From Spongiibacteraceae bacterium (GTDB lineage: Bacteria > Pseudomonadota > Gammaproteobacteria > Pseudomonadales > CAMLJR01): a stretch of DNA of 64,000 nt. Shown piece after piece: positions 1 through 64,000 of this stretch. A model generated the notes under the pieces. That model was given only the letters and a program-made list of their open reading frames with translations. It did not search any database and was not told the origin of the DNA. The position numbers were made by a program, and so were the translations under genes. Each line of letters begins with the position of its first letter. Positions within the stretch are counted from its first letter, which is position 1. Location of the stretch: contig JASGHU010000001.1 in NCBI GenBank assembly GCA_047602265.1, forward strand, positions 1,154,346-1,218,345, in the 5' to 3' direction.

Positions 1-201
1 CTGACAGGCAGAGAGATAAGCGTCGAGATGTCTGTGCACGCGGCCGAGAATGCGTCCGCGCCAGCCGAACGTTTTGGCGATGGCGCGAACGCGCGTTTGA
101 CGTAATTTGACTAAACCAAACTCGGCAGCAACGAAAAAACCATTGAGTAATACCAGTAATAGTGCGGCGAAAATTAACGCGACATTAGCTCCGGTATCCA
201 C
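1..201 (-). CDS. DUF21/CNNM-type membrane protein (TlyC/CorC 'hemolysin' family), N-terminal fragment; the gene continues beyond the window start
   Basis: Reverse-strand translation from GTG (199-201) reads VDTGANVALIFAALLLVLLNGFFVAAEFGLVKLRQTRVRAI. This is the typical first TM helix plus the AAEF motif of DUF21 domains. It is absent from the ORF track because it is truncated. Confidence 0.6.
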   Translation of the reverse strand, partial: MDTGANVALIFAALLLVLLNGFFVAAEFGLVKLRQTRVRAIAKTFGWRGRILGRVHRHLDAYLSACQ

Positions 202-213
202 AATGGTTCAGCT

Positions 214-702
214 TCAGTGTCGTGTCAATTTGTCGAGATAGCCCATCGCAAAGGCCGATGCGACAAAAGTCATATGAATGATGACATACCACTTCAAGTA
301 TTCAAGTGAGTATTTTTCGGCATCCATGAAAATTTTGAGCAGATGGATCGACGAGATGGCGACAATCGACGATGCCACTTTATTTTTCAAACTGGCGGCG
401 TCCATTTTGCCGAGCCAGCTGAGTTTTTCTGCATCCTCGCCGATGTCGAGGCGCGACACAAAATTTTCATAGCTCGACAGCATGACCATAACGATCAGTC
501 CGCCGACCAGTGCCAGGTCGATCAGTGATAATAGCTTCAGAACCAGATCGGCTTCTCCGATTTCCAATAAAACCGGTGCAGTGTGGATCAGTTCCTGAAA
601 GAATTTGATACCAAGCGCGAGCAGGCTAAGGCTCAATCCCAAATAAATCGGCGCCAGCAACCAGCGCGATGCATACATGGTGCGTTCGATCAGTTTTTCC
701 AC
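214..702 (-). CDS. yqhA: YqhA family inner-membrane protein (UPF0114)
   Basis: The 162-aa product is collinear with E. coli YqhA ([11 protein letters not shown]..., SSYENFVS..., [38 protein letters not shown]). Confidence 0.9.
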
Positions 703-793
703 GGTAGTACTTGGCCTCGCGTGACGATGGGGCTAATGTAATTCAGGCATTGTAACTTCCCGGCTATTGTAAGGGACGCCGCTGCACACTCAA

Positions 794-1231
794 ATGCCTT
801 TTATACGGGATATTATGGCAATGATTACTTATGCAACCGATCGCGTTATCACGCTGGAGCAATTTCGCGATGTGCTGGTGCGCTCTACGCTGGGTGAGCG
901 CCGACCGATCGATGACGATGAGTGTCTGCGCGGCATGATTATCAATGCCGACATCATGGCGACGGCGTGGGACGGTGAAAAATTAATCGGCGTGTCGCGT
1001 TCGCTCACCGATTGGACTTACGCGTGTTATCTCGCCGACCTGGCCGTCGATGTTGCCTATCAGCGCGATGGTATCGGCAGGCAGCTGATCGATTTAACTC
1101 AGCGTCAATTGGGGCCGCTGTGCAAAATTATTTTGCTCGCAGCACCCGCTGCCAATGAGTATTACCCGCGAATAGGTTTCGAGCACAATCCGCGCGCGTG
1201 GTTATTGGAGCCCAATAAACGCGTTAAATGA
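794..1231 (+). CDS. GNAT family N-acetyltransferase
   Basis: An acetyl-CoA binding motif-A-like segment is present (LADLAVDVAYQRDGIGRQLIDL) and the size is about 145 aa. The start is uncertain (ATG at 794, 815 or 821). Confidence 0.75.
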   Translation: MPFIRDIMAMITYATDRVITLEQFRDVLVRSTLGERRPIDDDECLRGMIINADIMATAWDGEKLIGVSRSLTDWTYACYLADLAVDVAYQRDGIGRQLIDLTQRQLGPLCKIILLAAPAANEYYPRIGFEHNPRAWLLEPNKRVK

Positions 1232-1240
1232 GCGTGGAGT

Positions 1241-3292
1241 TCACGGCACAAATTTTTTCTTCTTATCGACATGATCGCGTAACTTCTGCGCCAGCTCCTC
1301 GAAACGATGCTGAAGTGCATAGTCGATCGCGGTCCTGCCATTTTTATCGCGGCGCGATGCGTCGGCGCCGGCATTCAGCAATGCCGCAACCGCTTTACTT
1401 GATCCGCTTGAGGCGGCCAGCATCAGCGCGGTCTCGCTGCGCGCGTTGCGGTGTTCGATATCGGCTTTGGCGGCGAGTAAGCGATCGATAATTCCCACCT
1501 GTCCATTGCGTGCCGCCAATAGCAGCGGGGTGTTGCCATCGCGTGTCGGTTCATCGATTTTTGCGCCACTGCGAATAAGTAGCGCGACAACCTCGTCATT
1601 GTCGCGGCTGGAAGCGATGGCGAGTGGCGTTGAATTATCATGATCGGCCAGATCCGGCGTTGCATGTTCGCGCAGTAATAGCGAAACGATTTCTGCTTTA
1701 TTGGTTGAAGCGGCGAGCCAAAGCGCTGATCGTCCCGCGCTATCGCGTTTATCAATCGGTGCGCCCGCAGCGATCAATTGTTGTGTCGCACTGACGAATC
1801 CTCGCTGAGCACACCATTGCAACGCGGTGCCATTAGCGAAGGTGGTATTGGCGAAGGCTGTATCGATGGCATTACTTTTTGTTAGTGGTGCGTTTGTCCG
1901 TAGTGCCTTTCGCAGCAGCTCGCTGACAATTCTTTCATCGCTGTTTTTTGCCGCGTAGGCGAGCAGGTCGGAGCGTGCTCCAGTTGGATCGATAAGCGCG
2001 CCATGCTGCATCAACATCTCAACCATGGTTGCATTGTTGCGCTCGACCGCGAACCACAATGCAGTTTTTTTCTCGGGGTCGATGGCATTGGGATTAGCGC
2101 CGGCCTGCAATAGCAGCGCGATGATTTTGTTTTCGCCCTGATGCGCGGCGCGCAGCAGCGGTGTGAAATGATCGGGATCGATGCTATCGATATTACTGCC
2201 TTGTTTTATCAGCGTATCGACCAGTGTTGCATCGCCGCGCCATGCTGCGATATTGAGTGCAGGCCAGTTGCTGTAGCGCGCATCGCCGCGCTGTGCGAGT
2301 TCGGTAATCTGTGTCGATGATGTTGCGCTGCTTCCGCTATCGACAGTTTTTTCAGTGCGCTTAATGCCCGCTGCAGCGAGCAATTGCACCAGGGCGTTGT
2401 TGCCGCTTCGCTTGGCAAGATCAAGTGCATTATCACCGGATAAATTACGCGCGTCTTTGGCGATCGGCTGCGCGAGCAGCTTTTTGCAAGCGTTGAGATT
2501 GCCGCGCGCGGCGGCGATGAGAAATGCAGTGTTGCCATTTCTATCGACGGCATGCATGTCGGCCCCATGCTGTATCAACGCATCGAGTATCTGCGGATTA
2601 TCGTTGTTCGCTGCCAGCAGAAGTGCAGTGTCGCCGCTGTGATTTTTGCTGTTAATAGCGGCGCCTTTGGTCAGCAGCAGCTCGACCGCTTCCGCATTGT
2701 TATTGCCAGCCGCCAGCATCAGCGCAGTATTGCCTTCGCTGTCGCTGGTATCGATAGCGATTGCACGCGTTAATAAAATTTTAAGTTGAGCGTTGTCGCC
2801 CTTGCGCGCCGCGTGCAAAAAAATCTCGCTGTTATCGCCGGCACTTGGATTGCCTGTCTGTGAAAAACCGGCAATTTTTTGTTGTGCTGGAGCGCTGCCA
2901 TTGGCCGCAGCCCGGCGTATCCATGCCAACGCCTGTGCGCTATCGGCTTGAGTGCCGAGTCCTTTTTCGTACATCGTCGCCAGCAGGTATTGTGCTCCTG
3001 CATGATCTTGCGCTGCGGCGCGCTGGTACCATTGCAAGGCTTGCGTGTAATCGACGGCAACACCTAATCCCATCCGATACAGCGTGCCGAGTTGGTATTG
3101 CGCTTCTGCGTTGCCCTGCGCAGCGGCCTCCTGAAATTTTTGCTGGGCAGCGACGTAATTGTTTTCCAGCAGCAAATCTTTTGCATCGTCAACGATGTCG
3201 GCGCGCGCGACACAGCAACCGCTGAAAATGTACGCGATGATGAGTGCGCAGCAGCGAAAACTAGGCGACGCCGAATTTGGTTTCGATCGCAA
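1241..3292 (-). CDS. Sel1-repeat plus ankyrin-repeat lipoprotein (about 683 aa)
   Basis: Three Sel1-like repeats are seen (AEAQYQLGTLYRMGLGV..., AGAQYLLATMYEKGLG...). More than 10 ankyrin repeats follow (GNTALMLAA..N.E.V..LL..GA). I prefer an in-frame TTG at 3292, preceded by GGAGA, which gives MRSKPNSASPSFRCCALIIAYIFSG|C, a lipoprotein signal with lipobox FSGC. The ORF-track start at 3343 is also TTG. The gene overlaps the upstream gene end by 32 nt. Confidence 0.8.
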   Translation of the reverse strand: MRSKPNSASPSFRCCALIIAYIFSGCCVARADIVDDAKDLLLENNYVAAQQKFQEAAAQGNAEAQYQLGTLYRMGLGVAVDYTQALQWYQRAAAQDHAGAQYLLATMYEKGLGTQADSAQALAWIRRAAANGSAPAQQKIAGFSQTGNPSAGDNSEIFLHAARKGDNAQLKILLTRAIAIDTSDSEGNTALMLAAGNNNAEAVELLLTKGAAINSKNHSGDTALLLAANNDNPQILDALIQHGADMHAVDRNGNTAFLIAAARGNLNACKKLLAQPIAKDARNLSGDNALDLAKRSGNNALVQLLAAAGIKRTEKTVDSGSSATSSTQITELAQRGDARYSNWPALNIAAWRGDATLVDTLIKQGSNIDSIDPDHFTPLLRAAHQGENKIIALLLQAGANPNAIDPEKKTALWFAVERNNATMVEMLMQHGALIDPTGARSDLLAYAAKNSDERIVSELLRKALRTNAPLTKSNAIDTAFANTTFANGTALQWCAQRGFVSATQQLIAAGAPIDKRDSAGRSALWLAASTNKAEIVSLLLREHATPDLADHDNSTPLAIASSRDNDEVVALLIRSGAKIDEPTRDGNTPLLLAARNGQVGIIDRLLAAKADIEHRNARSETALMLAASSGSSKAVAALLNAGADASRRDKNGRTAIDYALQHRFEELAQKLRDHVDKKKKFVP

Positions 3293-4568
3293 TGCCGATT
3301 TTCTCCAGCAATTGAGTGGGCAGAATACCGCCGGCGCAAACAATCACGGCATCGTTAGTCAGTTCGATGGTTCGATCATTGATGACGATGGCCACTTTGT
3401 TGGCGGAAATTGATTGCACCTGCGATGTGAGCAGCACGCGCAGTTTTTTGCTCGCGGTCATGGCTTCGAGATTTTCGCGATTTTTCGCTTTGACACGCGC
3501 GAACGCATTGCCGCGATAGGAAAGCGTCACCTGCGTGTCGGGTTGCTCGGCGATGCTCACAGCGGCTTCGATGGCGCTATCGCCACCGCCGACGACGAGC
3601 ACATGCTGGCCGCGATATTGTTCGGGGTCGATAAGCCGGTACACGACTTTAGCAAGCTCTTCGCCCGGCACACCCAATTGGCGCGGTGTGCCGCGTCGAC
3701 CCAGACACAGTAAAACTGTGCGTGCCGAGTAATTATTTTTGCTGGTGATAACGCGAAATTCACTATCGGCTTTTTCGATGTGATCGAGACGTTCGCCAAA
3801 CTGAATTTTCAGTTGCTGCTGGGACACAATGTTTTCCCAGAATTCCAATAGTTTTTCTTTCGTCGTCTCGCGAAAAGTGACTTCGCCGACAATCGGCAAT
3901 TTCGCCGGTGCAGTCATCACGATTTTCTGGCGAGGAAAATGGGCGACGGTTCCGCCCAGCGAATCCTGATCGATGATGGTGAATTTAAGTTGTGCTTCTT
4001 TCGCAGCGAGCGCTGCGGCAATGCCGGCGGGACCTGCACCGACGATGACGAGATCGAGCGCGCAGCGATGGCGTTCACGCAGCAATTGTTTGATCGATGC
4101 AACCGCTTGCGCGCCTTGTTGCACCGCGTTGCGAATCAAACCCATACCGCCGAGTTCGCCGGCGATAAAAATGCCCGGCACGTTGGTTTCGAAATTCGGT
4201 TTGATCTGCGGAATATCAACGCCGCGCGTTTCGGTGCCGAATACCAGCGTGATTGCATGGGTCGGGCAGGCTGTTGCACAGGCGCCATGGCCGACGCAAT
4301 TGGCTGCGGCGATCAACTCGGCCTTGTTGTGAATGAGGCCGAGCACATTGTGTTCCGGACAGGCCGACACGCAGGTGCCGCATCCCAGGCAGCGATTTGG
4401 ATCGATCACCGGGTGCAGGCTGACCGGTTCATGCATGCCATCGGCGATTGATGTCGCGCGGGCTTCAAGATTCAGCTGACTGCGCCGGTGCTGTAACCAC
4501 ACATAAATCGACACAATCGCCAGCATCGGCGCGGCGTAGTACAGGCCGATGATTAACGCATCATTCAT
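3261..4568 (-). CDS. Membrane-anchored 2x[Fe-S] ferredoxin domain fused to an FAD/NAD(P)-binding (thioredoxin-reductase-fold) oxidoreductase
   Basis: There is an N-terminal TM helix followed by HRRSQ. The first cluster motif is CLGCGTCVSACP and the second is CVGHGACATACP. Two Rossmann motifs are present (VIVGAGPAGIAAA and VLVVGGGDSAIEAA). No redox-active CxxC disulfide is seen. Confidence 0.85.
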   Translation of the reverse strand: MNDALIIGLYYAAPMLAIVSIYVWLQHRRSQLNLEARATSIADGMHEPVSLHPVIDPNRCLGCGTCVSACPEHNVLGLIHNKAELIAAANCVGHGACATACPTHAITLVFGTETRGVDIPQIKPNFETNVPGIFIAGELGGMGLIRNAVQQGAQAVASIKQLLRERHRCALDLVIVGAGPAGIAAALAAKEAQLKFTIIDQDSLGGTVAHFPRQKIVMTAPAKLPIVGEVTFRETTKEKLLEFWENIVSQQQLKIQFGERLDHIEKADSEFRVITSKNNYSARTVLLCLGRRGTPRQLGVPGEELAKVVYRLIDPEQYRGQHVLVVGGGDSAIEAAVSIAEQPDTQVTLSYRGNAFARVKAKNRENLEAMTASKKLRVLLTSQVQSISANKVAIVINDRTIELTNDAVIVCAGGILPTQLLEKIGIAIETKFGVA

Positions 4569-4825
4569 CGCTTAACGGTTCTCGAACAAGCCATTCACAT
4601 CGCACGCCCATGAAGTTGCGGTGAGCGCAACGTATGCGATTGCTTCCCAGCCTAGCAAAGCCAAGTTTTAGTGCGTGCGCCGCACAGCGGGAATGTGATA
4701 CAGCGCAAAACCCGCGCTAGTTGTAAGGTCATCTTAAGATTCGCTTAAGGTTGCATCACTACGATTTGGCGGCGACCGTTCGGGACAAGCGCTCGTAGAA
4801 AACAGATAACGCACGGAGCGAGGGG

Positions 4826-5365
4826 GTGCGAAATCCGGCGTCGGTAAATTCAAGAGCGGCTGCGAGCATGCCCATGCAAAATAAAAATCTGATCACCGGA
4901 GTCGCGGTGGTCGTCTTCATCATTGCCGCAGTTGCGGCGGGTCGATATGCGGCACAGCCGCGCGTTGAAATTACGTCTCCAGTTGCACAAGCGCTTGCGC
5001 CAACGGCGTTATCGGTTCCGCAAAGTGCCTCACCGCAAATGTCTCCTGTTCAAGGCAAGGTCGATGCGGTCGATGTGATGGTCGAGCGATTGCGCACACG
5101 CCTCGAGCGCGAACCTAACGATGTCGATGGCTGGGTGTTGTTAGGTCGCTCCTATCATTATCTCGAACGCTGGGAAGACGCTAAAGCTGCGTTCGCGAAA
5201 GCGCGCGAGCTCGGATACAAAGGCGATGGCGATATGCCGACGTCTTCGATAACCGACGATCAGAGCGGCGGCCGCGATGCCGGCAATGCAGAGCCTGTTT
5301 TTCACGACATCGGTCGCGTCGGCAGCGATAAGGGTTCTTCCACACAAACTGGAATTGCGCCGTGA
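4826..5365 (+). CDS. Membrane-anchored TPR protein resembling the C-terminal part of CcmI/CycH/NrfG
   Basis: There is one TM helix (ITGVAVVVFIIAAVAAG). A TPR segment follows (VERLRTRLEREPNDVDGWVLLGRSYHYLERWEDAKAAFAKARELG), as in cytochrome c maturation TPR proteins. GTG at 4826 is preceded by GGAG; an alternative ATG lies at 4868. Confidence 0.6.
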   Translation: MRNPASVNSRAAASMPMQNKNLITGVAVVVFIIAAVAAGRYAAQPRVEITSPVAQALAPTALSVPQSASPQMSPVQGKVDAVDVMVERLRTRLEREPNDVDGWVLLGRSYHYLERWEDAKAAFAKARELGYKGDGDMPTSSITDDQSGGRDAGNAEPVFHDIGRVGSDKGSSTQTGIAP

Positions 5366-6216
5366 ACGCAGCGACTGCTGCGCCGGCGCGCGCAAAAAAT
5401 AAAACGCAATACGCCGATCGCAGCAGCACCATTTTATTTTCGCTGACGGTGATTGCCGCGCTGATCTACGGCTGGCAACACCGCGGCGAATACTACCTCA
5501 CGGCGGAGCACGGCATCGGCTATGCGCTTGGCATCATCGGCGGCTCGATGATGTTGCTGTTGCTGCTCTATCCATTGCGCAAACGGCTGCGTTTTATGGA
5601 GCGTTGGGCGCCGCTGCGTTTTTGGTTTCGCACGCACATGATTCTGGGTGTGATCGGTCCGCTGTGCATTCTGTACCACTGCAATTTTCAGCTCGGTGCC
5701 GCCAATAGCAATATCGCATTGCTGTGCATGGGGTTGATGGTCGGCAGCGGGCTCATCGGTCGCTTTATTTACGGAAAAATTCACTACGGTCTCTACGGTC
5801 AGCGCGCAACGCTGCAGGAATTGCAAAAACAAATGCAGGCTTCGGAGCAGGCGCTGCGCAATCAGCGCGATGCCAGTCTCGGTGACGCGGCGTTTGAACG
5901 TTTGCGCGCGCTGGAAATTTTTGCGCTGCAGCGGCGCAGTTTTTTCGGCAATATCGCGCGCCTTCTAACCATCGGCCGTCGTACCCGTGCCGAACACAAA
6001 TGGTTTGTGGCCCATCTCGGCAAGCTTGCCGTGCACAGCGAAATCAAGCACGAGGTCCTCGCGCAAATTCACACCTTTCTCGCCGTGATCAAGCGCATCG
6101 CCGGTATCAGCTTTTACGAACGTTTATTTTCATTGTGGCATGTGCTGCACATGCCGATATTTTTCATGCTGGTCGTCACCGGGCTGATACATGTCTATGC
6201 CGTGCACCTGTATTGA
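5362..6216 (+). CDS. His-rich polytopic inner-membrane protein (about 5 TM helices plus a coiled-coil loop), family unknown
   Basis: Hydrophobic helices occur at about aa 24-38, 52-73, 88-106, 118-137 and 258-281. His residues lie in TM3 (HMILGVIGPLCILYH) and TM5 (WHVLHMPIFFMLVVTGLIHVYAVH). The GTG start overlaps the upstream stop (GTGA). Confidence 0.7.
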   Translation: MNAATAAPARAKNKTQYADRSSTILFSLTVIAALIYGWQHRGEYYLTAEHGIGYALGIIGGSMMLLLLLYPLRKRLRFMERWAPLRFWFRTHMILGVIGPLCILYHCNFQLGAANSNIALLCMGLMVGSGLIGRFIYGKIHYGLYGQRATLQELQKQMQASEQALRNQRDASLGDAAFERLRALEIFALQRRSFFGNIARLLTIGRRTRAEHKWFVAHLGKLAVHSEIKHEVLAQIHTFLAVIKRIAGISFYERLFSLWHVLHMPIFFMLVVTGLIHVYAVHLY

Positions 6217-7804
6217 TGGCGGTCGTTGGCTGCGCGAAATCGGCGTATTTTTTCTTGTCGTATTGATGATGTTATTCGCTCGCCCTGTGAATGCAGAAAA
6301 CTTCAATTTTAAAAGCCTGTTGATGCCGGGAAAGCTGGTGGAGGGACACGCCAAATTGGAAAGCGATTGCAATCAATGCCACGCGTCTTTTGCCAAGCAG
6401 GCACAGGATCAGCTCTGTGTTCAGTGCCACGATGTCATCGCGGCCGATATTGCCAATAAAAAAGGTTTTCACGGCAAGCTCGATCATCAAACCGCATTGA
6501 CGTGCAAGCAATGTCACACCGATCACCGCGGTCGCGATGCGGATATCGTCGGCCTCGATCGCGATACGTTTAATCACGCCGCGACCGATTTCAATCTTGA
6601 AGGTAAGCACGCCGGTCTCGCCTGCGCGAGCTGCCATGAGCAGGGGAAAAAATTCCGTGACGCCAGCAGCGAATGTTTTGCCTGTCATCGCAAAGACGAT
6701 CGCCATAAAGGCGCGCTGGGAAAACAGTGCGCAACGTGCCATAGCCCGGTGGCGTGGAAGCAGACGCGTTTCGACCACGGCAAAACGCAATTCGCGCTCA
6801 AGGGTGGGCACCAGCAAGTCAATTGTGCAGCGTGTCATCCCGGCGAGAGCTACAAAAATACCCCGAAAGCCTGTGTGTCGTGCCATGCGCTGAACGATGT
6901 GCATCGCGGTGCCAACGGCGATAAATGTCAGCAGTGTCACAACGAAAGCGGTTGGAAAAAAACCACGTTCGATCATGCGCGCGACACCCATTTCGCACTG
7001 CGCGGTGCGCATGCAACAACGAATTGCAGTGGCTGTCATCGCGAAGGCAAGTTTGAGGTGAAATTAAAAACCGAGTGCGTCGCCTGCCATCGCACCGACG
7101 ATATTCATAAAGGAAAAAATGGCGAGCGCTGCGATTCGTGCCACAACGAATCGTCCTGGTCACAGAAAAAATTCGATCACAACACCGCGACGAAATTCAT
7201 GCTCAAAGGCAAGCATGCCGATGTTGCGTGCAACAGTTGTCATCGCGGCAATGTGCACGACGCATTACCGCAGACGTGTATCGGCTGCCATCGACTCGAT
7301 GATGTACACAAAGGGCAGCAGGGCGAAACCTGCGATAAATGCCACAACGAAAACGGCTGGAAAAATAAAGTCGCTTTCGATCACAGCAAAACCCAATTTC
7401 CGCTGCAGGGTTTGCATGCCGTAGTGCCGTGCGAAGGATGTCATATCAGTGCCGCGTTTAAAGGCACGCCGACGCGTTGTATCGGCTGCCACAAAAAAGA
7501 TGACAAGCACAAAGGTTCGTTCGGCGATAAATGCGATTCGTGCCACACCAGCAAGGGCTGGAAACGTGTGTTGTTCGATCACAACAAAAATACGCAATTT
7601 CCGCTCACGGGTGCCCATGCAAAAACGCAATGCACTGATTGTCATCGCGAGCCAGCGGACAAAGTGAAGTTGTCACGCGATTGTTTCAGTTGCCACGATG
7701 CCGATGACACGCACGACGGACGCTTCGGCCGTTATTGCGAGCGTTGCCACAACACGACGGATTTTAAAAACGTGGATTTCAAGCAAATGAATTTGCTCCA
7801 TTAG
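6191..7804 (+). CDS. 21-heme c-type cytochrome made of seven tandem c7-type triheme modules
   Basis: I counted 21 CXXCH motifs in the translation. The repeating module is FDH..F.L.G.H...C..CH / C..CH..DD.H.G / C..CH. A signal peptide is present (IGVFFLVVLMMLFARPVNA|EN). The start (6191 or 6197) overlaps the upstream gene by about 26 nt. Confidence 0.9.
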   Translation: MSMPCTCIDGGRWLREIGVFFLVVLMMLFARPVNAENFNFKSLLMPGKLVEGHAKLESDCNQCHASFAKQAQDQLCVQCHDVIAADIANKKGFHGKLDHQTALTCKQCHTDHRGRDADIVGLDRDTFNHAATDFNLEGKHAGLACASCHEQGKKFRDASSECFACHRKDDRHKGALGKQCATCHSPVAWKQTRFDHGKTQFALKGGHQQVNCAACHPGESYKNTPKACVSCHALNDVHRGANGDKCQQCHNESGWKKTTFDHARDTHFALRGAHATTNCSGCHREGKFEVKLKTECVACHRTDDIHKGKNGERCDSCHNESSWSQKKFDHNTATKFMLKGKHADVACNSCHRGNVHDALPQTCIGCHRLDDVHKGQQGETCDKCHNENGWKNKVAFDHSKTQFPLQGLHAVVPCEGCHISAAFKGTPTRCIGCHKKDDKHKGSFGDKCDSCHTSKGWKRVLFDHNKNTQFPLTGAHAKTQCTDCHREPADKVKLSRDCFSCHDADDTHDGRFGRYCERCHNTTDFKNVDFKQMNLLH

Positions 7805-7825
7805 GATGAGCGAGGCTTCGCTGCC

Positions 7826-9555
7826 ATGAACGATACATACACGACATTCGCACACATGATTCGATTCGTTCGCTATTGCTTGCTGGTGTTGTGCTGTTGT
7901 GGCGCGGCAAGCGCGGCGGATTTCGATCACACCAAAACCGGATTTGCGCTGGAGGGGCCGCACGCACATATCGCCTGCGAAAGTTGTCACGTGCGCGGAC
8001 AATTCAAAGGTACACCGCGCAATTGTGCGGGTTGTCATACGCCGGGAACGATGGTTTCAGCATCGGCAAAATCGCCGAAGCACATTAATTCGACGGCCGA
8101 TTGCGCAGCGTGTCATCGCAGTGTGACGAGTTGGGATTCTGTCACGCGCGTCGATCACACGGCCGTGCTCGGTAATTGCGGCAGTTGTCATAACAATCGT
8201 CTGGTCGCAGGTAAACCGGCGGGACATATTCAGTCGGGCGACGATTGCAAATCCTGTCATAACACCAGTTTGTGGAGCGCTGCAGGTTTTGATCACACCG
8301 GCATCACCGGCAATTGTGTGAGCTGTCATAACGGTCAAACCGCGCCGGGTAAATCGGCGGATCACGTCACCGCGAGCAATACTTGCGAGAGTTGTCATTC
8401 AACGCGCGCATGGTTGCCGGCGCGTTTCGATCACGCGGGTATTTCGAGTAATTGCGTGAGCTGCCATAACGGCACGCGCTTCACCGGAAAATCGAGCAGC
8501 CATATCGCGTCGTCAAATCTTTGCGAGTCTTGTCACGGCACTGCGATGTGGGTGCCGGCAACGCATGTCGATCACACACAGGTGACGGGTTCGTGCGCGA
8601 GTTGCCATAACGGCACGATTACGACGGGAAAAAATCCGACGCACATCGCGAGCACCAATGCGTGCGAAGCGTGTCATTCGACGAGTGTGTGGAGTCCGGT
8701 GACGCGTGTCGATCACGCGCAAGTGACCGGTTCGTGTTCGAGTTGCCATAACGGCGTCAAAGCCACGGGAAAAAATCCAACACACATCGCCAGCACGAAT
8801 ACTTGTCAGGCGTGTCACTCGGTGAGCGTGTGGAATCCTGCAACGCGTGTCGATCACACGCAGGTGACGGGTTCGTGCGCGAGTTGCCACAACGGCACCA
8901 CGGCAATTGGAAAATCGCCGAGCCATATCGCCACCAATTCGAGTTGCGATTTATGCCATACCACGAGTGCGTGGTCGCCGACGCATTTCGATCACAGCGG
9001 CGTTAGCGGAACGTGCGCGAGTTGTCACAACGGCACCACCGCGACGGGAAAATCACCGAGCCATATCAGTACGACATCGAATTGCGATTTATGTCATACC
9101 ACGAGCGCGTGGTCGCCAACGCATTTCAATCACAGCGGTGTCACGGGTACGTGCGCGAGTTGCCATAACGGCACCACCGCCACGGGAAAAAGCCCGACCC
9201 ATATTGCGAGCACCAATGCGTGCGAAGCGTGTCACTCGACCGCAGGTTGGAGTCCGGCAACACGCGTCGATCACACGCAGGTCACCGGTTCGTGTTCGAG
9301 TTGCCACAACGGCACCACGGCAACTGGTAAATCGCTCACGCATCCGGGCACCACAAATACCTGCGATGCCTGCCACAGCACCACTGCGTGGTCGCCGCTG
9401 CGGCGCATGGATCACACGCAATTATTGTCGACCACGCGCTGCGATAGCTGTCACTTGAACGATAAGCCGCGCGATCATCCAAGCACGGGCGGCAAAGATT
9501 GCGGCGCGTCGGGTTGTCACGGCACCGCGCACAATTACACGTCGTGGAGCAGGTA

Positions 9556-9556
<1 letters not shown>
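7826..9556 (+). CDS. 22-heme (plus one CX4CH site) c-type cytochrome: an N-terminal c7-like triheme followed by ten tandem di-heme units
   Basis: I counted 22 CXXCH motifs plus CGASGCH near the C-terminus. The unit motif is (R/H)(V/F)DH..V.G.C.SCHNG..A.GK...HI.....C..CH....W.P. A signal peptide is present (MIRFVRYCLLVLCCCGAASA|AD). Confidence 0.9.
8144..9454 (+). repeat. Intragenic tandem repeat array, period 138-141 bp (46-47 aa, two heme sites per unit), about 10 units
   Basis: The unit anchor residue, Asp in nine units and Asn at 435, falls at residues 110, 156, 202, 249, 296, 343, 389, 435, 482 and 529. The adjacent units 8909-9046 and 9047-9184 match at about 118 of 138 positions by manual alignment. 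Confidence 0.85.
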
Positions 9557-11770
<2,214 letters not shown>

Positions 11771-11772
<2 letters not shown>

Positions 11773-11791
11773 GGCGGAGTATTTCCGCCTC
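11771..11791 (+). terminator. Stem-loop at the operon end (8-bp perfect stem GAGGCGGA/TCCGCCTC, 5-nt loop), no U-tract
   Basis: The hairpin starts within the TGA stop of the last gene of the cytochrome operon. The lack of a T-run makes intrinsic termination uncertain. Confidence 0.45.
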
Positions 11792-11864
11792 GGTGTGATC
11801 GCGGCCAATTCAAGCCGCCGCGTTTTGTCAGCGACAAATGTTTTGTCGGTGATGTCGGTAATAA

Positions 11865-12566
11865 TTATTGCGCCGGTGTTTCACGCGGAATAATTTTAAT
11901 TTCAACGCGACGGTTTTGCGCGCGCCCTTCAGCGGTTTTGTTATCCGCAATCGGTTGGCTTGCGCCCATGCCGATCGCTTGCATGCGCTCGTGATCGACG
12001 CCCTGCGCCGTCAGATAAACGACAACGGCATTGGCGCGATTCACTGACAATTGTTGGTTGTATGCCGCAGCGCCAGTGCTATCGGTATGGCCGATAATCT
12101 GTACCGTGGTGTCGGGATAGCTTTTCAGCGAAGTTGCCACATCGTTGAGCGGGCCATAAAAATTCGAGGTCAGTTGCGCGCTGTTGGTGGCGAAGCTGAT
12201 CGCATTCGGTACGACCAGATTGATCGTGTCGCCCTGACGCTGGACTTCAACGCCGGAATTTTCCAACTGTTTGCGCAGTTCCGCTTCTTGTTTATCCGCG
12301 CGATGACCGATTGCCGCGCCGATACCGCCACCGGCCGCTGCGCCGATCAAAGCGCCTTTGCCGCGATCGTGCTTGCTCGAAACCGCTGCGCCGAGAATTG
12401 CACCGGCAACAGCGCCGATGCTGGCATCTTTAGTAGTGTTGGATACCTTGCGATCGCCGGTATTGGGGTCGGTGGTCATGCAGCCGGCAAGCAGGGCGGC
12501 GGTCACGAATCCCACTGCGAGTGCGCGCGGTTTACGAATAAATGATGCGGTGGCCGTGGAGGTCAT
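11865..12566 (-). CDS. OmpA-family (OmpA/MotB C-terminal domain) lipoprotein with a glycine-zipper segment
   Basis: A lipoprotein signal is present (MTSTATASFIRKPRALAVGFVTAALLAG|C) with an AGGAAA RBS. The Gly-zipper reads GAVAGAILGAA...GAAAGGGIGAAIG. The OmpA_C motif reads IIGHTDSTGAAAYNQQLSVNRANAV...NRRVEI. The ORF continues upstream to 12758 (see findings). Confidence 0.8.
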   Translation of the reverse strand: MTSTATASFIRKPRALAVGFVTAALLAGCMTTDPNTGDRKVSNTTKDASIGAVAGAILGAAVSSKHDRGKGALIGAAAGGGIGAAIGHRADKQEAELRKQLENSGVEVQRQGDTINLVVPNAISFATNSAQLTSNFYGPLNDVATSLKSYPDTTVQIIGHTDSTGAAAYNQQLSVNRANAVVVYLTAQGVDHERMQAIGMGASQPIADNKTAEGRAQNRRVEIKIIPRETPAQ

Positions 12567-12830
12567 GGATGTTTTCCTATGGGCTGAAAATTTCGATGGG
12601 TGTTTGCTGGTGCAATTTGGATTGCGCGGTGCCGCGCTAGGTTCCTGTCGAATTGTGCAAACATTTTGCGACTCGGCGCCTTTCGCTAATGCAATTGCGA
12701 GTACCGCAAAAGCGCGGGTGGTGTCGGCGCTGCGCGTGGTTCTGCCGGTTTTCATCATTGTTCTCCTGACGACAGTGAGTTCGACGCGGTAGGTTTTTAC
12801 CGTTGTCGATTCGGGCCTGTTGTCTGGAGA

Positions 12831-13637
12831 TTAGTTGGCAGAATCTGAATCGGCGCTGAATGCGATGGCGACGTTTTGCTGCAAGTGCTGAGGGTTAATG
12901 GTGCCGACGATGATGCTGGTTACGCCCGGTTGTTTGAGTACGTTGCGCAATGCGCTGGCCGTATCCGTCGTGTGGCCCGAAGCGAAGGCTTTTTTAATCA
13001 GTACGCCTTTGCGGTGCGCGGCGCAGTAATCGAGCACGGGCCGCTCATCGGTGTATTCGCTGTTGTAGGTCGCCATAACGGCGTCGCTATGCTGCGCTGC
13101 GGCAATACCGCCAGCGACGGTTTTGGTCGACATACCGTAAGCGCGAATGAGCCCTTCCTGTTTGCAGCGCGCTAACACATTTAGTGCTTCACCGTTGTCG
13201 ATGATCGACAAATCGTTGCCGTCGGAGTGAATCAATACGATGTCGAGATAGTCAGTTTGCAAGCGTTGCAAACTGCGCTCGATGCTGCGGCGGGTGTGCG
13301 CAGCACTAAAATCGAAATGCGATACGCCGTTGTCAAATTCTTCACCGACCTTGGTGCAGATCACCCAGTCATGGCGCTGTCCGCGCAATAAATTGCCGAG
13401 ACGTTCTTCGCTGCTGCCATACGCGGGGGCAGTATCGATTAAATTGATGCCGAGCGCGTGCGCGTGCGCGATTAAATCGGCAGCGGCGTTATCGTCGGGA
13501 ATTTGAAAGCTGGTCGGATATTTAACGCTGGTATTGCGCCCGAGTTTTACCGTGCCCAAACCGAGTGGGCTTAAATACAATTCGGTGCTGCCGAATTGCC
13601 GATGCAAATTGTGCAAGCTGATCTTGTCGTCGCTCAC
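12831..13637 (-). CDS. Aldo/keto reductase
   Basis: AKR motifs are present (LGLGT..LG, IDTAPAYGSSEERLG, ICTKVG). GTG at 13637 has a GAGGA RBS and avoids overlap with the upstream gene. The ORF-track start is 13709. Confidence 0.8.
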   Translation of the reverse strand: MSDDKISLHNLHRQFGSTELYLSPLGLGTVKLGRNTSVKYPTSFQIPDDNAAADLIAHAHALGINLIDTAPAYGSSEERLGNLLRGQRHDWVICTKVGEEFDNGVSHFDFSAAHTRRSIERSLQRLQTDYLDIVLIHSDGNDLSIIDNGEALNVLARCKQEGLIRAYGMSTKTVAGGIAAAQHSDAVMATYNSEYTDERPVLDYCAAHRKGVLIKKAFASGHTTDTASALRNVLKQPGVTSIIVGTINPQHLQQNVAIAFSADSDSAN

Positions 13638-13651
13638 CGCGCCATCCTCGT

Positions 13652-14884
13652 TTAAAACGCCAATTCCCAGCAGGGTTTGGCGATGCGTGGTGCGGGTAAA
13701 TCGGCGCATGCGGCAGGAAGCGGTGGCGCCTTGGTGTCGAACAGCGATGCAGCTTCGCTATTTAACAGCGCTTCGACTTCATCGGCCATATTGGGTGCCA
13801 GTGTTAATTTGGTCGGCCAGGCGACGATGATATTGCGGTGATGGTCGGCAAAGCTCGCAAACGCTTTGTCGGGTTTAACGAGACCTTTTTGTTTTGGCTC
13901 GGCGCGATCGATGCGCAGCGTTGCCCATTGCGCTTTGTCATCGAGAGCGGTGGGACCGAAATTCACCCACGGAAATAAATCGCACAATTCATTTCTGGCA
14001 GCGTCGATCAATTGTCCCTCGGATAACTCGACGCCTTCAGTGGCGAGATCGCCGCCCAGATACCAGACCCACTGACCATCGCGCAAACGATGGCTCGAAA
14101 TGGTCAAGCGCGGCGATGGATTCGCGCCGGTGCAATGCGCATACAGCGCATGCGGGTACGCGTGTTTGACCAGTGCCTGATGCAGCGGTCGCCGCTGCAT
14201 TTCGGGTTTCTTGCAGCCGATTTCGCCGAGCAGCGCCGCGTTGCCGGCGCCGGCGCTGAACACGAAAGCTTGTGCGTTGCAGCGAATCGAATCGGCGCCG
14301 CAGTTAGCAATCAAAGCGGTGACTTTGCCGCGTGCATCGCGATCGAACGTGAGGCTTTCTTTGTCGACATGAAAAATACTGCCGCGTGCATTGGCGGCAA
14401 GTTTGCTCAATACCGATGGCACATCGAGCACCAGATCGACGAGGCGATACACGTTGCCGCGAAATGCCGGATTTTGAAAAATCGGATGGCGTTCGTCGGC
14501 GCCGACGCTATCGACGCGACCGCGTGTCATCTTGCTGGCAAAAAATGAGGTGAGCCGCGACGCGATGGTGTCGCTCGACCACAGATAAAAGTGATCGCTC
14601 AGAATATTCGCGCCGCGCAAATCGACATCGCCTTCGCCCTGCAGGCAGCGGCGCCAATGTGCAGGCATATCGGCGATGGCTTCGGACGAGCCGGTCAGCG
14701 CACCGCTCAACGCGTATTTGATACCGCCGTGAATCATGCCCTGCGAATTCACGCTCTGCTGGCTGCCCAGTGCTTCGTGCTCGAACAGTACCGCGTTGTA
14801 GCCGCGCGAGCGCAGCCGATTGAGCAGCCACAAGCCGCCGATGCCGCCGCCGATAATGGCGATATCCACGTCGAATGCGAACAA
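13652..14884 (-). CDS. FAD-dependent oxidoreductase (DAO/GR2-type)
   Basis: An N-terminal dinucleotide fold is present (DIAIIGGGIGGLWLLNRL). The product is about 410 aa and the gene forms an operon with the AKR gene. The start codon is TTG. Confidence 0.8.
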   Translation of the reverse strand: MFAFDVDIAIIGGGIGGLWLLNRLRSRGYNAVLFEHEALGSQQSVNSQGMIHGGIKYALSGALTGSSEAIADMPAHWRRCLQGEGDVDLRGANILSDHFYLWSSDTIASRLTSFFASKMTRGRVDSVGADERHPIFQNPAFRGNVYRLVDLVLDVPSVLSKLAANARGSIFHVDKESLTFDRDARGKVTALIANCGADSIRCNAQAFVFSAGAGNAALLGEIGCKKPEMQRRPLHQALVKHAYPHALYAHCTGANPSPRLTISSHRLRDGQWVWYLGGDLATEGVELSEGQLIDAARNELCDLFPWVNFGPTALDDKAQWATLRIDRAEPKQKGLVKPDKAFASFADHHRNIIVAWPTKLTLAPNMADEVEALLNSEAASLFDTKAPPLPAACADLPAPRIAKPCWELAF

Positions 14885-15070
14885 GGTGATTTCCCGGAAA
14901 GATGAAACTGGCGCGCAGTATAGCGCGGTCGAAAGCGCTGGCGTGCTTATCGAGGCATCTCTTTTGTCGGGAGATGTTGCTTATCGCATAGCCTCTATTG
15001 TTGAGCCGGATCGCTTATCGAGTAACATGGCGCGCACTAATTCATTCGCATAAATACATCGTCACGGAGC

Positions 15071-16363
15071 ATGCCCACACCGATGGCTCGTCTGCTTTAT
15101 ACCGCGCTGTTTTATTTATCGTTGCCGCTGATCGTGGCGCGGCTCTGGTGGCGCGGTCGTCGTGCGCCGGCATATCGGCAGCGCATCGCGGAACGCTTCG
15201 GTTATTTTTCGCAGCAGGTTGCGCCCAGCGGAATTTGGGTGCACGCGGTATCGGTCGGCGAAGTGATTGCAGCGGCGTCGTTGGTGCGAGCGTTATTGCA
15301 GCGTCATCCCAACGTGCCAATCACAATAACCACGATGACGCCGACCGGCTCCGAGCGCGTACGCGATCTGTTCAGCAAAGAGCTGCTCACTCATTCGGTA
15401 TTTCACGTCTATGCGCCCTACGATGTGCCGCATTGCCTCGCGCGTTTTTTGCAACGTGTGCAGCCGCGTCTGTTAATTATTATCGAAACCGAATTGTGGC
15501 CGAATACCGTGCACGCCTGCGCGATGCGCAATATTCCCGTGGTGCTCGCGAATGCACGGTTGTCGGAAAAATCGGCGCGCGGTTATGGCCGTTTTCGTGC
15601 GCTGACGACACCGATGTTGCGCGAGCTTGATAAAGTCGTTGCGCAAAATGCCGACGACGGTGCGCGCTTCGTTGCACTCGGGCTGCCGCAGAAAAATCTC
15701 GCCATATCCGGCAGTATCAAATTCGATATCTCGCTCGATGCGGAATTGATGGCGCGAGCGCAACAGATGCGCGTTGAGTGGCGCAGTGAAAATCGTTTTA
15801 CTTGGATTGCTGCGAGCACGCATGTGGGTGAAGATGAAATCGTGCTGCAGGCGCATCGCCAATTGCGTGCGCAATATCCCGATGCATTATTGATTTTGGT
15901 GCCGCGCCATCCCGAACGCTTCAACGACGTTGCCGCATTCATCGAAAAAAATAATTTTGCCTTTGTGCGGCGCTCTGCAGGGCCGACAATTGCCGGCGAT
16001 TGTGCCGTATTGCTCGGCGATACCATGGGCGAATTATTGTTTTTGCTTGGTTGCGCCGATTGTGCGTTCGTCGGCGGCAGTTTGATCGCGCGCGGTGGGC
16101 ACAACACGCTTGAGCCGGCGGCGTGGGGTTTGCCGATCATTACCGGGCCGAGCGATTTTAATTTTCGCGAAATTTCTGCGCTGCTGCAGCGCGATGGCGC
16201 GTTGAAAATGGTTGCGAATGAAAATGCGCTGGCTGGTGAATTAATTGCGTTGGCGGGAAATGCTGAATTGCGCTCGCAGCGCGGTGGTGCAGCCAAGCAG
16301 GTTGTTGCTGCGAATCGCGGTGCGCTCGAAAAATTAATTCGCGAAATTGAAGGTTATTTATAA
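15071..16363 (+). CDS. waaA: 3-deoxy-D-manno-octulosonic acid (Kdo) transferase
   Basis: The 430-aa product shows WaaA/KdtA hallmarks (RFGY....G.IWVHAVSVGEV, ITTMTPTGSERV, VPRHPERF, GGSL...GGHN.LEPAA). Confidence 0.9.
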   Translation: MPTPMARLLYTALFYLSLPLIVARLWWRGRRAPAYRQRIAERFGYFSQQVAPSGIWVHAVSVGEVIAAASLVRALLQRHPNVPITITTMTPTGSERVRDLFSKELLTHSVFHVYAPYDVPHCLARFLQRVQPRLLIIIETELWPNTVHACAMRNIPVVLANARLSEKSARGYGRFRALTTPMLRELDKVVAQNADDGARFVALGLPQKNLAISGSIKFDISLDAELMARAQQMRVEWRSENRFTWIAASTHVGEDEIVLQAHRQLRAQYPDALLILVPRHPERFNDVAAFIEKNNFAFVRRSAGPTIAGDCAVLLGDTMGELLFLLGCADCAFVGGSLIARGGHNTLEPAAWGLPIITGPSDFNFREISALLQRDGALKMVANENALAGELIALAGNAELRSQRGGAAKQVVAANRGALEKLIREIEGYL

Positions 16364-16377
16364 ACAGAAGTTTTGAA

Positions 16378-16412
16378 AATCATTGCGCCGAGTAGCGCTC
16401 GACGCAATGATT
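16378..16412. terminator. Hairpin between convergent waaA and tolC (10-bp arms AATCATTGCG/CGCAATGATT)
   Basis: The inverted repeat was read directly. It lies in the 55-nt gap between two convergent stops. No clear U-tracts are present. Confidence 0.45.
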
Positions 16413-16418
16413 GGCGAA

Positions 16419-17927
16419 TTAACGTTTTTTCCTTTCGGTTTTCTTGTCGGTGTTTTCGTCCGGCGTTTTGTCTTCAGTAATCGTGTACGTGCTCGCTTTC
16501 GGCGAATCGGGTGCGACCAGCCAATCGTTCAAGTCATTAATATCCTGCGGGCTCAGCGTGCCGGCTACCTGTTTCAAGCGCAGCATGTCGAGCACATAAT
16601 CGTAGCGCGCGTTGGCGTAATCGCGTTGTGCTGCAAAAAATACGCGTTGCGTTTGCAGCACATCGACGATATTGCGCGTGCCGACTTCGTAACCGGCTTT
16701 CGTCGCATCGAGCGCGCTTTGCGCGGAGATAATCGATTGCGCGCGCGCTTTCACCCGTTGTACATCGGTGTTGGCGGCGATATGCCGGGCGCGTGTACCT
16801 TGAATGACGGAGCGCTCGGTATCGGTTTTGCGTTCGAGCGTAGCGCTGTATTGCGCGGCTGCCTGACGCTGCGCCGAACTGGTATAACCGCCGCTGTAAA
16901 TCGGTACGGTCAAATTCAGCATGGCGGCTTTGGTGTCGGTTTGGGCATCGGGCGGAAAACTGAGTAGAGACTGCGGATTGGTGTCGGTAGTGCCGCTGAC
17001 ATCATCGTGTTTGTAGCTCAGGCTGCCGGTGAGCTTTGGAGCATGTTCCCAGCGTTTTGATGCCGCGTTTTCTTCGGCTGCTTCCATCGCGTAACGCGCA
17101 GCTTTCAACGCGTAATTGCCATTGAGTGCAAAGTTAACCCACTCGGCGCGATCGTTCGGTGCTGGTTCAGTGACGGGAAATTCTTTATTCAGCAACGATA
17201 AGTTTGCGTGCGGTTGTCCGGTGAATGTGCTGAGGGTTTCGTAGGCGCTGGCGAGTGCGCCTTCATCGGTGAGTCGCGATGCATAACTCGCATCGTAAGC
17301 AGCGCGCGCTTCGTGCACATCGGTAATCGCGACGAGGCCGACATCGAAACGCTGTTGCGCCTGTTCGAGTTGGCGTTTATCGGCGCGCTCTTCGGCGAGT
17401 GCAACTTGTAAATTGTCCCATTGTCGCAACACGGTGAAATACGCTTCGGCGACACGCACGATTAAATCCTGCTGATCGGCACTGAATTGCGCTTTGGCCT
17501 GCTCGCTGACAACGCGTCCGCTTTTAAACGAAAACCACGACGGCATATCGAATAATGCCTGAGTAAGACTTACGCCCCAGCTTTTGTCCGTGGTATCGGT
17601 TTGCGTGTTGACCTTGCTGCTGGTGAGGTCAAAAAGACTGCTGCCAGTCAGTGATTGGCTGTCTTGATCGCGATCGACTTTGCCGTAGCTCGCCTCGCCA
17701 TTCAGTTGCGGCAGCAAGCGCGATTTAGCTTGCTGTTCGGTTTCCAAATTCGCTTTGTACGTAGCCTCGGCCGCTTTCAATTTGGCATCGTTTTTTATCG
17801 CCAATTCATAAATATCGCGCAGCGAGTCGGCGTATGCGTGCGTGCCGGTCAGCAGACTGCAGCAAAGCGCTGCGCTTATGCTGCTGAGTCGAATCGTCTT
17901 GAGTCGAAAGCGCGAGATCCTGTTCAT
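16419..17927 (-). CDS. tolC: TolC-family outer-membrane efflux channel
   Basis: A signal peptide precedes the TolC N-terminal motif (SLRDIYELAIKNDAKLKAAEATYKA...LPQL). Two repeated alpha/beta halves are present, and there is a charged C-terminal tail. Confidence 0.9.
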   Translation of the reverse strand: MNRISRFRLKTIRLSSISAALCCSLLTGTHAYADSLRDIYELAIKNDAKLKAAEATYKANLETEQQAKSRLLPQLNGEASYGKVDRDQDSQSLTGSSLFDLTSSKVNTQTDTTDKSWGVSLTQALFDMPSWFSFKSGRVVSEQAKAQFSADQQDLIVRVAEAYFTVLRQWDNLQVALAEERADKRQLEQAQQRFDVGLVAITDVHEARAAYDASYASRLTDEGALASAYETLSTFTGQPHANLSLLNKEFPVTEPAPNDRAEWVNFALNGNYALKAARYAMEAAEENAASKRWEHAPKLTGSLSYKHDDVSGTTDTNPQSLLSFPPDAQTDTKAAMLNLTVPIYSGGYTSSAQRQAAAQYSATLERKTDTERSVIQGTRARHIAANTDVQRVKARAQSIISAQSALDATKAGYEVGTRNIVDVLQTQRVFFAAQRDYANARYDYVLDMLRLKQVAGTLSPQDINDLNDWLVAPDSPKASTYTITEDKTPDENTDKKTERKKR

Positions 17928-18279
17928 GCGAAAGCCCTTGTTATTGAATATCTATCTAATCTGCACGTTGCAGTGCGATGTTTGTGGCGACGCAGTGTAA
18001 CAAATAGACACCGATGCGCGCATGCCGTACGCGACGCAAACGCAATTGTCGGTACAGGAAATAATGGCAAGCTGTGTTAGGCTTGATTGGCGACGGCACA
18101 GATTTTTGAAAGCGTCATCTAAAGGGAGGGCGACGGCGTATTCTGTTGCGCGGTAGCAGAGATATCGAGTGGAAGGAGAGTTGCATACTCGATGTTGTTG
18201 AAGTTGGTGCTGATTTTCTGTGTGAGCAAATGCGGTAGACGGTTTTACACAAATGCGAATACAACATTGGTAATTAACA

Positions 18280-18774
18280 GTGGGAATACATCCTTCCAAT
18301 ACCTTAACAACGCGCGCCCAGTTTGCACGGCCTCGAATCAAGTCGCGCTATTGCGTCGATCTCGCTGCGAGTCACGCCGAATGTGAAGCCAATTATTGGC
18401 GGCTGCAGCGATTGCTGCGCGCATTTCAGGCAGACGAACGCAGTTTCGCGATAGGCGATCATTTGCAGCTGCACATCAGCGTCACCGAACGCAGTCCCTA
18501 TACGACATTCATCGATATAGAGCAGGCACAGACGGCGATTCCCGCACTCGCTTCAAATGTGAGCGTGCGTGTCTATCACGATGCGCAGATGGCCGAGGTG
18601 GTTGCGTTTGCGCATCTGCAGCGCATCTTGCCGCACTACGATTACCCCAATCCGGACATGCACCAGCCGGACGAAAAAGCGCAGTGGAACCGTTTTCTCG
18701 GCGAGTGGTTGAGTCACTGTCTCCAGCATGGAGTGCCGATCGACCGGCCTTTGTCAGAATTTTGTGAACTCTGA
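18280..18774 (+). CDS. yqiB: DUF1249 (YqiB-like) protein
   Basis: The product is collinear with E. coli YqiB (CE.NY..L.RLL, VR.YHDA.MAEV, YDYPN...HQ.DEK.Q.N.FL.EWL..CL.HG). The gene sits upstream of cpdA as in enterics. The GTG start is uncertain. Confidence 0.75.
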   Translation: MGIHPSNTLTTRAQFARPRIKSRYCVDLAASHAECEANYWRLQRLLRAFQADERSFAIGDHLQLHISVTERSPYTTFIDIEQAQTAIPALASNVSVRVYHDAQMAEVVAFAHLQRILPHYDYPNPDMHQPDEKAQWNRFLGEWLSHCLQHGVPIDRPLSEFCEL

Positions 18775-18875
18775 CCGGCTGAAGTGTTATCTCTTCCCTG
18801 GCATGACACCCTTTTGACGGTTATAACTTAAGCAACCTCGAAATCCCGATTGATCGTGAGAAGCCTGGATTTATT

Positions 18876-19685
18876 GTGATTAGTCCTACCAATCGACACG
18901 CACCGCTGCGCGCGGTCCAGATTACCGATTGCCATTTAGGCGAGCGTGTCGGTTCGCGTTTATTGAATCTGGATACCGATCGCAGTTTGGCAGCGGTGCT
19001 GGAGCTGGTGCGCGCGCAGCAACCGCGTATCGATATTGCGCTGGCAACCGGCGATTTATCCGATCAGGGCAGCGCTGCGGCGTATCGACGTTTTTTCAAT
19101 GCGACGCGCGATCTCAGCGCGCAGACTTGCTGGTTGCCCGGCAATCACGACGATGCGGCGATGATGCGGCGCGCGATGGGCGGCGATGCGTTATTGCCGC
19201 GCAATGTAATGCTCGGCAATTGGCAAATTATTTTGCTGAACTCAGCGGTGCCCGGCGAGGTCGGCGGTTATTTGGATGAGGCCGAGCTGGTGGCATTGCG
19301 CAATTGTCTGCGGCAGGCGCCCAATCATTTCGCCCTGATCTGCGTGCACCACCATTTGCTACCGGTCGGCTGCGAGTGGCTCGATGCGCAAGTGATCGCC
19401 AATGCTGCAAGATTTTGGTCGATCGTCGATGAGTTCCCGCAGGTGCGCGTGGTGTTATCGGGGCACGTGCATCAGCGTTTCGAAGCGCGCCGCAATCACG
19501 TGCAGGTGCTGACTTCGCCGTCCACCTGCGTGCAATTCGCTCCGAACAGTGTCGATTTTTGTGTGGATACCGAATCGCCTGGCTATCGTTGGTTCGATTT
19601 GCACGACGATGGTCATTTTGAAACACAGGTCGAGCGCGTTACCGCTGTCAATTTTGAAGTGGACATGACCGCGACGGGTTATTAA
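18876..19685 (+). CDS. cpdA: 3',5'-cyclic-nucleotide (cAMP) phosphodiesterase
   Basis: Metallophosphoesterase motifs are present (QITDCHL, TGDLSDQGS, LPGNHD, VHHH, SGHVH) in CpdA order. Confidence 0.85.
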   Translation: MISPTNRHAPLRAVQITDCHLGERVGSRLLNLDTDRSLAAVLELVRAQQPRIDIALATGDLSDQGSAAAYRRFFNATRDLSAQTCWLPGNHDDAAMMRRAMGGDALLPRNVMLGNWQIILLNSAVPGEVGGYLDEAELVALRNCLRQAPNHFALICVHHHLLPVGCEWLDAQVIANAARFWSIVDEFPQVRVVLSGHVHQRFEARRNHVQVLTSPSTCVQFAPNSVDFCVDTESPGYRWFDLHDDGHFETQVERVTAVNFEVDMTATGY

Positions 19686-19793
19686 TTCTCCCGGGCCATC
19701 ATACCCAGCGCGGCATCTCGCGATTTGTTTTCGCATTCGAAGCATCTGCTGCCTACACTTCTCAGTGTCTGTCCAATCACAGTAAATAAGCTC

Positions 19794-20858
19794 ATGGTGC
19801 TTACGACCACAGCACAACCGCGTCGCGGTTTAACACTCATTCGGCGCATTTACCTGGCCAGGGTGATCGTTCTTGCGCTCGGTTTTATCAGCGTCGGTTC
19901 CGTGTTGTTTGAACTCAAGGCCTCGCCGGTGTTTTGGTGGGTGGCGGTGTTTCAGTGTTTTATCTGGCCGCATATTGCGTTTCGAATCGAGGCAAGAGCA
20001 TTGAATCGGCGGCGAATGGCGTTCGTCACTTTGCTGGCTGACAATCTGATGGTTGGCTTATGGATGTCATTCACCTATTTCAATCTGCTGCCGTGCACCG
20101 CGATAGCGTCGATGACATCGATGAGCAATGCGGGCATCGGCGGCTTTCGATTATTTCAACGCGGCGCGCTGATGCATGCTGTTGGGGCTGCTGTCGGTAT
20201 CGCCATTATCGGATTTCATTGGCAGCCGCATTCATCGCTCCTAGTCATCTGGGCAACCGTGCCGCTGATCGTGTTCTATCCCGCTGCGATCGGCATGCTC
20301 ACCTATCAATTGGCGAAGCGTTTATCGCAACAGCGCGATGAGCTTGATCATCTCAGCAAGCACGATGGCTTGTCGGGCTTGCTCAATCGCATGCATTGGG
20401 AAAGTTTGGTTGCCGAAGAGTTCGCGCGCGGTCTGCGTCAGCGCACACCCGCTGCGATTATTTTGGCGGACATCGATTATTTCAAATCGATCAACGATCG
20501 CGGTGGTCACGCGGCGGGCGATGAGGTGATCTGTAAATTCGCCGATTTGATGCGCGCCAATGTGCGTGAAATCGATCGCGCTGCGCGTTACGGCGGCGAA
20601 GAGTTTGCGGTGCTGATGCCGTCGACGACATTGGCCGAAGCAGTCGATGTCGCCGAGCGATTGCGCGCGATTCTGGCGTGTCAGCCGTTGGCAGGCATGC
20701 GCGTGACCGCCAGTTTCGGCGTCGCTGAATTGAGCGCGGATTTTAGCGATCACAATCGCTGGATCGAATGCGTCGATACTGCGCTGTATCGCGCCAAAGC
20801 GGCTGGGCGCAATTGTGTGGTTGCGTATACGTCCGCGGGGCAATCAGCGAGCGCCTAA
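19794..20858 (+). CDS. AdrA/DgcC-like diguanylate cyclase (MASE2 membrane domain + GGDEF)
   Basis: The membrane domain is collinear with E. coli AdrA (WW....V....WPH.A..I...). The GGDEF domain has the active site RYGGEEFAVLM and an RxxD I-site (REID). The ORF opens at 19725 (TTG); I prefer ATG at 19794. Confidence 0.8.
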   Translation: MVLTTTAQPRRGLTLIRRIYLARVIVLALGFISVGSVLFELKASPVFWWVAVFQCFIWPHIAFRIEARALNRRRMAFVTLLADNLMVGLWMSFTYFNLLPCTAIASMTSMSNAGIGGFRLFQRGALMHAVGAAVGIAIIGFHWQPHSSLLVIWATVPLIVFYPAAIGMLTYQLAKRLSQQRDELDHLSKHDGLSGLLNRMHWESLVAEEFARGLRQRTPAAIILADIDYFKSINDRGGHAAGDEVICKFADLMRANVREIDRAARYGGEEFAVLMPSTTLAEAVDVAERLRAILACQPLAGMRVTASFGVAELSADFSDHNRWIECVDTALYRAKAAGRNCVVAYTSAGQSASA

Positions 20859-20923
20859 TAAAATTGCCAGCGCGGTGAGCGCACAGTAGAGTTGCGTCGT
20901 TTTCAAGCGAGTAATCCTGGGCG

Positions 20924-21529
20924 ATGGCGGACGCAATTTTTGTTTATTTCCACGGCTTTTTGAGTTCACCGCGCTCGGTGAAAGCTCAGCAATTGGTGCA
21001 ATTTATCGACGCCAATCATTTGTCGATTGAATGTGTCGTACCGGAGCTGCCCGAGGAGCCGCATCGCGCATTCGCGGTCGCTGAAAAAGCGATCAAACTG
21101 GCGTGTGAAAAAAATCCCAGTGTTGGCATTCTCGGTAGCTCGCTCGGTGGATTTTATGCGACCGTGTTCGCCGAACGCTTCGGTCTGCGCGCGGTGTTGA
21201 TTAATCCTTCGGTGCGCCCGCATTTGCGCTTCGGGAAATTTATTCAAGCTGATGGGAACGATCTGGTGAATCCTTATACCGATCGCCGCTTTACGCTTGA
21301 CGAGCGCGATATCGATGCGTTGGCGACTCACGCGCCCGAACGACTTACACGATTGGAAAAATATTGGCTGCTCGCACAAATGGGCGACGAAGTGATCGAT
21401 TATCGCGAAGCGGTCGACTATTACGCAGGCGCCAAACAAACGATCGAGCCGGACGGCGATCATGCGTTTCAAGGATTCGAGCGCTATTTGCCTGAGATCG
21501 TGAAATTCTTACAATTGCCGCTCACCTGA
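20924..21529 (+). CDS. yqiA: YqiA-family alpha/beta esterase
   Basis: Motifs are present (YFHGF.SSP.S.KA, GSSLGG serine nucleophile). The gene lies between cpdA and parE as in E. coli. Confidence 0.85.
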   Translation: MADAIFVYFHGFLSSPRSVKAQQLVQFIDANHLSIECVVPELPEEPHRAFAVAEKAIKLACEKNPSVGILGSSLGGFYATVFAERFGLRAVLINPSVRPHLRFGKFIQADGNDLVNPYTDRRFTLDERDIDALATHAPERLTRLEKYWLLAQMGDEVIDYREAVDYYAGAKQTIEPDGDHAFQGFERYLPEIVKFLQLPLT

Positions 21530-21592
21530 GTTGCCCCCAATTCATTGAACTTATTCGATTCGCTAACAGACGATTCATTCGCAGAGAAAGAC

Positions 21593-23479
21593 ATGTCGAA
21601 AACCTATAACGCCGAAAGTATCGAAGTTCTCACCGGTCTAGATCCCGTGCGCAAACGCCCGGGCATGTATACCGATACCTCGCGGCCGAATCATCTGGCG
21701 CAAGAAGTCATTGATAACAGTGTCGATGAGGCGCTCGGCGGTTACTGCAATCAAATCGATGTGGTACTGCACAAAGATAATTCGCTGACGTGTACCGATA
21801 ACGGTCGCGGCATGCCTGTCGATATTCATCCGGAGCAGGGCAAGCCCGGCGTCGAAGTGATTCTGTGCACGTTGCATGCGGGCGGAAAGTTTTCGAATCA
21901 GAATTATCAATTCTCCGGCGGTTTGCATGGTGTCGGTGTTTCTGTCGTCAATGCGCTATCAAAAATTCTCGAAGTGACGATTCGTCGCGATGGTCAGATT
22001 TATCGCATGGGTTTTGCGAACGGCGATAAGGCCAGCGATCTTGAAGTTATCGGTACGTGCGGCAAGCGCGAAACGGGAACGAGTGTGCGTTTCCTTCCCG
22101 ATCCCAAGTATTTCGAATCGCCAAAATTTTCCGCAACGCGTTTGCGTCACGTATTGCGCGCGAAAGCGGTGTTGTGTCCGAAGTTGCGAGTCACTTTTGT
22201 TGACGAAAATACCGGTGAGCGCGACGAGTGGTATTACGAAGATGGCTTGCAGGATTATTTGCGCGGTGCGACGCAGGAATTCGAAACGCTGCCAGCGATT
22301 CCCTTCGTCGGCAGTTTTAAAAGCGATCGCGAAGCCGTCGATTGGGCGGTGCAGTGGCTGCCCGAAGGCGGCGAATTAATTACCGAATCGTATGTGAATT
22401 TGATCCCCACCGCGCAGGGCGGTACGCATGTGAACGGTTTGCGTTCGGGATTGCTCGATGCGATGCGCGAGTTTTGTGAATTCCGCAATTTATTGCCGCG
22501 CGGAATTAAATTGGCGCCCGATGATATTTGGGATAAATGCGCGTATGTGTTGAGTTCGAAAATGCAGGATGCGCAATTTTCGGGGCAAACAAAAGAGCGC
22601 CTGACTTCGCGCGAAGCGGCGGTATTCGTTGCAGGCGTTACCAAAGATGCGTTCAGTCTCTGGCTTAACCAGCACACCGAAGAAGCCGAAAAACTTGCTG
22701 AGTTGTGCATCAGCAGCGCGCAGACGCGTCTGCGAAAATCGAAACAGGTCGCGCGTAAAAAAGTCACAGCGGGTCCGGCATTGCCTGGCAAGTTGGCCGA
22801 TTGTTCGGGCAGCGAAATCGAACGCGGCGAATTATTTTTAGTTGAGGGTGATTCTGCAGGTGGTTCGGCGAAGCAGGCGCGCGATCGCGAGTTTCAAGCC
22901 ATCCTGCCATTGCGCGGAAAAATTTTGAACACGTGGGAAGTCGATGTGATGGAAGTGCTCGCCTCGCAAGAGGTGCACGATATTTCTGTCGCTATCGGCG
23001 TCGACCCAGGTTCGGATTCGCTCGAAGGTTTGCGCTATCACAAAATCTGCATTCTCGCCGATGCGGATTCCGACGGCGCGCATATCGCCACGCTGTTGTG
23101 CGCATTGTTCGTGCGTCATTTCAAACCGCTGGTTCAAGCCGGTCATGTGTTCGTCGCGATGCCGCCGCTGTTTCGTATCGACATCGGCAAGGAAGTTTTT
23201 TACGCACTCGACGAATCCGAAAAGCAGGGCATTCTCGATCGCATTGCCGCCGAAAATAAGCGCGGCAAAGTTTCCGTGACTCGCTTTAAAGGTCTTGGTG
23301 AAATGAATCCGCTGCAACTGCGCGAAACCGTTATGGATCCGAACACGCGGCGCCTGGTGCGGCTGACGATCGAGTCGGGCGACGATACGTTGCAGACGAT
23401 GGATATGTTGCTCGCCAAAAAACGCGCGAACGACCGTAAAGAGTGGCTGGAGACCAAGGGCAATTTGGCGGTTGTGTAA
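21593..23479 (+). CDS. parE: DNA topoisomerase IV subunit B
   Basis: GHKL ATPase and Toprim motifs are present (YNAESIEVLTGLDPVRKRPGMYT, LHGVG, EL.LVEGDSAGGSAKQ, PLRGKILN, DADSDG). The ATG at 21593 is preferred over the upstream alternative start at 21545. Confidence 0.9.
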   Translation: MSKTYNAESIEVLTGLDPVRKRPGMYTDTSRPNHLAQEVIDNSVDEALGGYCNQIDVVLHKDNSLTCTDNGRGMPVDIHPEQGKPGVEVILCTLHAGGKFSNQNYQFSGGLHGVGVSVVNALSKILEVTIRRDGQIYRMGFANGDKASDLEVIGTCGKRETGTSVRFLPDPKYFESPKFSATRLRHVLRAKAVLCPKLRVTFVDENTGERDEWYYEDGLQDYLRGATQEFETLPAIPFVGSFKSDREAVDWAVQWLPEGGELITESYVNLIPTAQGGTHVNGLRSGLLDAMREFCEFRNLLPRGIKLAPDDIWDKCAYVLSSKMQDAQFSGQTKERLTSREAAVFVAGVTKDAFSLWLNQHTEEAEKLAELCISSAQTRLRKSKQVARKKVTAGPALPGKLADCSGSEIERGELFLVEGDSAGGSAKQARDREFQAILPLRGKILNTWEVDVMEVLASQEVHDISVAIGVDPGSDSLEGLRYHKICILADADSDGAHIATLLCALFVRHFKPLVQAGHVFVAMPPLFRIDIGKEVFYALDESEKQGILDRIAAENKRGKVSVTRFKGLGEMNPLQLRETVMDPNTRRLVRLTIESGDDTLQTMDMLLAKKRANDRKEWLETKGNLAVV

Positions 23480-23692
23480 TCGCCCCCCCAAGCGGGGAGT
23501 TATTGTCGAGTCCCTTTACAGTCGGGTTTAATTGTGTGCTCTAACATTTTCGATAAGTTAATGATAAGTAATACAAAACAGTCTTTGGCCTGAAGTGTGC
23601 TTTAAGCTTCAGGTCAGCGAGCAGCCCGATTGCCGTTTCCAAAGGGAGTTCGGTAGCGCGGCTAGCTAATCGCACAACTACGGAGTCATAAC

Positions 23693-24286
23693 ATGAGAAA
23701 GATTTTTCTATCCGCGCTGAAAATGATTGCGCCGGTTTTATTGTTTGCCACCGCAATGCAGGCTTCTGCAGCATTGGTGACCTCGATTCACTCGGGGAAG
23801 GGCAGCGGGACCCTCGGTGACGTTAGTTTTGAAGACGCTTATTTCGCTATCTATGCGACTGCTGACACCTCGACCATTACGTCATGCGGTGCTGATTGCC
23901 TGTCCAACATTAATATCAGTGCCTTGATAATAATTGATTCACCAGACATTGTTGCTGCCAGCTTCATTACCCCTACAAGCTATGTCTCAAGCAACAATGG
24001 CGTTGCGTTTGCGCGAGCTGATGGAACGAGTCTGTTTGACGGCCCCTCTGGGGCCTGGGATATGGCCTCTACGGTTGGGCCACTAATTGATACTGGCGAA
24101 TTGTTGCAGTGGATATCCGGTGAAATTTTGACGACAGGTGGTGTGCTGGTGTTCGACGAGGGAACTACCCCGGCAACGTTTGCAGCAACGGTAGCAGGCG
24201 TGTGTGAAGTGCCGCTTCCTGCCGGTGCGTGGCTGTTCGGATCAGGCTTGATCGGCTTGGTTGGTGTAGCGCGCCGCAAAGCATAA
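23693..24286 (+). CDS. Secreted protein with a PEP-CTERM-class (VPLPA-CTERM-type) C-terminal sorting signal
   Basis: An N-terminal signal peptide is present (LLFATAMQASA|A). The C-terminus reads VPLPAGAWLFGSGLIGLVGVARRKA, which is a motif plus TM helix plus basic tail. Confidence 0.7.
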   Translation: MRKIFLSALKMIAPVLLFATAMQASAALVTSIHSGKGSGTLGDVSFEDAYFAIYATADTSTITSCGADCLSNINISALIIIDSPDIVAASFITPTSYVSSNNGVAFARADGTSLFDGPSGAWDMASTVGPLIDTGELLQWISGEILTTGGVLVFDEGTTPATFAATVAGVCEVPLPAGAWLFGSGLIGLVGVARRKA

Positions 24287-24308
24287 TTCGTTTGCATCAA
24301 GCTCCAAC

Positions 24309-24336
24309 AAAAATGGCCCCGCATGGGGCCATTTTT
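24309..24336. terminator. Bidirectional rho-independent terminator (AAAAATGGCCCC GCAT GGGGCCATTTTT)
   Basis: A perfect GC-rich stem is flanked by an A-run and a T-run, between convergent genes. Confidence 0.85.
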
Positions 24337-24339
24337 GTT

Positions 24340-24690
24340 TTACGGTTTCTCTTCCAAATCCTCGTAATTTTCCGGCAAAAAACGCGGCGCACAAATCGCC
24401 AGAAAAATTAAATCGTCGCTGCCGTTGTTGTGAATGCGCTGCGCGCAAAGCGCCGGAATGAATACCACATCCCCCTTATGCACCGAGCGCGGTTTTTCAT
24501 CGCCCACTTCAACGATTCCGGTTCCGCTCAAAATCACATAGCGCTCGGTCGTATGCTGCAAGCGATGCCAGCGTGTCGTTTTGCCCGGCTCGACGCGCGC
24601 CTGTGCAATCGAGACATCGGGATCATCGGCGCGATTTGAAAGCTCGGTGATGAAGCAGCCTTCGCGGAAATAATATTCGGTACTGGTCAT
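24340..24690 (-). CDS. Cupin-domain protein
   Basis: The 116-aa product has a cupin-like beta-barrel pattern (WHRL.HTTERYVILSG.G.VEVG......V..GDVV.IP....Q.I.N.G...L.FL.IC.P). Confidence 0.7.
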   Translation of the reverse strand: MTSTEYYFREGCFITELSNRADDPDVSIAQARVEPGKTTRWHRLQHTTERYVILSGTGIVEVGDEKPRSVHKGDVVFIPALCAQRIHNNGSDDLIFLAICAPRFLPENYEDLEEKP

Positions 24691-24779
24691 GGCTGTGCGC
24701 TCTTTAAATGTGCCGCCAATCTAGCGCAGCGGTTAGCCGCAAGGTAGTCTGCGCGCTGCGAAAGATGGGCGGGAACGCG

Positions 24780-27182
24780 ATGAAACGTTGGTGGTGGGCG
24801 ATATCGATAGCACTGATTGCGCTGTTGGTTGTGGCGATCTGGCAGTGGCGAATTCACGCTGCCGATGAATCCTCTGCGCGCATCGATCCCCCAGCGCCCG
24901 TGACCGTCGGCGAAAGTGAGCCAAAGATTTCGTTTGCCTCCGCGCCCGAGTTTTATCGCGACATCAAACCGATTCTCGATCAGCGTTGTGTGGTGTGCCA
25001 CGGTTGTTACGATGCGCCGTGTCAGCTCAAGCTCGACTCTGCGGAAGGATTGCTGCGCGGTGCGACGCGGGTCCCCGTGTACGACAGTCGGCGGGTGGTG
25101 GCGGCAGAGCCGACGCGTCTTTTTGTCGATGCGCATTCTGTGCAGGCGTGGCGAGAGAAAAACTTTTTCTCGGTTCTCACCGAAGACGAACCCGGCGCCG
25201 AGAATAATCTGCGCCGAGGCGATTCGAGTAGCAGCGTGTTGTACCGCATGTTGGCGCTCAAGGCGGATCATCCACTGCCGGATGGAGCATTGCCCGCCTC
25301 GGTCGACACCTCGCTCGATCGCAAAGCCTTTTGTCCAAATCGCGACAACTTCGATCAATATGCGAAAGAGCGTCCGCTGCACGGCATGCCGTATGGCTTG
25401 CCGGCGTTGAGCGATGACGAGTTTGCGAAAATGGCGCACTGGCTGGAAGCGGGCGCTGAAATTGCCGCGCTGCCGCCGATCTCGACTTTCGCGCAAAAGG
25501 CGAGTGGCGATTGGGAGCGATTTTTAAATCGCAACGATCTCAAATCGCAATTGATGGCGCGCTATCTCTACGAACATTTATTTCTCGCCGATTTATATTT
25601 CAGCGACAACGATGCGCGCGAATTTTTTAAACTGGTGCGCTCGCGCACGCCGCCCGGCGATGCTATCGATGTGATTGCAACACGTCGGCCGTTCGATGAT
25701 CCGCAGGTCGAGCGCGTTTATTATCGTCTGCAACCGTACCGCGCCACCATCGTTGCCAAAACACATTTGCCTTACGCGTTGAATGCACAGCGCATGCAGC
25801 GCTGGCAGCAATTGTTTTTGCAATCCGATTATGCGGTGAATGAGTTGCCCTCCTATGAGGTGGATGTTGCGGCGAATCCGTTTATTGCTTTCGCTGCAAT
25901 TCCGGTGCAGGCGCGGTATCGCTTTCTGCTCGATGATGCAGACTATTTCATTGCGACCTTCATCAAGGGGCCGGTGTGCCGCGGCCAACTCGCACTGAAT
26001 GTGGTCGACGATCAATTCTGGGTAATGTTTGCCAATCCCGATATCGAAGCGATGGTCGATGGCGATTTTCTGTCGCGCGAAAGCAGGCATTTGCGTCTCC
26101 CGAGCGAAATCGAAAATCAGCCGCTCGGTTTTACCAAGTGGAAAAAATACGCGGATTTACAGGCCAAATATTTGGCGGCAAAGGAAGCGTATCTATCGCA
26201 AAAGTTTCCAAGTCCGCAGGCGGTGACGCTCGATCTGATTTGGAATGGCGAAAACTCGATTCAGGGTTCGCAGAAAAATCCCAGCGCTGCACTCACCGTG
26301 TTCCGGCATTTCGATAGCGCCAGTGTCGTGCAGGGATTTGTCGAACCGTTGCCGAAAACGGCGTGGGTGATCGATTATCCGATGCTGGAAAGAATTTATT
26401 ATTTGCTGGCGGCGGGTTTCGATGTTTACGGCGATGCGAGTCATCAGTTAATGACGCGGCTGTATATGGATTTTCTGCGGATGGAAGGAGAAACCAATTT
26501 TCTGAATTTCCTGCCAAAAGCTGCGCGCGAAAAAACACGCAATGGCTGGTATCAGGGAGTCGGTGCAAAATTTCGCGATTCGGTCTATCGAAAGGTCGGC
26601 GCGTATCAGCGCGAAAGTGGCATTCACTATCGCAGCAAAAATTCGCAGCGCGAGTTTTTCGATCTGCTGAGCGCGCGGCTCGGCAGCGCATTGACGCATC
26701 GCTATGACCTTGAGGCGTCGACTCTCACGCCGGTGTTGCAAAAGTCGTTGCAAAAAATTGCGCGGTTGCGAGGCGCCGCCGTTGCATATCTGCCGGAAAC
26801 GGTTTTATTGCGCGTGGTGATTCGCAACGAGCCCGATCGTATTTTCACGCTGATTCACAACAACGATCACAGCAATGTCGCGGTGTTGTTGTTCGAGCAG
26901 GCGCGGCGCCGACCTGAGCGCGACAGCGTGAGCGTGGTTCCCGGTATCGTCGGCGCCTATCCGAACGCATTTTGGGTGGTGCATGAAGATGACCTGCCGC
27001 AGTTGGCGCGCGACCTGGCGAAGGTTCGTACGTCCGCGGGCTATCGCGCAATCGCTGCGCGTTATGCGGTGGCGCGCAACGGCGCGCGCTTCTGGCAAGA
27101 GGGCGATTGGGTGCTGAACACCTATCGCAATCTGGAGCCGATCGAGTGGGGCATTCTCGATTACAGCCGTTACGAGCGCTAG
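24780..27182 (+). CDS. cti: Fatty acid cis/trans isomerase (periplasmic heme c enzyme)
   Basis: A signal/TM segment (MKRWWWAISIALIALLVVAIW) precedes the Cti-typical heme motif context (RCVVCHGCYDAPCQLKLDS). The product is about 800 aa. Confidence 0.85.
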   Translation: MKRWWWAISIALIALLVVAIWQWRIHAADESSARIDPPAPVTVGESEPKISFASAPEFYRDIKPILDQRCVVCHGCYDAPCQLKLDSAEGLLRGATRVPVYDSRRVVAAEPTRLFVDAHSVQAWREKNFFSVLTEDEPGAENNLRRGDSSSSVLYRMLALKADHPLPDGALPASVDTSLDRKAFCPNRDNFDQYAKERPLHGMPYGLPALSDDEFAKMAHWLEAGAEIAALPPISTFAQKASGDWERFLNRNDLKSQLMARYLYEHLFLADLYFSDNDAREFFKLVRSRTPPGDAIDVIATRRPFDDPQVERVYYRLQPYRATIVAKTHLPYALNAQRMQRWQQLFLQSDYAVNELPSYEVDVAANPFIAFAAIPVQARYRFLLDDADYFIATFIKGPVCRGQLALNVVDDQFWVMFANPDIEAMVDGDFLSRESRHLRLPSEIENQPLGFTKWKKYADLQAKYLAAKEAYLSQKFPSPQAVTLDLIWNGENSIQGSQKNPSAALTVFRHFDSASVVQGFVEPLPKTAWVIDYPMLERIYYLLAAGFDVYGDASHQLMTRLYMDFLRMEGETNFLNFLPKAAREKTRNGWYQGVGAKFRDSVYRKVGAYQRESGIHYRSKNSQREFFDLLSARLGSALTHRYDLEASTLTPVLQKSLQKIARLRGAAVAYLPETVLLRVVIRNEPDRIFTLIHNNDHSNVAVLLFEQARRRPERDSVSVVPGIVGAYPNAFWVVHEDDLPQLARDLAKVRTSAGYRAIAARYAVARNGARFWQEGDWVLNTYRNLEPIEWGILDYSRYER

Positions 27183-27301
27183 CGGGTTGGGGTAAGACGG
27201 TTCGGGTAGAGAGCCGGTCGGTGTGCGTACAAGACCGCATGGAGAGGTCGCCCATGCTGCTCTAGACTTTCTCCACCCCGGTCTTCTTGTGTATCCCGAG
27301 C

Positions 27302-30300
27302 ATGCCAGTCAACGCCTTACGCCGAATGCTGCAATCGCAGTCTTCATCGCCACTCGCCCATCTGCCGGCGAGCGTTGCTTTGGGGCTGGCGCTTCCCTCG
27401 GCCATTTTGGGCATCGTGTTGATCGGCATGAATCTGCATCTGGTCGGCATGCTGGCGTGGGCCGCCGCGATCGCGATGATTGCGGCGGCGCTGCGCGGAC
27501 TCTACGCCGCGGGAGTGGTCGCCGGTCTGGCGTTGGCCGGCGCACTGCTTTGGCGACTCATCCTTGGCGACTCCACGGTGTTGAGCGGCGCCGAACAGAT
27601 GGCCCTGATCGTTCTCACGTTGCTGGCGGGTGGTATCGGCAGGTTAGTCTCGCGCGACATTCAGCAGCGCGAAAGGGTGGCCGCCGCGCAGCTTCAGCTC
27701 GATGTCTTCGCGAAGATGATCGAGTCAGTTCTCGAATCCAGCCGCGACTGCGTGAAGTTGTTAGCGACCGACGGTTCGATTCTCTCCATCAATGCAACAG
27801 GCTTGAAATTGATCGGTGTGGAAAGCGCCGAGCAGATTGTCGGCAAGAACTGGTTTTCGCTGTGGGGTACGGAACAGCAGAAGTCACTCGCCTCAGCCTG
27901 GCATCAGGTGCTGACGCGCGGGCACGCGCAGTTCGACGGCAGTTGTCGCATTTTTACGGGCGAACGTCGCACCTGGCATAACACCTTCACACTGGTGCGT
28001 ACGCCCGATCAGAATCAGCCCTATGTCGTCTGTATTTCGTGCGATATGACCGACAGCGTCAATATGCAGCAGACGCTCGACACCAGCGTCGCGCAATTGC
28101 GAGGTCTGCTCAATCATATCGACGAAGGTTCGCTGGCGATCGATAACAGTTGGACGATCCGGTTTGCCAATCGGTGCGGTGAGCAATTGTGTGCGAACCT
28201 CGATCGTGCGAATCCGGTCGGGCGCAGTCTGTGGGAAGTGTTTCCGTTCAAGCGCGACGAGCCCGCATCGATTTTGATTCGCCGCGTCATGGAAGAGCAG
28301 GCGATGCAGCATTTCGATTATTTTTTTGCGCCGCAGCAATTGTGGCTCAGCATTTCAGTCTTTCCCGCCAACAGCGGCATTTATATTTTGGCGCGCGACA
28401 TCACTGCATTAAAGCAGACGCAGCAGGCTTCGGCAGAGGAAAATGCGCGGCTGCAGGTGGCGCAGGAAATCGCCGGTTTTGGCGATTGGGGATTTGATTA
28501 CGATCAGGGTTCCATGCAGTTTTCAGCGCGCGCGGTGGCGATGCTGGAAATGGAAAATTGCGCGCCGCACGAATATAAAAAACATTTGCTGGACAAGTTG
28601 AATGCACGCGATCGCATGGCGCTGGTGCAATCCATCATCAACTGTACTGAAGCGGCGCCGACGCTCGATTTGATCGTCAGTTTTCCCGGTCGCGATGGCG
28701 CGAATAAACATTTGCATTGGATCGGTCGCCTGCTCACCGACGAACGCGGCAACGCTGCACGCATGCTCGGTGCGATTCAGGACATCAGTGAGCATTTGAA
28801 TGCGCAGCACTCGTTGGAAAAAGCGCGCAGTCTGGTGCGCGATCTCGTCGATGCGCTGCCGCAACAAATTATCGTGCTCGATAAAGACGGGAAATTGGTC
28901 GTCGCCAATCGGTCGTGGCTCGAACTGCGCAAGCGGTATTACCGCAATGAAGATGCGCCCTCGAATTTCTTCGAGTTATGCGACGAGGAAAATAGCAAGC
29001 GCACGATCGTTGCGAAAGCGCAGCAGGCAGCGCAGTCGATTTTGAACGCCGAGCAGGATCGTATCGAGTACGAATATACGATCGATCACGGCGGTAAGCT
29101 GCAGCATTTTCTGCTGCAGGCGAGAGCCTTGCGCAATAACTCGGAATTGTTGGCCTTGCTCGTTCATCAGGAAACGACGGCATTGAAGCGCTCGCTCAAT
29201 GCCGCCTCCAACGCCGAGCGCATGGTGTACAAACTCGCGGAAAATATGCCGGAAATGTTCTGGATTTACGATGCGGAAGCGAATTGCTATTCGTACATGA
29301 GTCCGGCGATCGAGCGAATTTTCGGCATTCCGCCGAGCGTAGTGCTGAACAAGGATCTGAGTTTTGTCGATTATATTCATCCGGACGATCGCGACCATGT
29401 GCAGCAATTGTTAGCGCAACTGTTGCACGGAGAGGCTCAGCTCAATATCGACTGTCGCATTATCAATGCGCAGGGCGAGCTGCGCTGGATCAACAATAAT
29501 TCGATTTCGTTGCGCGATGAAAATGGCAAAGTTGCACAGATCGTCGGTATCTCTCGCGATATCACAAGCACTAAATTGTACGAGCAGCAATTGCTCGAAG
29601 CGGCTTATCACGATGATCTCACCGGATTCGCGAATCGCGTCGCCTTGCGCAATCATCTCGCGCAATGTGCTCAGCGCACTGAATCGACCGTATTGCTGCT
29701 GTTGAATATCGACCGCTTTAAAAATATCAACGACACGCTCGGGCATGCCTGTGGCGACGAATTGCTGCAGCAGGTGGCGCAGCGCTTGCGCACAGCGCTG
29801 ACGGATGTGTTTATTGCGCGCACCGGTGGCGATGAGTTTGCGATTGTCTGTACGACAGCACAGCGACATACAATTATCGATGCGGCACTGCTGTGTTTCA
29901 CCGAGGCGTTTTCTCTCGCGGAAGAGAATGCGTTCGTGACAGCATCGCTCGGCGTCGCGATGTACCCCGATGACAGCGACAGCATCGATGGTCTGATCAA
30001 ATGCGCCGGCGCTGCATTGCAGCGCGCGAAAGCGGCGGGACGCAATAATTACCAGTTATTCAAAGATACGATGTCGCTACCGAGTCGCGAGCGGCTCGCG
30101 CTCGAAAATGAATTGCGCAGCGCCGCGCAATGCAATGAATTCGAATTGTTTTACCAGGGCAAGTTCGATCTGGAGCGCGGAACCTTGGTGGGGGCGGAAG
30201 CGTTGTTGCGGTGGCGCTCGCCAAAACGCGGGTTGATTTCCCCGGCAGAATTTATTCCGCTATTGGAGGAGACGGGCTTGATTATTGCCGTCGGCGAATG

Positions 30301-30901
30301 GATTTTGGCCGAGGCGTGTCGTCAGGTTCGTCATTGGTATGAGCACACCGGCGCTTGGCTGCCGGTGGCGGTCAATGTCTCGGTGCTGCAGATTGCGAAT
30401 CGTCAGTTTGGCGAGAAGGCCATCGCTATTCTGCGCAACAGCGGATTGCCGGCCGGCATCATCGAATTGGAAATCACCGAGTCGGCGCTGATGTCCGATA
30501 TTGAATACGGCATGCAATTGATTGGCGCATTAAAAGATGCAGGATTTTCGATTGCGCTCGATGATTTCGGCACCGGCTATTCCAGCCTGGGTTATCTGCG
30601 TAAATTCATGCCCAATACTTTGAAGATCGATCGCAGTTTTATCGCCGATCTGACTATCGAATCCCACGATCGTGAAATTGTCGCCGGCATTATTCAGTTG
30701 GCGAAGGCATTAAATATCCATGTGGTCGCGGAAGGTATCGAGCTGGTCGAGCAGCGTAATATTTTGGGCCGATTGGGTTGTGTGTGCGGACAGGGTTATT
30801 TATTCGGTCGGCCATTGCCTGCGGAACAATTCGAGAGCGGGGTGTTGATGGTGACGCGCGCCGCTGTCGATAAAGTATCGCGCGCACGCGCAGCCCCCTG
30901 A
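27302..30901 (+). CDS. Membrane sensor with multiple PAS domains + GGDEF + EAL (c-di-GMP turnover)
   Basis: The N-terminus is hydrophobic. Several PAS-like blocks are present. GGDEF reads ARTGGDEFAIV, with no RxxD upstream. EAL motifs are EALLRW, DDFGTGYSSLGYL and KIDRSF. The ORF opens at TTG 27287. Confidence 0.85.
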   Translation: MPVNALRRMLQSQSSSPLAHLPASVALGLALPSAILGIVLIGMNLHLVGMLAWAAAIAMIAAALRGLYAAGVVAGLALAGALLWRLILGDSTVLSGAEQMALIVLTLLAGGIGRLVSRDIQQRERVAAAQLQLDVFAKMIESVLESSRDCVKLLATDGSILSINATGLKLIGVESAEQIVGKNWFSLWGTEQQKSLASAWHQVLTRGHAQFDGSCRIFTGERRTWHNTFTLVRTPDQNQPYVVCISCDMTDSVNMQQTLDTSVAQLRGLLNHIDEGSLAIDNSWTIRFANRCGEQLCANLDRANPVGRSLWEVFPFKRDEPASILIRRVMEEQAMQHFDYFFAPQQLWLSISVFPANSGIYILARDITALKQTQQASAEENARLQVAQEIAGFGDWGFDYDQGSMQFSARAVAMLEMENCAPHEYKKHLLDKLNARDRMALVQSIINCTEAAPTLDLIVSFPGRDGANKHLHWIGRLLTDERGNAARMLGAIQDISEHLNAQHSLEKARSLVRDLVDALPQQIIVLDKDGKLVVANRSWLELRKRYYRNEDAPSNFFELCDEENSKRTIVAKAQQAAQSILNAEQDRIEYEYTIDHGGKLQHFLLQARALRNNSELLALLVHQETTALKRSLNAASNAERMVYKLAENMPEMFWIYDAEANCYSYMSPAIERIFGIPPSVVLNKDLSFVDYIHPDDRDHVQQLLAQLLHGEAQLNIDCRIINAQGELRWINNNSISLRDENGKVAQIVGISRDITSTKLYEQQLLEAAYHDDLTGFANRVALRNHLAQCAQRTESTVLLLLNIDRFKNINDTLGHACGDELLQQVAQRLRTALTDVFIARTGGDEFAIVCTTAQRHTIIDAALLCFTEAFSLAEENAFVTASLGVAMYPDDSDSIDGLIKCAGAALQRAKAAGRNNYQLFKDTMSLPSRERLALENELRSAAQCNEFELFYQGKFDLERGTLVGAEALLRWRSPKRGLISPAEFIPLLEETGLIIAVGEWILAEACRQVRHWYEHTGAWLPVAVNVSVLQIANRQFGEKAIAILRNSGLPAGIIELEITESALMSDIEYGMQLIGALKDAGFSIALDDFGTGYSSLGYLRKFMPNTLKIDRSFIADLTIESHDREIVAGIIQLAKALNIHVVAEGIELVEQRNILGRLGCVCGQGYLFGRPLPAEQFESGVLMVTRAAVDKVSRARAAP

Positions 30902-30926
30902 GTTTTCCGTACGCCGAGTACGGGCG

Positions 30927-31589
30927 TTATTTTTTCTTGGTAGCATCGCTCACGGCGGCGTCGCTTTCGCGCACTGCATTCAATCCCGCTTCCATTCCCT
31001 GCTGTTCCCAAATCGGTTTGATCGCATTGTGAATGGTGAGGCTGGCATCGATGCCATCGACCACCATATTGTTGATCAGCCATGCGCCTGAGTTGTTGCT
31101 GAGCATGAAATCGACCTGAATGGTCTGCCCGTTCGGGCGTCGGATGCGCGAGCGCGCCTGACTTTTATTGCCTTCCTCTTTCACGCTGATCACGCTCAGC
31201 GTGTCGCCCGAATAACTCGACAGCGCAACCGCGTACGTTTTCACGATCGAATCGATCACGCGCTGCTGTGCGTCCTGCTGTTTTCCCGCCTGCGTCAATT
31301 GTGTCCAGAACTGGCGATAGACGCGTCGCGCCAGATATTGCTGATCGATATGCGGAACAATTTCGTTGCGAATCATTTGCTCTATCGCCGCGCGATCGTC
31401 GATGCGATGGGCTTTGTACAATTTATCGAGCTCGGAACTGACGCGTTCGATCAATTGATTGACAACGGCGGCCGAGTCTTCGGCGAAACTTCTGGGTGCG
31501 CTGAGCAGTGCCAGCGTGATAAACAGGTAGCGCGCAAACATGAAAAGAAAGGGTTGCGCGGTAATTGACCGTATCGGTTTTGGTTTCAT
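30927..31589 (-). CDS. MlaC/Ttg2D-family periplasmic lipid-binding protein (orphan)
   Basis: The start at ATG 31589 has a GAGGA RBS. A signal peptide is present (FITLALLSAPRSFA|E). The MlaC-like core reads I.PHID...LARRVYRQFW and WLINNMVVDGI.... Confidence 0.7.
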   Translation of the reverse strand: MKPKPIRSITAQPFLFMFARYLFITLALLSAPRSFAEDSAAVVNQLIERVSSELDKLYKAHRIDDRAAIEQMIRNEIVPHIDQQYLARRVYRQFWTQLTQAGKQQDAQQRVIDSIVKTYAVALSSYSGDTLSVISVKEEGNKSQARSRIRRPNGQTIQVDFMLSNNSGAWLINNMVVDGIDASLTIHNAIKPIWEQQGMEAGLNAVRESDAAVSDATKKK

Positions 31590-31875
31590 TGTGGTCCTCG
31601 CCTGAACAGTTGTTTGAGAGTGTGCGCAAGTCACGGACACGTCGAAGTTTGACCTGCAATACTCCGATTTTACTCATTTTGGCGATATCTTTGCCCGCTT
31701 ATGGCGTTAGCTGTGGTGAGACATGGCTTGAACCGTGGCGAGATGTCGCAGGCGGTTGGAGGGTGCGGTGTGGCACTCGATCTAACAGATTCAGTCGATC
31801 TAACATATTTAATGCGTTGCGTTTCGATTTGCCTCGCTATACTCACCAAAGTCTCAGGGGAGAGGACGAACCATC

Positions 31876-33177
31876 GTGGCTGAATGGTTTGAACAATGGA
31901 TCGGACGTTCGCAATCCGCGTTGTTCGTCGCGGTTGGCATGTTTTACTTTTTTGTCCTGGTGGTCGTGTGGTATTTCGTGCGCAAGCGCCATCGACAACT
32001 GTTGGAAAGTGAGGCGCGCTACCAGCAGCTCAATCGCGAATTGGAACAACGCATCGACGAGCGCACGCGCGAGCTCGAAGTGAGTAACTCCGAGTTGGCG
32101 CAACAGATCGTGATGCGCGAATACATGCAGCAGGAGCTGCGCACCAGCAACGAAAATCTCAACCGCTATCTGGAAGAGCTCGAGCGCCAGAACGAAGACA
32201 TTACCCGCCTCAATCTTTTAAGCGATCGCCTGCATTGTTGCGATACGCACGCGGAATTACTCGACGTGGTCGCGCGCAGCTGTACCGATTTATTCGATGC
32301 AGTGGGCGGCGCGTTGCTGGAGTGGCGCGGCGATCAATTGCAGCAACTGGGCGAATCCTGGGGATGCGGCATCGATAAGGATTGGGTGCCGCCATCCGAA
32401 GCGCTGTTCGCGCTGCAATTGGGGCGCATGTTTCCCGATTCCGCCGAAGAACAAAGTCTGTTGCCCGTGGTGAAATACCATTCGCACTACGTGTTGATGG
32501 CCGTATTGCAATCGCGCGGTCACAGCATCGGCGTGCTGGTGCTGTTGCGCGAGCAGCCCTTCTGGAGCGGCGAAACGCTGCTCGACGAGCGTTTCGATCA
32601 GCTGTTGCGTGCATTGGTCGATCACATCGCCCTGGCGTTTAGCAATCTCATGCTGCGCGAGCAGTTGCGCGAACAGTCGCTGAGCGATCCGCTCACCGGC
32701 TTGTTCAATCGCCGCTACATGTTCCAGCAAATGGCGCGACTGATGGCGCTGTGGGAGCGTGGCGGGCAGGCGTTCGCCGTGATCGCCATCGATGTCGATC
32801 ATTTCAAATCCTTCAATGACCGCTTCGGCCACGATGTGGGCGACGAAGTATTAGTCGGCATTGCGCAGGTCTTACAGAGCGAAGTGCGCAAAAGCGATAT
32901 CGCCTGCCGCATGGGCGGCGAGGAGTTCGTGATTTTGATGGCGGGCGCCAGTGTCGAGTTGGCACAGGAGCGCGCCGAAAAATTACGCGCGGCCGTAAAG
33001 TCTCTGACCATTTCCGGTGCTCCGGGACAGGTCGTGACGATTTCAGCCGGCGTGGCGCTGTATCCGAATCACGGCGACGATTCGTTTTCGCTGCTGCGCG
33101 CAGCGGATCAGGCGCTCTACGAAAGCAAACGTGCGGGGCGCGATTGCATCCGATTGGCGCTTACCGAAAGTGATTAA
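31876..33177 (+). CDS. Diguanylate cyclase: TM helix, coiled coil, GAF-like sensor region, GGDEF
   Basis: GGDEF reads CRMGGEEFVILM with an RxxD I-site (RKSD). The N-terminal TM helix is ALFVAVGMFYFFVLVVVWYFV, and a coiled coil (about aa 40-110) follows. Confidence 0.8.
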   Translation: MAEWFEQWIGRSQSALFVAVGMFYFFVLVVVWYFVRKRHRQLLESEARYQQLNRELEQRIDERTRELEVSNSELAQQIVMREYMQQELRTSNENLNRYLEELERQNEDITRLNLLSDRLHCCDTHAELLDVVARSCTDLFDAVGGALLEWRGDQLQQLGESWGCGIDKDWVPPSEALFALQLGRMFPDSAEEQSLLPVVKYHSHYVLMAVLQSRGHSIGVLVLLREQPFWSGETLLDERFDQLLRALVDHIALAFSNLMLREQLREQSLSDPLTGLFNRRYMFQQMARLMALWERGGQAFAVIAIDVDHFKSFNDRFGHDVGDEVLVGIAQVLQSEVRKSDIACRMGGEEFVILMAGASVELAQERAEKLRAAVKSLTISGAPGQVVTISAGVALYPNHGDDSFSLLRAADQALYESKRAGRDCIRLALTESD

Positions 33178-33311
33178 TGCACAATTATTGGTAGTTGTAC
33201 TGTTGAAAGTGTTGCGTTAGCGGAGTTGGCAAGAGCATTTATACTAGTCATCATTGTGTGAACTAGATCAAGCTTTCGCCTCCGGCCACGGAGCGATCCG
33301 AGGATACCGCC

Positions 33312-35063
33312 ATGCCAAGCCATCGTCGCAAACTATTACCGCTTTGCATCGCTGCATCGCTGCTCGCGGGTGTTGGCACCCGTGCCGCTGCGATCGGGGT
33401 TGGCGACATCCATCTGCAATCCTTTCTCGGCGCGCCGCTGCAGGCCGAAATTCCGCTCAATCATCTCGGTGAATTAAGCGTCGATCAGCTCAAGGTTCAG
33501 CTCGGATCGCAGGATGATTACGGCGCGATGGGCGTCGATTACAGCTATTTGCACAGCCAGTTCAAAATCGAGCCTATCGTTAAAAACGGGCAGGGCTATG
33601 TGCGCATTTCCACGCGCGAGCCGGTCACCGAACCCTATCTGAATTTTGTCTTGAATCTGCGCTGGCCGCAGGGGCAGTTGGTGCGCGAATTCACTGTGCT
33701 GCTCGATCCGCCGACAACCGCGGTGGCGGCCGGCGCTACATCCCCGCAACCGGTGGCAACGCGTGAGCCGTCGGCCGCAAATGCTGTGGTTGCAGATGTA
33801 CCGGCATCACCATCGAAGCGCCAGCCGCGTCCTGTAGCCCAAAACCTCCCGGCAAGTCAGGTGCCGAGCGAAGGTCGCTATACGATTCAGCGCGGCGATA
33901 GCCTGTGGCGCATCGCCAATCGTATGCATGCGCCAGCGCCGGTCGAGCAGGTGATGGCGGCGATTCTGGCGAATAACCCCGGCGCGTTCATCAACGGCAA
34001 TCCCAATCTTCTGAAAGAGGCAGTGACTATTGCGCTACCCGATGCGCAGCAAATTGCGGCGGCCGATCACGGTGTCGAAGCGGGCAGCACTGTTGCTGCA
34101 GCCGGGCCTGCTGTAACGACAGCCGCACCGACAACTGCGCAGAGCGTTGCCGATGCGGCACCAGCCAGTGCCGGTGTATCGGCGTTGATCGAGGAAAACT
34201 CGGCGCTGAAAACCCAGGTCAACGATTTGACCAGCAACGTTGCTTCGTTGAACGAGAATCTGGCGCAGTCCGAGCAGCGCTTGCATCAGCTCGAATCGCA
34301 GTTGAACGAGTTGATCCAGCAAATGCAGCAGCAGCGCGCGACTGTGGCGGCGATGCGCGGCAACGCGGAATCGGCCAATACCGAGCTTGTGCAGAGCACG
34401 GGTTCGGTCATCAACCAGGTCAACGCGGCCGATTTGCAGGGGCTTGGCAAAGCGCACACCCCGTGGTGGGTGCACCTGCTGTATTGGCTCGGGATCGGCG
34501 GCGCGGTGACTTGGGCAGTGCGTGAACATTTCTGGCCGCAGCGGCGTTTGAGTGCGGCGACGATCGGTGGCGGCACGGTGCCGGTCCATCACGATTCGGG
34601 CTCCGCGATGGCGCGTGCGTCAACCCCTGCGTTTGGCAGCCGTATTACCACTGTGCAGAAAGCGGCCGAAATAGAAATAGACGAGCTGGAAATCGATGAG
34701 TTACCGGCGCTGGATGATGCGGCAAACGCTGCCATTGAGCGCGAGCAGTCCACACCGCAATTGCAGCGCACCGTGGAGCCGGCGCCCCAGTTGCTGCGCA
34801 ACAACGAAGACCCGGTCGATCCGAGTATCAGCGCGGGCGTGTTCGTCGCCTTCGGCCGCTTCGACGAGGCGGAAACGCTGTTGCGCGAGGCGCTGTATCG
34901 CGACCCATCGCGTATCGATCTGAAATTGCAATTGCTCGATGTCTTCATGCAATCCGATCAGCCCGGCGCATTCGATGATCTCGCGGCGGAAATCGAACAG
35001 GAGGCGAGCACGCCGGAAACACTCGCCGAGCTTGCCGTGTTGCGCGATAGTTATCGCCGCTAG
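33312..35063 (+). CDS. fimV: FimV/HubP-like peptidoglycan-binding polar organiser (LysM, coiled coil, TM helix, FimV C-terminal TPR-like motif)
   Basis: The FimV N-domain reads LGAPLQAEIPL. The LysM segment reads YTIQRGDSLWRIANRM...AILANNPGAFINGNPNLLKEAVTIALP. A TM helix (WWVHLLYWLGIGGAVTWAV) and an acidic region follow. The C-terminal motif reads GRFDEAETLLREAL..DP.R.DLKLQLLDVF. The protein is shorter than Pseudomonas FimV. Confidence 0.75.
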   Translation: MPSHRRKLLPLCIAASLLAGVGTRAAAIGVGDIHLQSFLGAPLQAEIPLNHLGELSVDQLKVQLGSQDDYGAMGVDYSYLHSQFKIEPIVKNGQGYVRISTREPVTEPYLNFVLNLRWPQGQLVREFTVLLDPPTTAVAAGATSPQPVATREPSAANAVVADVPASPSKRQPRPVAQNLPASQVPSEGRYTIQRGDSLWRIANRMHAPAPVEQVMAAILANNPGAFINGNPNLLKEAVTIALPDAQQIAAADHGVEAGSTVAAAGPAVTTAAPTTAQSVADAAPASAGVSALIEENSALKTQVNDLTSNVASLNENLAQSEQRLHQLESQLNELIQQMQQQRATVAAMRGNAESANTELVQSTGSVINQVNAADLQGLGKAHTPWWVHLLYWLGIGGAVTWAVREHFWPQRRLSAATIGGGTVPVHHDSGSAMARASTPAFGSRITTVQKAAEIEIDELEIDELPALDDAANAAIEREQSTPQLQRTVEPAPQLLRNNEDPVDPSISAGVFVAFGRFDEAETLLREALYRDPSRIDLKLQLLDVFMQSDQPGAFDDLAAEIEQEASTPETLAELAVLRDSYRR

Positions 35064-35213
35064 CCGTTTAATTTTTCGCTAGCGGTTTTCACCGGCTTCA
35101 AGTTTGGTGAAGCAAAAGTTCCTCAGCCCTCGGAGCGTCATGCGAAGAGGGTTTTTGTTTGCCTGAATTTTTTCGCATATCAGCAATCGCGTCGTATTAA
35201 CAATGGCGCAGCA

Positions 35214-36143
35214 TTAACAATCACCGAGCGCGGCAAATAATTTCGGCAACTGCTGCAAAAACCATTGCTTTGCCCGTCCGTTCGGATCGATGCGCCACGC
35301 CAAATACAATTCCACCTTGAAATGCGAGTCGGGCGATGCGACGGGAATTTGCCGCAAACTGCCGCGCGTGAGTGCATCGCGCGCGAGCACGGCGGGCACC
35401 GTGCCGATACCGAGACCGGCTTCAAGCGCGGCGATTTTCGCGGCAAAACTGCTCACGGTGAGTGTCGGTTGGCGTAAACCCAAACGCACGCTGTGCGCGG
35501 GGCGCTGACGCGCGGTGTCAGCAATCGCGATGCCGCGAAAACTTTCCAGATCGAATGTTTTGCTGTCTTCGGGCGATGAGAGCGCTGCAAATACCGGATG
35601 TGTCGGCGCCGCCACATAAATAAAACTGACGCTGCCGATTTTTTTGCGGCGAAATAATTTCGGCAGTTCGATCTGTCCCGAACCGATGGCGATATCGGCG
35701 CGTCCCGATTCGAGCGCATCCCACGGCCCCGTCAACACTTCGCCGAGCACGCGCACATTGGTATTCGCATTTTGCGTACTCTGCATGTCGTAAAAGCGCG
35801 AGATCAGCGGCAGCAATAATTGCTCGGGATAAACCTGATCGATGGCGATGGCGAGCTGCGGTTCCCAGCCGCCGGCAATCGTGCGCGCATCCTCGACCAA
35901 TTGATTCGAAGCAGCGAGCAGCTCGCGTCCGCGCTCGACCAGCATCTTCCCCGCCGCGGTTAATTTCGCGCGATGGCCCGAGCGATCGAAGATCGCGATA
36001 TCCAAATCCTCTTCGAGCTTTTGCACCGTATACGACACCGCCGAGGTGACGCGATGCAACTCAGCCGCAGCAGCGGCGAAACTGCCGCGCCGCGCAATGG
36101 TTTCGATAACGCGCAGGGCGTCGAGAGTGAGCGCTTGATTCAT
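35214..36143 (-). CDS. LysR-family transcriptional regulator
   Basis: An N-terminal wHTH is present (LRVIETIARRGSFAAAAAELHRVTSAVSYTVQKLEEDL) with a LysR substrate-binding fold. It is divergent from the pirin gene. Confidence 0.9.
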   Translation of the reverse strand: MNQALTLDALRVIETIARRGSFAAAAAELHRVTSAVSYTVQKLEEDLDIAIFDRSGHRAKLTAAGKMLVERGRELLAASNQLVEDARTIAGGWEPQLAIAIDQVYPEQLLLPLISRFYDMQSTQNANTNVRVLGEVLTGPWDALESGRADIAIGSGQIELPKLFRRKKIGSVSFIYVAAPTHPVFAALSSPEDSKTFDLESFRGIAIADTARQRPAHSVRLGLRQPTLTVSSFAAKIAALEAGLGIGTVPAVLARDALTRGSLRQIPVASPDSHFKVELYLAWRIDPNGRAKQWFLQQLPKLFAALGDC

Positions 36144-36297
36144 GTCGATCGAAATTTTTGAACGAGAAGATCAAAACTTATCGCTTTTTGTCGCGCCATG
36201 AAAGGCCTAGATTTCTCTCCACACGCGGCGCGAACGAAATATCGCTCGCTACCAGTTAAAAAGAATGGTACCCGCACAAATCGAGAGGAGATTGATC

Positions 36298-36993
36298 ATG
36301 TTGATTCCTTATCCGAAAGAGCGACGCGGTTACACCAGCATCGATTGGCTCGAAAGCTATCACACGTTTTCGTTCGGCGATTTCTACGATGCCGAGCGCA
36401 TGGGCGTATCGGTGTTGCGCGTGATCAACGACGATGTGATTCGCGGTGGTGGCGGTTTCGGTACGCACCCGCATCGCGATATGGAAATTCTCACCTACAT
36501 GGTCGATGGCACGATTGCACATCGCGACAGCATCGGTCACACCGAAGAAATTCGCGTGGGCGAAGTGCAGCGCATGACGGCGGGTCGCGGCATAGCGCAC
36601 AGCGAATTCAACGCATCGCGCGATAAAGATTTGCGTCTGCTGCAAATCTGGATCAAGCCCGCGCAAATGGGATTGCCGCCATCGTACGAGCAGAAAACCA
36701 TTGATCAGCGCGACGGCGTCACCTGGATCGCGAGCGGCGATCACACGCCGGGCACAATTCATATTCATCAGGATGTGCGCGTAGCTCGCGTGCGCGGCGA
36801 AGGTAAACACGAATTACCGCTCGCGAAAGATCGCATCGGTTTTCTGCAAGTGGTGCACGGCAGCGCCAATGTCGGTGAAATGAAATTGAATGTTGGCGAT
36901 GCGCTTGCCGTGGTCGAAGAAGCCAATCCGCAATTGCAGTTGGCGAACGACAGCGAAGTACTGTGGTTCGATCTGCCGACACTGCGGCATTGA
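36298..36993 (+). CDS. Pirin-family protein
   Basis: The pirin metal-site context is present (GFGTHPHRDMEILTYMVDGTIAHRDSIG...AGRGIAHSE). ATG at 36298 has a GAGAGGAG RBS. Confidence 0.9.
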   Translation: MLIPYPKERRGYTSIDWLESYHTFSFGDFYDAERMGVSVLRVINDDVIRGGGGFGTHPHRDMEILTYMVDGTIAHRDSIGHTEEIRVGEVQRMTAGRGIAHSEFNASRDKDLRLLQIWIKPAQMGLPPSYEQKTIDQRDGVTWIASGDHTPGTIHIHQDVRVARVRGEGKHELPLAKDRIGFLQVVHGSANVGEMKLNVGDALAVVEEANPQLQLANDSEVLWFDLPTLRH

Positions 36994-37004
36994 TTTCGAA
37001 AATC

Positions 37005-37068
37005 GTAGGGGCGCTGCTTGCTGTGCCCATGTTTGAATGATTCAGGGCGCGGCAAGCAGCGCCCCTAC
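37005..37068. repeat. REP-like extragenic palindrome (17-bp perfect arms GTAGGGGCGCTGCTTGC / GCAAGCAGCGCCCCTAC, 30-nt spacer)
   Basis: Read directly from the sequence. It lies in the 103-nt gap between the pirin and nitroreductase genes. The arm sequence resembles the Pseudomonas REP style GTAGGAGCG..CTTGC. Confidence 0.7.
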
Positions 37069-37096
37069 AGTACGGTCATTAATTTAGGTGGAAAAA

Positions 37097-37696
37097 ATGA
37101 ACCCAAAACAATCACTCGACGACAGCGCACTCGCGCAATTATTTACCGAAGCGCGTACGCATACGAAGTGGCAGGAGCGCACTATCGACGATGCGTTGTT
37201 GCATCGCTTATACGAAATCGTGAAGTGGGCGCCGACCAGCATGAACACCAATCCCGCGCGCTTCGTATTCGTAACCAGTGCAGAGGCAAAAGAGCGTTTG
37301 CGTCCCGCACTTTCAGCCGGTAATGTCGAGAAAATGATGACTGCGCCGCTCACGGTGATCGTTGCAAGCGATCCGAAATTCTACGAGCATCTGCCGGAGT
37401 TATATCCCGCCAATCCGAAAGCGGCCGAGATGTATCGCAGCAAACCCGAAGCGGCCGCCGAGACGGCGTTCAGAAATAGTTCGTTACAGGGTGCGTATTT
37501 GATTTTGGCAGCGCGCGCACTCGGTCTGGATTGCGGGCCGATGTCGGGTTTCGATAATGCAAAAGTCGACGCCGAATTTTTTGCGCAAAATGGTTATCGC
37601 TCGAATTTTTTAATCAACATCGGCTACGCTCGCGAGAATTCGACGTATCCACGCGGGCCGCGTCTGTCATTCGAGCAGGCGGTGCAAATCTTATAA
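37097..37696 (+). CDS. RutE-like nitroreductase-family protein (malonic semialdehyde reductase-like)
   Basis: The product is collinear with E. coli RutE (LF..ARTH..W.E......L..LY...KW.PTS.N..PAR.VF....E.KERLRPALS.GN..K...AP.T.IVA.D..FYE.LP, AFRNSS.Q.AYLI...RALGLD.GPMSGFD, NFLINIGY). An AGGTGG RBS lies before ATG 37097. Confidence 0.8.
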   Translation: MNPKQSLDDSALAQLFTEARTHTKWQERTIDDALLHRLYEIVKWAPTSMNTNPARFVFVTSAEAKERLRPALSAGNVEKMMTAPLTVIVASDPKFYEHLPELYPANPKAAEMYRSKPEAAAETAFRNSSLQGAYLILAARALGLDCGPMSGFDNAKVDAEFFAQNGYRSNFLINIGYARENSTYPRGPRLSFEQAVQIL

Positions 37697-37722
37697 ATCG
37701 GAAATAGAAAAAGGAGAGTTTC

Positions 37723-38265
37723 ATGACCACGCGCATTCGCTACACGAACATTGCAATCGCATTGCATTGGTTGATAGCACTGTTGATTATCGCGACATTT
37801 TTTCTCGGCCTGACCATGGTGGATATGCCCGGAATCACGCCGACAAAAATGAAGTACTTCAACTGGCATAAATGGATGGGGGTAACTGTGTTGGGATTGG
37901 CGGTGTTGCGTTTGTTGTGGCGTCTGACGCACAAAGCACCGGCGCTGCCTGCATCGATGCCGAAATGGGAGCAACTCGCCGCTGAGCTCGGCCATCTCGG
38001 TTTATATGTGTTGATGTTTGCGGTGCCGCTGTCGGGATATTTTTACAGTTTGTCTGCAGGCTACCCGGTGGTTTATTTGGGGCTGATCCCGCTGCCGGTT
38101 TTGATGGAAAAAAATCTCGAATTGAAGCCGATTCTGGAAGAGGCGCATTTCTGGCTGAACATGGGGCTTGCTGCGCTGGTGTCGGTACATGTGCTCGCAG
38201 TGATCAAACATCAATTCATCGATCGCACACCGATATTGCGGCGAATGTTGCCCGGTAGTGATTAA
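37723..38265 (+). CDS. Cytochrome b561 family protein (CybB/YodB-like)
   Basis: There are four TM helices with conserved His residues (IALHWLIALLII, NWHKWMGV, HFWL, VHVLAVIKH). An AAGGAG RBS is present. Confidence 0.85.
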   Translation: MTTRIRYTNIAIALHWLIALLIIATFFLGLTMVDMPGITPTKMKYFNWHKWMGVTVLGLAVLRLLWRLTHKAPALPASMPKWEQLAAELGHLGLYVLMFAVPLSGYFYSLSAGYPVVYLGLIPLPVLMEKNLELKPILEEAHFWLNMGLAALVSVHVLAVIKHQFIDRTPILRRMLPGSD

Positions 38266-38325
38266 TTTTTTGGCTGCTGTGAATTTTTCTAGTGAGCTGT
38301 CGTCTGAGTTTGCGCGGAGGATGAA

Positions 38326-38889
38326 ATGAAAATTGCAAAGTTCCTGACTGATTCGATATTGACCCCTATTGTATTTCTGACCTCTGTTGCATTTGTCGAG
38401 GCGGCCACGATTCATTCGAGTAAGAGTTCGGTGGTGGTGACATTCAAGCAGGAGGGTGTTGCGGTTCCGGCCAATTTCAAAAATGTGAGCGGCACGATCG
38501 ATTTCGATGCGGCGAACCCTGCTAATAGCAAAGCGCAAATCGCGGTGGCGTTGACAAGTTTCGATCTCGGCGAGCCCGAGTACAACAAAGAAGTGCAGAA
38601 GAAGGAATGGTTCAATAGCGCGCAATTTCCGCAGGCGACATTCGTCAGCAGCGATATTAAATCTGCTGGCGCCGGAAAGCTCGTCGCGCAAGGTAAGTTA
38701 ACGATTAAAGGTAAAGCGCTCGATGTGTCGGTGCCAATTGCGTTCAAGCAGGAAGGTAAGACGCAAGTTTTCGAAGGACAGTTGCCGATCAAACGTTTGT
38801 TTTTCAATATCGGCGAAGGCGAGTGGAAAGATACCGACATACTGGCCGATGAAGTCGTTATCAAATTCAAAGTAGTCACCAATCAGTAA
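38326..38889 (+). CDS. YceI-family periplasmic protein
   Basis: A signal peptide and a YceI lipocalin-like pattern are present (F....G.......F..V.G.I.FD, ...FP.ATF.S......G.....G.LTI.G). The gene lies downstream of cytochrome b561, the usual pairing. Confidence 0.8.
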
Positions 38890-38924
38890 TTTTATCGATA
38901 GACATTAATCAAGGAGATAACAGC

Positions 38925-39500
38925 ATGAAAAAATTATTGTTGAGCACGGTGCTTGCAGCTACTGCGGTCAGCGTAAACGCCGCGCCGGTCACTTACGAGC
39001 TAGATCCAAGCCATACCTATCCGAGTTTTGAGGCCGATCATTTTGGCGGGTTATCGGTCTGGCGCGGAAAATTTGCCAAGAGTGCCGGCAAAGTTGTGCT
39101 CGATCGCGCTGCAAAAACCGGCACCATCGATGTGACGATTCAGACCGACTCGGTAGATTTCGGCCACGAAAAAATGGATACGCACGCCAAGAGCGGCGAG
39201 ATCCTTGATGTGGCGAAATACCCGACTGCGACTTACAAGGGAAAATTCACCGCGTTTAACGGCGATGTGCCGACCGAAGCTAAGGGTGACTTCACCTTGC
39301 ATGGCGTGACCAAGCCGCTCACGCTGAAAATCAACCGCTTCAAATGTATGCCGCATCCGATGAAGAAAATCGAAGTCTGCGGGGCCGATGCATCGGCCGA
39401 ATTCAATCGCGCTGATTTCGGTGTGAATTATGGCCAGGCGTACGGTTTCGACATGGGTGTGAAATTACAAATTCAGGTCGAAGGCCTTAAAGCTGATTGA
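38925..39500 (+). CDS. YceI-family polyisoprenoid-binding protein
   Basis: A signal peptide is present ([14 protein letters not shown]|A). The core reads [27 protein letters not shown]....G.V.LD and [19 protein letters not shown]. Confidence 0.85.
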
Positions 39501-39517
39501 TGTTGAGTTAAGTACGA

Positions 39518-39555
39518 GGCAATAAAAAACCGCCGGGAGGCGGTTTTTTATTGCC
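39518..39555. terminator. Bidirectional rho-independent terminator (GGCAATAAAAAACCGCC GGGA GGCGGTTTTTTATTGCC)
   Basis: The 17-bp arms are perfectly palindromic, with a GC stem flanked by A- and T-runs, between convergent genes. Confidence 0.9.
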
Positions 39556-39565
39556 TGAGTTTTTC

Positions 39566-40519
39566 TCAAAGCCTGCGGCTGTGCACGCGATACACGCCAG
39601 TCATCACAATTGCGAGACCGATGACCTGCATTGCGCTGAGCGATTCGCCGAGAAATGCCGCAGCAATGCCCATGGTGGCGATGGGGCCGATCATGCCGAG
39701 CGCTCCCGCTGTCGCCGCGCCCACTTTGCGCACGCCGGCCGACATCATGAAAGCGGGCAGCACCGTGAATACAGCAGCGGTGAATGCGCACCACCAATAA
39801 ATATGCGCAGGCAACTGTGCTAAATGCGCGAACGATTCAAATAGCGTGTAATGCAGCGTCATCGCCACGCCTGCAGCAATCATCATCAGCGCGGTAAACA
39901 ATGAACTCGAAATCATGCGCATGTAATGTTCACTGCCGATGACGTACGTTGCAAATACCATCGCCGCGCCGAGTACGAATAGCGAGCCTTTGGTGATATC
40001 GCCGATCGATGTCGATGGCTTGCCGTGTAAATCAGCATAAAACACCAACAGCAAGCCGCAATAAATGAATGCGATGTAAAAGCACAGTGCACGTGAAATC
40101 GATTTGCGTAATAGCAGCGTCGAAAACAATACGACAAAGGCGGGATAGGTATACAGGATTACTCGTTCAAGCCCGACGCTGACGTGTTCGAGGCCGAGCA
40201 TATCGAGATAGCTCGACACGTAATATCCCAAGACGCCGCACAGTGCGATGCCGAGCCAATGCTTCGGCTGCAATGTCGGTCGCGAATGTCGCATAGAGTG
40301 CAGCGCCACCCATAAATAAATGGGTAGCGAAAATAGAAGACGCAAAATCATTACATCGGCAACGCTGGCGCCAAGGCTGTAGATGTATTTAATCAATGTG
40401 CCTTTGCAGGCGAATAAAAGCGCGGCGACGATGACGAGCCATGAGCCCGTATTCATGGCGAACAAGTCGATAAGTCGCCTTCGTCGAGTGAGAGATTCCA
40501 TTTCATTTAACGCCGTCAT
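39566..40519 (-). CDS. EamA/DMT-family transporter
   Basis: There are about 10 TM helices in two EamA-like halves. ATG at 40519 has a GGGAG RBS; the ORF opens at 40558. Confidence 0.8.
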   Translation of the reverse strand: MTALNEMESLTRRRRLIDLFAMNTGSWLVIVAALLFACKGTLIKYIYSLGASVADVMILRLLFSLPIYLWVALHSMRHSRPTLQPKHWLGIALCGVLGYYVSSYLDMLGLEHVSVGLERVILYTYPAFVVLFSTLLLRKSISRALCFYIAFIYCGLLLVFYADLHGKPSTSIGDITKGSLFVLGAAMVFATYVIGSEHYMRMISSSLFTALMMIAAGVAMTLHYTLFESFAHLAQLPAHIYWWCAFTAAVFTVLPAFMMSAGVRKVGAATAGALGMIGPIATMGIAAAFLGESLSAMQVIGLAIVMTGVYRVHSRRL

Positions 40520-40585
40520 GCTGTGTGCTCCCTGATTGATGGCGCTCAACGACGGCATTTATTGTTTTTGAGGAGAGATACAGAA

Positions 40586-40617
40586 ACAAAAAAGGCCGTC
40601 TGTTAGGCGGCCTTTTT
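40586..40617 (-). terminator. Rho-independent terminator (GGCCGCCT AAC AGACGGCC + T-run on the minus strand)
   Basis: An 8-bp stem (one G:U pair) is flanked by A- and T-runs. It lies about 165 nt downstream of the stop of the 40778-42841 gene. Confidence 0.75.
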
Positions 40618-40777
40618 GCGATTACATTTAAATAGCTAGCTGCAAAAGACCGTCGCTGTGGGTTTTCGCCACAGGCTTGGAATGCGCACGGTCTTAATGG
40701 CAAGAGAATTCATGTTAGAAAATCATTGAGGTGTCGGTGCAATTCATCATAGTGGCCCGTTTTGTATAAAACAAGTT

Positions 40778-42841
40778 TTAGATGCCTGCTCCCAATGTTT
40801 CTCCATACTTTTCGAATTCGTCGAGCGGAAGTGGTTTGCTGAATAGATAGCCCTGATACATGGTGCAGTTATGTTGTTCGAGGAATTGCTGCTGCGCTTG
40901 CGTCTCCACGCCTTCGGCGATAACCGAAAGACCGAAACGCTCGGCGAGTCCGATAATGGTGGTGACAATGGCAGCATCGTTGGTATCGTTCAAGGTATCG
41001 CGCACAAAGCTTTGGTCGATTTTGAGTTCGTCGAGCGGCAGCCGCTTTAAGTAGGCGAGCGATGAATAGCCGGTGCCGAAATCATCGAGCGAAAAAGCGA
41101 TGCCGTGTGCTTTCAGCGTCGACATTTTTTTAATCACATCATCGACATTGGCGACGAGCAGACTTTCGGTCAATTCGAGTTTCAAGCGCTGTGGATTGGC
41201 ACCGCTGGTTTCGAGCGCATTCAATACCTGTGCGACGAAATCCTGTTGATGAAATTGGCGCGAGCTGACGTTGACGGCAATGCTCAAACGTGAAAACAGC
41301 GGATGCGAGGCCCAGCGTGCGAGTTGCGTGCAGGCGCTTTCGATAACCCACTGGCCGATGGGTAGAATCAAACCGGACTCTTCCGCGATCGGAATAAATT
41401 CCGCAGGAGAAATCATGCCGCGCTGCGGATGTCGCCAGCGCAATAACACTTCGGCACCGCACAATGTATTTCGATTATCGAGCTGGGCTTGAAAATGCAG
41501 ATGCAGTTGCCCTTCGTACAGTGCTGCGCGCAAATTATCTTCGAGTAGAGAGCGTGCGATAACGGCGGTTTGCAATTGCGGATCGAAAAAACGAAAGGTG
41601 TTTCGGCCTGCTGCCTTTGCCTGATACATCGCGAGGTCGGCACGGCGCAGCGGCTCTTCGGCGGGTTCTTCATCATTGCCGAGCAGTGTGATGCCGATGC
41701 TCGGTGTGCTGGTGTGCAAATTGCCGTCGATTTCGTAAGGCTGGCGCAGCGCCGTGAAAATTTTGTCGACCACGACTTCGGCTTGACTCGCTGCTTGAAT
41801 CGGCTCTTCGGCCAAATTTTCCAGCAGCACGACGAATTCATCGCCGCCAAGTCGCGCCAGCGTGTCGCTTTTGCGCACGGATTGCGACAGGCGCTGCGCG
41901 ACCTGTTGCAATAAGGCATCGCCATGGCTATGGCCGCGAGTGTCATTAAGTGTTTTGAAATTATCGAGATCGATGAACAGCAACGCACTCAATGTGTGTT
42001 GACGCGAGGCATTGTTGAGGATATGTGCGAGCCGATTCAGCAGCAGGCGGCGATTGGGTAGATGGGTCAACGGGTCGTAAAAGGCGAGATTCTCGATTTT
42101 TTCTTCTGCGGTTTTACGTTCGGTAATGTCGATCGCAATACCGCCAACGTAACGTGTGCCGCGAATATCGGTGTAGGGGAATTTGCAACTCAGCCAGTGC
42201 GATTGCGTACCGTCAGGCTCTGCGGCAACTTCTTCGACAGAGACGGGCTGGTTGCTCTCGAATACTGCGTAATCGTTATCGACGAATTGTTGTGCGATTG
42301 GTTGCGGAAAAATATCGAAATCGGTGCGGCCCATCCACGTGTCGGTCGATAGTTCAAAGCGTTGTTCGTATTGTTTATTCAGAAATACATAGCGGCCGTC
42401 GGTATCTTTCATCCAGGCTACAAAGTTGCTGTTATTCATGTACGAGCGAAACAAATTCTCGCTGTCCTGAAGTTTTTCGATGGTTTGGCACAGGGTGGTC
42501 GTATATTTCTGTAATTGACGTACCACGATAGCCATTGAAATCGAGCCGAATAGATACATACCGATCATGAAGTAGTCGCGACCGATATAGGAAAAGTCCT
42601 GGTGGCTTGGAAAAATCCAGTAGCCAACGATGATGCTGAATGCGGTGATTAGTAGCCCAGGCCCCGATCCGCAAAAGTAAAGTGCGGCAATAGTTGCTGG
42701 ATAAAGCGTGACGAAACGAAATCCCGCTTCGATTGGAAGAACAGCAAATCGCAGTATGAGTGCGACGAGGAAAATTGCGATCGCCAATCCATAGCGCCAG
42801 CGCAAGGGAAGCTTTCGATGCAATAGCGCGAGATTTTTCAT
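40778..42841 (-). CDS. Membrane sensor PAS + GGDEF + EAL protein
   Basis: There are N-terminal TM helices and one PAS domain. GGDEF reads ARLGGDEFVVLL with an RxxD site (RKSD). The EAL domain has EVLLRW, DDFGTGYSSLAYL and KIDQSF. Confidence 0.85.
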   Translation of the reverse strand: MKNLALLHRKLPLRWRYGLAIAIFLVALILRFAVLPIEAGFRFVTLYPATIAALYFCGSGPGLLITAFSIIVGYWIFPSHQDFSYIGRDYFMIGMYLFGSISMAIVVRQLQKYTTTLCQTIEKLQDSENLFRSYMNNSNFVAWMKDTDGRYVFLNKQYEQRFELSTDTWMGRTDFDIFPQPIAQQFVDNDYAVFESNQPVSVEEVAAEPDGTQSHWLSCKFPYTDIRGTRYVGGIAIDITERKTAEEKIENLAFYDPLTHLPNRRLLLNRLAHILNNASRQHTLSALLFIDLDNFKTLNDTRGHSHGDALLQQVAQRLSQSVRKSDTLARLGGDEFVVLLENLAEEPIQAASQAEVVVDKIFTALRQPYEIDGNLHTSTPSIGITLLGNDEEPAEEPLRRADLAMYQAKAAGRNTFRFFDPQLQTAVIARSLLEDNLRAALYEGQLHLHFQAQLDNRNTLCGAEVLLRWRHPQRGMISPAEFIPIAEESGLILPIGQWVIESACTQLARWASHPLFSRLSIAVNVSSRQFHQQDFVAQVLNALETSGANPQRLKLELTESLLVANVDDVIKKMSTLKAHGIAFSLDDFGTGYSSLAYLKRLPLDELKIDQSFVRDTLNDTNDAAIVTTIIGLAERFGLSVIAEGVETQAQQQFLEQHNCTMYQGYLFSKPLPLDEFEKYGETLGAGI

Positions 42842-42929
42842 TCGGGTTACATCATGTCCAGCAGGGTTGAGGCGATTTCAGGAAATGGCTGAGGCGAATA
42901 ATTTGCCTGGAATACAGTGTAGCCGCAAC

Positions 42930-43808
42930 TTATGTTTCGGCGTGTTTCAGCTTTTGCGGGCTGACGAAATGATGTGCGCGGCCGGAAAGCGGGTCGATAA
43001 AGCGCAATTCGCGCGCGAGCAGTTGCAGCGGTTGCGCGTAATCGTCGAATAATTCATCGCGTACTTGTGGATAAAACGCATCGTTTTCAATCGGTGCGCC
43101 GAGCGCAGCCATGTGTACGCGCAGTTGGTGCTTTTTTCCCGTAACTGGATATAAACGGTAATGCCAGTGATTTCGGTGGCGATTGATGACTTCGATGCGT
43201 GTCTCGGCGTTTGCGTCGCCTTTGATTTCGCGGGATAGGAAGAACGGTTCACCGCGCACGATGCGCGATTGTCGCGTGACAGGAAATTCAAGATGCGGCA
43301 ATGCCGGTGCGATGGCTTCATACACTTTTTCGATATTTCTATCGCGAAACAGCGCTTGATAGGCCGCGCGCGATGAGCGCTGTGCTGAAAAAAGCACCAG
43401 GCCGGCAGTGTGGCGATCGATACGATGCAGCGGCGCTATGTCGGTATTGTCGAAATGTTTTATCAGGCGCGCGAGCAGGGTTTGTTCAACGTACTCGCCG
43501 ACGGGCGTCACCGGTAGAAAATGCGGTTTATCGGCGACGATTAAATGATCATCGGCATAAATAATCGATTCAAAAAATGGAATCGGCTTTTCGTCGGGTA
43601 CTTCGCGAAAATAATAAATGCGCATGCCGGTGCGATAAGCGTGCGCAACATCGAGCGGTTGTTTGTGTTCGTCGAGAATGCGCCCGCCCAAAAAGCGCGC
43701 GCGCCAGCGCTCTGGCCCGATCGCAGGAAAGTTTGCGCATAAACAATCCAGCACGGTACGCCACTCACCCGGTGGCAAAACGAAACTGCTGGCGATGGAA
43801 TGTGTCAC
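42930..43808 (-). CDS. RluA-family pseudouridine synthase
   Basis: The catalytic motif HRIDRHTAGLVLFS is present, together with VADKPHFLPV. The start codon is GTG. Confidence 0.85.
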   Translation of the reverse strand: MTHSIASSFVLPPGEWRTVLDCLCANFPAIGPERWRARFLGGRILDEHKQPLDVAHAYRTGMRIYYFREVPDEKPIPFFESIIYADDHLIVADKPHFLPVTPVGEYVEQTLLARLIKHFDNTDIAPLHRIDRHTAGLVLFSAQRSSRAAYQALFRDRNIEKVYEAIAPALPHLEFPVTRQSRIVRGEPFFLSREIKGDANAETRIEVINRHRNHWHYRLYPVTGKKHQLRVHMAALGAPIENDAFYPQVRDELFDDYAQPLQLLARELRFIDPLSGRAHHFVSPQKLKHAET

Positions 43809-43814
43809 GTCGGT

Positions 43815-44927
43815 TTAAATCGTGTTAGGAGAATCGATACAAGCCGTATCATTTTTTATTTTGCGTTTGGCGGCATACATGCGCTCATCGGCTTTGTGTG
43901 CCAATTGTTCGGGGTGCAGACCATCGTCGGGACAAACCACAATGCCGATGCTGCAGCTCACGCGCAATTCGCGATCGAACACCTTGATCGGTTCGTTGAT
44001 GGTTTGAGCGATGCGCGCGATGAGTGGTGTCGCCACTTCGGTGTCGCATTGATCGAACAGGATGCCGAATTCATCGCCGCCCAGGCGAGCCACGGTGTCG
44101 AGTGTGCGCAGATGTTTGCGCAGGCGATCGGCAACGGTGCTCAGCACGATGTCACCGGCTTGATGGCCGTAGGTATCGTTGATCGGTTTGAATTGGTCGA
44201 GGTCGATATAGGCGAGTACCGCTTTGGTGTCGTGCAGTTTGCAAAACTCGATACTCTCGCGCAGGCGTCGATCGAATGTCGTGCGATTGGCAAGCCCGGT
44301 AAGTGCGTCGTGCGCGGCGGCAAATTCAAATCGGGTGCGCTCGGTATTGAGACGGCGCGACATGCCCTCGCGATATTCGTAGCCGATATAAATCGTGAGA
44401 AAGATGCTGGAGCAGGCGAGCATCCAGGTGCCGGTAAAAATATTCGAAACGGCAATGAGATCGAAGTATTTCACCGCTGACGGCGTGATCGTGATTATCG
44501 TGGTCCACAGCAGGCTTGAGCTCAGATTGGCGATGGGCGCGACGAGCAGCGGCAGCGAAAATAGCGGCAGCAGAAAATATAAAGTCTCCGGCCCCGACAG
44601 CGTGAGCACCGCGGTCAGAATGGTGATGTACACCGTGGCCGCATAAATATTGGCGGTCAGATTGAAGAGCGCCGTGCGGTTGAATAGCCAGAGCGCAAAA
44701 GCATACGTCAGCAGGCAAATCCCCAAGCCAAAACGGGTTGGATTGTTGGATACCGTAGCCGGCAGATCGAGGATGAGGCTGCCGATCAGCGCGATGACCG
44801 ACGACATCAGATTGATCAGCAGCAGAAAAATCAGCGCGCGCGCTCTCGCCCTCTCTTCGATCTGCGCAAACTCCTGAATGTCGGCTGGAATCAGCGGGTC
44901 GATAATGCGGGCCATCAATCGCTTCAT
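43815..44927 (-). CDS. Membrane-bound diguanylate cyclase (polytopic N-domain + GGDEF)
   Basis: GGDEF reads ARLGGDEFGILF with an RxxD site (RTLD). About 6 TM helices are present. ATG at 44927 avoids overlap with the upstream gpx gene; the ORF opens at 45011. Confidence 0.8.
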   Translation of the reverse strand: MKRLMARIIDPLIPADIQEFAQIEERARARALIFLLLINLMSSVIALIGSLILDLPATVSNNPTRFGLGICLLTYAFALWLFNRTALFNLTANIYAATVYITILTAVLTLSGPETLYFLLPLFSLPLLVAPIANLSSSLLWTTIITITPSAVKYFDLIAVSNIFTGTWMLACSSIFLTIYIGYEYREGMSRRLNTERTRFEFAAAHDALTGLANRTTFDRRLRESIEFCKLHDTKAVLAYIDLDQFKPINDTYGHQAGDIVLSTVADRLRKHLRTLDTVARLGGDEFGILFDQCDTEVATPLIARIAQTINEPIKVFDRELRVSCSIGIVVCPDDGLHPEQLAHKADERMYAAKRKIKNDTACIDSPNTI

Positions 44928-44937
44928 GGTGGGCAAC

Positions 44938-45423
44938 TCAGCGCAGCAGCCGTTCGATCTGTTTGGCCAGGCGTCGCGGAAAGGTCGTGGTGCCGTAGCG
45001 GCCGATAACATCGCCTTCTCTGCCGACGAGAAACTTCGTGAAATTCCATTTGATGGACTGGCTGCCGAACAATCCGGGTGCCTGCGCTTTTAAAAATTGA
45101 AACAGCGGATCGGCGTCGGGGCCATTCACTTTGATCTTGGCAAACATCGGAAAACTCACGGCGTAGTTGCGGATACAAAAATCGCTGATGCGCTCGCTGT
45201 CATACGGTTCCTGGTTCGCGAACTGATTGCACGGAAAGCCGAGCACCACAAAGCCGCGTTCCTGATAGCGGCGATACAGGTATTCGAGCCCCTTGAATTG
45301 CGGCGTAAATCCACAGTAGCTCGCGGTGTTGACGATGAGCATCGCTTTGCCGCGAAAACGCTGCAGGGCGATCTCTTCACCGTTGATCGACCTGCAGCTG
45401 TAGCTGTACACATTCGGTTTCAT
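44938..45423 (-). CDS. Glutathione peroxidase (BtuE-like, Cys-type)
   Basis: GPx motifs are present (NTASYCGFT, LGFPCNQF, WNFTKFLV). Confidence 0.9.
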   Translation of the reverse strand: MKPNVYSYSCRSINGEEIALQRFRGKAMLIVNTASYCGFTPQFKGLEYLYRRYQERGFVVLGFPCNQFANQEPYDSERISDFCIRNYAVSFPMFAKIKVNGPDADPLFQFLKAQAPGLFGSQSIKWNFTKFLVGREGDVIGRYGTTTFPRRLAKQIERLLR

Positions 45424-45537
45424 TAACGCTTTGGATGTCGTTTCTACCTCAGAAGTGCCGCAAGTATAGCGTTTGGTGTCGACGCGACCTCGCCGACAAG
45501 TACGTAGGGATATTTACTTACATTGACAATTATAAGC

Positions 45538-45993
45538 ATGACAACTATTTTTGAGGCCATGGAAGACAATATCGGCTCAATGCTCGCAGACACCTCCCGG
45601 CTTATTCGCCGCGCCTTCGATGAGCGCGCGCGCGGCATTGGCGTGACGCGTCCGCAATGGCAGCTGCTGACCACGCTGCGGCGCAATGAGGGTACCAATC
45701 AGGGCAATCTGGCCGAGCTGCTCGATACCGAGCCGATCACGCTGTGCCGCATGGTCGATCGCATGCAGGAGGCCGATCTGATCGAGCGCCGGCAAGACCC
45801 TTCCGATCGCCGCGTGTGGCGACTGTTTCTCACCGACAAAGCGCGGCGGCTGCTCGAAGACCTGCAGCCGCTTGGGCGCGAAGTCATGGCGTTGGCGCTG
45901 GATGGCATGACGCAAGCGGAGCGCGATGAGCTGCGCCGCTTACTCGACCGGATACGGCAAAACCTGGCGCGTCGACCTAACACTTCCAGTTAG
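45538..45993 (+). CDS. MarR-family transcriptional regulator (EmrR-like, first gene of the efflux operon)
   Basis: The wHTH reads GVTRPQWQLLTTLRRNEGTNQGNLAELLDTEPITLCRMVDRMQEADLIERR.DP.DRR. The start is uncertain (TTG 45523, ATG 45538 or ATG 45559). Confidence 0.8.
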   Translation: MTTIFEAMEDNIGSMLADTSRLIRRAFDERARGIGVTRPQWQLLTTLRRNEGTNQGNLAELLDTEPITLCRMVDRMQEADLIERRQDPSDRRVWRLFLTDKARRLLEDLQPLGREVMALALDGMTQAERDELRRLLDRIRQNLARRPNTSS

Positions 45994-46055
45994 CTGCGAT
46001 CGACCGCGCCCGCCGCGATGTGTTCATCGCGAATTCAATTTTTGGAGAGACCACA

Positions 46056-47051
46056 TTGTCCCGATCCATGCGCCGTTTAACCATCATGCTGGCCGGCCCC
46101 GGTCTGCTGATTGCAGCCAGCATCATTTATTACGTGCTCAACGCACACTACGCGTCGACCGACAATGCGTATGTCCATCAGGATAAAGTTTCCGTGAGCG
46201 CCGAAGTCGGCGGCAGAGTCGTTGAGGTTGCGGTGCGCGAAAATCAGCGCGTGAAAGCGGGTGATCTGCTGTTTCGTATCGATCCCGAGCCGTATCAATT
46301 AGCCGTTGCCGAAGCAGAGGCCGCAATTGCGAATGCCGAGGCTCGTCTCGATACGCTCGAAACCAATTACGCGACATCGGATGTCGATATCGAAAAAGCC
46401 AAAACCGATGTGGCGTTTTTCGAAAACGAATATCGACGTCAGCAGGAATTAATGAGAAAGCACGTCACCACGAAAGCGGCGTTAGACGCGGCCGAACATG
46501 CGCTGGCCGAAGCGCGTTCCAAATTGGCCGAAGCACGTGCCGATGCGGCAAAAGCTAAAGCGGCGTTATCGACCGGGCGCTCGCATGTCAAAGAAAATCC
46601 TGCAGTATTGGCTGCGCGTGTGCAGCGCGATAAAGCACTGCTCAATCTTGCGCGCACCGAAGTGCGTGCACCGACTGCCGGCATCATCAGCCAATCCAAA
46701 CGTTTATTGGTGGGGCAATTGATGGTGCAAGGTCTTGCTGCCGTCACCATCGTCAAAGATGACGTGAGCTGGGTCGAAGCCAATTTTAAAGAAACCGATC
46801 TCGCCGATATGCGTGTCGGTCAGCCAGTGTCGATTACAGTCGATGCCTACGACAGTCAATTAAAAGGCCATGTCGAAAGCATCGGTGCGGGTACCGGTTC
46901 GGAGTTTTCAATTTTGCCGGCGCAAAATGCCACGGGTAATTGGGTGAAAGTGACGCAGCGCGTGCCCGTGCGTATCGCCATCGATGACAAATCAGAACAG
47001 CCGTTGATCGCGGGGTTTTCGGTCAATGTCCGCGTCGACACCCACCACTGA
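46056..47051 (+). CDS. emrA: HlyD/EmrA-family periplasmic adaptor of an MFS efflux pump
   Basis: A TM anchor is present, followed by TDNAYV....V.V...V.G.V..V.V.EN..VK.GD.LF.IDP. A long coiled-coil hairpin and a C-terminal barrel follow. TTG at 46056 lies 6 nt after GGAGAG; alternatives are GTG 46020 and ATG 46068. Confidence 0.85.
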   Translation: MSRSMRRLTIMLAGPGLLIAASIIYYVLNAHYASTDNAYVHQDKVSVSAEVGGRVVEVAVRENQRVKAGDLLFRIDPEPYQLAVAEAEAAIANAEARLDTLETNYATSDVDIEKAKTDVAFFENEYRRQQELMRKHVTTKAALDAAEHALAEARSKLAEARADAAKAKAALSTGRSHVKENPAVLAARVQRDKALLNLARTEVRAPTAGIISQSKRLLVGQLMVQGLAAVTIVKDDVSWVEANFKETDLADMRVGQPVSITVDAYDSQLKGHVESIGAGTGSEFSILPAQNATGNWVKVTQRVPVRIAIDDKSEQPLIAGFSVNVRVDTHH

Positions 47052-48648
47052 TATGACCACCGCTGCGCACGCTTCGACAGACAATTCCGCGCCATCGTCG
47101 GCGGATTTAGCTGCTGCGGATAAGCCCGCGCTTTTTGCGAAGCATCCCCTGGTGCTGACCATTGCGGTCATGCTCGTCACCATCATGCAGCTGCTCGACG
47201 TGACGATCGCCAACGTTGCGCTGCCGCATATGCAGTCCAGTCTCAATGCGACATTCGATACCGTCAGTTGGATTTTGACGAGCTATATCATCGCCGGTGT
47301 TCTCGTCACGCCGGTCGTGGGTTGGATCACCGATATCGTCGGCTCGCGCATTATTTATATCGGATCGGTTGCCGGTTTTCTATTGGCGTCCATGCTGTGC
47401 GGCATGGCGACATCGCTGCCGGAAATGGTGGTATTTCGCGCGCTGCAAGGTATTTGCGCGGCGTTCATCGGCCCGATTGCGCAAACCATTTTGCTCGACA
47501 TCAATCCGCCGAGTAAGCAATCGTCCGCGTTATCGGCGTGGGGCCTGGTGGTTATGGTGGCGCCGATCATGGGGCCGATGCTCGGCGGTCTGCTCACCGA
47601 TGCGCTGAATTGGCGCTGGGTTTTTTATATCAATCTGCCGATCGGTATTCCGGCTCTCGCCATTCTCGTCTGGCAATTGCCATCGCGTCCGATCGTGCGG
47701 CGCCGATTGGATGTTGTCGGATTTATCTGGCTCGCGATTGCGCTCGGCGCGCTGCAATTGATGCTCGATCGCGGCGAACACAAGGATTGGTTCGATTCGC
47801 CCGAAATTGTGATCGAGTTGATCGTCACGCTTTCCGCGTTGTGGATTTTCGTGGTTCACACCCTGACCACGGATAAGCCGTTATTTCCGGGTGCGTTGTT
47901 TAAAGATCGCAATTTTAGCGGCGCGTTGGGTTCAATGTTCGTGCTCGGTGTCGCCAACGTTGCCATCGCTTCGATTTTGCCGACGATGTATCAGACCGTT
48001 TACGGTTACACCGCCTTCGATACGGGCTTGCTCCTTATTCCGCGTGCGTGCGGTATTTTAATTACGATGACAATCGGCACGCGCATCATTCATCGCATCG
48101 ATATTCGCTATCTGGTGGCGACCGGATATTTTGTCGCGGGTGCGGCGATGTTGATGATGTCGCACTGGTCGCTCGATATGGATTATTGGCCGATTCTATA
48201 CACGGGTTTTATTCAGGGGCTCGGGCTCGGCTGTATTTTCATGCCGATGAATCTGGTGTCGTTTGCAACGCTGGAAACACAATATCGCCCCGACGGTGCC
48301 AGTATCATTAATCTGGTTCGCAATATCGGCAGCAGTTTTGGCATTTCGATTGTGGTGTCGATGCTCGCGCGCAATACCCAGATCAGTCATGCCGATATGG
48401 CGGCAAACATTACCTCGTACAGTCTGCCATCGGTGGACCCGCTTGCGGCGGCTGAGCGGGTCGGTGGCAATGGTCTGGCGGTGATGCAAATGATCGATGG
48501 CGAAATCAATCGCCAGGCGATGATGATTTCCTACATCGATAATTATTTTGCCATCTCGATATTTATCCTGTGCGTGGCCGGCAGCGTATTTTTTCTCAAG
48601 CCCATGCGGCTGTCCAAACCGCAGCAACAGGCGCCTCTTTCCGAATAA
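47026..48648 (+). CDS. emrB: DHA2 (EmrB/QacA) 14-TM MFS drug efflux transporter
   Basis: Motifs include LDVTIANVALPHMQ and GWITD..G.R, and about 14 TM helices are present. The start is either 47026 or ATG 47053, which lies 1 nt after the emrA stop. Confidence 0.85.
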   Translation: MSASTPTTDMTTAAHASTDNSAPSSADLAAADKPALFAKHPLVLTIAVMLVTIMQLLDVTIANVALPHMQSSLNATFDTVSWILTSYIIAGVLVTPVVGWITDIVGSRIIYIGSVAGFLLASMLCGMATSLPEMVVFRALQGICAAFIGPIAQTILLDINPPSKQSSALSAWGLVVMVAPIMGPMLGGLLTDALNWRWVFYINLPIGIPALAILVWQLPSRPIVRRRLDVVGFIWLAIALGALQLMLDRGEHKDWFDSPEIVIELIVTLSALWIFVVHTLTTDKPLFPGALFKDRNFSGALGSMFVLGVANVAIASILPTMYQTVYGYTAFDTGLLLIPRACGILITMTIGTRIIHRIDIRYLVATGYFVAGAAMLMMSHWSLDMDYWPILYTGFIQGLGLGCIFMPMNLVSFATLETQYRPDGASIINLVRNIGSSFGISIVVSMLARNTQISHADMAANITSYSLPSVDPLAAAERVGGNGLAVMQMIDGEINRQAMMISYIDNYFAISIFILCVAGSVFFLKPMRLSKPQQQAPLSE

Positions 48649-48791
48649 TTTGCTCGTCGAATAACTTTTCGCAAAGTCCTCTCGTCCATCGCAATGTAGA
48701 AGCACCAGCCCATTTGGCTCGGGATTTGCTGCCGGTTTCGCTGTAAAAACGTATTGCTGGTGATGCGTATTGCAGAAAGGGAGGCGAGACC

Positions 48792-49580
48792 ATGCGGCGA
48801 GTGATCTTCAATCAGAAGGGCGGTGTCGGTAAATCGAGTATCACCTGCAATCTCGCGGCGATCGCAGCCTCGCGCGGATTGCGCACGCTGGTGGTCGATC
48901 TCGATGTGCAGGGCAATGCGAGTCTCTATCTTGGTGTCGATACGCATGCGCCGGAGAATCGCGAATCCGAATACAGTGTTGCTCATTTGCTGCGACGTTC
49001 GGCTGGAGGTTGGTTAGGAAGTGGTAAAGCGGCGATCGGTTTTGTGCAGGAAACGCGATTTGCCAATCTCGACTTGCTCGCAGCAAATCCGATGCTCAAT
49101 GAAATCAGTGCCGAACTCGAAAGTCGTTACAAAATTTATAAATTGCGCGAGGCGCTCGATGAATTGGCGAGCGAATACGATCGTGTTTATATCGACACGC
49201 CGCCCAATCTGAATTTTTACAGCAAGACCGCGCTCATCGCTGCCCAGCGCGTGTTGATTCCTTACGATTGCGATAGTTTTTCCAAACAGGCGCTGTATCA
49301 ATTGCTCGAAAATACGGCCGAGCTGAAACAGGATCACAATCCGGATCTGCAAATCGAAGGCATCGTCATCAATCAATTCAACGCGCAGGCGAAATTGCCG
49401 CAGGCGTTAATCGATGAAATGAAAGATGAACAGCTACCGGTACTCGATTGCTATTTGCCGACATCGATCAAAATGAAAGAGTCGCATCACGTCGCCAATC
49501 CGCTGATTTATTTCGCACCGAAACATAAATTGACGCAGCAGTTCGTGGCGCTATTCGATCGGATCGAGGCGGGAAAATAA
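48792..49580 (+). CDS. ParA/MinD-superfamily ATPase (orphan; no parB seen)
   Basis: A deviant Walker A is present (NQKGGVGKSSITCNLA), with VDLDVQGN and DTPP. An AGGGAGG RBS precedes the start. Confidence 0.85.
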   Translation: MRRVIFNQKGGVGKSSITCNLAAIAASRGLRTLVVDLDVQGNASLYLGVDTHAPENRESEYSVAHLLRRSAGGWLGSGKAAIGFVQETRFANLDLLAANPMLNEISAELESRYKIYKLREALDELASEYDRVYIDTPPNLNFYSKTALIAAQRVLIPYDCDSFSKQALYQLLENTAELKQDHNPDLQIEGIVINQFNAQAKLPQALIDEMKDEQLPVLDCYLPTSIKMKESHHVANPLIYFAPKHKLTQQFVALFDRIEAGK

Positions 49581-49610
49581 AAATGAGGTGCGATCGATAG
49601 GAGTGGATGA

Positions 49611-50135
49611 CTAACCGTTATGTGCGCGAGCTTTTTGACGGGCCTTCCAGCGCAGTGTTACTTGCAGGCGCCACAGTAGTCGTATGCCAACAGCGCCCAG
49701 TGTTCCCGATGTGATCGCAATACAAAAAGAGCCGAGTAACCACGGTTGCCAAATATGGCCGATTTGATCGAGAAACCAATCGAGCGAAGGATCGAAATTT
49801 AATTCCTGTGGCGGCCGCCCAAGTAAAAAACTGCCGAGCTTGTAGCTCGCGTAATAAATCGGCGGCGATGTGATCGGATTGGTCAGCCACACCAGCGCAA
49901 CGCTGATCGGCAAATTCGCACGCCACCAAATCGCCCACAGCGCGGCGATCGGCATCTGCGATGGCAGCGGAACCAGCGCCGAGAACAGGCCGATGAACAT
50001 CGCCATCGACGCCGAATAGCGATTGAGATGCCAGAGGTTGGGGTCGTGCAACCAATGTGCAAAGCGCTGCAGCGACGGATGATTTTTTACAAAATCCGCG
50101 TTCGGTGTGATGCGTTTTAGAAATTTGCGAGCCAT
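49611..50135 (-). CDS. DUF2062-family membrane protein
   Basis: The family-typical N-terminus is present (FLKRITPN......HPSLQRFAHWLHDPNLWHLNR.S...A..IGLF.A..P.P.QM..AA......RANLP.S.ALVWLTNPIT.PP.YY.SYKLG). Confidence 0.75.
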   Translation of the reverse strand: MARKFLKRITPNADFVKNHPSLQRFAHWLHDPNLWHLNRYSASMAMFIGLFSALVPLPSQMPIAALWAIWWRANLPISVALVWLTNPITSPPIYYASYKLGSFLLGRPPQELNFDPSLDWFLDQIGHIWQPWLLGSFCIAITSGTLGAVGIRLLWRLQVTLRWKARQKARAHNG

Positions 50136-50252
50136 ACCGTCTTAGAAAAAACACCGAGATTCGGGTGGTGCAGCGCAAGGCTGGTTGAAAGCGCGGGCAT
50201 TATGCCGTATTGAGGTGACAGCTCGCCATTCGTGATGCAACTAGCAGGGAGG

Positions 50253-50280
50253 GTACCCGGAGCAATCAAGCTCCGGGTAC
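50253..50280 (-). terminator. Stem-loop downstream of the lipoprotein pair (10-bp perfect stem GTACCCGGAG/CTCCGGGTAC, 8-nt loop), no U-tract
   Basis: Read directly from the sequence. It lies 8 nt beyond the stop of the 50288-50857 gene. Confidence 0.5.
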
Positions 50281-50287
50281 ATTCAAG

Positions 50288-50857
50288 TTACTTCGTGTGT
50301 TTAACGGCGTCGATAAACTCTTTATCGCTATAGAATGCATCGACCAATTTCTGCACGGCTACACCGTAACCCTGTAAGGCATTCGGAATAGCGACTGCCC
50401 CGACGAATGACGATGGCCATTCATGATGGATAGCAATCGATTTATTGTATATCGCTTGCCCGTTTCGCTTCACAGTGAAGTTCCCCGCCAAATCGGCAGT
50501 ACCTTTGCTAGAGCCCGATCCATCCAACTTGTTGTTTGTCACAACACAAGAGATTTCGGTTCCTGAGCCGGCGTCGAAAACTGCTGCCTGCTTAAGCTGC
50601 TCTTCGAGTGCATGCTTAAAATATCCAGCATAGGTTCCGTAGGGGGAGCGCACAGAGCCGCCGCGAATCGAAATCTTTTCCATGGATGGCTGTGCCATGC
50701 TGACGTTGGAAACCTGCATCTTTTCCAAGTCGTAATTTTTCATGGCATTGACCGAGCCGAAATCAGATTGATAGACGGGAGCGGTCGTAGAACAGCCGGC
50801 CAATACCGACGTGAGCAGTAGCAATGCGATTGCTGCTTTAAGGGTAGATAGCTTCAT
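50288..50857 (-). CDS. Hypothetical lipoprotein (189 aa)
   Basis: The signal with lipobox reads ALLLLTSVLAG|CSTT. An AAGGGAGA RBS is present. The start lies 12 nt after the upstream lipoprotein stop. I recognise no family. Confidence 0.7.
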   Translation of the reverse strand: MKLSTLKAAIALLLLTSVLAGCSTTAPVYQSDFGSVNAMKNYDLEKMQVSNVSMAQPSMEKISIRGGSVRSPYGTYAGYFKHALEEQLKQAAVFDAGSGTEISCVVTNNKLDGSGSSKGTADLAGNFTVKRNGQAIYNKSIAIHHEWPSSFVGAVAIPNALQGYGVAVQKLVDAFYSDKEFIDAVKHTK

Positions 50858-50869
50858 GAAAGTTCTCCC

Positions 50870-51460
50870 TTAATGCGTTTGGGTGGTAGAGATGGGCAGC
50901 TTCTCTTGAAGTTGCTTAAACGCAGCTTCGGATGCGCGACGCGCAGCTAGAGGAAAATCTTTTTTAAATTCGTCGAATTCCGCATGTCCACTTCCTGTGA
51001 CTGTGTCTTTCCATACTTCATTGCCATTGCTGTCAACGGCTACACAAGTGATGGTTAAAGAGAAGTCGGTTGGTGGCCATGTGAAAGCACTTTTCGACGA
51101 CGATGTGGTAGTAAGTTGTGGCTTGAAGATATAAGTGATTTGCTTTTGCGCGACGAAGTCCTTATCGCTAAGAGAGGATACTGAATACACTTTTTTGTAG
51201 GTCTTACTCAGAACAGTATTGAGTGCTTCTTCGGTATCTTTGTATGGACTATAGGAGATTTTATCGCCGCCCCCACCGGGCGATGTCACTACTTTGGCTT
51301 TGTCTTCAGGGGAGATGTAGTAACCAACGTTGAGTTCAGATTTCGCTTTGACAGCCCCATTGCGAAGATTGTCAACAACTGGGGTAATTTGAATATTGTG
51401 CGCGCAACCTGTAATGACAGACACGGACAGCAGGGCAGCTATTTTGAGATATTTAATCAT
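50870..51460 (-). CDS. Hypothetical lipoprotein (196 aa)
   Basis: The signal with lipobox reads AALLSVSVITG|CAHN. An AAGGAA RBS is present. The gene is AT-richer than its surroundings. I recognise no family. Confidence 0.7.
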   Translation of the reverse strand: MIKYLKIAALLSVSVITGCAHNIQITPVVDNLRNGAVKAKSELNVGYYISPEDKAKVVTSPGGGGDKISYSPYKDTEEALNTVLSKTYKKVYSVSSLSDKDFVAQKQITYIFKPQLTTTSSSKSAFTWPPTDFSLTITCVAVDSNGNEVWKDTVTGSGHAEFDEFKKDFPLAARRASEAAFKQLQEKLPISTTQTH

Positions 51461-51576
51461 TTTTCATTCCTTGTTTTTAGGTTTCTTTGAATAGATGCTG
51501 AAGTTGGAACAGTCGTAATCGATGGGTTTGGGTTACTCCTTTTGCTCAGTGAGAAATATTAGGAAAGCGGCGCTAT

Positions 51577-52626
51577 TTACTCTACACGAAACCGCAGCCG
51601 CTTGAGTAATTGTCCCTGTGGTGTGCGCACATCGACCACCCATTTGCCGGTTGGATTTTCGGTTAAATTGCGTTTGCGCGACCAGGTGCGATAACCGGTG
51701 GTGCTGCCGCCGTGAATTTCGGCGGGAATTTTATCGGTCGAGCCATTGTGGTGCCATTCGAATACTAGCTCCTGCGAAAGTCCGCTCGGGGCGCGAATGG
51801 CGACAAACGCGATGACACCGTGTTCGAGCGCATCGGCGAGCGCGATGGTTTTGACCGGCTCGCCCGGCACCAGATTTTCAATGCTCTGTGTGATGCAGGC
51901 GTCGCGCGTGGAGAGCCCCGCGGCTGGAATATTGTCGCGCCCGAACCAGATGGCGCATGGAATTACAACGCAGAGCAGAACCCACAATGCGCGTTGTGGC
52001 AGCGTTGTTAATGCGTACAGCGTGCGGCGCAGTGTGATGGTAAACCACACGATCACAAAAATCAGTGCAACCGGCAGCGCGCGTTCGAGCGGTAAGTGCA
52101 CCGCCATCGGCAATACCACCAGCGCGGCTAGCCAGCTGCAATACGCATGAAAAATCATTTTGATTAGCGGGCGCGGTGCGACAAGACGGTTGTAGATGGG
52201 GTCGATGGTGCTAATTAACGCGGCGCCAATTACCGTTGCCGTGAAGGCCAGCTGACCTGCGTCAAATTGAGTGGCGCCGATAATGAATGGCAGGGAGAAA
52301 AATAATAATTCCTGTTGCAACGATTGCGTGACGAAATCGATCGCGAGCTTCGTCAATTTTCCGGGCGTTATCTTTTCCAGATATTTACGAATGAAAGGCT
52401 CGACCAATAACCACGGCCAGCCGATAAATGCGAGCAGCGCCATCAGATGCGCGAATTCCTCGCCACGTCGCACCATGGCAAAACTCAGCCAGCCCCAGCC
52501 AAAACTCAGCAGCGGTAAAAGCCATGGCATGCGCTCCAGTCGCGCAGCAAATGCGGCGACATAGCGTTTCCAAAACGATTCGGGCGCGGATGCGGCGGCG
52601 GTATTAATTTCTTCGGGCGAATTCAC
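51577..52626 (-). CDS. Polytopic membrane protein with a C-terminal beta-rich soluble domain (DUF2914-like)
   Basis: There are about 7 TM helices. A C-terminal domain of about 100 aa follows (GVIAFVAIRAPSGLSQELVFEWHHNG...YRTWSRK...GKWVVDVRTPQGQLLKRLRFRV). The family assignment is from memory only. The start codon is GTG. Confidence 0.6.
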   Translation of the reverse strand: MNSPEEINTAAASAPESFWKRYVAAFAARLERMPWLLPLLSFGWGWLSFAMVRRGEEFAHLMALLAFIGWPWLLVEPFIRKYLEKITPGKLTKLAIDFVTQSLQQELLFFSLPFIIGATQFDAGQLAFTATVIGAALISTIDPIYNRLVAPRPLIKMIFHAYCSWLAALVVLPMAVHLPLERALPVALIFVIVWFTITLRRTLYALTTLPQRALWVLLCVVIPCAIWFGRDNIPAAGLSTRDACITQSIENLVPGEPVKTIALADALEHGVIAFVAIRAPSGLSQELVFEWHHNGSTDKIPAEIHGGSTTGYRTWSRKRNLTENPTGKWVVDVRTPQGQLLKRLRFRVE

Positions 52627-52642
52627 AGCAACAGCTTTTTTT

Positions 52643-52670
52643 AGAAAAAATGGGGGCAGCGTGTGCCCCC
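52643..52670 (-). terminator. Rho-independent terminator of the gpx gene (GGGGGCA CACGC TGCCCCC + ATTTTTTC on the minus strand)
   Basis: A 7-bp GC stem followed by a T-run lies between the gpx stop (52712) and the next gene start (52626). Confidence 0.8.
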
Positions 52671-52711
52671 GGTATTATCAGTTTTAACAATTTATCGGTT
52701 TGAATAATGGA

Positions 52712-53263
52712 TTAATTGAGTAGCGCTTGAATTTCTTTGTCGATTTCTTCCGGCAGTACGGTCGGCTGAAAGCGTTTGAGTACTTTGCCGTCGCGACCGA
52801 TCAGGAATTTAGTGAAATTCCATGGGATGGCGCCATCGCGCAAATAATCGGGATGCATTTCGTTGAGAAATTTATACAGACGATCGTTTGCGAGCTGTTC
52901 GGGTGTTGGCGATGTGCCCGGTTGTTGTTCTTTCATGAATTTGTAGAGCGGATGGGTGTTAGCGCCGTTGACTTCAATTTTGCTGAAGAGCGGAAATTTT
53001 ACGCCGTAATTCAAGGTGCAGAACTCTTGAATTTCCGTTTCGCTGCCGGGTTCTTGCTCATGGAATTGATTGCACGGAAAGCCGAGCACGACGAGGCCCT
53101 TGTCCTGATATTTTTCGTAGAGTTTTTCGAGACCCTCGTATTGCGGTGTTAAACCGCATTTGCTCGCGACGTTGACGATAAGCGCGAGTTTGCCGCGATA
53201 ATCGGCCAGCGTCGTGGTTTTGCCGTCGATGGTTTTCACGCTGAAATCGTAAACTGTGGACAT
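52712..53263 (-). CDS. Glutathione peroxidase (second copy, Cys-type, longer C-terminal region)
   Basis: ATG at 53263 has an AGGAGG RBS. GPx motifs are present (NVASKCGLT, LGFPCNQF, WNFTKFLI). Compared with the 44938 copy there is an extra segment (QQPGTSPTPEQLANDRLYKFLNEMHPDYLRDGA). Confidence 0.9.
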   Translation of the reverse strand: MSTVYDFSVKTIDGKTTTLADYRGKLALIVNVASKCGLTPQYEGLEKLYEKYQDKGLVVLGFPCNQFHEQEPGSETEIQEFCTLNYGVKFPLFSKIEVNGANTHPLYKFMKEQQPGTSPTPEQLANDRLYKFLNEMHPDYLRDGAIPWNFTKFLIGRDGKVLKRFQPTVLPEEIDKEIQALLN

Positions 53264-53384
53264 GGTGACCTCCTGTGATCGAATTGCAGTGCGTTCTGTA
53301 GCGGGTCGGCGAAGAATACCCTGCACCGTGTCGCCGGTCTACGACGCTGTGGCTCTGCAGGGTTCAACTGGCTTGCTTGCGGTT

Positions 53385-53639
53385 TTAGGCTTCGATAGCC
53401 GTGCGTTGTTGCGGTGGATAACGGTGCGGTGATTTCAGCGTATCGACGCCGAGATTCACGTTGATTTCCGGCCAATAGAATTCGCCGGGTGTCGGCTCTT
53501 CGACGTGCAGCACTGCCCGCATAGGCTTGTCTTTGAACCAGGGGAAATCGTAATAGGAGAGAAAAAATGTGCGGTCGTGCACTCGGAGCCAGATACCGCG
53601 GCTTGAAACGCGAGTGACCTCCACTTTGTCATCGATCAT
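53385..53639 (-). CDS. DUF2442-family small protein
   Basis: The 84-aa product shows the family pattern (V..V......IWL...D....L.Y..FPWF.....R.....E......YWP...V.L..D.L..P..YP). Confidence 0.65.
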   Translation of the reverse strand: MIDDKVEVTRVSSRGIWLRVHDRTFFLSYYDFPWFKDKPMRAVLHVEEPTPGEFYWPEINVNLGVDTLKSPHRYPPQQRTAIEA

Positions 53640-53687
53640 ATCAGCGAAATCCTTAGGGGATTACCCCTGCTGGTTTGAATGACTCGG

Positions 53688-53906
53688 TTAATGCAATCCC
53701 GACGGTCCCACTTTGCCGGTCTGCTGCGGTGGTGTGCCCAAATCCAATTCACCTTGTCGCTGCGCAGCCATGTTTTGCATCACATAGCCGCGTAAGCGTG
53801 TGATGACTTTGTTCATCACCTCAACCGTCTGACCTAATTGATCGAGCGTGAATAAAATAGTTTCCGGGTCAACTGGTAACTGCTTCTCATCTTTGCCGCT
53901 TTCCAT
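53688..53906 (-). CDS. Hypothetical small protein (72 aa)
   Basis: ATG at 53906 has a GGGGA RBS 8 nt upstream. A helical, charged N-half precedes a Gln/Pro/Gly-rich tail. The gene lies 48 nt upstream of the DUF2442 gene. Coding status is not proven. Confidence 0.4.
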   Translation of the reverse strand: MESGKDEKQLPVDPETILFTLDQLGQTVEVMNKVITRLRGYVMQNMAAQRQGELDLGTPPQQTGKVGPSGLH

Positions 53907-54050
53907 ACAGTTATCCCCGTCAGAAAAAACCACTAATCACTTCAATGACAACTATTCGTTTATAAAAGGCTGTCGGTGTTTCAAGCGACTTATCCGAGTG
54001 ACCATTTGTGTTATTGCGAACACTCATTCGCGCGCATCGTTCATCCATGA

Positions 54051-54080
54051 AGAAAAACGGCTGCATTTGCGTGCAGCCGT
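54051..54080 (-). terminator. Rho-independent terminator of nrdB (ACGGCTGCA CGCAAA TGCAGCCGT + TTTTTCTTC on the minus strand)
   Basis: A 9-bp perfect stem followed by a T-run lies 7 nt after the nrdB stop. Confidence 0.85.
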
Positions 54081-54086
54081 TTCCGC

Positions 54087-55427
54087 TCACTCCCAGCTCA
54101 AAGCGCCGCCGGTTTGATATTCCGTCACGCGCGTTTCGAAGAAGTTTTTCTCCTTGCGCAGGTCCATGATTTCACTCATCCACGGGAACGGGTTTTGCGC
54201 GCCCGGGAATTGTTCAGGCAGTCCGAGTTGATTGAGGCGGCGATTGGCGATGAAGTGTAAATAATCTTCCATCATCGCCGCATTCATGCCGAGTACACCG
54301 CGCGGCATGCTGTCGCGTGCGTACTGCACTTCGAGTTCGGTGCCTTCGACGATCATCTGTACGGCTTCGCGCTGGAAATCTTCCGTCCACAAATGCGGGT
54401 TTTCCAATTTGATTTGGTTGATCACGTCGATGCCGAAATTCAAATGCATCGATTCGTCGCGCAGAATGTATTGGAATTGTTCGGCAACGCCGGTCATTTT
54501 GTTGCGGCGGCCCATCGACAGAATTTGCGTGAACCCGCAGTAAAAGAAAATACCTTCGGTGACGCCGTAGAAGCCGATCAGATTGCGCAGCAATTCCTGA
54601 TCGTTTTCGAAGGTGCCGGTTTTGAAATTCGGATCGCTTAGCGCGTGCGTGTGGCTCAAACTCCACGCGGCTTTTTTCGCGACCGAAGGAATTTCGCGGT
54701 ACATGTTGAAGACTTCGCCTTCATCCATGCCGAGCGATTCGACGCAATATTGGTATGCGTGCGTGTGAATCGCTTCTTCGAATGCCTGGCGCAATAAATA
54801 TTGGCGGCACTCGGGGTTGGTGATGTGGCGATAAATTGCGAGCACTAAATTGTTCGCAACTAAGCTATCTGCCGTGGAGAAATAACCGAGCGAGCGCATG
54901 ACGATGCGGCGTTCATCTTCGGTGAGACCATCCTGCGAGCGCCATGTTGCCACGTCGGCGGTCATGTTCACTTCCTGCGGCATCCAGTGGTTCGCGCAGC
55001 CGTCGAGATATTTTTGCCACGCCCAATCGTATTTGAACGGCACCAGCTGATTGAGATCGGCGCGGCAATTGATCATGCGTTTGTCATCGACCTGCAAACG
55101 CGCGGCGCCCATTTCAAGTTCATCGAGGCCCGGTTTTGCATCGAATTTTTCGACGATGGCGTGCGCGCGCGCAGCGATATCTGCATCGGCAACTGTCGGT
55201 TCGTGGTGAGCAGATTCGTGATGCGCAGTGTTTGCTGCAGGCGCGGCAACTTGCGCGGCGGCGTTTACTTTTTCGATTGCTGCATTGTCGGCATAGATTG
55301 GCGCAGGCTCGGCGACCTTTTGTACCGGTTGCGCAGGCGCAGCGGGTTCCGTCTTTTCAACAAACGTATTGGTTTTTACTGCTGCGGGAATCGGATCTTC
55401 GGAATTATATTCGTCCCAATTCAACAT
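54087..55427 (-). CDS. nrdB: Class Ia ribonucleotide reductase beta subunit with an Ala/Pro-rich N-terminal extension
   Basis: The core reads [42 protein letters not shown]. Di-iron ligand contexts are present (EE.IH..AY; E.MH). The C-terminal tail reads [11 protein letters not shown]. Confidence 0.9.
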
Positions 55428-55491
55428 AACGTCTCACCCATGAATTGTGGTTTTGTAAATGCTCCGGCAGCGAGGCCGGAGCGATTTCAAC

Positions 55492-58377
55492 TTACTGGCA
55501 CGCTTCGCAATCAGGATTATCGATCGAGCACGCTTTTGGTACTTCCGCAGCTTGCGTGAATGCGGCAGTGCTAGATGCTGCAGAACTCACAGCATTTAAC
55601 GAGCCAGTCGTGATCGTCGATTTCTCTGTGCTGGTCGCCGACAGTGCGCGCAGGTAATACGTGGTTTTCAAACCGCGATACCACGCCATGCGATAAGTGA
55701 TATCGAGTTTTTTACCCGATGCGCCCGCGATGTAGAGGTTGAGCGATTGCGCTTGATCGATCCACTTCTGACGACGGCTCGCTGCATCGACCAGCCAGCG
55801 CGGTTCAACTTCAAATGCGGTCGCATACAGCGCTTTCAAATCCGCCGGAATACGATCGATCTGTTGCACGCTGCCATCGAAATATTTGAGATCGTTCACC
55901 ATCACCGCATCCCACAGGCCACGTTTTTTCAAATCGTGTACAAGATACGGATTAACGACGGTGAATTCGCCCGACAAATTCGATTTCACGTACAGGTTTT
56001 GATAGGTCGGTTCGATCGATTGCGAAGCGTCAGTGATGTTGGCGATCGTCGCAGTCGGCGCAATCGCCATCACGTTGCTGTTGCGCATGCCTTTGGATTT
56101 CACGCGCACGCGCATGCTGTCCCAATCGAGCGTTTGCGAGCGATCGACTTCGATAAATTCTTCGCCGCGTTGTTCGGCGAGAATTTGCACGGAATCGATT
56201 GGCAATACGCCTTGGCTCCACAACGAACCTTGATACGTTTCGTAACTGCCGCGCTCTTCCGCTAATTCGGACGATGCTTTGATGGCGAAATAACTCACGG
56301 CTTCCATCGAGCGATCGGCGAACTCAACGGCTTGGTTCGACGCGTATGGCAGGCGCAATGTGTACAGCGCATCCTGGAAGCCCATGATGCCAAGGCCGAT
56401 CGGGCGATGCTTGCTGTTCGAATTTTTTGCTTGCGGCACGGCGTAGTAATTGATGTCGATGACGTTATCGAGCATGCGTACGGCAGTTTTAATCGTACGT
56501 TCGAGTTTCGCGTGATCGAGCTTACCGTTAACGATGTGTTGATTGAGATTCACCGAACCCAGATTACACACCGCGATTTCATCGCGATTGGTGTTGAGCG
56601 TAATTTCGGTGCAAAGGTTCGAGCTATGCACAACGCCGACATGTTGTTGCGGGCTGCGCAAATTGCACGGATCTTTGAACGTAATCCACGGGTGGCCGGT
56701 TTCGAACAGCATCGACAACATTTTGCGCCACAGATCCTGTGCGCGAACTTTCTTGAATAATTTCAATTTGCCTTCGGCGGCGAGTTTTTCGTAATACTCG
56801 TAGCGATCTTCGAAAGCAGTGCCGTACAAATCGTGCAGATCAGGCGTATCGGCCGGTGAGAACAGGGTCCAATCGCGATCCTGGAACACGCGCTTCATGA
56901 ACAGATCGGGAACCCAGTTCGCGGTGTTCATATCGTGCGTGCGGCGGCGATCGTCGCCAGTGTTTTTGCGCAGTTCGAGGAATTCCTCAATATCCATGTG
57001 CCAGGTTTCGAGATACGCGCACACCGCGCCTTTGCGTTTGCCGCCCTGGTTCACGGCGACAGCGGTATCGTTCACCACTTTCAGGAACGGCACCACGCCC
57101 TGCGATTTACCGTTGGTGCCTTTGATGTACGAGCCGAGTGCGCGCACGGGGGTCCAATCGTTGCCGAGACCACCGGCCCATTTCGACAGCATCGCGTTGT
57201 CGTGAATCGCACCGAAAATGCCGTCGAGATCGTCGGGAACGGTGGTGAGATAGCACGACGACAATTGCGGGCGCAGCGTGCCCGAATTGAACAGCGTCGG
57301 TGTCGAGCTCATGTAATCGAAGCTCGACAGCAATTGATAGAACTCGATTGCACGCGCGTTTTTATCGGCTTCCTGAATCGACAGGCCCATCGCGACGCGC
57401 ATGAAAAATACCTGCGGCAACTCGAAGCGAATTTCATCGTGATGGATGAAGTAGCGGTCGTACAACGTCTGCAGGCCGAGGTAGCCAAACAACTGATCGC
57501 GCTCGGGAATCAATGCCGCGCCGAGGCGTTGCAGATCGAAGGTTTTGAGCGCAGGGTCGAGCAGGTCGAGTTCGACGCCCTTGTTGATGTACGCGGTAAG
57601 CGCTTGCGGGTAATACGTTGCCATATCGGCTTGCGTCGCCGAATTGGCGATGTCGAGGAAAGTGAGTGCTTCCTCGCGCAGGTGATCCATGAGCAGGCGC
57701 GCGGTAACGAACGAGTAATTCGGCTCTTTCTCGACCAGGGTGCGCGCGGTGATGACGAGCGAGGTATTGAGCTCGCCGATCGGCACGCCGTCGTATAGAT
57801 TTTTGAGCGCTTCGCTGAGGACGAGCTGGGCATCGACACCCTCAAGGCCGGCGCAGGCTTCGGCGACGATGGTTTCGAGGCGACCGAGGTCGAGAAACTC
57901 GCGGCTGCCGTCGGCCAGCGTCACGTGAAGTGTTGGGTGTGCTTTGGCGGGTTGCGTCGCAGCCTTCGCGGCGCGCTGGCGGGCGTGTTCTTCACGGTAG
58001 ATGACGTATGAGCGCGCGACTTTCTGCTCGCCGCTGCGCATCAACGCCAATTCGACCTGATCCTGAATCTCTTCGATGTGAATCGTACCGCCCGAGGGCA
58101 TGCGGCGTTTGAAGGTGGCGCTGACCATCGCTGCGAGCTTGGCCACGGTCTCATGAATACGCGTTGACGCTGCGGCGGTGCCGCCTTCTACGGCGAGAAA
58201 GGCTTTGGTGATGGCGACCGCGATCTTGCTGTCGTCGTAGGGCACGACAGTGCCGTTGCGCTTGATCACACGCATCTGTCCGGGTGCGGTCGCTTGCACG
58301 GAGGCCGGTGCGTTTGGGGTAGAGGTTGTTTGTGGGTTGAAGTTGCCGCTGGCGGATGGAGTAAGGTCGGTATGCAT
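55492..58377 (-). CDS. nrdA: Class Ia ribonucleotide reductase alpha subunit with duplicated N-terminal ATP-cone
   Basis: The product is 961 aa. The first ATP-cone reads VIKRNGTVVPYDDSKI and a second cone-like block reads IHIEEIQDQVELALM..G....A..Y..YR. Catalytic-site contexts (NLCTEI, VCNLGS) and the C-terminal CxxC-type tail (CSIDNPDCEACQ) are present. Confidence 0.92.
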   Translation of the reverse strand: MHTDLTPSASGNFNPQTTSTPNAPASVQATAPGQMRVIKRNGTVVPYDDSKIAVAITKAFLAVEGGTAAASTRIHETVAKLAAMVSATFKRRMPSGGTIHIEEIQDQVELALMRSGEQKVARSYVIYREEHARQRAAKAATQPAKAHPTLHVTLADGSREFLDLGRLETIVAEACAGLEGVDAQLVLSEALKNLYDGVPIGELNTSLVITARTLVEKEPNYSFVTARLLMDHLREEALTFLDIANSATQADMATYYPQALTAYINKGVELDLLDPALKTFDLQRLGAALIPERDQLFGYLGLQTLYDRYFIHHDEIRFELPQVFFMRVAMGLSIQEADKNARAIEFYQLLSSFDYMSSTPTLFNSGTLRPQLSSCYLTTVPDDLDGIFGAIHDNAMLSKWAGGLGNDWTPVRALGSYIKGTNGKSQGVVPFLKVVNDTAVAVNQGGKRKGAVCAYLETWHMDIEEFLELRKNTGDDRRRTHDMNTANWVPDLFMKRVFQDRDWTLFSPADTPDLHDLYGTAFEDRYEYYEKLAAEGKLKLFKKVRAQDLWRKMLSMLFETGHPWITFKDPCNLRSPQQHVGVVHSSNLCTEITLNTNRDEIAVCNLGSVNLNQHIVNGKLDHAKLERTIKTAVRMLDNVIDINYYAVPQAKNSNSKHRPIGLGIMGFQDALYTLRLPYASNQAVEFADRSMEAVSYFAIKASSELAEERGSYETYQGSLWSQGVLPIDSVQILAEQRGEEFIEVDRSQTLDWDSMRVRVKSKGMRNSNVMAIAPTATIANITDASQSIEPTYQNLYVKSNLSGEFTVVNPYLVHDLKKRGLWDAVMVNDLKYFDGSVQQIDRIPADLKALYATAFEVEPRWLVDAASRRQKWIDQAQSLNLYIAGASGKKLDITYRMAWYRGLKTTYYLRALSATSTEKSTITTGSLNAVSSAASSTAAFTQAAEVPKACSIDNPDCEACQ

Positions 58378-58422
58378 GGGCTCTCCCGAAGCGCATTGAT
58401 TGTATAATTATTGCCCGGCAAA

Positions 58423-58470
58423 CCCCTATATGTTGGGGGTTTGAGAAAATCGAGATACAAGATAATGCGG
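58423..58470 (-). promoter_or_regulatory. Two candidate NrdR boxes, 32 bp centre-to-centre (CCCCTATATGTTGGGG at 58423-58438; ATACAAGATAATGCGG at 58455-58470, plus-strand reading)
   Basis: Both 16-mers match the core of the published NrdR-box palindrome (acaCwAtATaTwgtGt) at most positions. The spacing of about 3 helical turns is typical of tandem NrdR boxes. They lie 45-95 nt upstream of the nrdA ATG. The match was made by eye only. Confidence 0.5.
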
Positions 58471-58509
58471 TTTGAGGGGGAGTGCAAGCCGAATAAATTG
58501 GGTGTGGCT

Positions 58510-58518
58510 TGTGGATAA
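58510..58518 (-). promoter_or_regulatory. Consensus DnaA box TTATCCACA upstream of nrdA
   Basis: The plus strand reads TGTGGATAA, an exact 9/9 match to TTATNCACA on the gene strand. It lies about 135 nt upstream of the nrdA start. DnaA control of nrdAB is established in E. coli. Confidence 0.55.
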
Positions 58519-58654
58519 GTTGTGAGTAACGGAGGGTGTGTGTGGACGCTAACTCGGCAGCCCCTGACGGCGCGGGCAGTGTTACCGCAATCCGAAAAGG
58601 GGCCGACGTTAAACAAAAAATTTATATGATTATCAACTTATTATTCGTGCGAAC

Positions 58655-59560
58655 TCATTGAGTCAGCAGAAACTCCATCAGGGCTTTTTGCGAGTGCAGC
58701 CGGTTCTCGGCCTCGTCCCAAATTACGCTGTGGACATCTTCCATGAGGTCGGCGCTGATCTCTTCCTCGCGGTGCGCGGGCAGGCAATGCATATAGAGGG
58801 CATCGCTCGCGGCCACGGCCAACAACTCGCGGTTGAGTTGATAGCCGGCAAAGGCGCGGCGGCGCTCGTTGATTTCGTGCTCATGCCCCATCGACGCCCA
58901 CACATCGGTGGCGAGGAGGTGAGCGCCTTTGGCTGCTTCCTTAGGGTCGCGCAGGACGGCGACGCGATCGCGGTTGCCGTTGACGAGATCCTCGCGCGGC
59001 TCGAATCCCTGCGGACAGGCGATGCGCAACTCGAAGTCGAATTGGCGCGCTGCCTGAATATAGGATTGGCACATGTTGTTGCCGTCGCCGATCCAGGCCA
59101 CGGTTTTGCCCTGGATGCTGCCGCGGTGCTCGATGAACGTTTGCACGTCGGCGAGCACCTGGCACGGGTGGAAATCGTCGGTCAGTGCATTGATGACGGG
59201 TACCGACGAAAACTGTGCGAAGCGCTCTATACGGCTATGGCCAAAGGTGCGGATCATGATGATATCGACCATTGCCGACATCACGCGTGCGCTGTCTTCG
59301 ATCGGCTCGCCGCGCCCGAGTTGGGTATCTTTCGGCGCCAAAAACATCGCGTGGCCGCCCATCTGGGCCATGCCGGCCTCGAATGAGACGCGTGTGCGCG
59401 TAGAGGACTTCTCGAAAATCATGCCTAGCACATGGTTTTTGAAGCGATCGGTGTATTGGCGTTGGCGGTGCTCTTGCTTGAAGGCGGCGGCGCGTTGCAA
59501 TACGTGGTGCAGTTCGGCTGGCGTTAAATCCAGCAGGGTCAGGAAATGTCTAACAGCCAT
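58655..59560 (-). CDS. argF: Ornithine carbamoyltransferase
   Basis: OTCase motifs are present ([32 protein letters not shown]). Confidence 0.9.
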
Positions 59561-59612
59561 GATGGCGGTGCGGCCAGGCTCGGCGGCGCAACCCTCCTCG
59601 TTGGTGGATGAA

Positions 59613-60818
59613 TTACGAACCCGCGTTCGCGCGCTTTTCGGAAAGAAAGTCGGCGATCAGCGGACACAGAATGTCGAGCAGTTGCTCGCTGTTTTCCTGT
59701 TGCCAGATCAGGGGCGGCAGCAGGCGGATAACTTTGTCGGCGGTCACATTGATAAGCAAGCCCTTGGCCAGTGCGGCTTTGACGATATCGCCGCAGGAGC
59801 GGTCCAGCTCGATACCCAGCATCAGGCCGGCGCCGCGCACGGCGACCACGCCATCGATGCCTTCCAGGCGCTGGCGCAGCTGAGTAAGCAAGTACTCACC
59901 CTGCTGGGCGGCATTGGCACAGAGGCCTTGCGCTTCAATCGCATTGACCACGGCAAGGCCGGCCGCGCAGGCGAGCGGATTGCCGCCAAACGTGGAACCG
60001 TGATTGCCGGGGTGGAACAGTTCGGCAGCGACGCCGTGCGCGAGGCAGGCGCCAATCGGCACGCCTCCGCCCAGGCCTTTGGCGGTGGTGACGACATCGG
60101 GAAGGATGCCCTCGCGCTGGTAGGCGAAGAAGGTGCCGGTGCGGCCATTGCCGGTTTGCACTTCGTCGAGCATCAACAGCCAGCCGCGCTCGTCGCAGAG
60201 CTGCCGCAATTGTTTGAGGAAGCCTGCCGGCGGGATGTTGATGCCGCCTTCGCCTTGGACTGGCTCGATGAGCACGGCGACGACATCGGGATTGTTGCGA
60301 CCGATGGTCTGCAGCGCTTCGATATCGGCGAACGGCGCGCGCGTAAAACCGGCAACGAGCGGTTCGAAGCCTGCCTGAATCTTGCGGTTGCCCGACGCCG
60401 TCAGCGTCGCCATGGTGCGGCCGTGAAACGACTGCTCGGTGACGATGATGGTCGGCTTGTCGATGTTCTTCTGATGCCCGTAAAGGCGTGCGAGTTTGAT
60501 TGCGGCCTCGTTGGCTTCGGCGCCCGAGTTGCAGAAAAACACATTGTCCATACCCGATGCGGCGCGCAGCGCTTCGCCCAGCTCGGTCTGGCGCTGAATC
60601 GAATAGATATTGGAGGTATGAATGAGCTTCGCGGCTTGTTGCTGTATTGCCTGAACCAGTTTGGGATGGCCGTGTCCGAGTGCATTCACGGCGACGCCGC
60701 TAAGCGCGTCGAGATAGCGTTTGCCTTCAGTATCGAATAGCCAGACCCCCTCGCCGTGATCGAAGGTCACGGGCAGGCGGCCATAGGTGTGCATCAACGC
60801 AGGTTGCGTCATGGTCAT
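59613..60818 (-). CDS. argD: Acetylornithine (or succinylornithine) aminotransferase, class III PLP enzyme
   Basis: The start is at [37 protein letters not shown]. Motifs include LDEVQTG.GRTG and TTAKGLGGG. The ORF-track extension to 61103 lacks homology-like sequence and contains a terminator hairpin. Confidence 0.85.
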
Positions 60819-60840
60819 GCCGGTCTCAAACAAATTGCGG

Positions 60841-60874
60841 GGAATAAAACGCAAAAAGGCAGCTAAGAGCTGCC
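60841..60874 (-). terminator. Intrinsic-terminator-like hairpin (GGCAGCT CTT AGCTGCC + TTTTTGCGTTTTATT on the minus strand), 25 nt upstream of the argD start
   Basis: Read directly from the sequence: a 7-bp GC-rich stem, a 3-nt loop and an interrupted U-tract. Its function is unknown (attenuator or the 3' end of an unannotated RNA). Confidence 0.6.
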
Positions 60875-61077
60875 GGAAAGAGGCCAATACTAGCCGTTTA
60901 TGGAGGTGGCAGCAATCGTGGCGAGCGCTAAACATGGCGCTAAGCCCGACTGCCAAACTCGGAATTAGGCTTGAATCGGTGTAGAATTCCCCCACCTCTT
61001 TTGAAGTTATCGGGCCGTTTATTTTCAGCGGCGTGCTCGTTGGGCAAATCTTTAGGTTGTTGATTCGGGAGTGCTGT

Positions 61078-61410
61078 ATGGAAGACGTTTTTGCGGTTAT
61101 CAAAGATCAAATCAGTTCGAATCCAATTCTTCTGTATATGAAGGGCTCGCCCAATCAGCCGCAGTGCGGTTTTTCCGCGCGCACCTCACAGGCTTTGATG
61201 GCGTGCGGCGAGCGTTTTGCATTTGTCGATGTGCTCTCCAATCCGGAGATTCGCGCCAATTTACCGAAGTATGCCAACTGGCCAACCTTTCCGCAGTTGT
61301 GGGTTAACGGTGAATTGATTGGCGGTTGCGATATCGTTTGCGAAATGCATGCGAATGGCGAGTTGCAGCCGTTGATAAAAGATGCGGCCAGCAAAGCAGC
61401 GGCACAATAA
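61078..61410 (+). CDS. grxD: Grx4-family monothiol glutaredoxin
   Basis: The CGFS active site is present (LYMKGSPNQPQCGFS), with WPTFPQLWVNGELIGGCDI. ATG at 61078 has a GGGAG RBS. Confidence 0.92.
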   Translation: MEDVFAVIKDQISSNPILLYMKGSPNQPQCGFSARTSQALMACGERFAFVDVLSNPEIRANLPKYANWPTFPQLWVNGELIGGCDIVCEMHANGELQPLIKDAASKAAAQ

Positions 61411-61412
61411 AT

Positions 61413-63950
61413 TCAATAATTGGCATTGCCCATCGGCGGATGCTGATATTGCTGTAACGCTTGTGTCAGCGTCGCGAGCGTGACCGGTTTGCTGAGATAG
61501 CGATCCATACCGGCCTCCAGGCATTTCGCCTGTTGCTCGCGAAATGCGTGCGCGGTCAGCGCAATAATCGGTATCGCTGTCGTCCCTTGTTTATGCTCGA
61601 AGGCGCGAATTGCGCGTGTCGCGCCGAATCCATCGAGCACCGGCATTTCACAGTCCATCAAAATCACATCGAAACGCTGCGGCGATTTGCAATACGCGGC
61701 GAGCACCGCTTCGCCATTTTCGCAGAACGTGCTGCGATGCCCCAATTGCTTCAGCATCGATTTCAATACCGCAATATTCACGATGTTGTCTTCGGCGACC
61801 AAGACGTTGAGCGGTTGCGCAAATTCGATCACGTTATCGGTATGTTCATGAGTGCTCGCGCCGGTATTGGCGCTGCGCAAAATGGCGTGAAGTCGACTGA
61901 CGCTGCAGGGCTTCGCACCGCAATACAAAATATTGCTACACGCTTCTACCGGTTGATTGTGCGAATACAGCGCGATGGGGATTTGCGAAAAGTTTTGCTC
62001 GCGCGCTAAACGCATAACGAATTCGGCATCGTGCTCTGCGATTGGCAGCATATCGATAATGATGAGATCGGGCGGTGCTGCCAGATGCGCTTCGAGCCAC
62101 GACCACGCGAGTTGCGTATTGCTTGCTGTAGTTGCGTGCATGCCGAGCGCGGTGATGTGCTCGAGCGACGACTGGCGCGCGGGCTCGGAGTTGGCGACGA
62201 CCAGCGCATGCCAGTCGCGGAATGATTCGATATCGAGCACGGCATTCGCTTTAAATGGCAGCGAAACCTCAAACCAAAATGTGCTGCCTTGACCGCGTTC
62301 GCTGTCGACACCGATGGTGCCGCCCATCATCGTGATCAATTGTTTGCAGATGCTGAGACCTAGTCCGGTGCCGCCGTAGCGACGACTGGTCCAATCGGTG
62401 GCGCGCGTATACGCATCGAACACCCCAGCCTGGCTGTCGCGATCGATGCCGATACCGGTGTCGGCAATTTCAAAACGCAGGCGCGCCTGTCCATCGTGTT
62501 GATTCAGGCAGCTAGCGCGCAAGGTTACAGTTCCGCGTTCCGTAAACTTCAACGCGTTCGATAACAGATTGTTGAGGATTTGCCGCAGTCGAGTCGGATC
62601 GCCGATCACCTGCTCCGGGACGTTAGCGGCCATCGATACATCGAAACCGACACCGCGATTGAAAAATGGCAGGCGATAAATATCGACGACATCGCTGAGC
62701 AGTTGCGCCAAATCGAAATCGATATTTTCCAGGCGCATGCGATTGGCTTCGATCTTGGAAATATCGAGCACGTCGTTGATCACTTCAAGCAGGGTGTGAC
62801 CTGCGGTGGCCACCGTTTTTGCGTAACTGCGTTGTTCGTCGTTGAGCTCGGTGTGCTCAAGTAATTCGGTCATGCCCAGAATGCCATTCAGCGGCGTGCG
62901 AATTTCATGGCTCATCACCGCGAGAAATTCACTTTTCGCTTTGCTTTTTGCCGCAGCCAGGCTGGCCATTAAATGTGAGCGCAGCACGATATAGGTGACT
63001 AACGAAATAATAATGCTGAATGCGACGGTGCCGACGAATATCAAAATATCCTCTTGGCCGACATACAGCGGCCCGTGCAGTTGCATCTGAAACGTTTGAC
63101 TGCCCGCGTTCACCGAGCGGGTATAGCTGCCGTCAGAGATGGCCCACAACGAAGATGGCGCTTTCTGTTCGGATGTGAAGTCGATCGTAGAGTGATCGCC
63201 GAGACGAATCTGCAGTTGACTGCCGCGGCTCAGCGCATTGCTGCCGAGTAATTGGCTTTTGTCGACGATGATGGCGACGAGTCCCGTCACTTGATTGAGC
63301 GAGTTCGCGATATGGTTCTTTTGATAAACGGGGGCGACCAGAGCCAAGCCGTCATCGACATGAAATACCGAAAACTCCGTGGGTGTTGCTAATACCTTGT
63401 CGTCGCCAAAGCTTTCGTTGAGCGCATCGCGCCACATGTTGAGGAGATCGAGACCGATGAGTTCGCGCTCGCTTGCATGCGGTGTCTGTAAATAGCGCAA
63501 GGGGAAATAATGGTCGCGTGCGGGACTGTTTTGCAGCGATTGTCGATCGCGTGTCGTGATGCTGCCGCCGTAATTATCTTTCAGTAATTGCTCTTCGAAT
63601 GCAGCGCGTCCGGCGGCTTCAATATGCGGGGCATACAAGGCGGCAATCGCATAGTCGAAGTTCTTTAGCATTGCGCCAGAAAAAATTGCAAACTCTTCCG
63701 GACTCACATATTCCGAAGCATCGTAAAACGCGCGCAAGCTGCGCGATAGAGCGATACCGGTAGAGAGGCGGGTAGTGACGCTGTTTGCCAGTCGCGATGC
63801 GTTTTCGATGAATTGGTGCTGCTGGCGATCGATGATGCGCGCCGCCGCAAACGATCCAAGCAGTAGCGTGAGAACGCAACCTGCAGCGAAACAATACAGC
63901 CGCAAATCGCGCAAGGGTGACGGCGGGTCTTGTTCGCTGGTCGATGTCAT
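61413..63950 (-). CDS. Hybrid sensor histidine kinase: CHASE periplasmic domain, HisKA, HATPase, degenerate receiver-like region, receiver
   Basis: A CHASE-like block lies between two TM helices. The H-box reads [18 protein letters not shown] boxes are present ([27 protein letters not shown]). The C-terminal receiver reads VLVAEDN..N and [14 protein letters not shown]. The gene is convergent with grxD with a 2-nt gap. Confidence 0.85.
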
Positions 63951-64000
63951 AGAAATCTTCCGTGAAAATCACGTGCGTTCGAGTATGCGTGCCGTTGCAG

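What the first reader, a model, noticed from the sequence alone, without database searches (positions are those of the whole stretch)
1241..11791. Divergent seven-gene cluster that looks like a complete, undescribed cytoplasm-to-surface electron conduit (43-44 hemes)
Seen in sequence: two tightly packed transcription units diverge from a 257-bp control region (4569-4825). The leftward unit has a membrane-anchored 2x[Fe-S] ferredoxin/flavoprotein (3261-4568), which overlaps by 32 nt a Sel1+ankyrin lipoprotein (1241-3292). The rightward unit has five genes in order. First is a CcmI/NrfG-like TPR protein. Second is a His-rich 5-TM protein whose start overlaps the upstream stop (GTGA). Third is a 21-heme c7 polymer. 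Fourth is a 22(+1)-heme di-heme-repeat cytochrome. Fifth is an AMIN-linker-beta-barrel protein whose GTG overlaps the cytochrome stop (TAGTG). A hairpin follows the last stop. Established knowledge: an outer-membrane barrel plus periplasmic or extracellular multiheme cytochromes defines porin-cytochrome conduits (Shewanella MtrCAB, Geobacter Pcc/Ext clusters). Inference: this cluster is such a conduit, but with two unusual parts. Its inner-membrane entry module (flavo-ferredoxin + His-rich TM protein) does not look like CymA/NapC, NrfD-type or bc-type quinol dehydrogenases. Its AMIN-anchored barrel does not look like MtrB. I cannot place the combination in any described system from memory.
Basis: partly seen in the sequence, partly recalled or inferred. 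Interest (0 to 1): 0.85.

Follow-up and report, generated by a model that had tools for sequence, protein, structure and literature searches.

The report
PCC3-type porin-cytochrome electron conduit cluster
This is a real and widely conserved gene cluster for a predicted electron "wire" across the whole cell envelope; its four core genes match the already described but never tested PCC3 type, and I found no published note of the NAD(P)H-type flavo-iron-sulfur enzyme that nearly always sits beside it.

Summary

The claim that the cluster is undescribed is only partly right. Genes D-E-F-G are a 5-TM His-rich membrane protein, a 21-heme cytochrome, a variable multiheme cytochrome and an outer-membrane barrel. 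They meet every published defining feature of "PCC3" (He et al. 2017), in the same gene order as Sideroxydans ES-1 Slit_1446-1449. PCC3 was still called functionally uncharacterised in 2026.

The window comes from a Spongiibacteraceae MAG. In 80 related loci from other species:
- the core is syntenic;
- the flavo-FeS protein (B) and the Sel1/ankyrin protein (A) accompany it in 54 of 62 loci with enough flank;
- B is the best-conserved protein (median 58% identity);
- all five B homologues examined from B's own side sit next to the membrane protein and a cytochrome.

I found no paper that mentions this link.

My favoured reading is that B (FAD/NAD(P)H plus two Fe-S clusters, one with an invariant His ligand) feeds a di-heme-b membrane protein (D). 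That would make a quinone-independent, NOX-like entry to the heme wire. This step is inferred, not shown.

Verdict: a new member of a known but untested kind, with a testable new mechanistic lead.

The parts
1241..3292 (-). A: periplasmic Sel1 + multi-ankyrin repeat protein (about 683 aa; start TTG 3292 or 3343). Proposed scaffold or assembly partner. Function inferred only.
   Evidence: Pfam Ank_2 at 1.9e-74 and Sel1 at 2.1e-16. An N-terminal hydrophobic signal segment is present. Found downstream of B in 54 of 62 loci, median 33% identity. A lipobox-like motif occurs in only 8 of 59 homologues.
3261..4568 (-). B: membrane-anchored flavo-iron-sulfur oxidoreductase. It has an N-terminal TM helix, a ferredoxin domain (one Cys4 and one Cys3His motif) and a thioredoxin-reductase-like FAD/NAD(P)H domain with no redox CxxC.
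   Evidence: Pfam Pyr_redox_3 at 2.1e-47 plus Fer4 families. NCBIfam YpdA-like, 177 bits, below the cut-off. Closest solved structures are YpdA/Bdr 7a7b, TrxR and TrxR-type FNRs. TM segment at residues 3-25. Seven invariant Cys plus invariant His94. Most conserved protein of the cluster, median 58% identity, and divergent within 1.5 kb of D in 53 loci. All 5 contexts looked up from B's side contain the IMP and a multiheme cytochrome.
4569..4825 (.). 257-bp divergent intergenic region between B and C. Presumed shared control region.
   Evidence: Coordinates and sequence. No sigma-70 consensus match, so the promoter type is unknown.
4826..5365 (+). C: membrane-anchored CcmI/CycH/NrfG-like TPR protein. 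A lineage-restricted accessory, probably an apocytochrome chaperone.
   Evidence: TPR_CcmH_CycH at 1.7e-09, 38.2 bits, below the 42 cut-off. NrfG weak. TM segment at 18-44. tblastn finds it in only 22 of 80 loci, mostly from Cellvibrionales-like lineages. A true CcmI with the same Pfam domain sits in a ccm operon next to a barrel homologue. TPR is fused to the IMP in P0325.
5362..6216 (+). D: PCC3-type inner-membrane protein. It has 5 TM helices, two WX3HX13H motifs (TM3, TM5), SGXXG (TM4), and a cytoplasmic helical insert of about 100 aa. Predicted to bind two b hemes.
   Evidence: Motifs at residues 88-106, 129-133 and 259-277. W88, H92, H106, S129, G130, G133, W259, H263 and H277 are invariant in 18 homologues. 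AF2 model has pLDDT 75.5 with 5 TM helices. No Pfam or PDB sequence match. Only weak sub-threshold DUF4405 and Ni_hydr_CYTB hints. The family has 3095 representative clusters.
6191..7804 (+). E: periplasmic 21-heme cytochrome c. Six regular c7-like triheme repeats of about 67 aa follow a less regular N-terminal triheme unit.
   Evidence: 21 CXXCH motifs; the spacing 16-18/18/32-33 repeats six times after an irregular first unit. Cytochrome_C7 at 6.6e-27. 21 hemes in 60 of 68 homologues. 25.6 aa per heme.
7826..9556 (+). F: 22(+1)-heme cytochrome c with 23-24-aa one-heme repeats, rich in T/S/A/G. Either extracellular or threaded through the barrel. Its length is hypervariable among relatives.
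   Evidence: 22 CXXCH plus CX4CH at residue 559. T+S+A+G is 45% and there are 26.2 aa per heme. The N-terminal ~230 aa resemble DmsE/MtrA decahemes, at 86 bits against a cut-off of 192, and weakly match 6r2q chain A. Homologues carry 5-49 hemes. Among the 25 C-terminal tails printed, the last Cys motif near the C-terminus appears as CX2CH, CX3CH or CX4CH.
9556..11772 (+). G: outer-membrane protein. It has a signal peptide, an AMIN-like beta domain, a Pro/Thr-rich disordered linker of about 135 aa, and a beta-barrel of about 22 strands.
   Evidence: AF2: barrel at 289-738 with pLDDT mostly 80-95, N-terminal domain at 33-146, low-confidence linker at 149-284. PDB matches are generic barrels only. 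No Pfam hit. AMIN is weak in 6 of 15 homologues and present in an L086 relative. The N-terminal domain is conserved in 30 of 44 barrel ORFs. Present in 38 of 40 loci with enough downstream flank.
11773..11818 (+). Terminator-like hairpins after the last gene.
   Evidence: GAGGCGGA-gtatt-TCCGCCTC at 11773-11793, read. A second stem at 11801-11818 followed by a T-run.

Best explanation
The cluster is a gammaproteobacterial member of the PCC3 class of predicted porin-cytochrome conduits. A conserved cytoplasmic-side partner extends it.

Proposed path:
1. B is anchored in the inner membrane with its domains in the cytoplasm. It exchanges electrons between NAD(P)H and FAD and passes them through two [4Fe-4S] clusters. 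The His-ligated cluster is probably the exit cluster.
2. D carries the electrons across the membrane on two b hemes, held by the His92/His263 and His106/His277 pairs.
3. E, a 21-heme chain built of triheme units, spans the periplasm.
4. F (22-23 hemes), whose gene is translationally coupled to G, passes through or docks on the ~22-strand barrel G. G is tethered to the cell wall by an AMIN-like domain.
5. A (periplasmic Sel1/ankyrin) and C (CcmI-like TPR) are scaffold or maturation helpers.

The thermodynamically sensible direction is outward, from NAD(P)H to extracellular Fe(III)/Mn(IV) oxides, humics or other acceptors. That would make it a split, NOX-like route that bypasses quinones.

Shown here: gene content, motifs, predicted folds and conserved linkage.
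Inferred: cofactors, contacts between the proteins, direction of flow and substrate.

My confidence by layer:
- PCC3 identity: about 0.9.
- Trans-envelope electron conduit: about 0.7.
- B-D as its inner-membrane module: about 0.45.
- Outward NAD(P)H-driven flow: about 0.35.
For: PCC3 features are all present:
- The four components are in the same order as ES-1 Slit_1446-1449.
- The IMP signature WX3HX13H x2 plus SGXXG is invariant, as defined in PMC5566968.
- The 21-heme protein has ~67-aa repeats like the Riftia-symbiont example.
- The second cytochrome is T/S/A/G-rich at 26 aa per heme.
- A beta-barrel is predicted.

Synteny in 80 species-level loci:
- E is found in 78 of 80 loci; 60 of 68 long E-like ORFs have exactly 21 hemes.
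- F is variable and G is present in 38 of 40 loci.

The B-D link:
- B is present in 54 of 62 loci, divergent and within 1.5 kb of D in 53. It stays linked even where it has been relocated (L052, L053, L063, L070, L077).
- B is the most conserved protein (58%).
- All 5 B-side look-ups land next to the IMP and a multiheme cytochrome, including one in Ca. Tenderia.

B's chemistry:
- A TrxR/YpdA/FNR-like FAD-NAD(P)H fold without CxxC.
- An invariant Cys3His cluster motif.
- A charge distribution after the TM helix that places the domains in the cytoplasm.

D's His pairs are spaced i/i+14 on two helices, as in the di-heme cytochromes b (established knowledge). D also shows weak recurring hints to DUF4405 and Ni_hydr_CYTB.

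Barrel homologues always sit with cytochromes or ccm genes.
Against: - No experiment exists for any PCC3. In S. lithotrophicus ES-1 both PCC3 clusters went down on Fe(II).
- D has no significant fold or sequence match to any solved cytochrome b, FRD or NOX. Heme binding is therefore inferred from motifs alone.
- No B-D fusion protein was found among 150 family representatives; of the 10 long ones scanned, the recognisable N-terminal extensions are TPR or SPOR and the rest have no Pfam match.
- Eight of 62 loci have no B within 10 kb, so D can apparently work without an adjacent B.
- I could not check whether the betaproteobacterial type clusters (ES-1, SP-6) have B or A.
- Electron export from NAD(P)H would dissipate membrane potential, so its physiological pay-off is unclear.
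- Many carriers are sulfur-oxidising autotrophs, for which electron uptake is the more often proposed role.
Confidence: 0.5

Rival explanations
1. The published PCC3 model. The conduit takes electrons inward from an extracellular donor (Fe(II), reduced minerals, a cathode). D acts as a quinone-reducing cytochrome b that feeds the respiratory chain. B and A are peripheral, for example regulatory or repair functions.
For: He et al. proposed this model. PCC3 occurs in iron oxidisers. Many carriers among the 80 loci are lithoautotroph-type lineages such as Thiohalomonadaceae, Thiogranum, Chromatiaceae and Ca. Tenderia. Eight of 62 loci have D-E-F without a nearby B. Inward electron flow to quinone would conserve energy.
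Against: It leaves unexplained why a cytoplasmic NAD(P)H-type flavo-FeS protein is the best-conserved and most tightly linked neighbour. No quinone site or quinone-family match was found in D. ES-1 PCC3 is down-regulated on Fe(II). The window's host and many other carriers are heterotroph-type marine Cellvibrionales or Alteromonadales.
Confidence: 0.25
2. A, B and C form a dedicated biogenesis module and are not part of the working electron path. B and D deliver reducing equivalents across the membrane to keep heme iron or the roughly 90 apocytochrome cysteines reduced during attachment. C (CcmI-like) and A (repeat scaffold) chaperone the very long apocytochromes.
For: C resembles CcmI/CycH/NrfG, and a barrel homologue sits next to a complete ccm operon that includes CcmI. 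B is TrxR-like. A is a periplasmic repeat protein of the kind typical of chaperones and scaffolds. Forty-three or forty-four heme sites are a heavy maturation load.
Against: D is the first gene of the structural operon, is translationally coupled within it, and is part of every PCC3. D has no conserved Cys pair for thiol relay. B lacks the CxxC of disulfide reductases. C is missing from most loci.
Confidence: 0.15
3. The cytochromes act mainly as a periplasmic or surface electron store (a capacitor), or serve a soluble periplasmic reductase. The barrel has a role other than housing a cytochrome.
For: The large heme numbers have been discussed as capacitors. A 22-strand barrel is smaller than the 26-strand MtrB (MtrB size from established knowledge). 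Neither cytochrome has a canonical lipobox for surface anchoring.
Against: F-G translational coupling and near-universal F-G adjacency. No catalytic reductase gene lies in or next to the cluster. F's N-terminus resembles the barrel-inserted MtrA/DmsE family.
Confidence: 0.07

Closest known systems
PCC3 porin-cytochrome c cluster (He et al. 2017, PMC5566968; e.g. Sideroxydans lithotrophicus ES-1 Slit_1446-1449 and Slit_0867-0870, Leptothrix cholodnii SP-6, Riftia endosymbiont)
   Same: It has the same four components in the same order (IMP, periplasmic MHC, second MHC, porin). The IMP has 5 TM helices with SGXXG and two WX3HX13H motifs. The periplasmic MHC has 21 hemes in repeats of about 66-67 aa. 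The second MHC is T/S/A/G-rich, has a variable heme number and about 26 aa per heme.
   Different: The published definition has four genes and a quinone-linked model. Here, and in about 87% of related loci, a divergent pair (flavo-FeS oxidoreductase plus Sel1/ankyrin protein) travels with the core. This lineage adds a CcmI-like TPR gene. The host is a Spongiibacteraceae MAG, not a known iron oxidiser.
MtrCAB / MtoAB / PioAB (Shewanella, Sideroxydans, Rhodopseudomonas)
   Same: The logic is the same: a multiheme cytochrome gene directly upstream of, and coupled to, an outer-membrane barrel gene. F's N-terminal ~230 aa weakly resemble the DmsE/MtrA decaheme family (86 bits; 6r2q chain A at E 4.5e-4).
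   Different: The barrel gives no MtrB_PioB match and about 22 rather than 26 predicted strands. There is no MtrC/OmcA-type lipoprotein and no CymA/NapC quinol dehydrogenase. Heme numbers are two to five times higher. The periplasmic gap is bridged by one 21-heme protein instead of small shuttles.
Geobacter c7-polymer cytochromes (GSU1996 family) and Pcc/Ext clusters
   Same: E is a polymer of c7-type triheme domains (Pfam Cytochrome_C7; NCBIfam nanowire_3heme, weak). The cluster combines a porin with periplasmic and outer cytochromes.
   Different: E has seven triheme units where GSU1996 has four (established knowledge). No PDB chain reaches sequence-level similarity. The GSU2203-family match is far below cut-off. 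The inner-membrane partner differs from ImcH, CbcL and CbcBA.
NOX / ferric reductase (FRD) / MsrQ-type and cytochrome b561-type di-heme transmembrane electron carriers
   Same: Two bis-His pairs are spaced i/i+14 on two TM helices, predicting one heme near each membrane face. A flavin/NAD(P)H dehydrogenase sits on the cytoplasmic side.
   Different: D has 5 TM helices, not 6. It gives no Pfam Ferric_reduct or b561 match and no significant fold match. The dehydrogenase is a separate TrxR-like protein with two Fe-S clusters, not a fused FNR-like domain. The acceptor is a 21-heme c-type wire rather than O2, Fe(III) or MsrP.

Membership tests
PCC3 (He et al. 2017) | Clustered genes for an inner-membrane protein, a periplasmic MHC, a second (extracellular) MHC and an outer-membrane beta-barrel | tested here: met
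   D-E-F-G are contiguous and co-oriented. The order is the same as Slit_1446-1449.
PCC3 (He et al. 2017) | IMP of about 300 aa with 5 TM helices, SGXXG on TM4, and WX3HX13H on TM3 and TM5 | tested here: met
   D is 284 aa. Motifs lie at 88-106, 129-133 and 259-277 and are invariant in 18 homologues. The model shows 5 TM helices. This signature is shared with PCC4 IMPs, so it is not sufficient on its own.
PCC3 (He et al. 2017) | Periplasmic MHC with about 21 hemes built of internal repeats | tested here: met
   21 CXXCH with a 67-aa period. The Riftia-symbiont PCC3 example has 7 repeats of 66 aa. The Gallionellaceae cluster has 21, 24 or 27 hemes.
PCC3 (He et al. 2017) | Second MHC of low complexity, rich in T/S/A/G, with 22-39 aa per heme and a variable heme number | tested here: met
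   T 14.1%, S 13.0%, A 9.7%, G 8.3%; 26.2 aa per heme. Homologues carry 5-49 hemes.
PCC3 (He et al. 2017) | Direct sequence homology to the type clusters of S. lithotrophicus ES-1 or L. cholodnii SP-6 | not tested
   The single genome-contig scan returned only the 80 closest of 336 relatives, none of them betaproteobacterial. The afdb50 library was unavailable.
PCC3 (He et al. 2017) | Extracellular location of the second MHC and actual electron transfer | not testable with these tools
   This needs fractionation, heme staining and electrochemistry. The literature still calls PCC3 functionally uncharacterised.
MtrCAB/MtoAB | MtrB/PioB-family 26-strand barrel | tested here: not met
   No Pfam hit for G. 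About 22 strands are predicted. MtrB is not among the top 50 PDB fold matches.
MtrCAB/MtoAB | DmsE/MtrA-family decaheme partner | tested here: inconclusive
   The N-terminus of F scores 86.4 bits against TIGR03508, whose cut-off is 192.2. It matches 6r2q_A at E 4.5e-4. This is resemblance, not membership.
NOX/ferric-reductase domain | Pfam Ferric_reduct 6-TM domain with two bis-His heme sites | tested here: not met
   There is no Ferric_reduct hit even at E<=10. D has 5 TM helices. The His spacing is compatible, but family membership is not supported.
Di-heme cytochrome b superfamily (Ni_hydr_CYTB / DUF4405 type) | Significant profile or fold match | tested here: inconclusive
   DUF4405 hits 6 of 18 members (best E 0.081) and Ni_hydr_CYTB hits 4 of 18 (best E 0.069). 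Cytochrome b561 structures appear only among non-significant Foldseek hits.
AMIN domain (PF11741) | Pfam AMIN match in the N-terminal domain of G | tested here: inconclusive
   The window protein has no hit at E<=1. Six of 15 homologues hit it, best E 0.0033. An L086 relative is annotated AMIN at E<=1e-5. The beta domain is modelled at pLDDT 60-80.
CcmI/CycH/NrfG TPR chaperones | TPR_CcmH_CycH above the gathering score | tested here: inconclusive
   38.2 bits against a cut-off of 42. NrfG at E 0.0012. Positional homologues in L083 and L084 carry the domain on record.
TrxR-like FAD/NAD(P)H oxidoreductases (YpdA / TrxR-type FNR) | Two dinucleotide-binding domains; with or without the redox CxxC | tested here: met
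   Pyr_redox_3 at 2.1e-47. 7a7b at 2.2e-26, plus TrxR-type FNRs. No conserved CxxC outside the Fe-S motifs. B falls below the YpdA equivalog cut-off, so it belongs to the superfamily but not to YpdA itself.

The most novel reading that the evidence does not exclude
PCC3 is not a quinone-linked iron oxidase. It is a quinone-independent, split NOX-like trans-envelope oxidoreductase. A dedicated membrane-anchored NAD(P)H flavo-FeS enzyme (B, with a His-ligated exit cluster) reduces a new family of 5-TM di-heme-b proteins (D). D hands the electrons to a periplasm-spanning 21-heme wire and a barrel-threaded outer wire. This would give many marine heterotrophs and sulfur oxidisers a direct cytoplasm-to-mineral electron outlet. 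On this reading the conserved unit is six genes, not four.
Probability: 0.3. Interest if true: 0.8.

Novelty: new member of a known kind. Interest (0 to 1): 0.55.

Why it matters
PCC3 is one of the most widespread predicted extracellular-electron-transfer systems outside the Mtr and Geobacter paradigms. The D family alone has about 3,100 representative clusters, and relatives occur in 336 species genomes. Nobody yet knows what PCC3 does or how electrons cross the inner membrane.

The tight, conserved pairing of the membrane protein with an NAD(P)H-type flavo-iron-sulfur enzyme gives that open step a concrete and testable hypothesis. It also questions the default assumption that PCC3 marks iron oxidation in metagenomes.

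Tried and rejected
- Exact-match look-up of D on the source contig failed, probably because of how the GTG start is translated. P0019 later identified the source as a Spongiibacteraceae MAG.
- A profile search of the D alignment against PDB sequences gave only noise. Foldseek of the D model against PDB gave nothing significant.
- I looked for B-D fusion proteins among 150 family representatives. Of the 10 long ones scanned, the recognisable N-terminal extensions were TPR or SPOR and the rest had no Pfam match; none was Fer4 or Pyr_redox.
- I searched papers and supplements for the ES-1 flanking genes (Slit_1444/1445/1450, Slit_0866/0871/0872) to see whether the type clusters have B or A. Nothing was found. 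He et al.'s supplementary tables are stored as images.
- I considered G as a usher, TonB-dependent receptor or polysaccharide-export barrel. I rejected this because the fold matches are generic (TM 0.3-0.45) and the neighbours are always cytochromes.
- I considered a DsbD/CcdA-like thiol relay for D. I rejected it because D has no conserved Cys pair.
- I considered inward electron flow to NAD(P)+. I rejected it as thermodynamically implausible for Fe(II)-range donors, because it runs uphill in redox potential and against the membrane potential (inference from established bioenergetics).

Full report
**1. Observation**

The seven ORFs exist at the stated coordinates. Motif counting gives 21 CXXCH in E. 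F has 22 CXXCH plus one CX4CH at residue 559. The other five proteins have none.

- A has Sel1 and many ankyrin repeats.
- B has Fer4 followed by Pyr_redox_3/Pyr_redox_2.
- C has a sub-threshold TPR_CcmH_CycH match (38.2 bits against a cut-off of 42).
- E and F match Cytochrome_C7, and F also matches Paired_CXXCH_1.
- D and G match nothing.

GTGA at 5362-5365 joins C and D. TAGTG at 9554-9558 joins F and G. B overlaps A by 32 nt if A starts at the TTG at 3292. The divergent gap is 257 bp. An 8-bp-stem hairpin lies at 11773-11793, and a second terminator-like stem follows at 11801-11818. The simple sigma-70 scan found no promoter-like site in the region.

Four details need correcting:
- B's second Fe-S motif is C-X2-H-X2-C-X3-CP. 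His94 and seven Cys are invariant across 62 sequences. So B has one Cys4 site and one Cys3His site.
- A's lipobox is not conserved; only 8 of 59 homologues have one. Read by eye, the 12 N-termini printed look like ordinary signal peptides.
- AMIN is not detectable in the window's G. It is weakly detectable in 6 of 15 homologues, and one relative carries it on record.
- C is lineage-restricted.

**2. Source and surroundings**

D and B are 100% identical to proteins of a Spongiibacteraceae MAG on a 3.54-Mb contig.

The flanking genes are unrelated to electron transfer. They include a small membrane protein and a small ORF on one side, and an OmpA-like protein, an aldo/keto reductase, a Kdo transferase, a TolC-like protein and a type II topoisomerase B subunit (GyrB/ParE-like) on the other. 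Further along are a fatty-acid cis/trans isomerase, c-di-GMP enzymes and ribonucleotide reductase. The cluster is therefore a self-contained unit.

**3. What the parts look like**

*D.* D has five TM helices and a helical insert of about 100 aa between TM4 and TM5 (AF2 pLDDT 75.5). By the positive-inside rule the insert is cytoplasmic. D carries WFRTH-X13-H on TM3, SGLIG on TM4 and WHVLH-X13-H on TM5. All the key residues are invariant in 18 homologues down to 43% identity.

Two His pairs spaced i/i+14 on two helices are the classic arrangement for one b heme near each membrane face. That statement rests on established knowledge of cytochromes b and ferric-reductase domains. The topology puts His92/His263 near the cytoplasm and His106/His277 near the periplasm; this is inference.

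No solved structure or Pfam family matches D significantly. Only weak, recurring hints to DUF4405 and prokaryotic cytochrome b561 appear.

*B.* B has an N-terminal TM helix followed by basic residues, so its domains face the cytoplasm. Then come the ferredoxin domain and a TrxR/YpdA/TrxR-type-FNR-like FAD-NAD(P)H domain. It has no redox CxxC.

*E.* E consists of six regular triheme c7-like units with a 67-aa period after a less regular N-terminal triheme unit, at 25.6 aa per heme.

*F.* F has one heme per 23-24 aa and is 45% T+S+A+G. Its first ~230 aa weakly resemble MtrA/DmsE decahemes. Among the 25 C-terminal tails printed, the last Cys motif near the C-terminus appears as CX2CH, CX3CH or CX4CH.

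*G.* G is modelled as signal peptide, small beta domain (33-146), disordered Pro/Thr-rich linker (149-284) and a barrel of about 22 strands (289-738), with pLDDT mostly 80-95 in the barrel. The PDB matches are generic barrels such as FimD, MOMP and porins, with TM scores of 0.3-0.45. MtrB is not among the top 50.

**4. Comparative evidence**

*The D family.* D has 4,339 hits at E<=1e-3 in the 90%-clustered collection. It has 3,095 representative clusters at 50% identity. A scan of one genome per species found relatives in 336 genomes, and I analysed the best 80 loci.

*Synteny.* tblastn and ORF maps show a nearly fixed layout, A(-) B(-) | [C] D E F G(+).
- E is found in 78 of 80 loci; 60 of 68 long E-like ORFs have exactly 21 hemes.
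- F carries 5-49 hemes.
- G is found in 38 of 40 loci with at least 8 kb downstream.
- B and A are found in 54 of 62 loci with at least 4.5 kb upstream.
- B is divergent and within 1.5 kb of D in 53 loci.
- Where B-A is not upstream it is still linked. It lies downstream of G in L052, L053 and L063, and co-oriented upstream in L070 and L077.

*Conservation.* B is the most conserved protein, with median identity 58%. The others are D 44%, E 47%, G 33% and A 33%.

One of them is from Ca. Tenderia.

*From G's side.* A distant homologue lies next to a 2,916-aa multiheme cytochrome and a full ccm operon. Another lies near a B-like protein and an IMP-like protein. The AMIN-like N-terminal domain is conserved in 30 of 44 barrel ORFs.

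*C.* tblastn finds C in 22 of 80 loci, mostly from Cellvibrionales-like lineages.

*Fusions.* I found no B-D fusion. Of the 10 long D-family members scanned, the recognisable N-terminal extensions are TPR or SPOR and the rest have no Pfam match.

**5. Comparison with what is known**

He et al. 2017 (PMC5566968) defined PCC3 as a cluster of four genes: a porin, an extracellular MHC (median 34 hemes), a periplasmic MHC (median 21 hemes) and a ~300-aa IMP. The IMP has five TM helices, SGXXG on TM4 and WX3HX13H on TM3 and TM5. They found PCC3 in Alpha-, Beta- and Gammaproteobacteria and proposed that the IMP is a quinone-active di-heme cytochrome b.

Their Riftia-symbiont example has seven 66-aa repeats. 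In ES-1 the order is Slit_1446 IMP, Slit_1447 periplasmic MHC, Slit_1448 extracellular MHC and Slit_1449 porin. That is identical to D-E-F-G. Every published defining feature that could be tested here is met (see the membership table).

Direct alignment with the ES-1 or SP-6 proteins could not be done.

PCC3 remains functionally unverified. It was down-regulated on Fe(II) in ES-1.

He et al.'s main text contains none of the words ankyrin, ferredoxin, FAD, pyridine nucleotide, Sel1 or tetratricopeptide. No paper in the searchable library combines PCC3 with ankyrin or thioredoxin reductase. Within the limits of that library, the B/A association appears unreported.

**6. Mechanism**

The best-supported reading is a trans-envelope heme wire of the PCC3 type, whose inner-membrane module is the B-D pair.

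The steps are NAD(P)H to FAD to two [4Fe-4S] clusters in B, then two b hemes in D, then the 21 hemes of E, then the 22-23 hemes of F held in or on G. The His-ligated cluster in B recalls the exit clusters of [NiFe] hydrogenases, which is established knowledge.

Linkage, conservation, cofactor motifs and topology support this path. None of the contacts or cofactors has been shown.

On thermodynamic grounds I favour outward flow. Electron entry to NAD(P)+ from Fe(II)-range donors would run uphill both in redox potential and against the membrane potential.

I propose A and C as scaffold or maturation helpers.

The rivals are set out in their own sections:
- the published inward, quinone-linked model;
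- a biogenesis-only role for A, B and C;
- a capacitor or soluble-reductase role.

**7. Verdict**

The feature is real and non-random, but it is not categorically new. It is a new, gammaproteobacterial, heterotroph-hosted member of the known but untested PCC3 class.

The added value is the evidence that the conserved unit is larger than the four genes published, and that it includes a cytoplasmic NAD(P)H-type enzyme. That evidence suggests a different and testable inner-membrane mechanism.

Interest is moderate, at 0.55. It would rise to about 0.8 if the split-NOX-like reading is confirmed.

Noticed in passing
window 3261-4568 (-), residues 91-102 of B: The second ferredoxin motif is C-X2-H-X2-C-X3-CP. 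Its His is invariant in 62 sequences. This implies a Cys3His-ligated [4Fe-4S] cluster, an unusual feature for a ferredoxin domain of this type.
   Followed up: partly
L027 17452-20298 (+): A Cellvibrionaceae locus has an extra F-like cytochrome after the barrel gene. It is 948 aa with 32 CXXCH and a canonical lipobox (VAAC). This looks like an MtrC-like surface lipoprotein addition to PCC3.
   Followed up: no
L087 130-8880 (+) and 11341-17582: A distant barrel homologue is preceded by a 2,916-aa multiheme cytochrome. A complete ccmABCDEFGH-ccmI operon follows it directly.
   Followed up: no
L084 6954-8724 and L088 1965-3971: A DUF5666 + DUF6502 gene pair is inserted between the B-like gene and the IMP side of the cluster in two unrelated loci. 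It may be a further accessory module.
   Followed up: no
L001 (CAZCNY010000003.1): The closest relative of the whole cluster (B 85%, E 78%, D 73% identity) is labelled 'uncultured Verrucomicrobiaceae'. Given the similarity to a Spongiibacteraceae MAG, this is probably mis-binning, mislabelling or recent transfer.
   Followed up: no
output (PDB 6r2q_A): The only PDB sequence hit of F is 6r2q chain A (333 aa), which the tool lists as 'Cystathionine beta-synthase'. From memory, 6R2Q is the Shewanella baltica MtrCAB complex and chain A is MtrA. The label looks wrong.
   Followed up: no
window 27287-30901, 31876-33177, 40778-42841: Three large c-di-GMP turnover proteins (PAS-GGDEF-EAL, GGDEF, PAS-GGDEF-EAL) and a FimV-like protein (33312-35063) lie within 30 kb downstream of the cluster. 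No link to the cluster is evident.
   Followed up: no
window 24708-27182 (+): A fatty acid cis/trans isomerase gene (Pfam CTI, E 1e-257). It is a stress-adaptation enzyme unrelated to the cluster.
   Followed up: no
L085 5359-8782: A reduced variant has B divergent from the IMP plus two shorter c7-like cytochromes (322 and 439 aa) and a SPOR protein. It has no A and no recognisable barrel. This suggests that B-D-cytochrome modules also exist without the outer-membrane part.
   Followed up: no
P0119; L020: The 287-aa IMP homologue of Paraglaciecola sp. MB-3u-78 is named 'pyridine nucleotide-disulfide oxidoreductase' in NCBI and UniRef. The name seems to have been carried over from the neighbouring B gene.
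   Followed up: no

Follow-up and report, generated by a model that had tools for sequence, protein, structure and literature searches.

A ferredoxin-flavoprotein linked to the inner-membrane end of a PCC3-type porin-cytochrome cluster: a candidate NAD(P)H-driven electron exporter

Gene content of the cluster

The window, i.e., the whole 64,000-nucleotide stretch of Spongiibacteraceae DNA that was analysed, contains a conserved unit of seven genes (1241-11772) with the following features.

1241..3343, minus strand: ANK, Sel1 and ankyrin-repeat protein, ORF of 700 aa; likely start TTG at 3292; overlaps the 3' end of the FLAV gene
3261..4568, minus strand: FLAV, membrane-anchored ferredoxin-flavoprotein, 435 aa (ORF, Pfam, homologues, AF2)
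3573..3590, minus strand: NAD(P)H-binding GGGDSA of FLAV (aa 327-332), invariant columns
4023..4040, minus strand: FAD-binding GxGxxG of FLAV (GAGPAG, aa 177-182); G177, G179, P180 and G182 invariant; Rossmann-domain matches
4263..4298, minus strand: FLAV Fe-S motif 2, CVGHGACATACP (aa 91-102; C91VGH94GAC97ATAC101P), His for the second Cys
4356..4391, minus strand: FLAV Fe-S motif 1, CLGCGTCVSACP (aa 60-71; C60LGC63GTC66VSAC70P)
4497..4556, minus strand: N-terminal TM anchor of FLAV, about aa 5-24, followed by QHRRSQ (sequence, AF2)
4569..4825: divergent intergenic region of 257 bp between the FLAV-ANK operon and the TPR-IMP-cytochrome operon
4826..5365, plus strand: TM-anchored, CcmI/CycH/NrfG-like TPR protein, ORF of 179 aa; likely start ATG at 4868 or 4874
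5362..6216, plus strand: PCC3 IMP, 284 aa, five TM helices, putative di-heme b protein, divergent from FLAV (ORF, motifs, AF2)
6191..7804, plus strand: MHC1, periplasmic multiheme cytochrome, 537 aa, 21 CxxCH, signal peptide (Pfam Cytochrome_C7 and c3)
7826..9556, plus strand: MHC2, putative extracellular multiheme cytochrome, 576 aa, 22 CxxCH and one Cx4CH (Pfam, heme count)
9499..11772, plus strand: putative outer-membrane porin, at most 757 aa, start uncertain, in the position of the PCC3 porin

The two genes singled out in the initial annotation, i.e., those for FLAV and IMP, are real, and all the sequence features described for them are present and conserved. However, their Sel1/ankyrin and CcmI-like TPR partners, and thereby the true extent of the unit, were missed. 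Judged by its sequence, the 284-aa protein, which had been presented as unusual, is the already known IMP of the PCC3 porin-cytochrome cluster, for which bis-His motifs were published and a di-heme b character was proposed by He et al. (2017). The PCC3 signature, consisting of WX3HX13H on TM3 and TM5 and SGXXG on TM4, is completely present as W88x3H92x13H106, W259x3H263x13H277, and S129GxxG133, respectively. Since the IMP carries all published motifs and the arrangement of the genes, the numbers of hemes (21 and 22), and the residues per heme (~26; 25.6 for MHC1) match as well, the region is best explained as the inner-membrane end of a complete PCC3-type cluster, of which the IMP, both cytochromes, and the porin lie within the window.

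A homologue of MHC1, which corresponds in heme number to the 21-heme periplasmic cytochrome of PCC3, is found directly 3' of IMP in related loci. This adjacency is universal, and the two genes overlap by 26 nt in the window. MHC2 is rich in T, S, A, and G and internally repeated (tandem repeats of 138-141 nt across 8555-9318), as described for the extracellular cytochromes of PCC3. In most of the loci that extend far enough, MHC2 is followed by a porin homologue. The porin ORF of the window has no Pfam match and encodes a (PT)n linker at 10262-10339, a hexanucleotide repeat of 13 copies.

ANK (Ank_2, 1.9e-74; Sel1, 2e-16) comes immediately after FLAV, in the same orientation, in all 59 loci where both were found, with the match beginning -79 to +334 nt from the end of FLAV. 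In the window, the TTG at codon 18 has a GGAG-like sequence in front of it and is followed by a signal-peptide-like segment ending in ..ALIIAYIFSGCCVARA before DIV. ANK homologues have clear Sec signal peptides, and ANK is probably periplasmic. The TPR gene, whose stop overlaps the start of IMP (GTGA), encodes a probable apocytochrome chaperone, as suggested by similarity to TPR_CcmH_CycH (1.7e-9, below the cut-off) and NrfG (1.2e-3); its Paraglaciecola orthologue matches TPR_CcmH_CycH and Ig_CycH. In the intergenic region, neither a sigma-70-like promoter nor FNR, Fur, ArcA, or IscR boxes were found, and the single CRP match was of half quality only.

The flavoprotein and its membrane partner

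FLAV consists of a TM helix, a two-cluster ferredoxin domain (Fer4-type matches at aa 52-108), and a circularly permuted TrxR/YpdA-like FAD and NAD(P)H domain (Pyr_redox_3/Pyr_redox_2 at aa 172-429), in which the two TrxR-type Rossmann folds reported earlier are recognised. The nearest solved relatives are YpdA/Bdr (7a7b; 2e-26 over aa 172-434), TrxR-type FNRs, and TrxRs. A stretch at residues 123-140 can be aligned with residues 277-294 of YpdA, its C-terminal FAD segment, but this local match is not significant by itself. In alignment A3, the residues of both nucleotide-binding motifs (FAD and NAD(P)H) are invariant, as are R352, F356, R358, and K360 downstream of GGGDSA; we take GGGDSA with R352...K360 to resemble the TrxR NADPH site GGGNSA...HRRxxxR. 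As had been stated, the protein has no redox-active CxxC: the sole CxxC in FLAV sits within the first ferredoxin motif, and its remaining Cys residues are at positions 169, 288, and 411. The family is large and widespread, contrary to the notion of an unusual entry module, with >8000 matches at E<=1e-20, a cut-off that also lets in generic TrxR-like proteins.

The AF2 model of FLAV shows a helix across residues 3-42, and 99 of 118 homologues have a TM-like segment. Since the 12 residues that follow the helix contain a median of four K+R in the homologues, against zero ahead of it, the bulk of the protein is predicted to be cytoplasmic, which agrees with the topology originally deduced from the basic residues behind the helix. 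Within the helix, Y11 is invariant in 58 sequences, which suggests specific helix packing and not mere tethering.

The His residue in motif 2 is found where it was initially reported. H94 is kept in all 119 FLAV homologues (58-100% identity) and in the Bacteroidota orthologue of Emticicia (50% identity), and with G93, G95, and A96 it forms an invariant stretch; on this conservation, its presence is not a matter of chance. The second position of motif 1 is Cys in 117 and Ser in 2 of the 119 homologues, and Ser is also found in Emticicia. Replacement of the second Cys of such motifs results in [3Fe-4S] clusters in NarH and in variants of DmsB, and high-potential [3Fe-4S] clusters adjoin a membrane heme b or quinone site in NarH and SdhB. 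For motif 2, the initial annotation had proposed a His-ligated [4Fe-4S] cluster. A [3Fe-4S] cluster is more likely, because experiments on ferredoxins with exactly this pattern, CxxHxxC(x)nCP, revealed clusters of this type and of relatively positive potential, e.g., in Fdx of M. tuberculosis at -31 mV (PMC6237146). If His94 instead completed the ligands of a [4Fe-4S] cluster, as in the distal [NiFe]-hydrogenase cluster, this would be in line with the strict invariance of the His in its GHGA context and with the occurrence of such clusters at protein-protein electron exits (PMC6237146). However, all characterised ferredoxins with the exact motif contained [3Fe-4S] clusters, whether isolated in the presence or absence of air, and incorporated no fourth iron (PMC6237146), and in some FLAV orthologues motif 1 has Ser at the corresponding position. 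Together with NarH and the DmsB variants, this makes a [4Fe-4S] cluster rather unlikely, and the remainder of the interpretation below would be unaffected by it.

The AF2 model of IMP (pLDDT 85.4) contains five TM helices, about as many as anticipated. The His pairs in TM3 and TM5 are present as described, except that the spacing in TM3 is H-x13-H and not x14. H92, H106, H263, and H277 are His in 151 of 151 cluster representatives (34-52% identity), and three others are nearly as well conserved (H260 in 147, H282 in 145, and H141 in 141). No Pfam or NCBIfam family matched IMP above threshold, the weak sub-threshold matches being DUF4405 in 16/82 and Ni_hydr_CYTB in 6/82 members, and a structural search of the PDB with the model gave no significant match. 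Given these negative searches, it is the His pattern that suggests heme binding. The helical cytoplasmic insert of IMP (about aa 150-255) is poorly conserved and could hinder docking just as well as mediate it.

Linkage of FLAV and IMP across genomes

Among the best 80 genome loci picked by IMP, FLAV was found within 10 kb in 70, i.e., in 70 of 72 informative genomes, since in eight of the ten loci without FLAV the flanking sequence was too short to judge; in 58 of the 80, FLAV was divergent and <2 kb away. Reciprocally, of 50 informative metagenome contigs picked by FLAV, 49 also encode IMP; this was again a best-80 sample, and both samples are therefore skewed to proteins related to those of the window. 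The surveys do not extend to Gallionellaceae and Leptothrix, whose PCC3 clusters are the basis of the literature. The two informative loci where FLAV was absent within reach of IMP are L063 (Nitrospinaceae) and L018. In Bacteroidota (an Emticicia plasmid, Aquirufa, Saprospiraceae), the genes form one operon in the order IMP, FLAV, MHC, MHC, with a gap of 1-4 nt between IMP and FLAV. Furthermore, among 72,556 plasmids, IMP and FLAV each match a single record; it is identical for both, and the two genes are neighbours on it. Thus, the linkage survives deep divergence and rearrangement across phyla, which agrees with the original pairing of the two genes. The searchable PCC3 literature does not mention a link with FLAV.

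Genes for cytochrome maturation lie beside IMP in both phyla, i.e., the CcmI/CycH-like TPR gene in Pseudomonadota and, in Bacteroidota, a ResB-CcsA fusion gene whose end overlaps the start of IMP. TPR-IMP fusion proteins were found (P0312 and P0303), and the long IMP representatives that were checked have an N-terminal extension with TPR wherever any domain was recognisable; no IMP-FLAV fusion was found among 150 representatives. In the compared loci, a quinol dehydrogenase gene is not among the conserved members of the cluster, a point in favour of the route proposed below.

A possible route for electrons and its alternatives

Conservation of the cofactor sites is strict, with invariant residues in the FAD and NAD(P)H motifs, among the Fe-S ligands, and at the four heme-type His positions. 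Because these motifs are conserved, FLAV is cytoplasmic by its charge bias, and the genes are tightly linked, the most economical reading is that electrons pass, as initially inferred, from NAD(P)H via FAD, Fe-S clusters, and heme b to the wire. Accepting a probability of about 0.55, we propose that FLAV and IMP constitute a split, NOX-like, NAD(P)H-driven transmembrane electron exporter that feeds the PCC3 wire. Cytoplasmic NAD(P)H would reduce the FAD of the membrane-tethered, TrxR-type FLAV, from where electrons would pass to its fused ferredoxin domain, with cluster 1 as [4Fe-4S] and cluster 2 most likely as [3Fe-4S] of raised potential. By contact between the two proteins, they would then reach the cytoplasmic-side heme b of IMP (H92 with H263), the periplasmic-side heme b (H106 with H277), and the 21-heme periplasmic cytochrome, and would leave through the porin to the 22-heme outer cytochrome. 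The flow would be outward and quinone-free, and the membrane potential would assist it rather than being conserved. The composition of the independently described ptdABCDEFG, which encodes a porin, multiheme cytochromes, an FAD/NAD(P) oxidoreductase, a 2x[4Fe-4S] protein, and a ferric-reductase-like TM protein, was counted as support for this exporter. The reading suggests that a widespread PCC3 heme wire is fed by cytoplasmic NAD(P)H and not, as the literature assumes, by the quinone pool.

In the published model, IMP acts as a quinone-reactive cytochrome b with two hemes and joins the wire to the quinone pool, e.g., for Fe(II) oxidation, as proposed by analogy with cytochrome b of bc1 and [NiFe]-hydrogenase (He et al., 2017). 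FLAV would then be an accessory off the main path, perhaps regulatory, repair-related, or an alternative minor input. The weak similarity of individual IMP sequences to Ni_hydr_CYTB and DUF4405 and the two loci with IMP but no nearby FLAV fit this model. However, there is no evidence for a quinone site, and the PCC3 genes of S. lithotrophicus ES-1 are down-regulated on Fe(II), which fits poorly with a role as Fe(II) oxidase. Moreover, invariance of all FAD, NAD(P)H, and Fe-S residues alongside a conserved TM anchor would be surprising in an accessory protein, and the linkage is near-universal and reciprocal and was kept through operon rearrangement between phyla. We therefore regard the published model as improbable for these clusters.

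The maturation genes that flank IMP in both phyla mean that the final acceptor of an NAD(P)H-driven transmembrane reductase could be a maturation step instead of the wire. Exported heme, or the CxxCH thiols of apocytochromes, would be kept reduced in the periplasm during attachment of 20-85 hemes, the nearest analogy being the heme b of CcmF. The TPR-IMP fusions would suit such a role, but IMP gave no match to WWD or heme-handling domains, a thiol-active CxxC is missing from FLAV, and the universal adjacency of IMP and MHC1 with their overlapping genes fits a stoichiometric complex. Besides, dedicated maturation genes commonly adjoin those for unusual cytochromes while remaining outside the redox path, e.g., NrfEFG and the dedicated CcsA isoenzymes of Wolinella. 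Hence, this possibility is as doubtful as the quinone-linked one.

Very unlikely is a wire operating in reverse, in which an extracellular donor (a cathode, reduced sulfur, or iron minerals) would reduce NAD(P)+ directly as reductant for autotrophs: TrxR-type FNRs do work reversibly, and hosts are often labelled sulfur-oxidising or autotrophic (Chromatiaceae, Thiohalomonadales, Thiotrichaceae, Ca. Tenderia, Nitrospinaceae), but the membrane potential opposes inward electron movement, Fe(II) and most natural donors would be far too oxidising for NAD(P)+ at -320 mV, a [3Fe-4S] cluster near -30 mV would be an uphill trap, and the module also occurs in Spongiibacteraceae, Paraglaciecola, Emticicia, Aquirufa, and Saprospiraceae, which we take to be lineages of aerobic heterotrophs.

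Organization of the porin-cytochrome unit

The initial annotation placed an inner-membrane entry module at 3261-6216. Both of its genes are present there, but ORF listing and domain scans revealed a larger unit, which extends from 1241 to 11772 and contains the following genes:

1241-3343, minus strand: ANK, a 700-aa protein with Sel1 and ankyrin repeats; overlaps the 3' end of the FLAV gene
3261-4568, minus strand: FLAV, the 435-aa membrane-anchored ferredoxin-flavoprotein (ORF listing, domain scans)
4826-5365, plus strand: the TPR protein, TM-anchored, with a CcmH/CycH/NrfG-like TPR domain (domain scans)
5362-6216, plus strand: IMP, the 284-aa inner-membrane protein with five TM helices (ORF listing)
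6191-7804, plus strand: MHC1, the periplasmic multiheme cytochrome, 537 aa with 21 CxxCH motifs (25.6 aa per heme)
7826-9556, plus strand: MHC2, the putative extracellular multiheme cytochrome, 576 aa with 22 CxxCH motifs (26.2 aa per heme)
9499-11772, plus strand: outer-membrane porin candidate, 757 aa with a (PT)n linker, assigned by gene position; no Pfam match

The genes on the minus strand and those on the plus strand are parted by a gap of 257 bp, and scanning of this divergent intergenic region found no usable box for sigma-70, FNR, Fur, ArcA, IscR or CRP. The genes beyond 1241-11772, among them those for a UPF0114 protein, a GNAT acetyltransferase, OmpA, an aldo-keto reductase and a Kdo transferase, bear no relation to the unit by domain content.

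The succession of IMP, a 21-heme cytochrome, a 22-heme cytochrome and an outer-membrane candidate, which recurs in related loci, is that of PCC3, a porin-cytochrome c gene cluster known from Gallionellaceae, Leptothrix and many Proteobacteria (He et al., 2017; PMC5566968). The unit also shares with PCC3 the IMP motifs, a periplasmic cytochrome whose 21 hemes equal the published median, a density of approximately 26 aa per heme in its cytochromes, and an outer cytochrome that is repetitive and rich in T, S, A and G. It differs from the published cluster by three more conserved genes, i.e., those for FLAV, the probably periplasmic Sel1/ankyrin protein and the CcmI-like TPR protein, and by its input, which appears to be cytoplasmic NAD(P)H, whereas the literature assumes the quinone pool.

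The five TM helices of IMP, initially annotated with His pairs in the third and fifth of them, were recovered in an AF2 model, with helices at residues 20-39, 51-66, 85-106, 114-140 and 226-283. H92, H106, H263 and H277 are conserved in all of 151 representatives, which are 34-52% identical to the window protein. These residues belong to a WX3HX13H motif on both TM3 (W88..H92..H106) and TM5 (W259..H263..H277), and TM4 carries SGXXG, with S129 and G130 present in 151/151 and G133 in 150/151 representatives. The published PCC3 inner-membrane protein measures about 300 aa, spans the membrane five times and carries WX3HX13H in TM3 and TM5 and SGXXG in TM4; this pattern was likened to the ferric-reductase domain and cytochrome b, and two b hemes were proposed for it (He et al., 2017; PMC5566968). 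Judged by these motifs, the 284-aa protein is the inner-membrane protein of a PCC3 cluster. Since its features and the di-heme b idea were already published (He et al., 2017; PMC5566968), the part of the finding that concerns IMP was known before. Three further His residues, H141, H260 and H282 (5782-5784, 6139-6141 and 6205-6207), go beyond the four expected heme ligands and are conserved at 93-97%; two of them are at the cytoplasmic face, the third at the periplasmic end.

Database searches did not place IMP in a curated heme b family. Family scans gave no Pfam or NCBIfam match, and the ferric reductase domain PF01794 was found neither for the window protein at E<=10 nor among the top families of 82 homologues. 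Matches of these homologues to DUF4405 (16/82, best E 0.017) and Ni_hydr_CYTB (6/82, best E 0.031) were below threshold. The AF2 model is confident (pLDDT 85) and had no significant Foldseek match in the PDB, and a profile search against PDB sequences returned noise only. The collected protein P0121 is identical to the window IMP, for which an exact look-up in the contig index gave no entry. FLAV and IMP are both 100% identical to NCBI entries, and the window matches a metagenome-assembled genome of Spongiibacteraceae (Gammaproteobacteria). Two homologues of 287-331 aa, P0221 (Paraglaciecola sp. MB-3u-78, WP_101198113.1) and P0418 (from a Hyphomicrobium MAG), are named 'pyridine nucleotide-disulfide oxidoreductase' at NCBI without containing such a domain; the name was probably carried over from the neighbouring FLAV gene.

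Two of the downstream genes contain internal repeats. In the gene for the outer-membrane protein, a perfect CGACAC hexanucleotide repeat of 13 copies (10262-10339, plus strand) encodes the (PT)n linker that joins the N-terminal region to the presumed barrel. In the gene for the 22-heme cytochrome, tandem repeats of 138-141 nt (8555-9318, plus strand; 5.5 copies, 72-84% matches) have two CxxCH motifs in each unit, which suggests that the heme number changes by unit duplication.

The ferredoxin-flavoprotein and its clusters

What was initially read from the sequences of FLAV and of the 5-TM protein proved correct throughout. FLAV has an N-terminal helix followed by basic residues, from which a cytoplasmic location of the bulk of the protein was predicted. 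This bias is kept in the homologues, with a median of four K/R after the helix vs. none before it, and such a topology places the cofactors in the cytoplasm. Also the two Rossmann folds of the thioredoxin-reductase (TrxR) type were found, as Pyr_redox_3/Pyr_redox_2 matches in Pfam next to Fer4 domains. They reside in the C-terminal 260 residues, a TrxR/YpdA-type module for FAD and NAD(P)H, of which the GxGxxG motif for FAD, the GGGDSA motif for NAD(P)H and the R/F/R/K set that follows are invariant.

The best solved relatives of FLAV in PDB and Foldseek searches (2zbw, 3ab1, 3lzw, 5ygq, 7a7b) belong to YpdA/Bdr, the TrxR-type ferredoxin-NADP+ reductases and the thioredoxin reductases; the whole architecture is covered by no solved structure. 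With the TrxR-type ferredoxin-NADP+ reductases and YpdA/Bdr (2zbw, 3ab1, 3lzw, 7a7b), FLAV has in common that the two-Rossmann fold lacks a redox-active CxxC, as initially noted; the ferredoxin motif is the only place where a CxxC occurs. Its fold relates FLAV to the YpdA/Bdr family TIGR04018, of which it is nonetheless no member (177.4 bits at a cut-off of 339.9), and its score for thioredoxin reductase TIGR01292 is also below the cut-off (90 vs. 343 bits). A role as thiol-disulfide reductase was rejected on account of the missing CxxC and these scores. Unlike YpdA and the ferredoxin-NADP+ reductases, FLAV is fused to a ferredoxin domain and anchored by a TM helix, and its C-terminal FAD segment appears to precede the first Rossmann motif: residues 123-140 (TNVPGIFIAGELGG), ahead of the first GxGxxG, align to the C-terminal FAD segment of YpdA (277-294), a local match that is not significant alone. 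This alignment suggests a circular permutation of the TrxR/YpdA-like fold (residues 123-170 vs. 172-434). The sequence of FLAV fits best with a ferredoxin:NAD(P) reductase of the TrxR type that is tethered to the membrane and has its own ferredoxin as a fused domain. This is a large family, with >8000 matches at E<=1e-20, a threshold that also lets in generic TrxR-like proteins; the relatives listed are nearly all about 430-460 aa.

The ferredoxin domain has the two motifs that had been annotated, a canonical one at residues 60-71 (CLGCGTCVSACP) and one at residues 91-102 (CVGHGACATACP; nt 4263-4298) in which the second Cys is replaced by His. FLAV thus does not contain the two CxxCxxCxxxCP motifs of 2x[4Fe-4S] ferredoxins, although Fer4 profiles of Pfam match it despite the His. 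The substitution is a conserved trait, as the His was found in 119/119 homologues (58-100% identity) and in a Bacteroidota orthologue at 50% identity, and the surrounding G-H-G-A is invariant. In the Emticicia orthologue (locus L081, 9590-10912) and in 2/119 homologues, motif 1 lacks its second Cys as well (CIGSGACVAACP); these proteins have a non-Cys residue at the second position of both cluster motifs.

The initial annotation considered the second cluster a His-ligated [4Fe-4S] cluster. However, ferredoxins of Mycobacterium and Rhodopseudomonas with the identical motif, CxxHxxC(x)nCP, were purified with a [3Fe-4S] cluster both aerobically and anaerobically, and a fourth iron was not taken up (Child et al., 2018; PMC6237146). 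They have relatively positive potentials, e.g., -31 mV for the Fdx of M. tuberculosis (PMC6237146). These ferredoxins are small, contain a single cluster and serve P450s (Child et al., 2018; PMC6237146), whereas in FLAV the motif forms the latter of two cluster sites in a domain that is joined to its own reductase. By analogy with the purified proteins, a 7Fe-type domain ([4Fe-4S] + [3Fe-4S]) is the better prediction and the more likely state of FLAV, and the second cluster is probably [3Fe-4S]. That the His acts as a cluster ligand is a doubtful alternative, which its strict invariance keeps in play. A 7Fe-type domain would let electrons step downhill from NAD(P)H to heme b. In nitrate reductase and succinate dehydrogenase, [3Fe-4S] clusters are located next to the membrane subunits, and the putative [3Fe-4S] cluster of FLAV recalls this arrangement.

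Linkage of FLAV and IMP in other genomes

A scan of one genome per species gave 564 IMP relatives, of which the best 80 were kept. Among these best 80 of 564, FLAV was located <=10 kb from IMP in 70 loci. The two genes were divergent and <=2 kb apart, as in the window, in 58 of the 80 and divergent but further off in four; FLAV, ANK and IMP followed each other on one strand in three, and FLAV was located 3' of the porin gene in five. Eight of the ten FLAV-negative loci had <6 kb of upstream sequence, which leaves L063 (Nitrospinaceae) and L018 as the only informative loci without FLAV among the best 80 of 564. L063 (CP070799.1, 8065-12937) is the clearest exception to the linkage: it has ANK, IMP and MHC genes on one strand and no FLAV <=10 kb on either side. 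Conversely, when 80 metagenome loci were picked by FLAV, IMP was present in 49 of the 50 with enough flank. Both samples represent the 80 closest relatives, and the comparison of FLAV neighbours covers loci other than the clusters of Gallionellaceae and Leptothrix by which the literature defines PCC3 and other than the PCC3 clusters of S. lithotrophicus ES-1 (Slit_0867-0870 and Slit_1446-1449).

In 72,556 plasmids, IMP and FLAV had one match each, and both were on the same record, pEMTOL02 of Emticicia oligotrophica. In this module on a 100-kb plasmid (L081, NC_018749.1 78197-89995), the order is ccsA, IMP, FLAV, a 23-heme MHC and a 40-heme MHC. The Emticicia IMP has 7331 matches and represents a large Bacteroidota clade with the same arrangement; the rearranged module IMP-FLAV-MHC-MHC was found in the Bacteroidota loci L081, L162 and L163, and in Aquirufa and Saprospiraceae a single nucleotide separates the IMP and FLAV genes. 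As the linkage holds in both directions and persists across phyla, where the operons are rearranged and IMP identity is down to 28%, there is strong evidence, genomic in nature, that FLAV and IMP share a function. No IMP-FLAV fusion was found among 150 cluster representatives; the long IMP-type proteins that were checked have an N-terminal extension, which is a TPR domain wherever a domain is recognisable.

Besides the window, the gammaproteobacterial form was found in Ca. Tenderia and in the isolate Paraglaciecola sp. MB-3u-78. Other cultured isolates with the module are Emticicia oligotrophica DSM 17448, on its plasmid, and an Aquirufa. In Emticicia and Aquirufa, the MHC pair is followed by genes for a ~540-aa protein and a GW-domain protein. 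We know of no report of extracellular electron transfer for these Bacteroidota.

The ANK gene follows FLAV on the same strand, often overlapping it, in all 59 loci where both were found. The window ANK has a probable Sec signal peptide and its homologues have clear ones, so the protein is probably periplasmic. It is missing from some FLAV loci and from the Bacteroidota operons and is therefore an accessory component, which perhaps serves the long periplasmic 21-heme cytochrome as scaffold or chaperone.

Electron route, alternatives and related systems

The NAD(P)H entry route proposed in the initial annotation has strong genomic support in the FLAV-IMP linkage, whereas the heme b idea that came with it was already published and its cluster assignment probably has to be changed to [3Fe-4S]. 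By topology, H92 and H263 are placed near the cytoplasmic face of IMP and H106 and H277 near the periplasmic face. In the simplest route, cytoplasmic NAD(P)H would reduce the FAD of FLAV, from which electrons would pass via the [4Fe-4S] to the [3Fe-4S] cluster, then over the two b hemes of IMP to the 21-heme MHC1 and through the porin to the 22-heme MHC2. FLAV and IMP together would then form a split analogue of NADPH oxidase or ferric reductase, and electrons would flow outward, helped by the membrane potential. At a tentative probability of roughly 0.35, PCC3 may be a quinone-independent, membrane-potential-boosted and NAD(P)H-powered electron exporter in thousands of Pseudomonadota and Bacteroidota, in which a split NOX analogue, made up of a TrxR-type flavoprotein with a 7Fe ferredoxin domain and of a di-heme b protein, hands its electrons directly to a wire of at least 40 hemes that crosses the periplasm and the outer membrane.

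The literature describes PCC3 as a four-gene cluster, for which a link to the quinone pool and to Fe(II) oxidation was put forward as a hypothesis. As this picture does not include FLAV, it is the link of FLAV to PCC3 that appears to be new and not the heme b idea for IMP; no mention of FLAV or the ankyrin protein was found in the PCC3 literature searched (to mid-2026), and the NAD(P)H entry route appears to be unreported so far. That PCC3 is quinone-linked as published and FLAV merely accessory to it is unlikely in our estimate, given the evidence for a shared function of FLAV and IMP. Moreover, the PCC3 transcripts of S. lithotrophicus ES-1 were lower on Fe(II), and these data argue against a role in Fe(II) oxidation and fit with outward flow.

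About equally improbable is a role in cytochrome maturation, in which the same NAD(P)H-driven transmembrane reductase of FLAV and IMP would not serve the wire; this proposal and the export route have the reductase in common and differ in its acceptor alone. The role in maturation is suggested by the flanking CcmI-like and CcsBA genes. The TPR protein upstream of IMP is CcmI/CycH-like, and its Paraglaciecola orthologue (L165, 9126-9995) matches TPR_CcmH_CycH and Ig_CycH; a ResB-CcsA cytochrome synthase gene heads the operon directly 5' of IMP in Emticicia and Aquirufa but is absent in the Saprospiraceae locus. The TPR domain is fused to the N-terminus of IMP in some organisms (P0312, P0303); if the TPR domain is periplasmic, this fusion is awkward with the predicted N-in topology of IMP.

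Electron uptake inward to NAD(P)+ is very unlikely: the membrane potential helps an outward step and works against an inward one to NAD(P)+ at -320 mV, and by standard bioenergetics Fe(II)-driven NAD(P)+ reduction via a plain wire is not feasible. Outward flow also fits the presence of the module in lineages that we take to be aerobic heterotrophs without known extracellular electron transfer.

Since 2017, PCC3 has been taken for a candidate Fe(II)-oxidase conduit into the quinone pool, and the genomics of iron oxidisers uses it to flag a possible Fe(II) oxidase. A conserved cytoplasmic NAD(P)H flavoprotein as partner alters the direction that is predicted for the cluster as well as its energetics and its ecological meaning. 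If the export reading is true, PCC3 exports reducing power instead of harvesting electrons and represents a rare case of Gram-negative extracellular electron transfer that bypasses the quinone pool and CymA/NapC-type quinol dehydrogenases. As the module is present in cultured isolates, the NAD(P)H hypothesis is open to a direct test.

A functional parallel is the NOX/FRD superfamily including MsrQ, where two stacked b hemes are bound by His pairs on TM3 and TM5; in MsrQ with the flavin reductase Fre, the flavoprotein is a separate polypeptide. The logic would be the same, i.e., from cytoplasmic NAD(P)H via a flavin and a heme pair to an acceptor across the membrane, and in the ferric reductase domain (PF01794; NOX/FRE/MsrQ) the His residues of the TM3 and TM5 pairs that ligate the two b hemes are 12-14 residues apart. 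However, IMP has five TM helices instead of six and no detectable PF01794 match, and FLAV has a TrxR/YpdA fold instead of an FNR fold and would insert two Fe-S clusters between flavin and heme. The proposed acceptor in the window is a multiheme cytochrome, whereas those of NOX/FRD/MsrQ are O2, Fe(III) or MsrP.

The proposed FLAV-IMP pair has further parallels in the Hmc/Tmc transmembrane redox complexes of sulfate reducers and in the Fe-S subunits of NarGHI or [NiFe]-hydrogenase that dock on a di-heme cytochrome b. Hmc/Tmc connect a periplasmic multiheme cytochrome, a membrane cytochrome b and cytoplasmic Fe-S proteins without obligatory quinone chemistry, and NarGHI and [NiFe]-hydrogenase have a [3Fe-4S] or His-ligated cluster next to heme b. 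MHC1 gave a weak HmcA match in the family scan. The subunits of these systems are, however, not homologous to those of the window unit, they lack an outer-membrane porin and an extracellular cytochrome, and Hmc runs inward, whereas outward flow is proposed here.

Finally, a putative porin-cytochrome operon of marine Alphaproteobacteria, ptdABCDEFG, resembles the unit in its parts list, which includes a porin, multiheme cytochromes, an FAD/NAD(P) oxidoreductase, a 2x[4Fe-4S] protein and a ferric-reductase-like membrane protein (bioRxiv 10.1101/2023.11.21.568154). The ptd operon encodes its flavoprotein and its Fe-S protein as separate proteins, whereas in the window they are fused in one membrane-anchored protein, and the ptd cytochromes have 4-10 hemes compared with 21-22 in the window.

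Follow-up and report, generated by a model that had tools for sequence, protein, structure and literature searches.

A repeat-built multihaem cytochrome as the probable variable component of a PCC3-type gene cluster in a Spongiibacteraceae bacterium

Within a 64,000-nucleotide stretch of Spongiibacteraceae DNA, referred to below as the window, positions 7826-9556 of the forward strand hold an intact open reading frame for a multihaem cytochrome c of 576 amino acids. A motif count finds 22 CXXCH sites in this protein, the same number as was given in an earlier, first-pass annotation. We consider it very probable that the protein is the variable, T/S/A/G-rich outer multihaem cytochrome (cyt-c_e) of a PCC3-type cluster, and we infer that it serves as a trans-outer-membrane haem wire. 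This kind of cluster has already been described and the window holds a further example, in which we propose to annotate the gene as the ‘variable multihaem cytochrome of PCC3-type cluster’.

Few predicted conduits for electrons across the outer membrane are as widespread as PCC3. The passages on which we draw define it bioinformatically (He et al., 2017, Front Microbiol 8:1584, PMC5566968) and survey its occurrence (Hoover et al., 2023, PMC9900912). Passages in papers from 2025 still call the system functionally unverified, and the cyt-c_e homologue of S. lithotrophicus ES-1 is described in the passages on that strain as not detected in ES-1 proteomes. The window provides a clean and complete PCC3 example outside the iron-oxidiser lineages. 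It also adds a feature to the description of the cluster, namely an outer cytochrome with two conserved ends, one bearing a conserved CX4CH haem site, and a length that appears to be set by insertions and deletions of whole units between them.

Composition and order of the gene cluster

The assignment to PCC3 was made by setting gene order, motifs, haem counts, composition and barrel against the published descriptions of the PCC3 cluster. Five tightly packed genes lie on the forward strand of the window. The first (4826-5365) encodes a CcmH/CycH/NrfG-like TPR protein, overlaps the start of the second gene and is kept in close relatives. The remaining four, at 5362-6216, 6191-7804, 7826-9556 and 9556-11772, encode an inner-membrane protein (IMP), a first multihaem cytochrome, the cytochrome described here and an outer-membrane β-barrel or ‘porin’. 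This is the same set of genes, in the same order, as is given in the ES-1 passages for Slit_1446 (IMP), Slit_1447 (the periplasmic cytochrome, cyt-c_p), Slit_1448 (cyt-c_e) and Slit_1449 (porin), and most of the best 80 genome loci that we recovered share this layout. A terminator-like hairpin just past the barrel gene (11801-11818, forward strand), recognised by a consensus match only, may mark the end of the operon; a promoter scan of 4400-12000 returned no sigma-70-like site.

Each of the four products resembles its published counterpart. The PCC3 IMP has been described as a protein of about 300 amino acids with five transmembrane helices and with WX3HX13H motifs on helices 3 and 5 and SGXXG on helix 4 (passages of PMC5566968). 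The IMP of the window, a putative di-haem b protein of 284 residues, has five hydrophobic segments, with WX3HX13H at residues 88 (third segment) and 259 (fifth) and SGXXG at residue 129 (fourth), and these motif residues are invariant in 34 homologues. It has no Pfam match, and a search of the PDB with an IMP profile gave nothing meaningful.

The first cytochrome (537 residues) contains 21 CXXCH motifs, a number shared by 65 of 76 relatives and one of the three counts (21, 24 or 27) reported in the survey passages for the periplasmic PCC3 cytochrome (PMC9900912). A single-sequence search of the PDB with this protein returned no match. It is K/D-rich and only 27% of its residues are T, S, A or G, unlike the cytochrome encoded downstream, which is weakly charged and 46% T/S/A/G. 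The latter composition agrees with the PCC3 extracellular cytochrome, which passages in both papers describe as T/S/A/G-rich, of low complexity, and made of repeat units with at least one haem each and a variable total (PMC5566968, PMC9900912); the survey passages give 10-35 haems in Gallionellaceae, with an overall median of 34 and a maximum of 85 (PMC9900912). The protein in the window is likewise repetitive, with nine di-haem units and a terminal cap, and its counterparts in close relatives have 18-28 CXXCH motifs.

The fourth gene begins with a GTG codon that overlaps the TAG stop codon of the cytochrome gene by 1 nucleotide, and the two are called end to start in each of the four orthologous loci with calls for both genes. 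Its product, a protein of 738 residues with a signal peptide, consists of an N-terminal β-sandwich, a disordered (TP)12 linker encoded at 10264-10335 and a large predicted barrel, which an AF2 model renders with 22 strands at pLDDT values above 90. The PDB matches returned by Foldseek for the barrel are FimD, MOMP, PorB and TonB-dependent-receptor barrels. In this respect the window differs from the 2017 description of PCC3, where the porin is given ‘up to 42 transmembrane regions’. A second difference concerns the host, which is a Spongiibacteraceae gammaproteobacterium and not a known iron oxidiser; in the consulted parts of the He et al. supplements (PMC5566968), neither Spongiibacter nor Glaciecola is listed among PCC3 hosts.

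Proteins with many haems can buffer electrons, and passages of the survey raise this idea for PCC3 itself (PMC9900912). The variable cytochrome could accordingly be a periplasmic electron store (a capacitor), or the redox partner of a periplasmic enzyme, with the barrel serving some other purpose; some homologues of the barrel do carry TPR N-terminal domains that are reminiscent of polysaccharide exporters. We regard this role as improbable, because the order of IMP, 21-haem cytochrome, variable cytochrome and barrel is strictly conserved across phyla, because translational coupling links the cytochrome gene to that of the barrel, and because the T/S/A/G-rich, weakly charged cytochrome contrasts with its K/D-rich partner. 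Based on the IMP motifs, the 21-haem partner, the T/S/A/G-rich variable array, the barrel and the gene order, we therefore equate the protein with PCC3 cyt-c_e.

Haem sites and modular architecture

The protein begins with a Sec signal peptide (residues 1-30, 7826-7915), recognised by inspection, whose predicted SPase-I cut falls between ASA and ADFDH. All orthologues have an AxA site of this type ahead of ADFDH, which bears out the earlier remark that no lipobox is evident. One candidate lipobox, at LVLCCCG, was rejected on the grounds that the residue at -1 is unfit and the run of cysteines is missing from all orthologues. The mature protein opens with a tri-haem module (7916-8143) whose CXXCH motifs start at residues 51, 67 and 93 and which is kept in all orthologues.

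The first-pass annotation had proposed that an array of ten di-haem units follows, anchored by Asp at residues 110, 156, 202, 249, 296, 343, 389, 482 and 529 and by Asn at residue 435. Each of these anchors does start a unit of 46-47 residues, and two haem sites and two additional His residues are seen in the anchored units. Nine of the ten units are regular (8144-9400; 138 or 141 nucleotides each) and account for 18 CXXCH motifs, and the central ones form the zone in which copy number varies. The tenth is instead a diverged C-terminal cap (9401-9553). Its sequence, RRMDHTQLLSTTRCDSCH...CGASGCH, contains a CDSCH motif at residue 539, and its second site is of the CX4CH type, at residues 559-565.

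This second cap site appears to be a genuine haem attachment site. It reads C[GN][AD]S[GS]CH in all five syntenic orthologues, and in an alignment of 121 sequences (the query and 120 relatives) the columns of C559, C564 and H565 are at least 90% conserved. Furthermore, the mature protein contains 46 Cys residues, which is exactly 23 × 2. The earlier description of a 22-haem protein thus stands as a count of CXXCH motifs, but a tri-haem head followed by ten di-haem units makes 23 sites. From the 22 CXXCH motifs, the conserved CX4CH motif and the Cys count we predict 23 covalently bound haems, or about 24 residues per haem. The 28 His residues present besides those of the motifs would suffice for bis-His ligation of all 23, and the repeat pattern points the same way, suggesting that the haems are ligated in this manner.

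Searches for doubled-CXXCH families, which the first-pass annotation had advised, gave matches above the gathering thresholds to Pfam Paired_CXXCH_1 (PF09699; 41.0 bits against 20.6) and to Cytochrome_C7 (PF14522; 107.4 bits against 24.8, in nine stretches). An AF2 model of the protein has a strictly periodic 46-residue pattern of secondary structure, with pLDDT values of 70-86 across the array and a pTM of 0.38.

Age of the repeats and unit number in relatives

The tandem character of the array is plain at the DNA level. TRF, whose default reporting threshold is a score of 50, finds a period of 138 nucleotides at 8874-9204 (84% matches, score 466) and one of 141 nucleotides at 8555-9318 (5.5 copies, score 512), and with scores so far above the threshold the repeat cannot reasonably be attributed to chance. 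Two observations of the first-pass annotation are likewise reproduced: the adjacent stretches 8909-9046 and 9047-9184 agree at exactly 118 of 138 positions (85.5%), which makes them the most alike of the adjacent pairs, and the near-identical blocks around CEACH contain an exact match of 29 nucleotides (8648 versus 9206). From such features the annotation had gone on to call the repeats young-looking, to suggest recent unequal crossing-over or gene conversion, and to warn of collapse during assembly. None of these three suggestions is supported for the copy in the window.

When compared unit by unit, units 4-9 are 61-80% identical to one another at the DNA level, and 85.5% is reached only in the best register. 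Even in this best pair, 13 of approximately 31 synonymous sites differ (about 42%), which corresponds to a dS of 0.62 and a dN of 0.07, and the other closest unit pairs have dS values of 0.56-0.65. The closest syntenic relative among those retrieved (L001), with about 80% identity in the IMP (79-81%, depending on the alignment), provides a yardstick for these values. Units 6-10 of the window correspond one-to-one to units 5-9 of L001 with 80-90% DNA identity, and the best paralogue identity in these comparisons is 78-80%. For these units dS is 0.55-1.57, and 0.47 for the unit-1 pair; with an orthologous range of 0.47-0.77 set against the 0.56-0.65 of the paralogues, the two kinds of pair are about level. 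Because paralogous and orthologous units have diverged to about the same degree, we conclude that the array is older than the split from L001. Gene conversion was also considered as the origin of the 85% pair and was rejected, given that the same paired units are present in L001 and that about 42% of the synonymous sites differ.

The tandem periodicity of 138 and 141 nucleotides, and the occurrence of fully identical units with exact repeats of 143-335 nucleotides in other members of the family, might raise the concern that this array is recently expanded or distorted by assembly and that the number of units counted in it cannot be trusted. We judge this to be very unlikely. The longest exact repeat within the gene is only 29 nucleotides, which makes collapse improbable, and the best pair of units, at 85.5% identity and a dS of 0.62, is far from identical. 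Moreover, the open reading frame is intact, the order of units 6-10 is that of L001 one-to-one, and an independent relative (L006) has an equal number of units.

The earlier expectation of copy-number variation is borne out between lineages. Relatives were fetched with the neighbouring, non-repetitive IMP as query, and the genome scan retained the best 80 species-level loci, a set that does not include S. lithotrophicus ES-1. In the syntenic counterparts we find 20 (L001), 18 (L009), 22 (L006), 28 (L004/L005) and 18 (L007) CXXCH motifs, compared with 22 in the window, always with the CX4CH cap in addition. In the wider set of the best 80 genome loci, the number of CXXCH motifs in the counterpart gene ranges from 9 to 47. 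In a global alignment of the syntenic orthologues, every difference in length comes down to an in-frame gap, one or two complete units long, in the central part of the array, with breakpoints at homologous spots inside units, such as after GKxx or DHTQ. All of these orthologues retain the tri-haem head, units 1-2, the two final units and the cap.

To judge from the alignment, these whole-unit, in-frame insertions and deletions with homologous breakpoints are what unequal recombination or slippage leaves behind. One lineage (L004) carries its own triplication of units 4-6, with 86-91% DNA identity, and five loci (L025, L041, L060, L068 and L072) contain units that are 100% identical, with exact repeats of 143-335 nucleotides. 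These identical units and long exact repeats indicate that gain and loss of units are still ongoing in the family, within which the array of the window appears as an aged member near the middle of the distribution. The risk of assembly collapse is accordingly real in those family members that have exact repeats of 143-335 nucleotides.

Topology, known relatives and neighbouring genes

If the variable cytochrome acts as a haem wire, several steps can be proposed. Exported through its Sec/SPase-I signal, the protein would form a thin, long haem rod, with the MtrA-like head and the CX4CH cap as probable docking and terminal exchange ends. The variable central units would set its length, while the two ends stay constant. 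It would act in a series that runs from the putative di-haem-b IMP through the constant, periplasm-spanning 21-haem cytochrome to the variable cytochrome and the 22-strand barrel, a chain that would carry electrons, in one direction or the other, between the inner membrane and the outside of the cell.

Comparison with better-known multihaem proteins locates the cytochrome near, but outside, established families. The NCBIfam DmsE/MtrA model (TIGR03508) matches residues 30-262 with an E value of 2e-24 and a score of 86.4 bits, which is below the cut-off of 192.2, and the 22-23 haem motifs exceed the ten of decahaem proteins, so we do not assign the protein to that family. The DmsE/MtrA-like stretch starts at the tri-haem head and extends over the array's first units. 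Membership of the OmcA/MtrC family (TIGR03507) is likewise not indicated, given a score of 24.4 bits against a cut-off of 209.3 and the lack of a lipobox in the orthologues. In a single-sequence search of the PDB, MtrA (6r2q_A) is the sole match. A profile search of the same database matches MtrC domain II (3e-20) and MtrA 6r2q_A (2e-17), and also HmcA and MtrF; it contains no solved structure for any member of the family described here.

The likeness to MtrA/DmsE (6R2Q) lies in predicted bis-His ligation, few residues per haem, a presumed rod shape, sequence similarity across the first ten or so haems and an SPase-I signal; as with MtrA, the gene is also directly upstream of that of its barrel. 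Unlike MtrA/DmsE, the protein has 23 predicted haems instead of ten, and is assembled from tandem di-haem units whose copy number varies. With MtrC, OmcA and MtrF it shares profile similarity to the pentahaem domain II and a proposed role at the cell surface, but it has linear repeats and lacks both a lipoprotein signal and the β-barrel, flavin-binding domains I and III. In common with the dodecahaem c7 polymer GSU1996 and the 16-haem HmcA, it repeats small haem modules in what is probably an elongated chain, and like polymer-type ‘nanowire’ cytochromes it matches the Pfam Cytochrome_C7 and c3 models. In contrast to GSU1996 and HmcA, its unit is a di-haem module of 46-47 residues, not a tri-haem c7 or a tetra-haem c3, and it is linked to an outer-membrane barrel.

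These likenesses bear on which side of the outer membrane the protein occupies. Passages on published localisation predictions and cartoons based on AlphaFold assign this component to the cell exterior, with the 21-haem protein in the periplasm and barrel, and our profile search does rank MtrC domain II slightly above MtrA. Nevertheless, we find the ‘extracellular’ placement doubtful: the protein lacks a lipobox, its N-terminal half resembles MtrA, the component that sits inside the barrel, and translation of its gene is coupled to that of the barrel gene. A different topology is a possibility to be taken seriously, even if we give it somewhat less than an even chance. The variable cytochrome would then be the barrel-threaded, MtrA-like part of the conduit, its head contacting the 21-haem cytochrome in the periplasm and its array protruding outward. 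The DmsE/MtrA similarity at residues 30-262, which has no equivalent in the 21-haem protein, and the status of MtrA as sole PDB match to the single sequence are consistent with this arrangement. Furthermore, in contrast to the lipoproteins MtrC and OmcA, the orthologues all carry an SPase-I signal and lack a lipobox, and the 1-nucleotide stop/start overlap with the barrel gene and the end-to-start order in four loci mirror the adjacency of mtrA and mtrB. The SPase-I signal, the likeness to MtrA and the coupling to the barrel gene fit a barrel-threaded protein at least as well as an extracellular one.

Under either placement the protein remains, in our preferred reading, the variable cytochrome of a PCC3-type cluster, and two further genes recur beside such clusters. 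On the reverse strand of the window, and so divergent from the cluster, 3261-4568 encodes an oxidoreductase with two [4Fe-4S] clusters, an FAD/NAD(P) domain and an N-terminal hydrophobic segment that, by inspection, is likely to be a membrane anchor; 1241-3343, also on the reverse strand, encodes a 700-residue protein with Sel1 and ankyrin repeats. Passages on PCC3 in He et al. (2017, PMC5566968) do not mention such neighbours, and a full-text literature search combining PCC3 with ankyrin found nothing relevant. In the PCC3 literature passages that we searched, we likewise found neither the terminal CX4CH cap nor the unit-level pattern of insertions and deletions, nor the FeS-flavoprotein and ankyrin neighbours.

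The HX13H pairs of the IMP are NOX/FRE-like. These haem-b motifs, taken together with the neighbouring oxidoreductase, suggest a split chain from NAD(P)H to the outside. We raise as a speculation, which we hold to be rather unlikely as a whole, that PCC3 is wider than the four published genes, that the oxidoreductase and IMP form a split ferric-reductase/NOX-type chain, and that PCC3 is an outward, NAD(P)H-fed extracellular reductase and not an iron oxidase, with the variable cytochrome as its length-adjustable tip. Electrons would then pass from NAD(P)H through FAD, the FeS clusters, two haems b, 21 haems and finally about 23 haems to the outside. If this is true, the variable cytochrome would have its reach adjusted as whole units are gained and lost, a process still going on in some lineages.

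A conserved FeS-flavoprotein partner on the cytoplasmic side could indicate the direction of electron flow in PCC3. The Sel1/ankyrin gene lies near the IMP gene in 68 of 88 loci and the oxidoreductase gene in 76 of the 88, spread over several phyla. Across loci the oxidoreductase is 51-85% identical, compared with 37-81% for IMP, and is thus the more conserved of the two proteins.

Repeat units and gene calls in the variable cytochromes

Cytochrome genes that are counterparts of the window's variable multihaem cytochrome gene carry exact repeats of 143-335 nt and 100%-identical units in five related genome loci: L041 (12543-15611), L072 (12462-15407), L060 (12358-15660), L068 (12499-15600) and L025 (14000-16277, where the gene is split over two reading frames). 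The first four encode proteins with 29-43 CXXCH motifs. Unit expansion in all five is genuinely recent, and their unit counts are suspect where the genomes are short-read MAGs.

Automated annotation of variable cytochrome genes is unreliable. Public gene calls for two other related loci place short minus-strand genes over the repetitive cytochrome region (L005, 10862-12598; L002, 8935-10473), despite an intact haem-rich ORF on the plus strand in each. Long antisense ORFs likewise overlie the array in the window (8513-8926 and 9089-9421).

Genes upstream of the inner-membrane protein gene

A gene for a CcmH/CycH/NrfG-like TPR protein (4826-5365, plus strand) lies directly upstream of the gene for the inner-membrane protein (IMP) of this porin-cytochrome c cluster (type PCC3) and overlaps its start. 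This synteny holds in the near relatives L001-L007 and L009, and the TPR gene is found in only 27 of the 88 loci overall. Its product may be a dedicated apocytochrome chaperone, acting either on both haem-dense proteins or on the CX4CH site.

Two further genes, on the minus strand, are transcribed divergently from the PCC3 genes. One encodes an oxidoreductase with two [4Fe-4S] clusters, FAD/NAD(P) binding and an N-terminal hydrophobic segment (3261-4568), and the other a Sel1/ankyrin-repeat protein (1241-3343). Their IMP-adjacent position is kept across several phyla, in 76 of 88 related loci for the oxidoreductase and in 68 of 88 for the Sel1/ankyrin protein. Text searches found no mention of either gene in the portions of the PCC3 literature that they covered. 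Together, the two proteins may feed electrons into the conduit, or take them from it, on the cytoplasmic side.

The closest locus in the genome collection, L009 (contig CAZCNY010000003.1), shows full synteny and 73% IMP identity, and is labelled 'uncultured Verrucomicrobiaceae'. Spongiibacteraceae is the label both of a protein identical to the window's IMP and of P0250, a barrel protein and the one remaining close homologue with a taxonomic name. Misbinning or a mistaken taxonomic assignment may explain the Verrucomicrobiaceae label.

The barrel protein and its downstream neighbours

The barrel gene (9556-11772, plus strand, with a GTG start at 9556) encodes 738 aa. An N-terminal beta-sandwich domain (approximately aa 50-165) and a disordered linker with (TP)12 (10264-10335) precede a predicted 22-strand barrel; in more distant homologues, TPR repeats replace the N-terminal part.

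In the L004/L005 lineage, a response regulator and histidine kinase pair (region 14789-16814) separates the barrel gene from the conserved gene for an OmpA/YiaD-like lipoprotein. In the window, by contrast, the OmpA-like gene (11865-12758, minus strand) directly follows the barrel gene, and the interval between them (11773-11864) holds a terminator-like hairpin (11801-11818).
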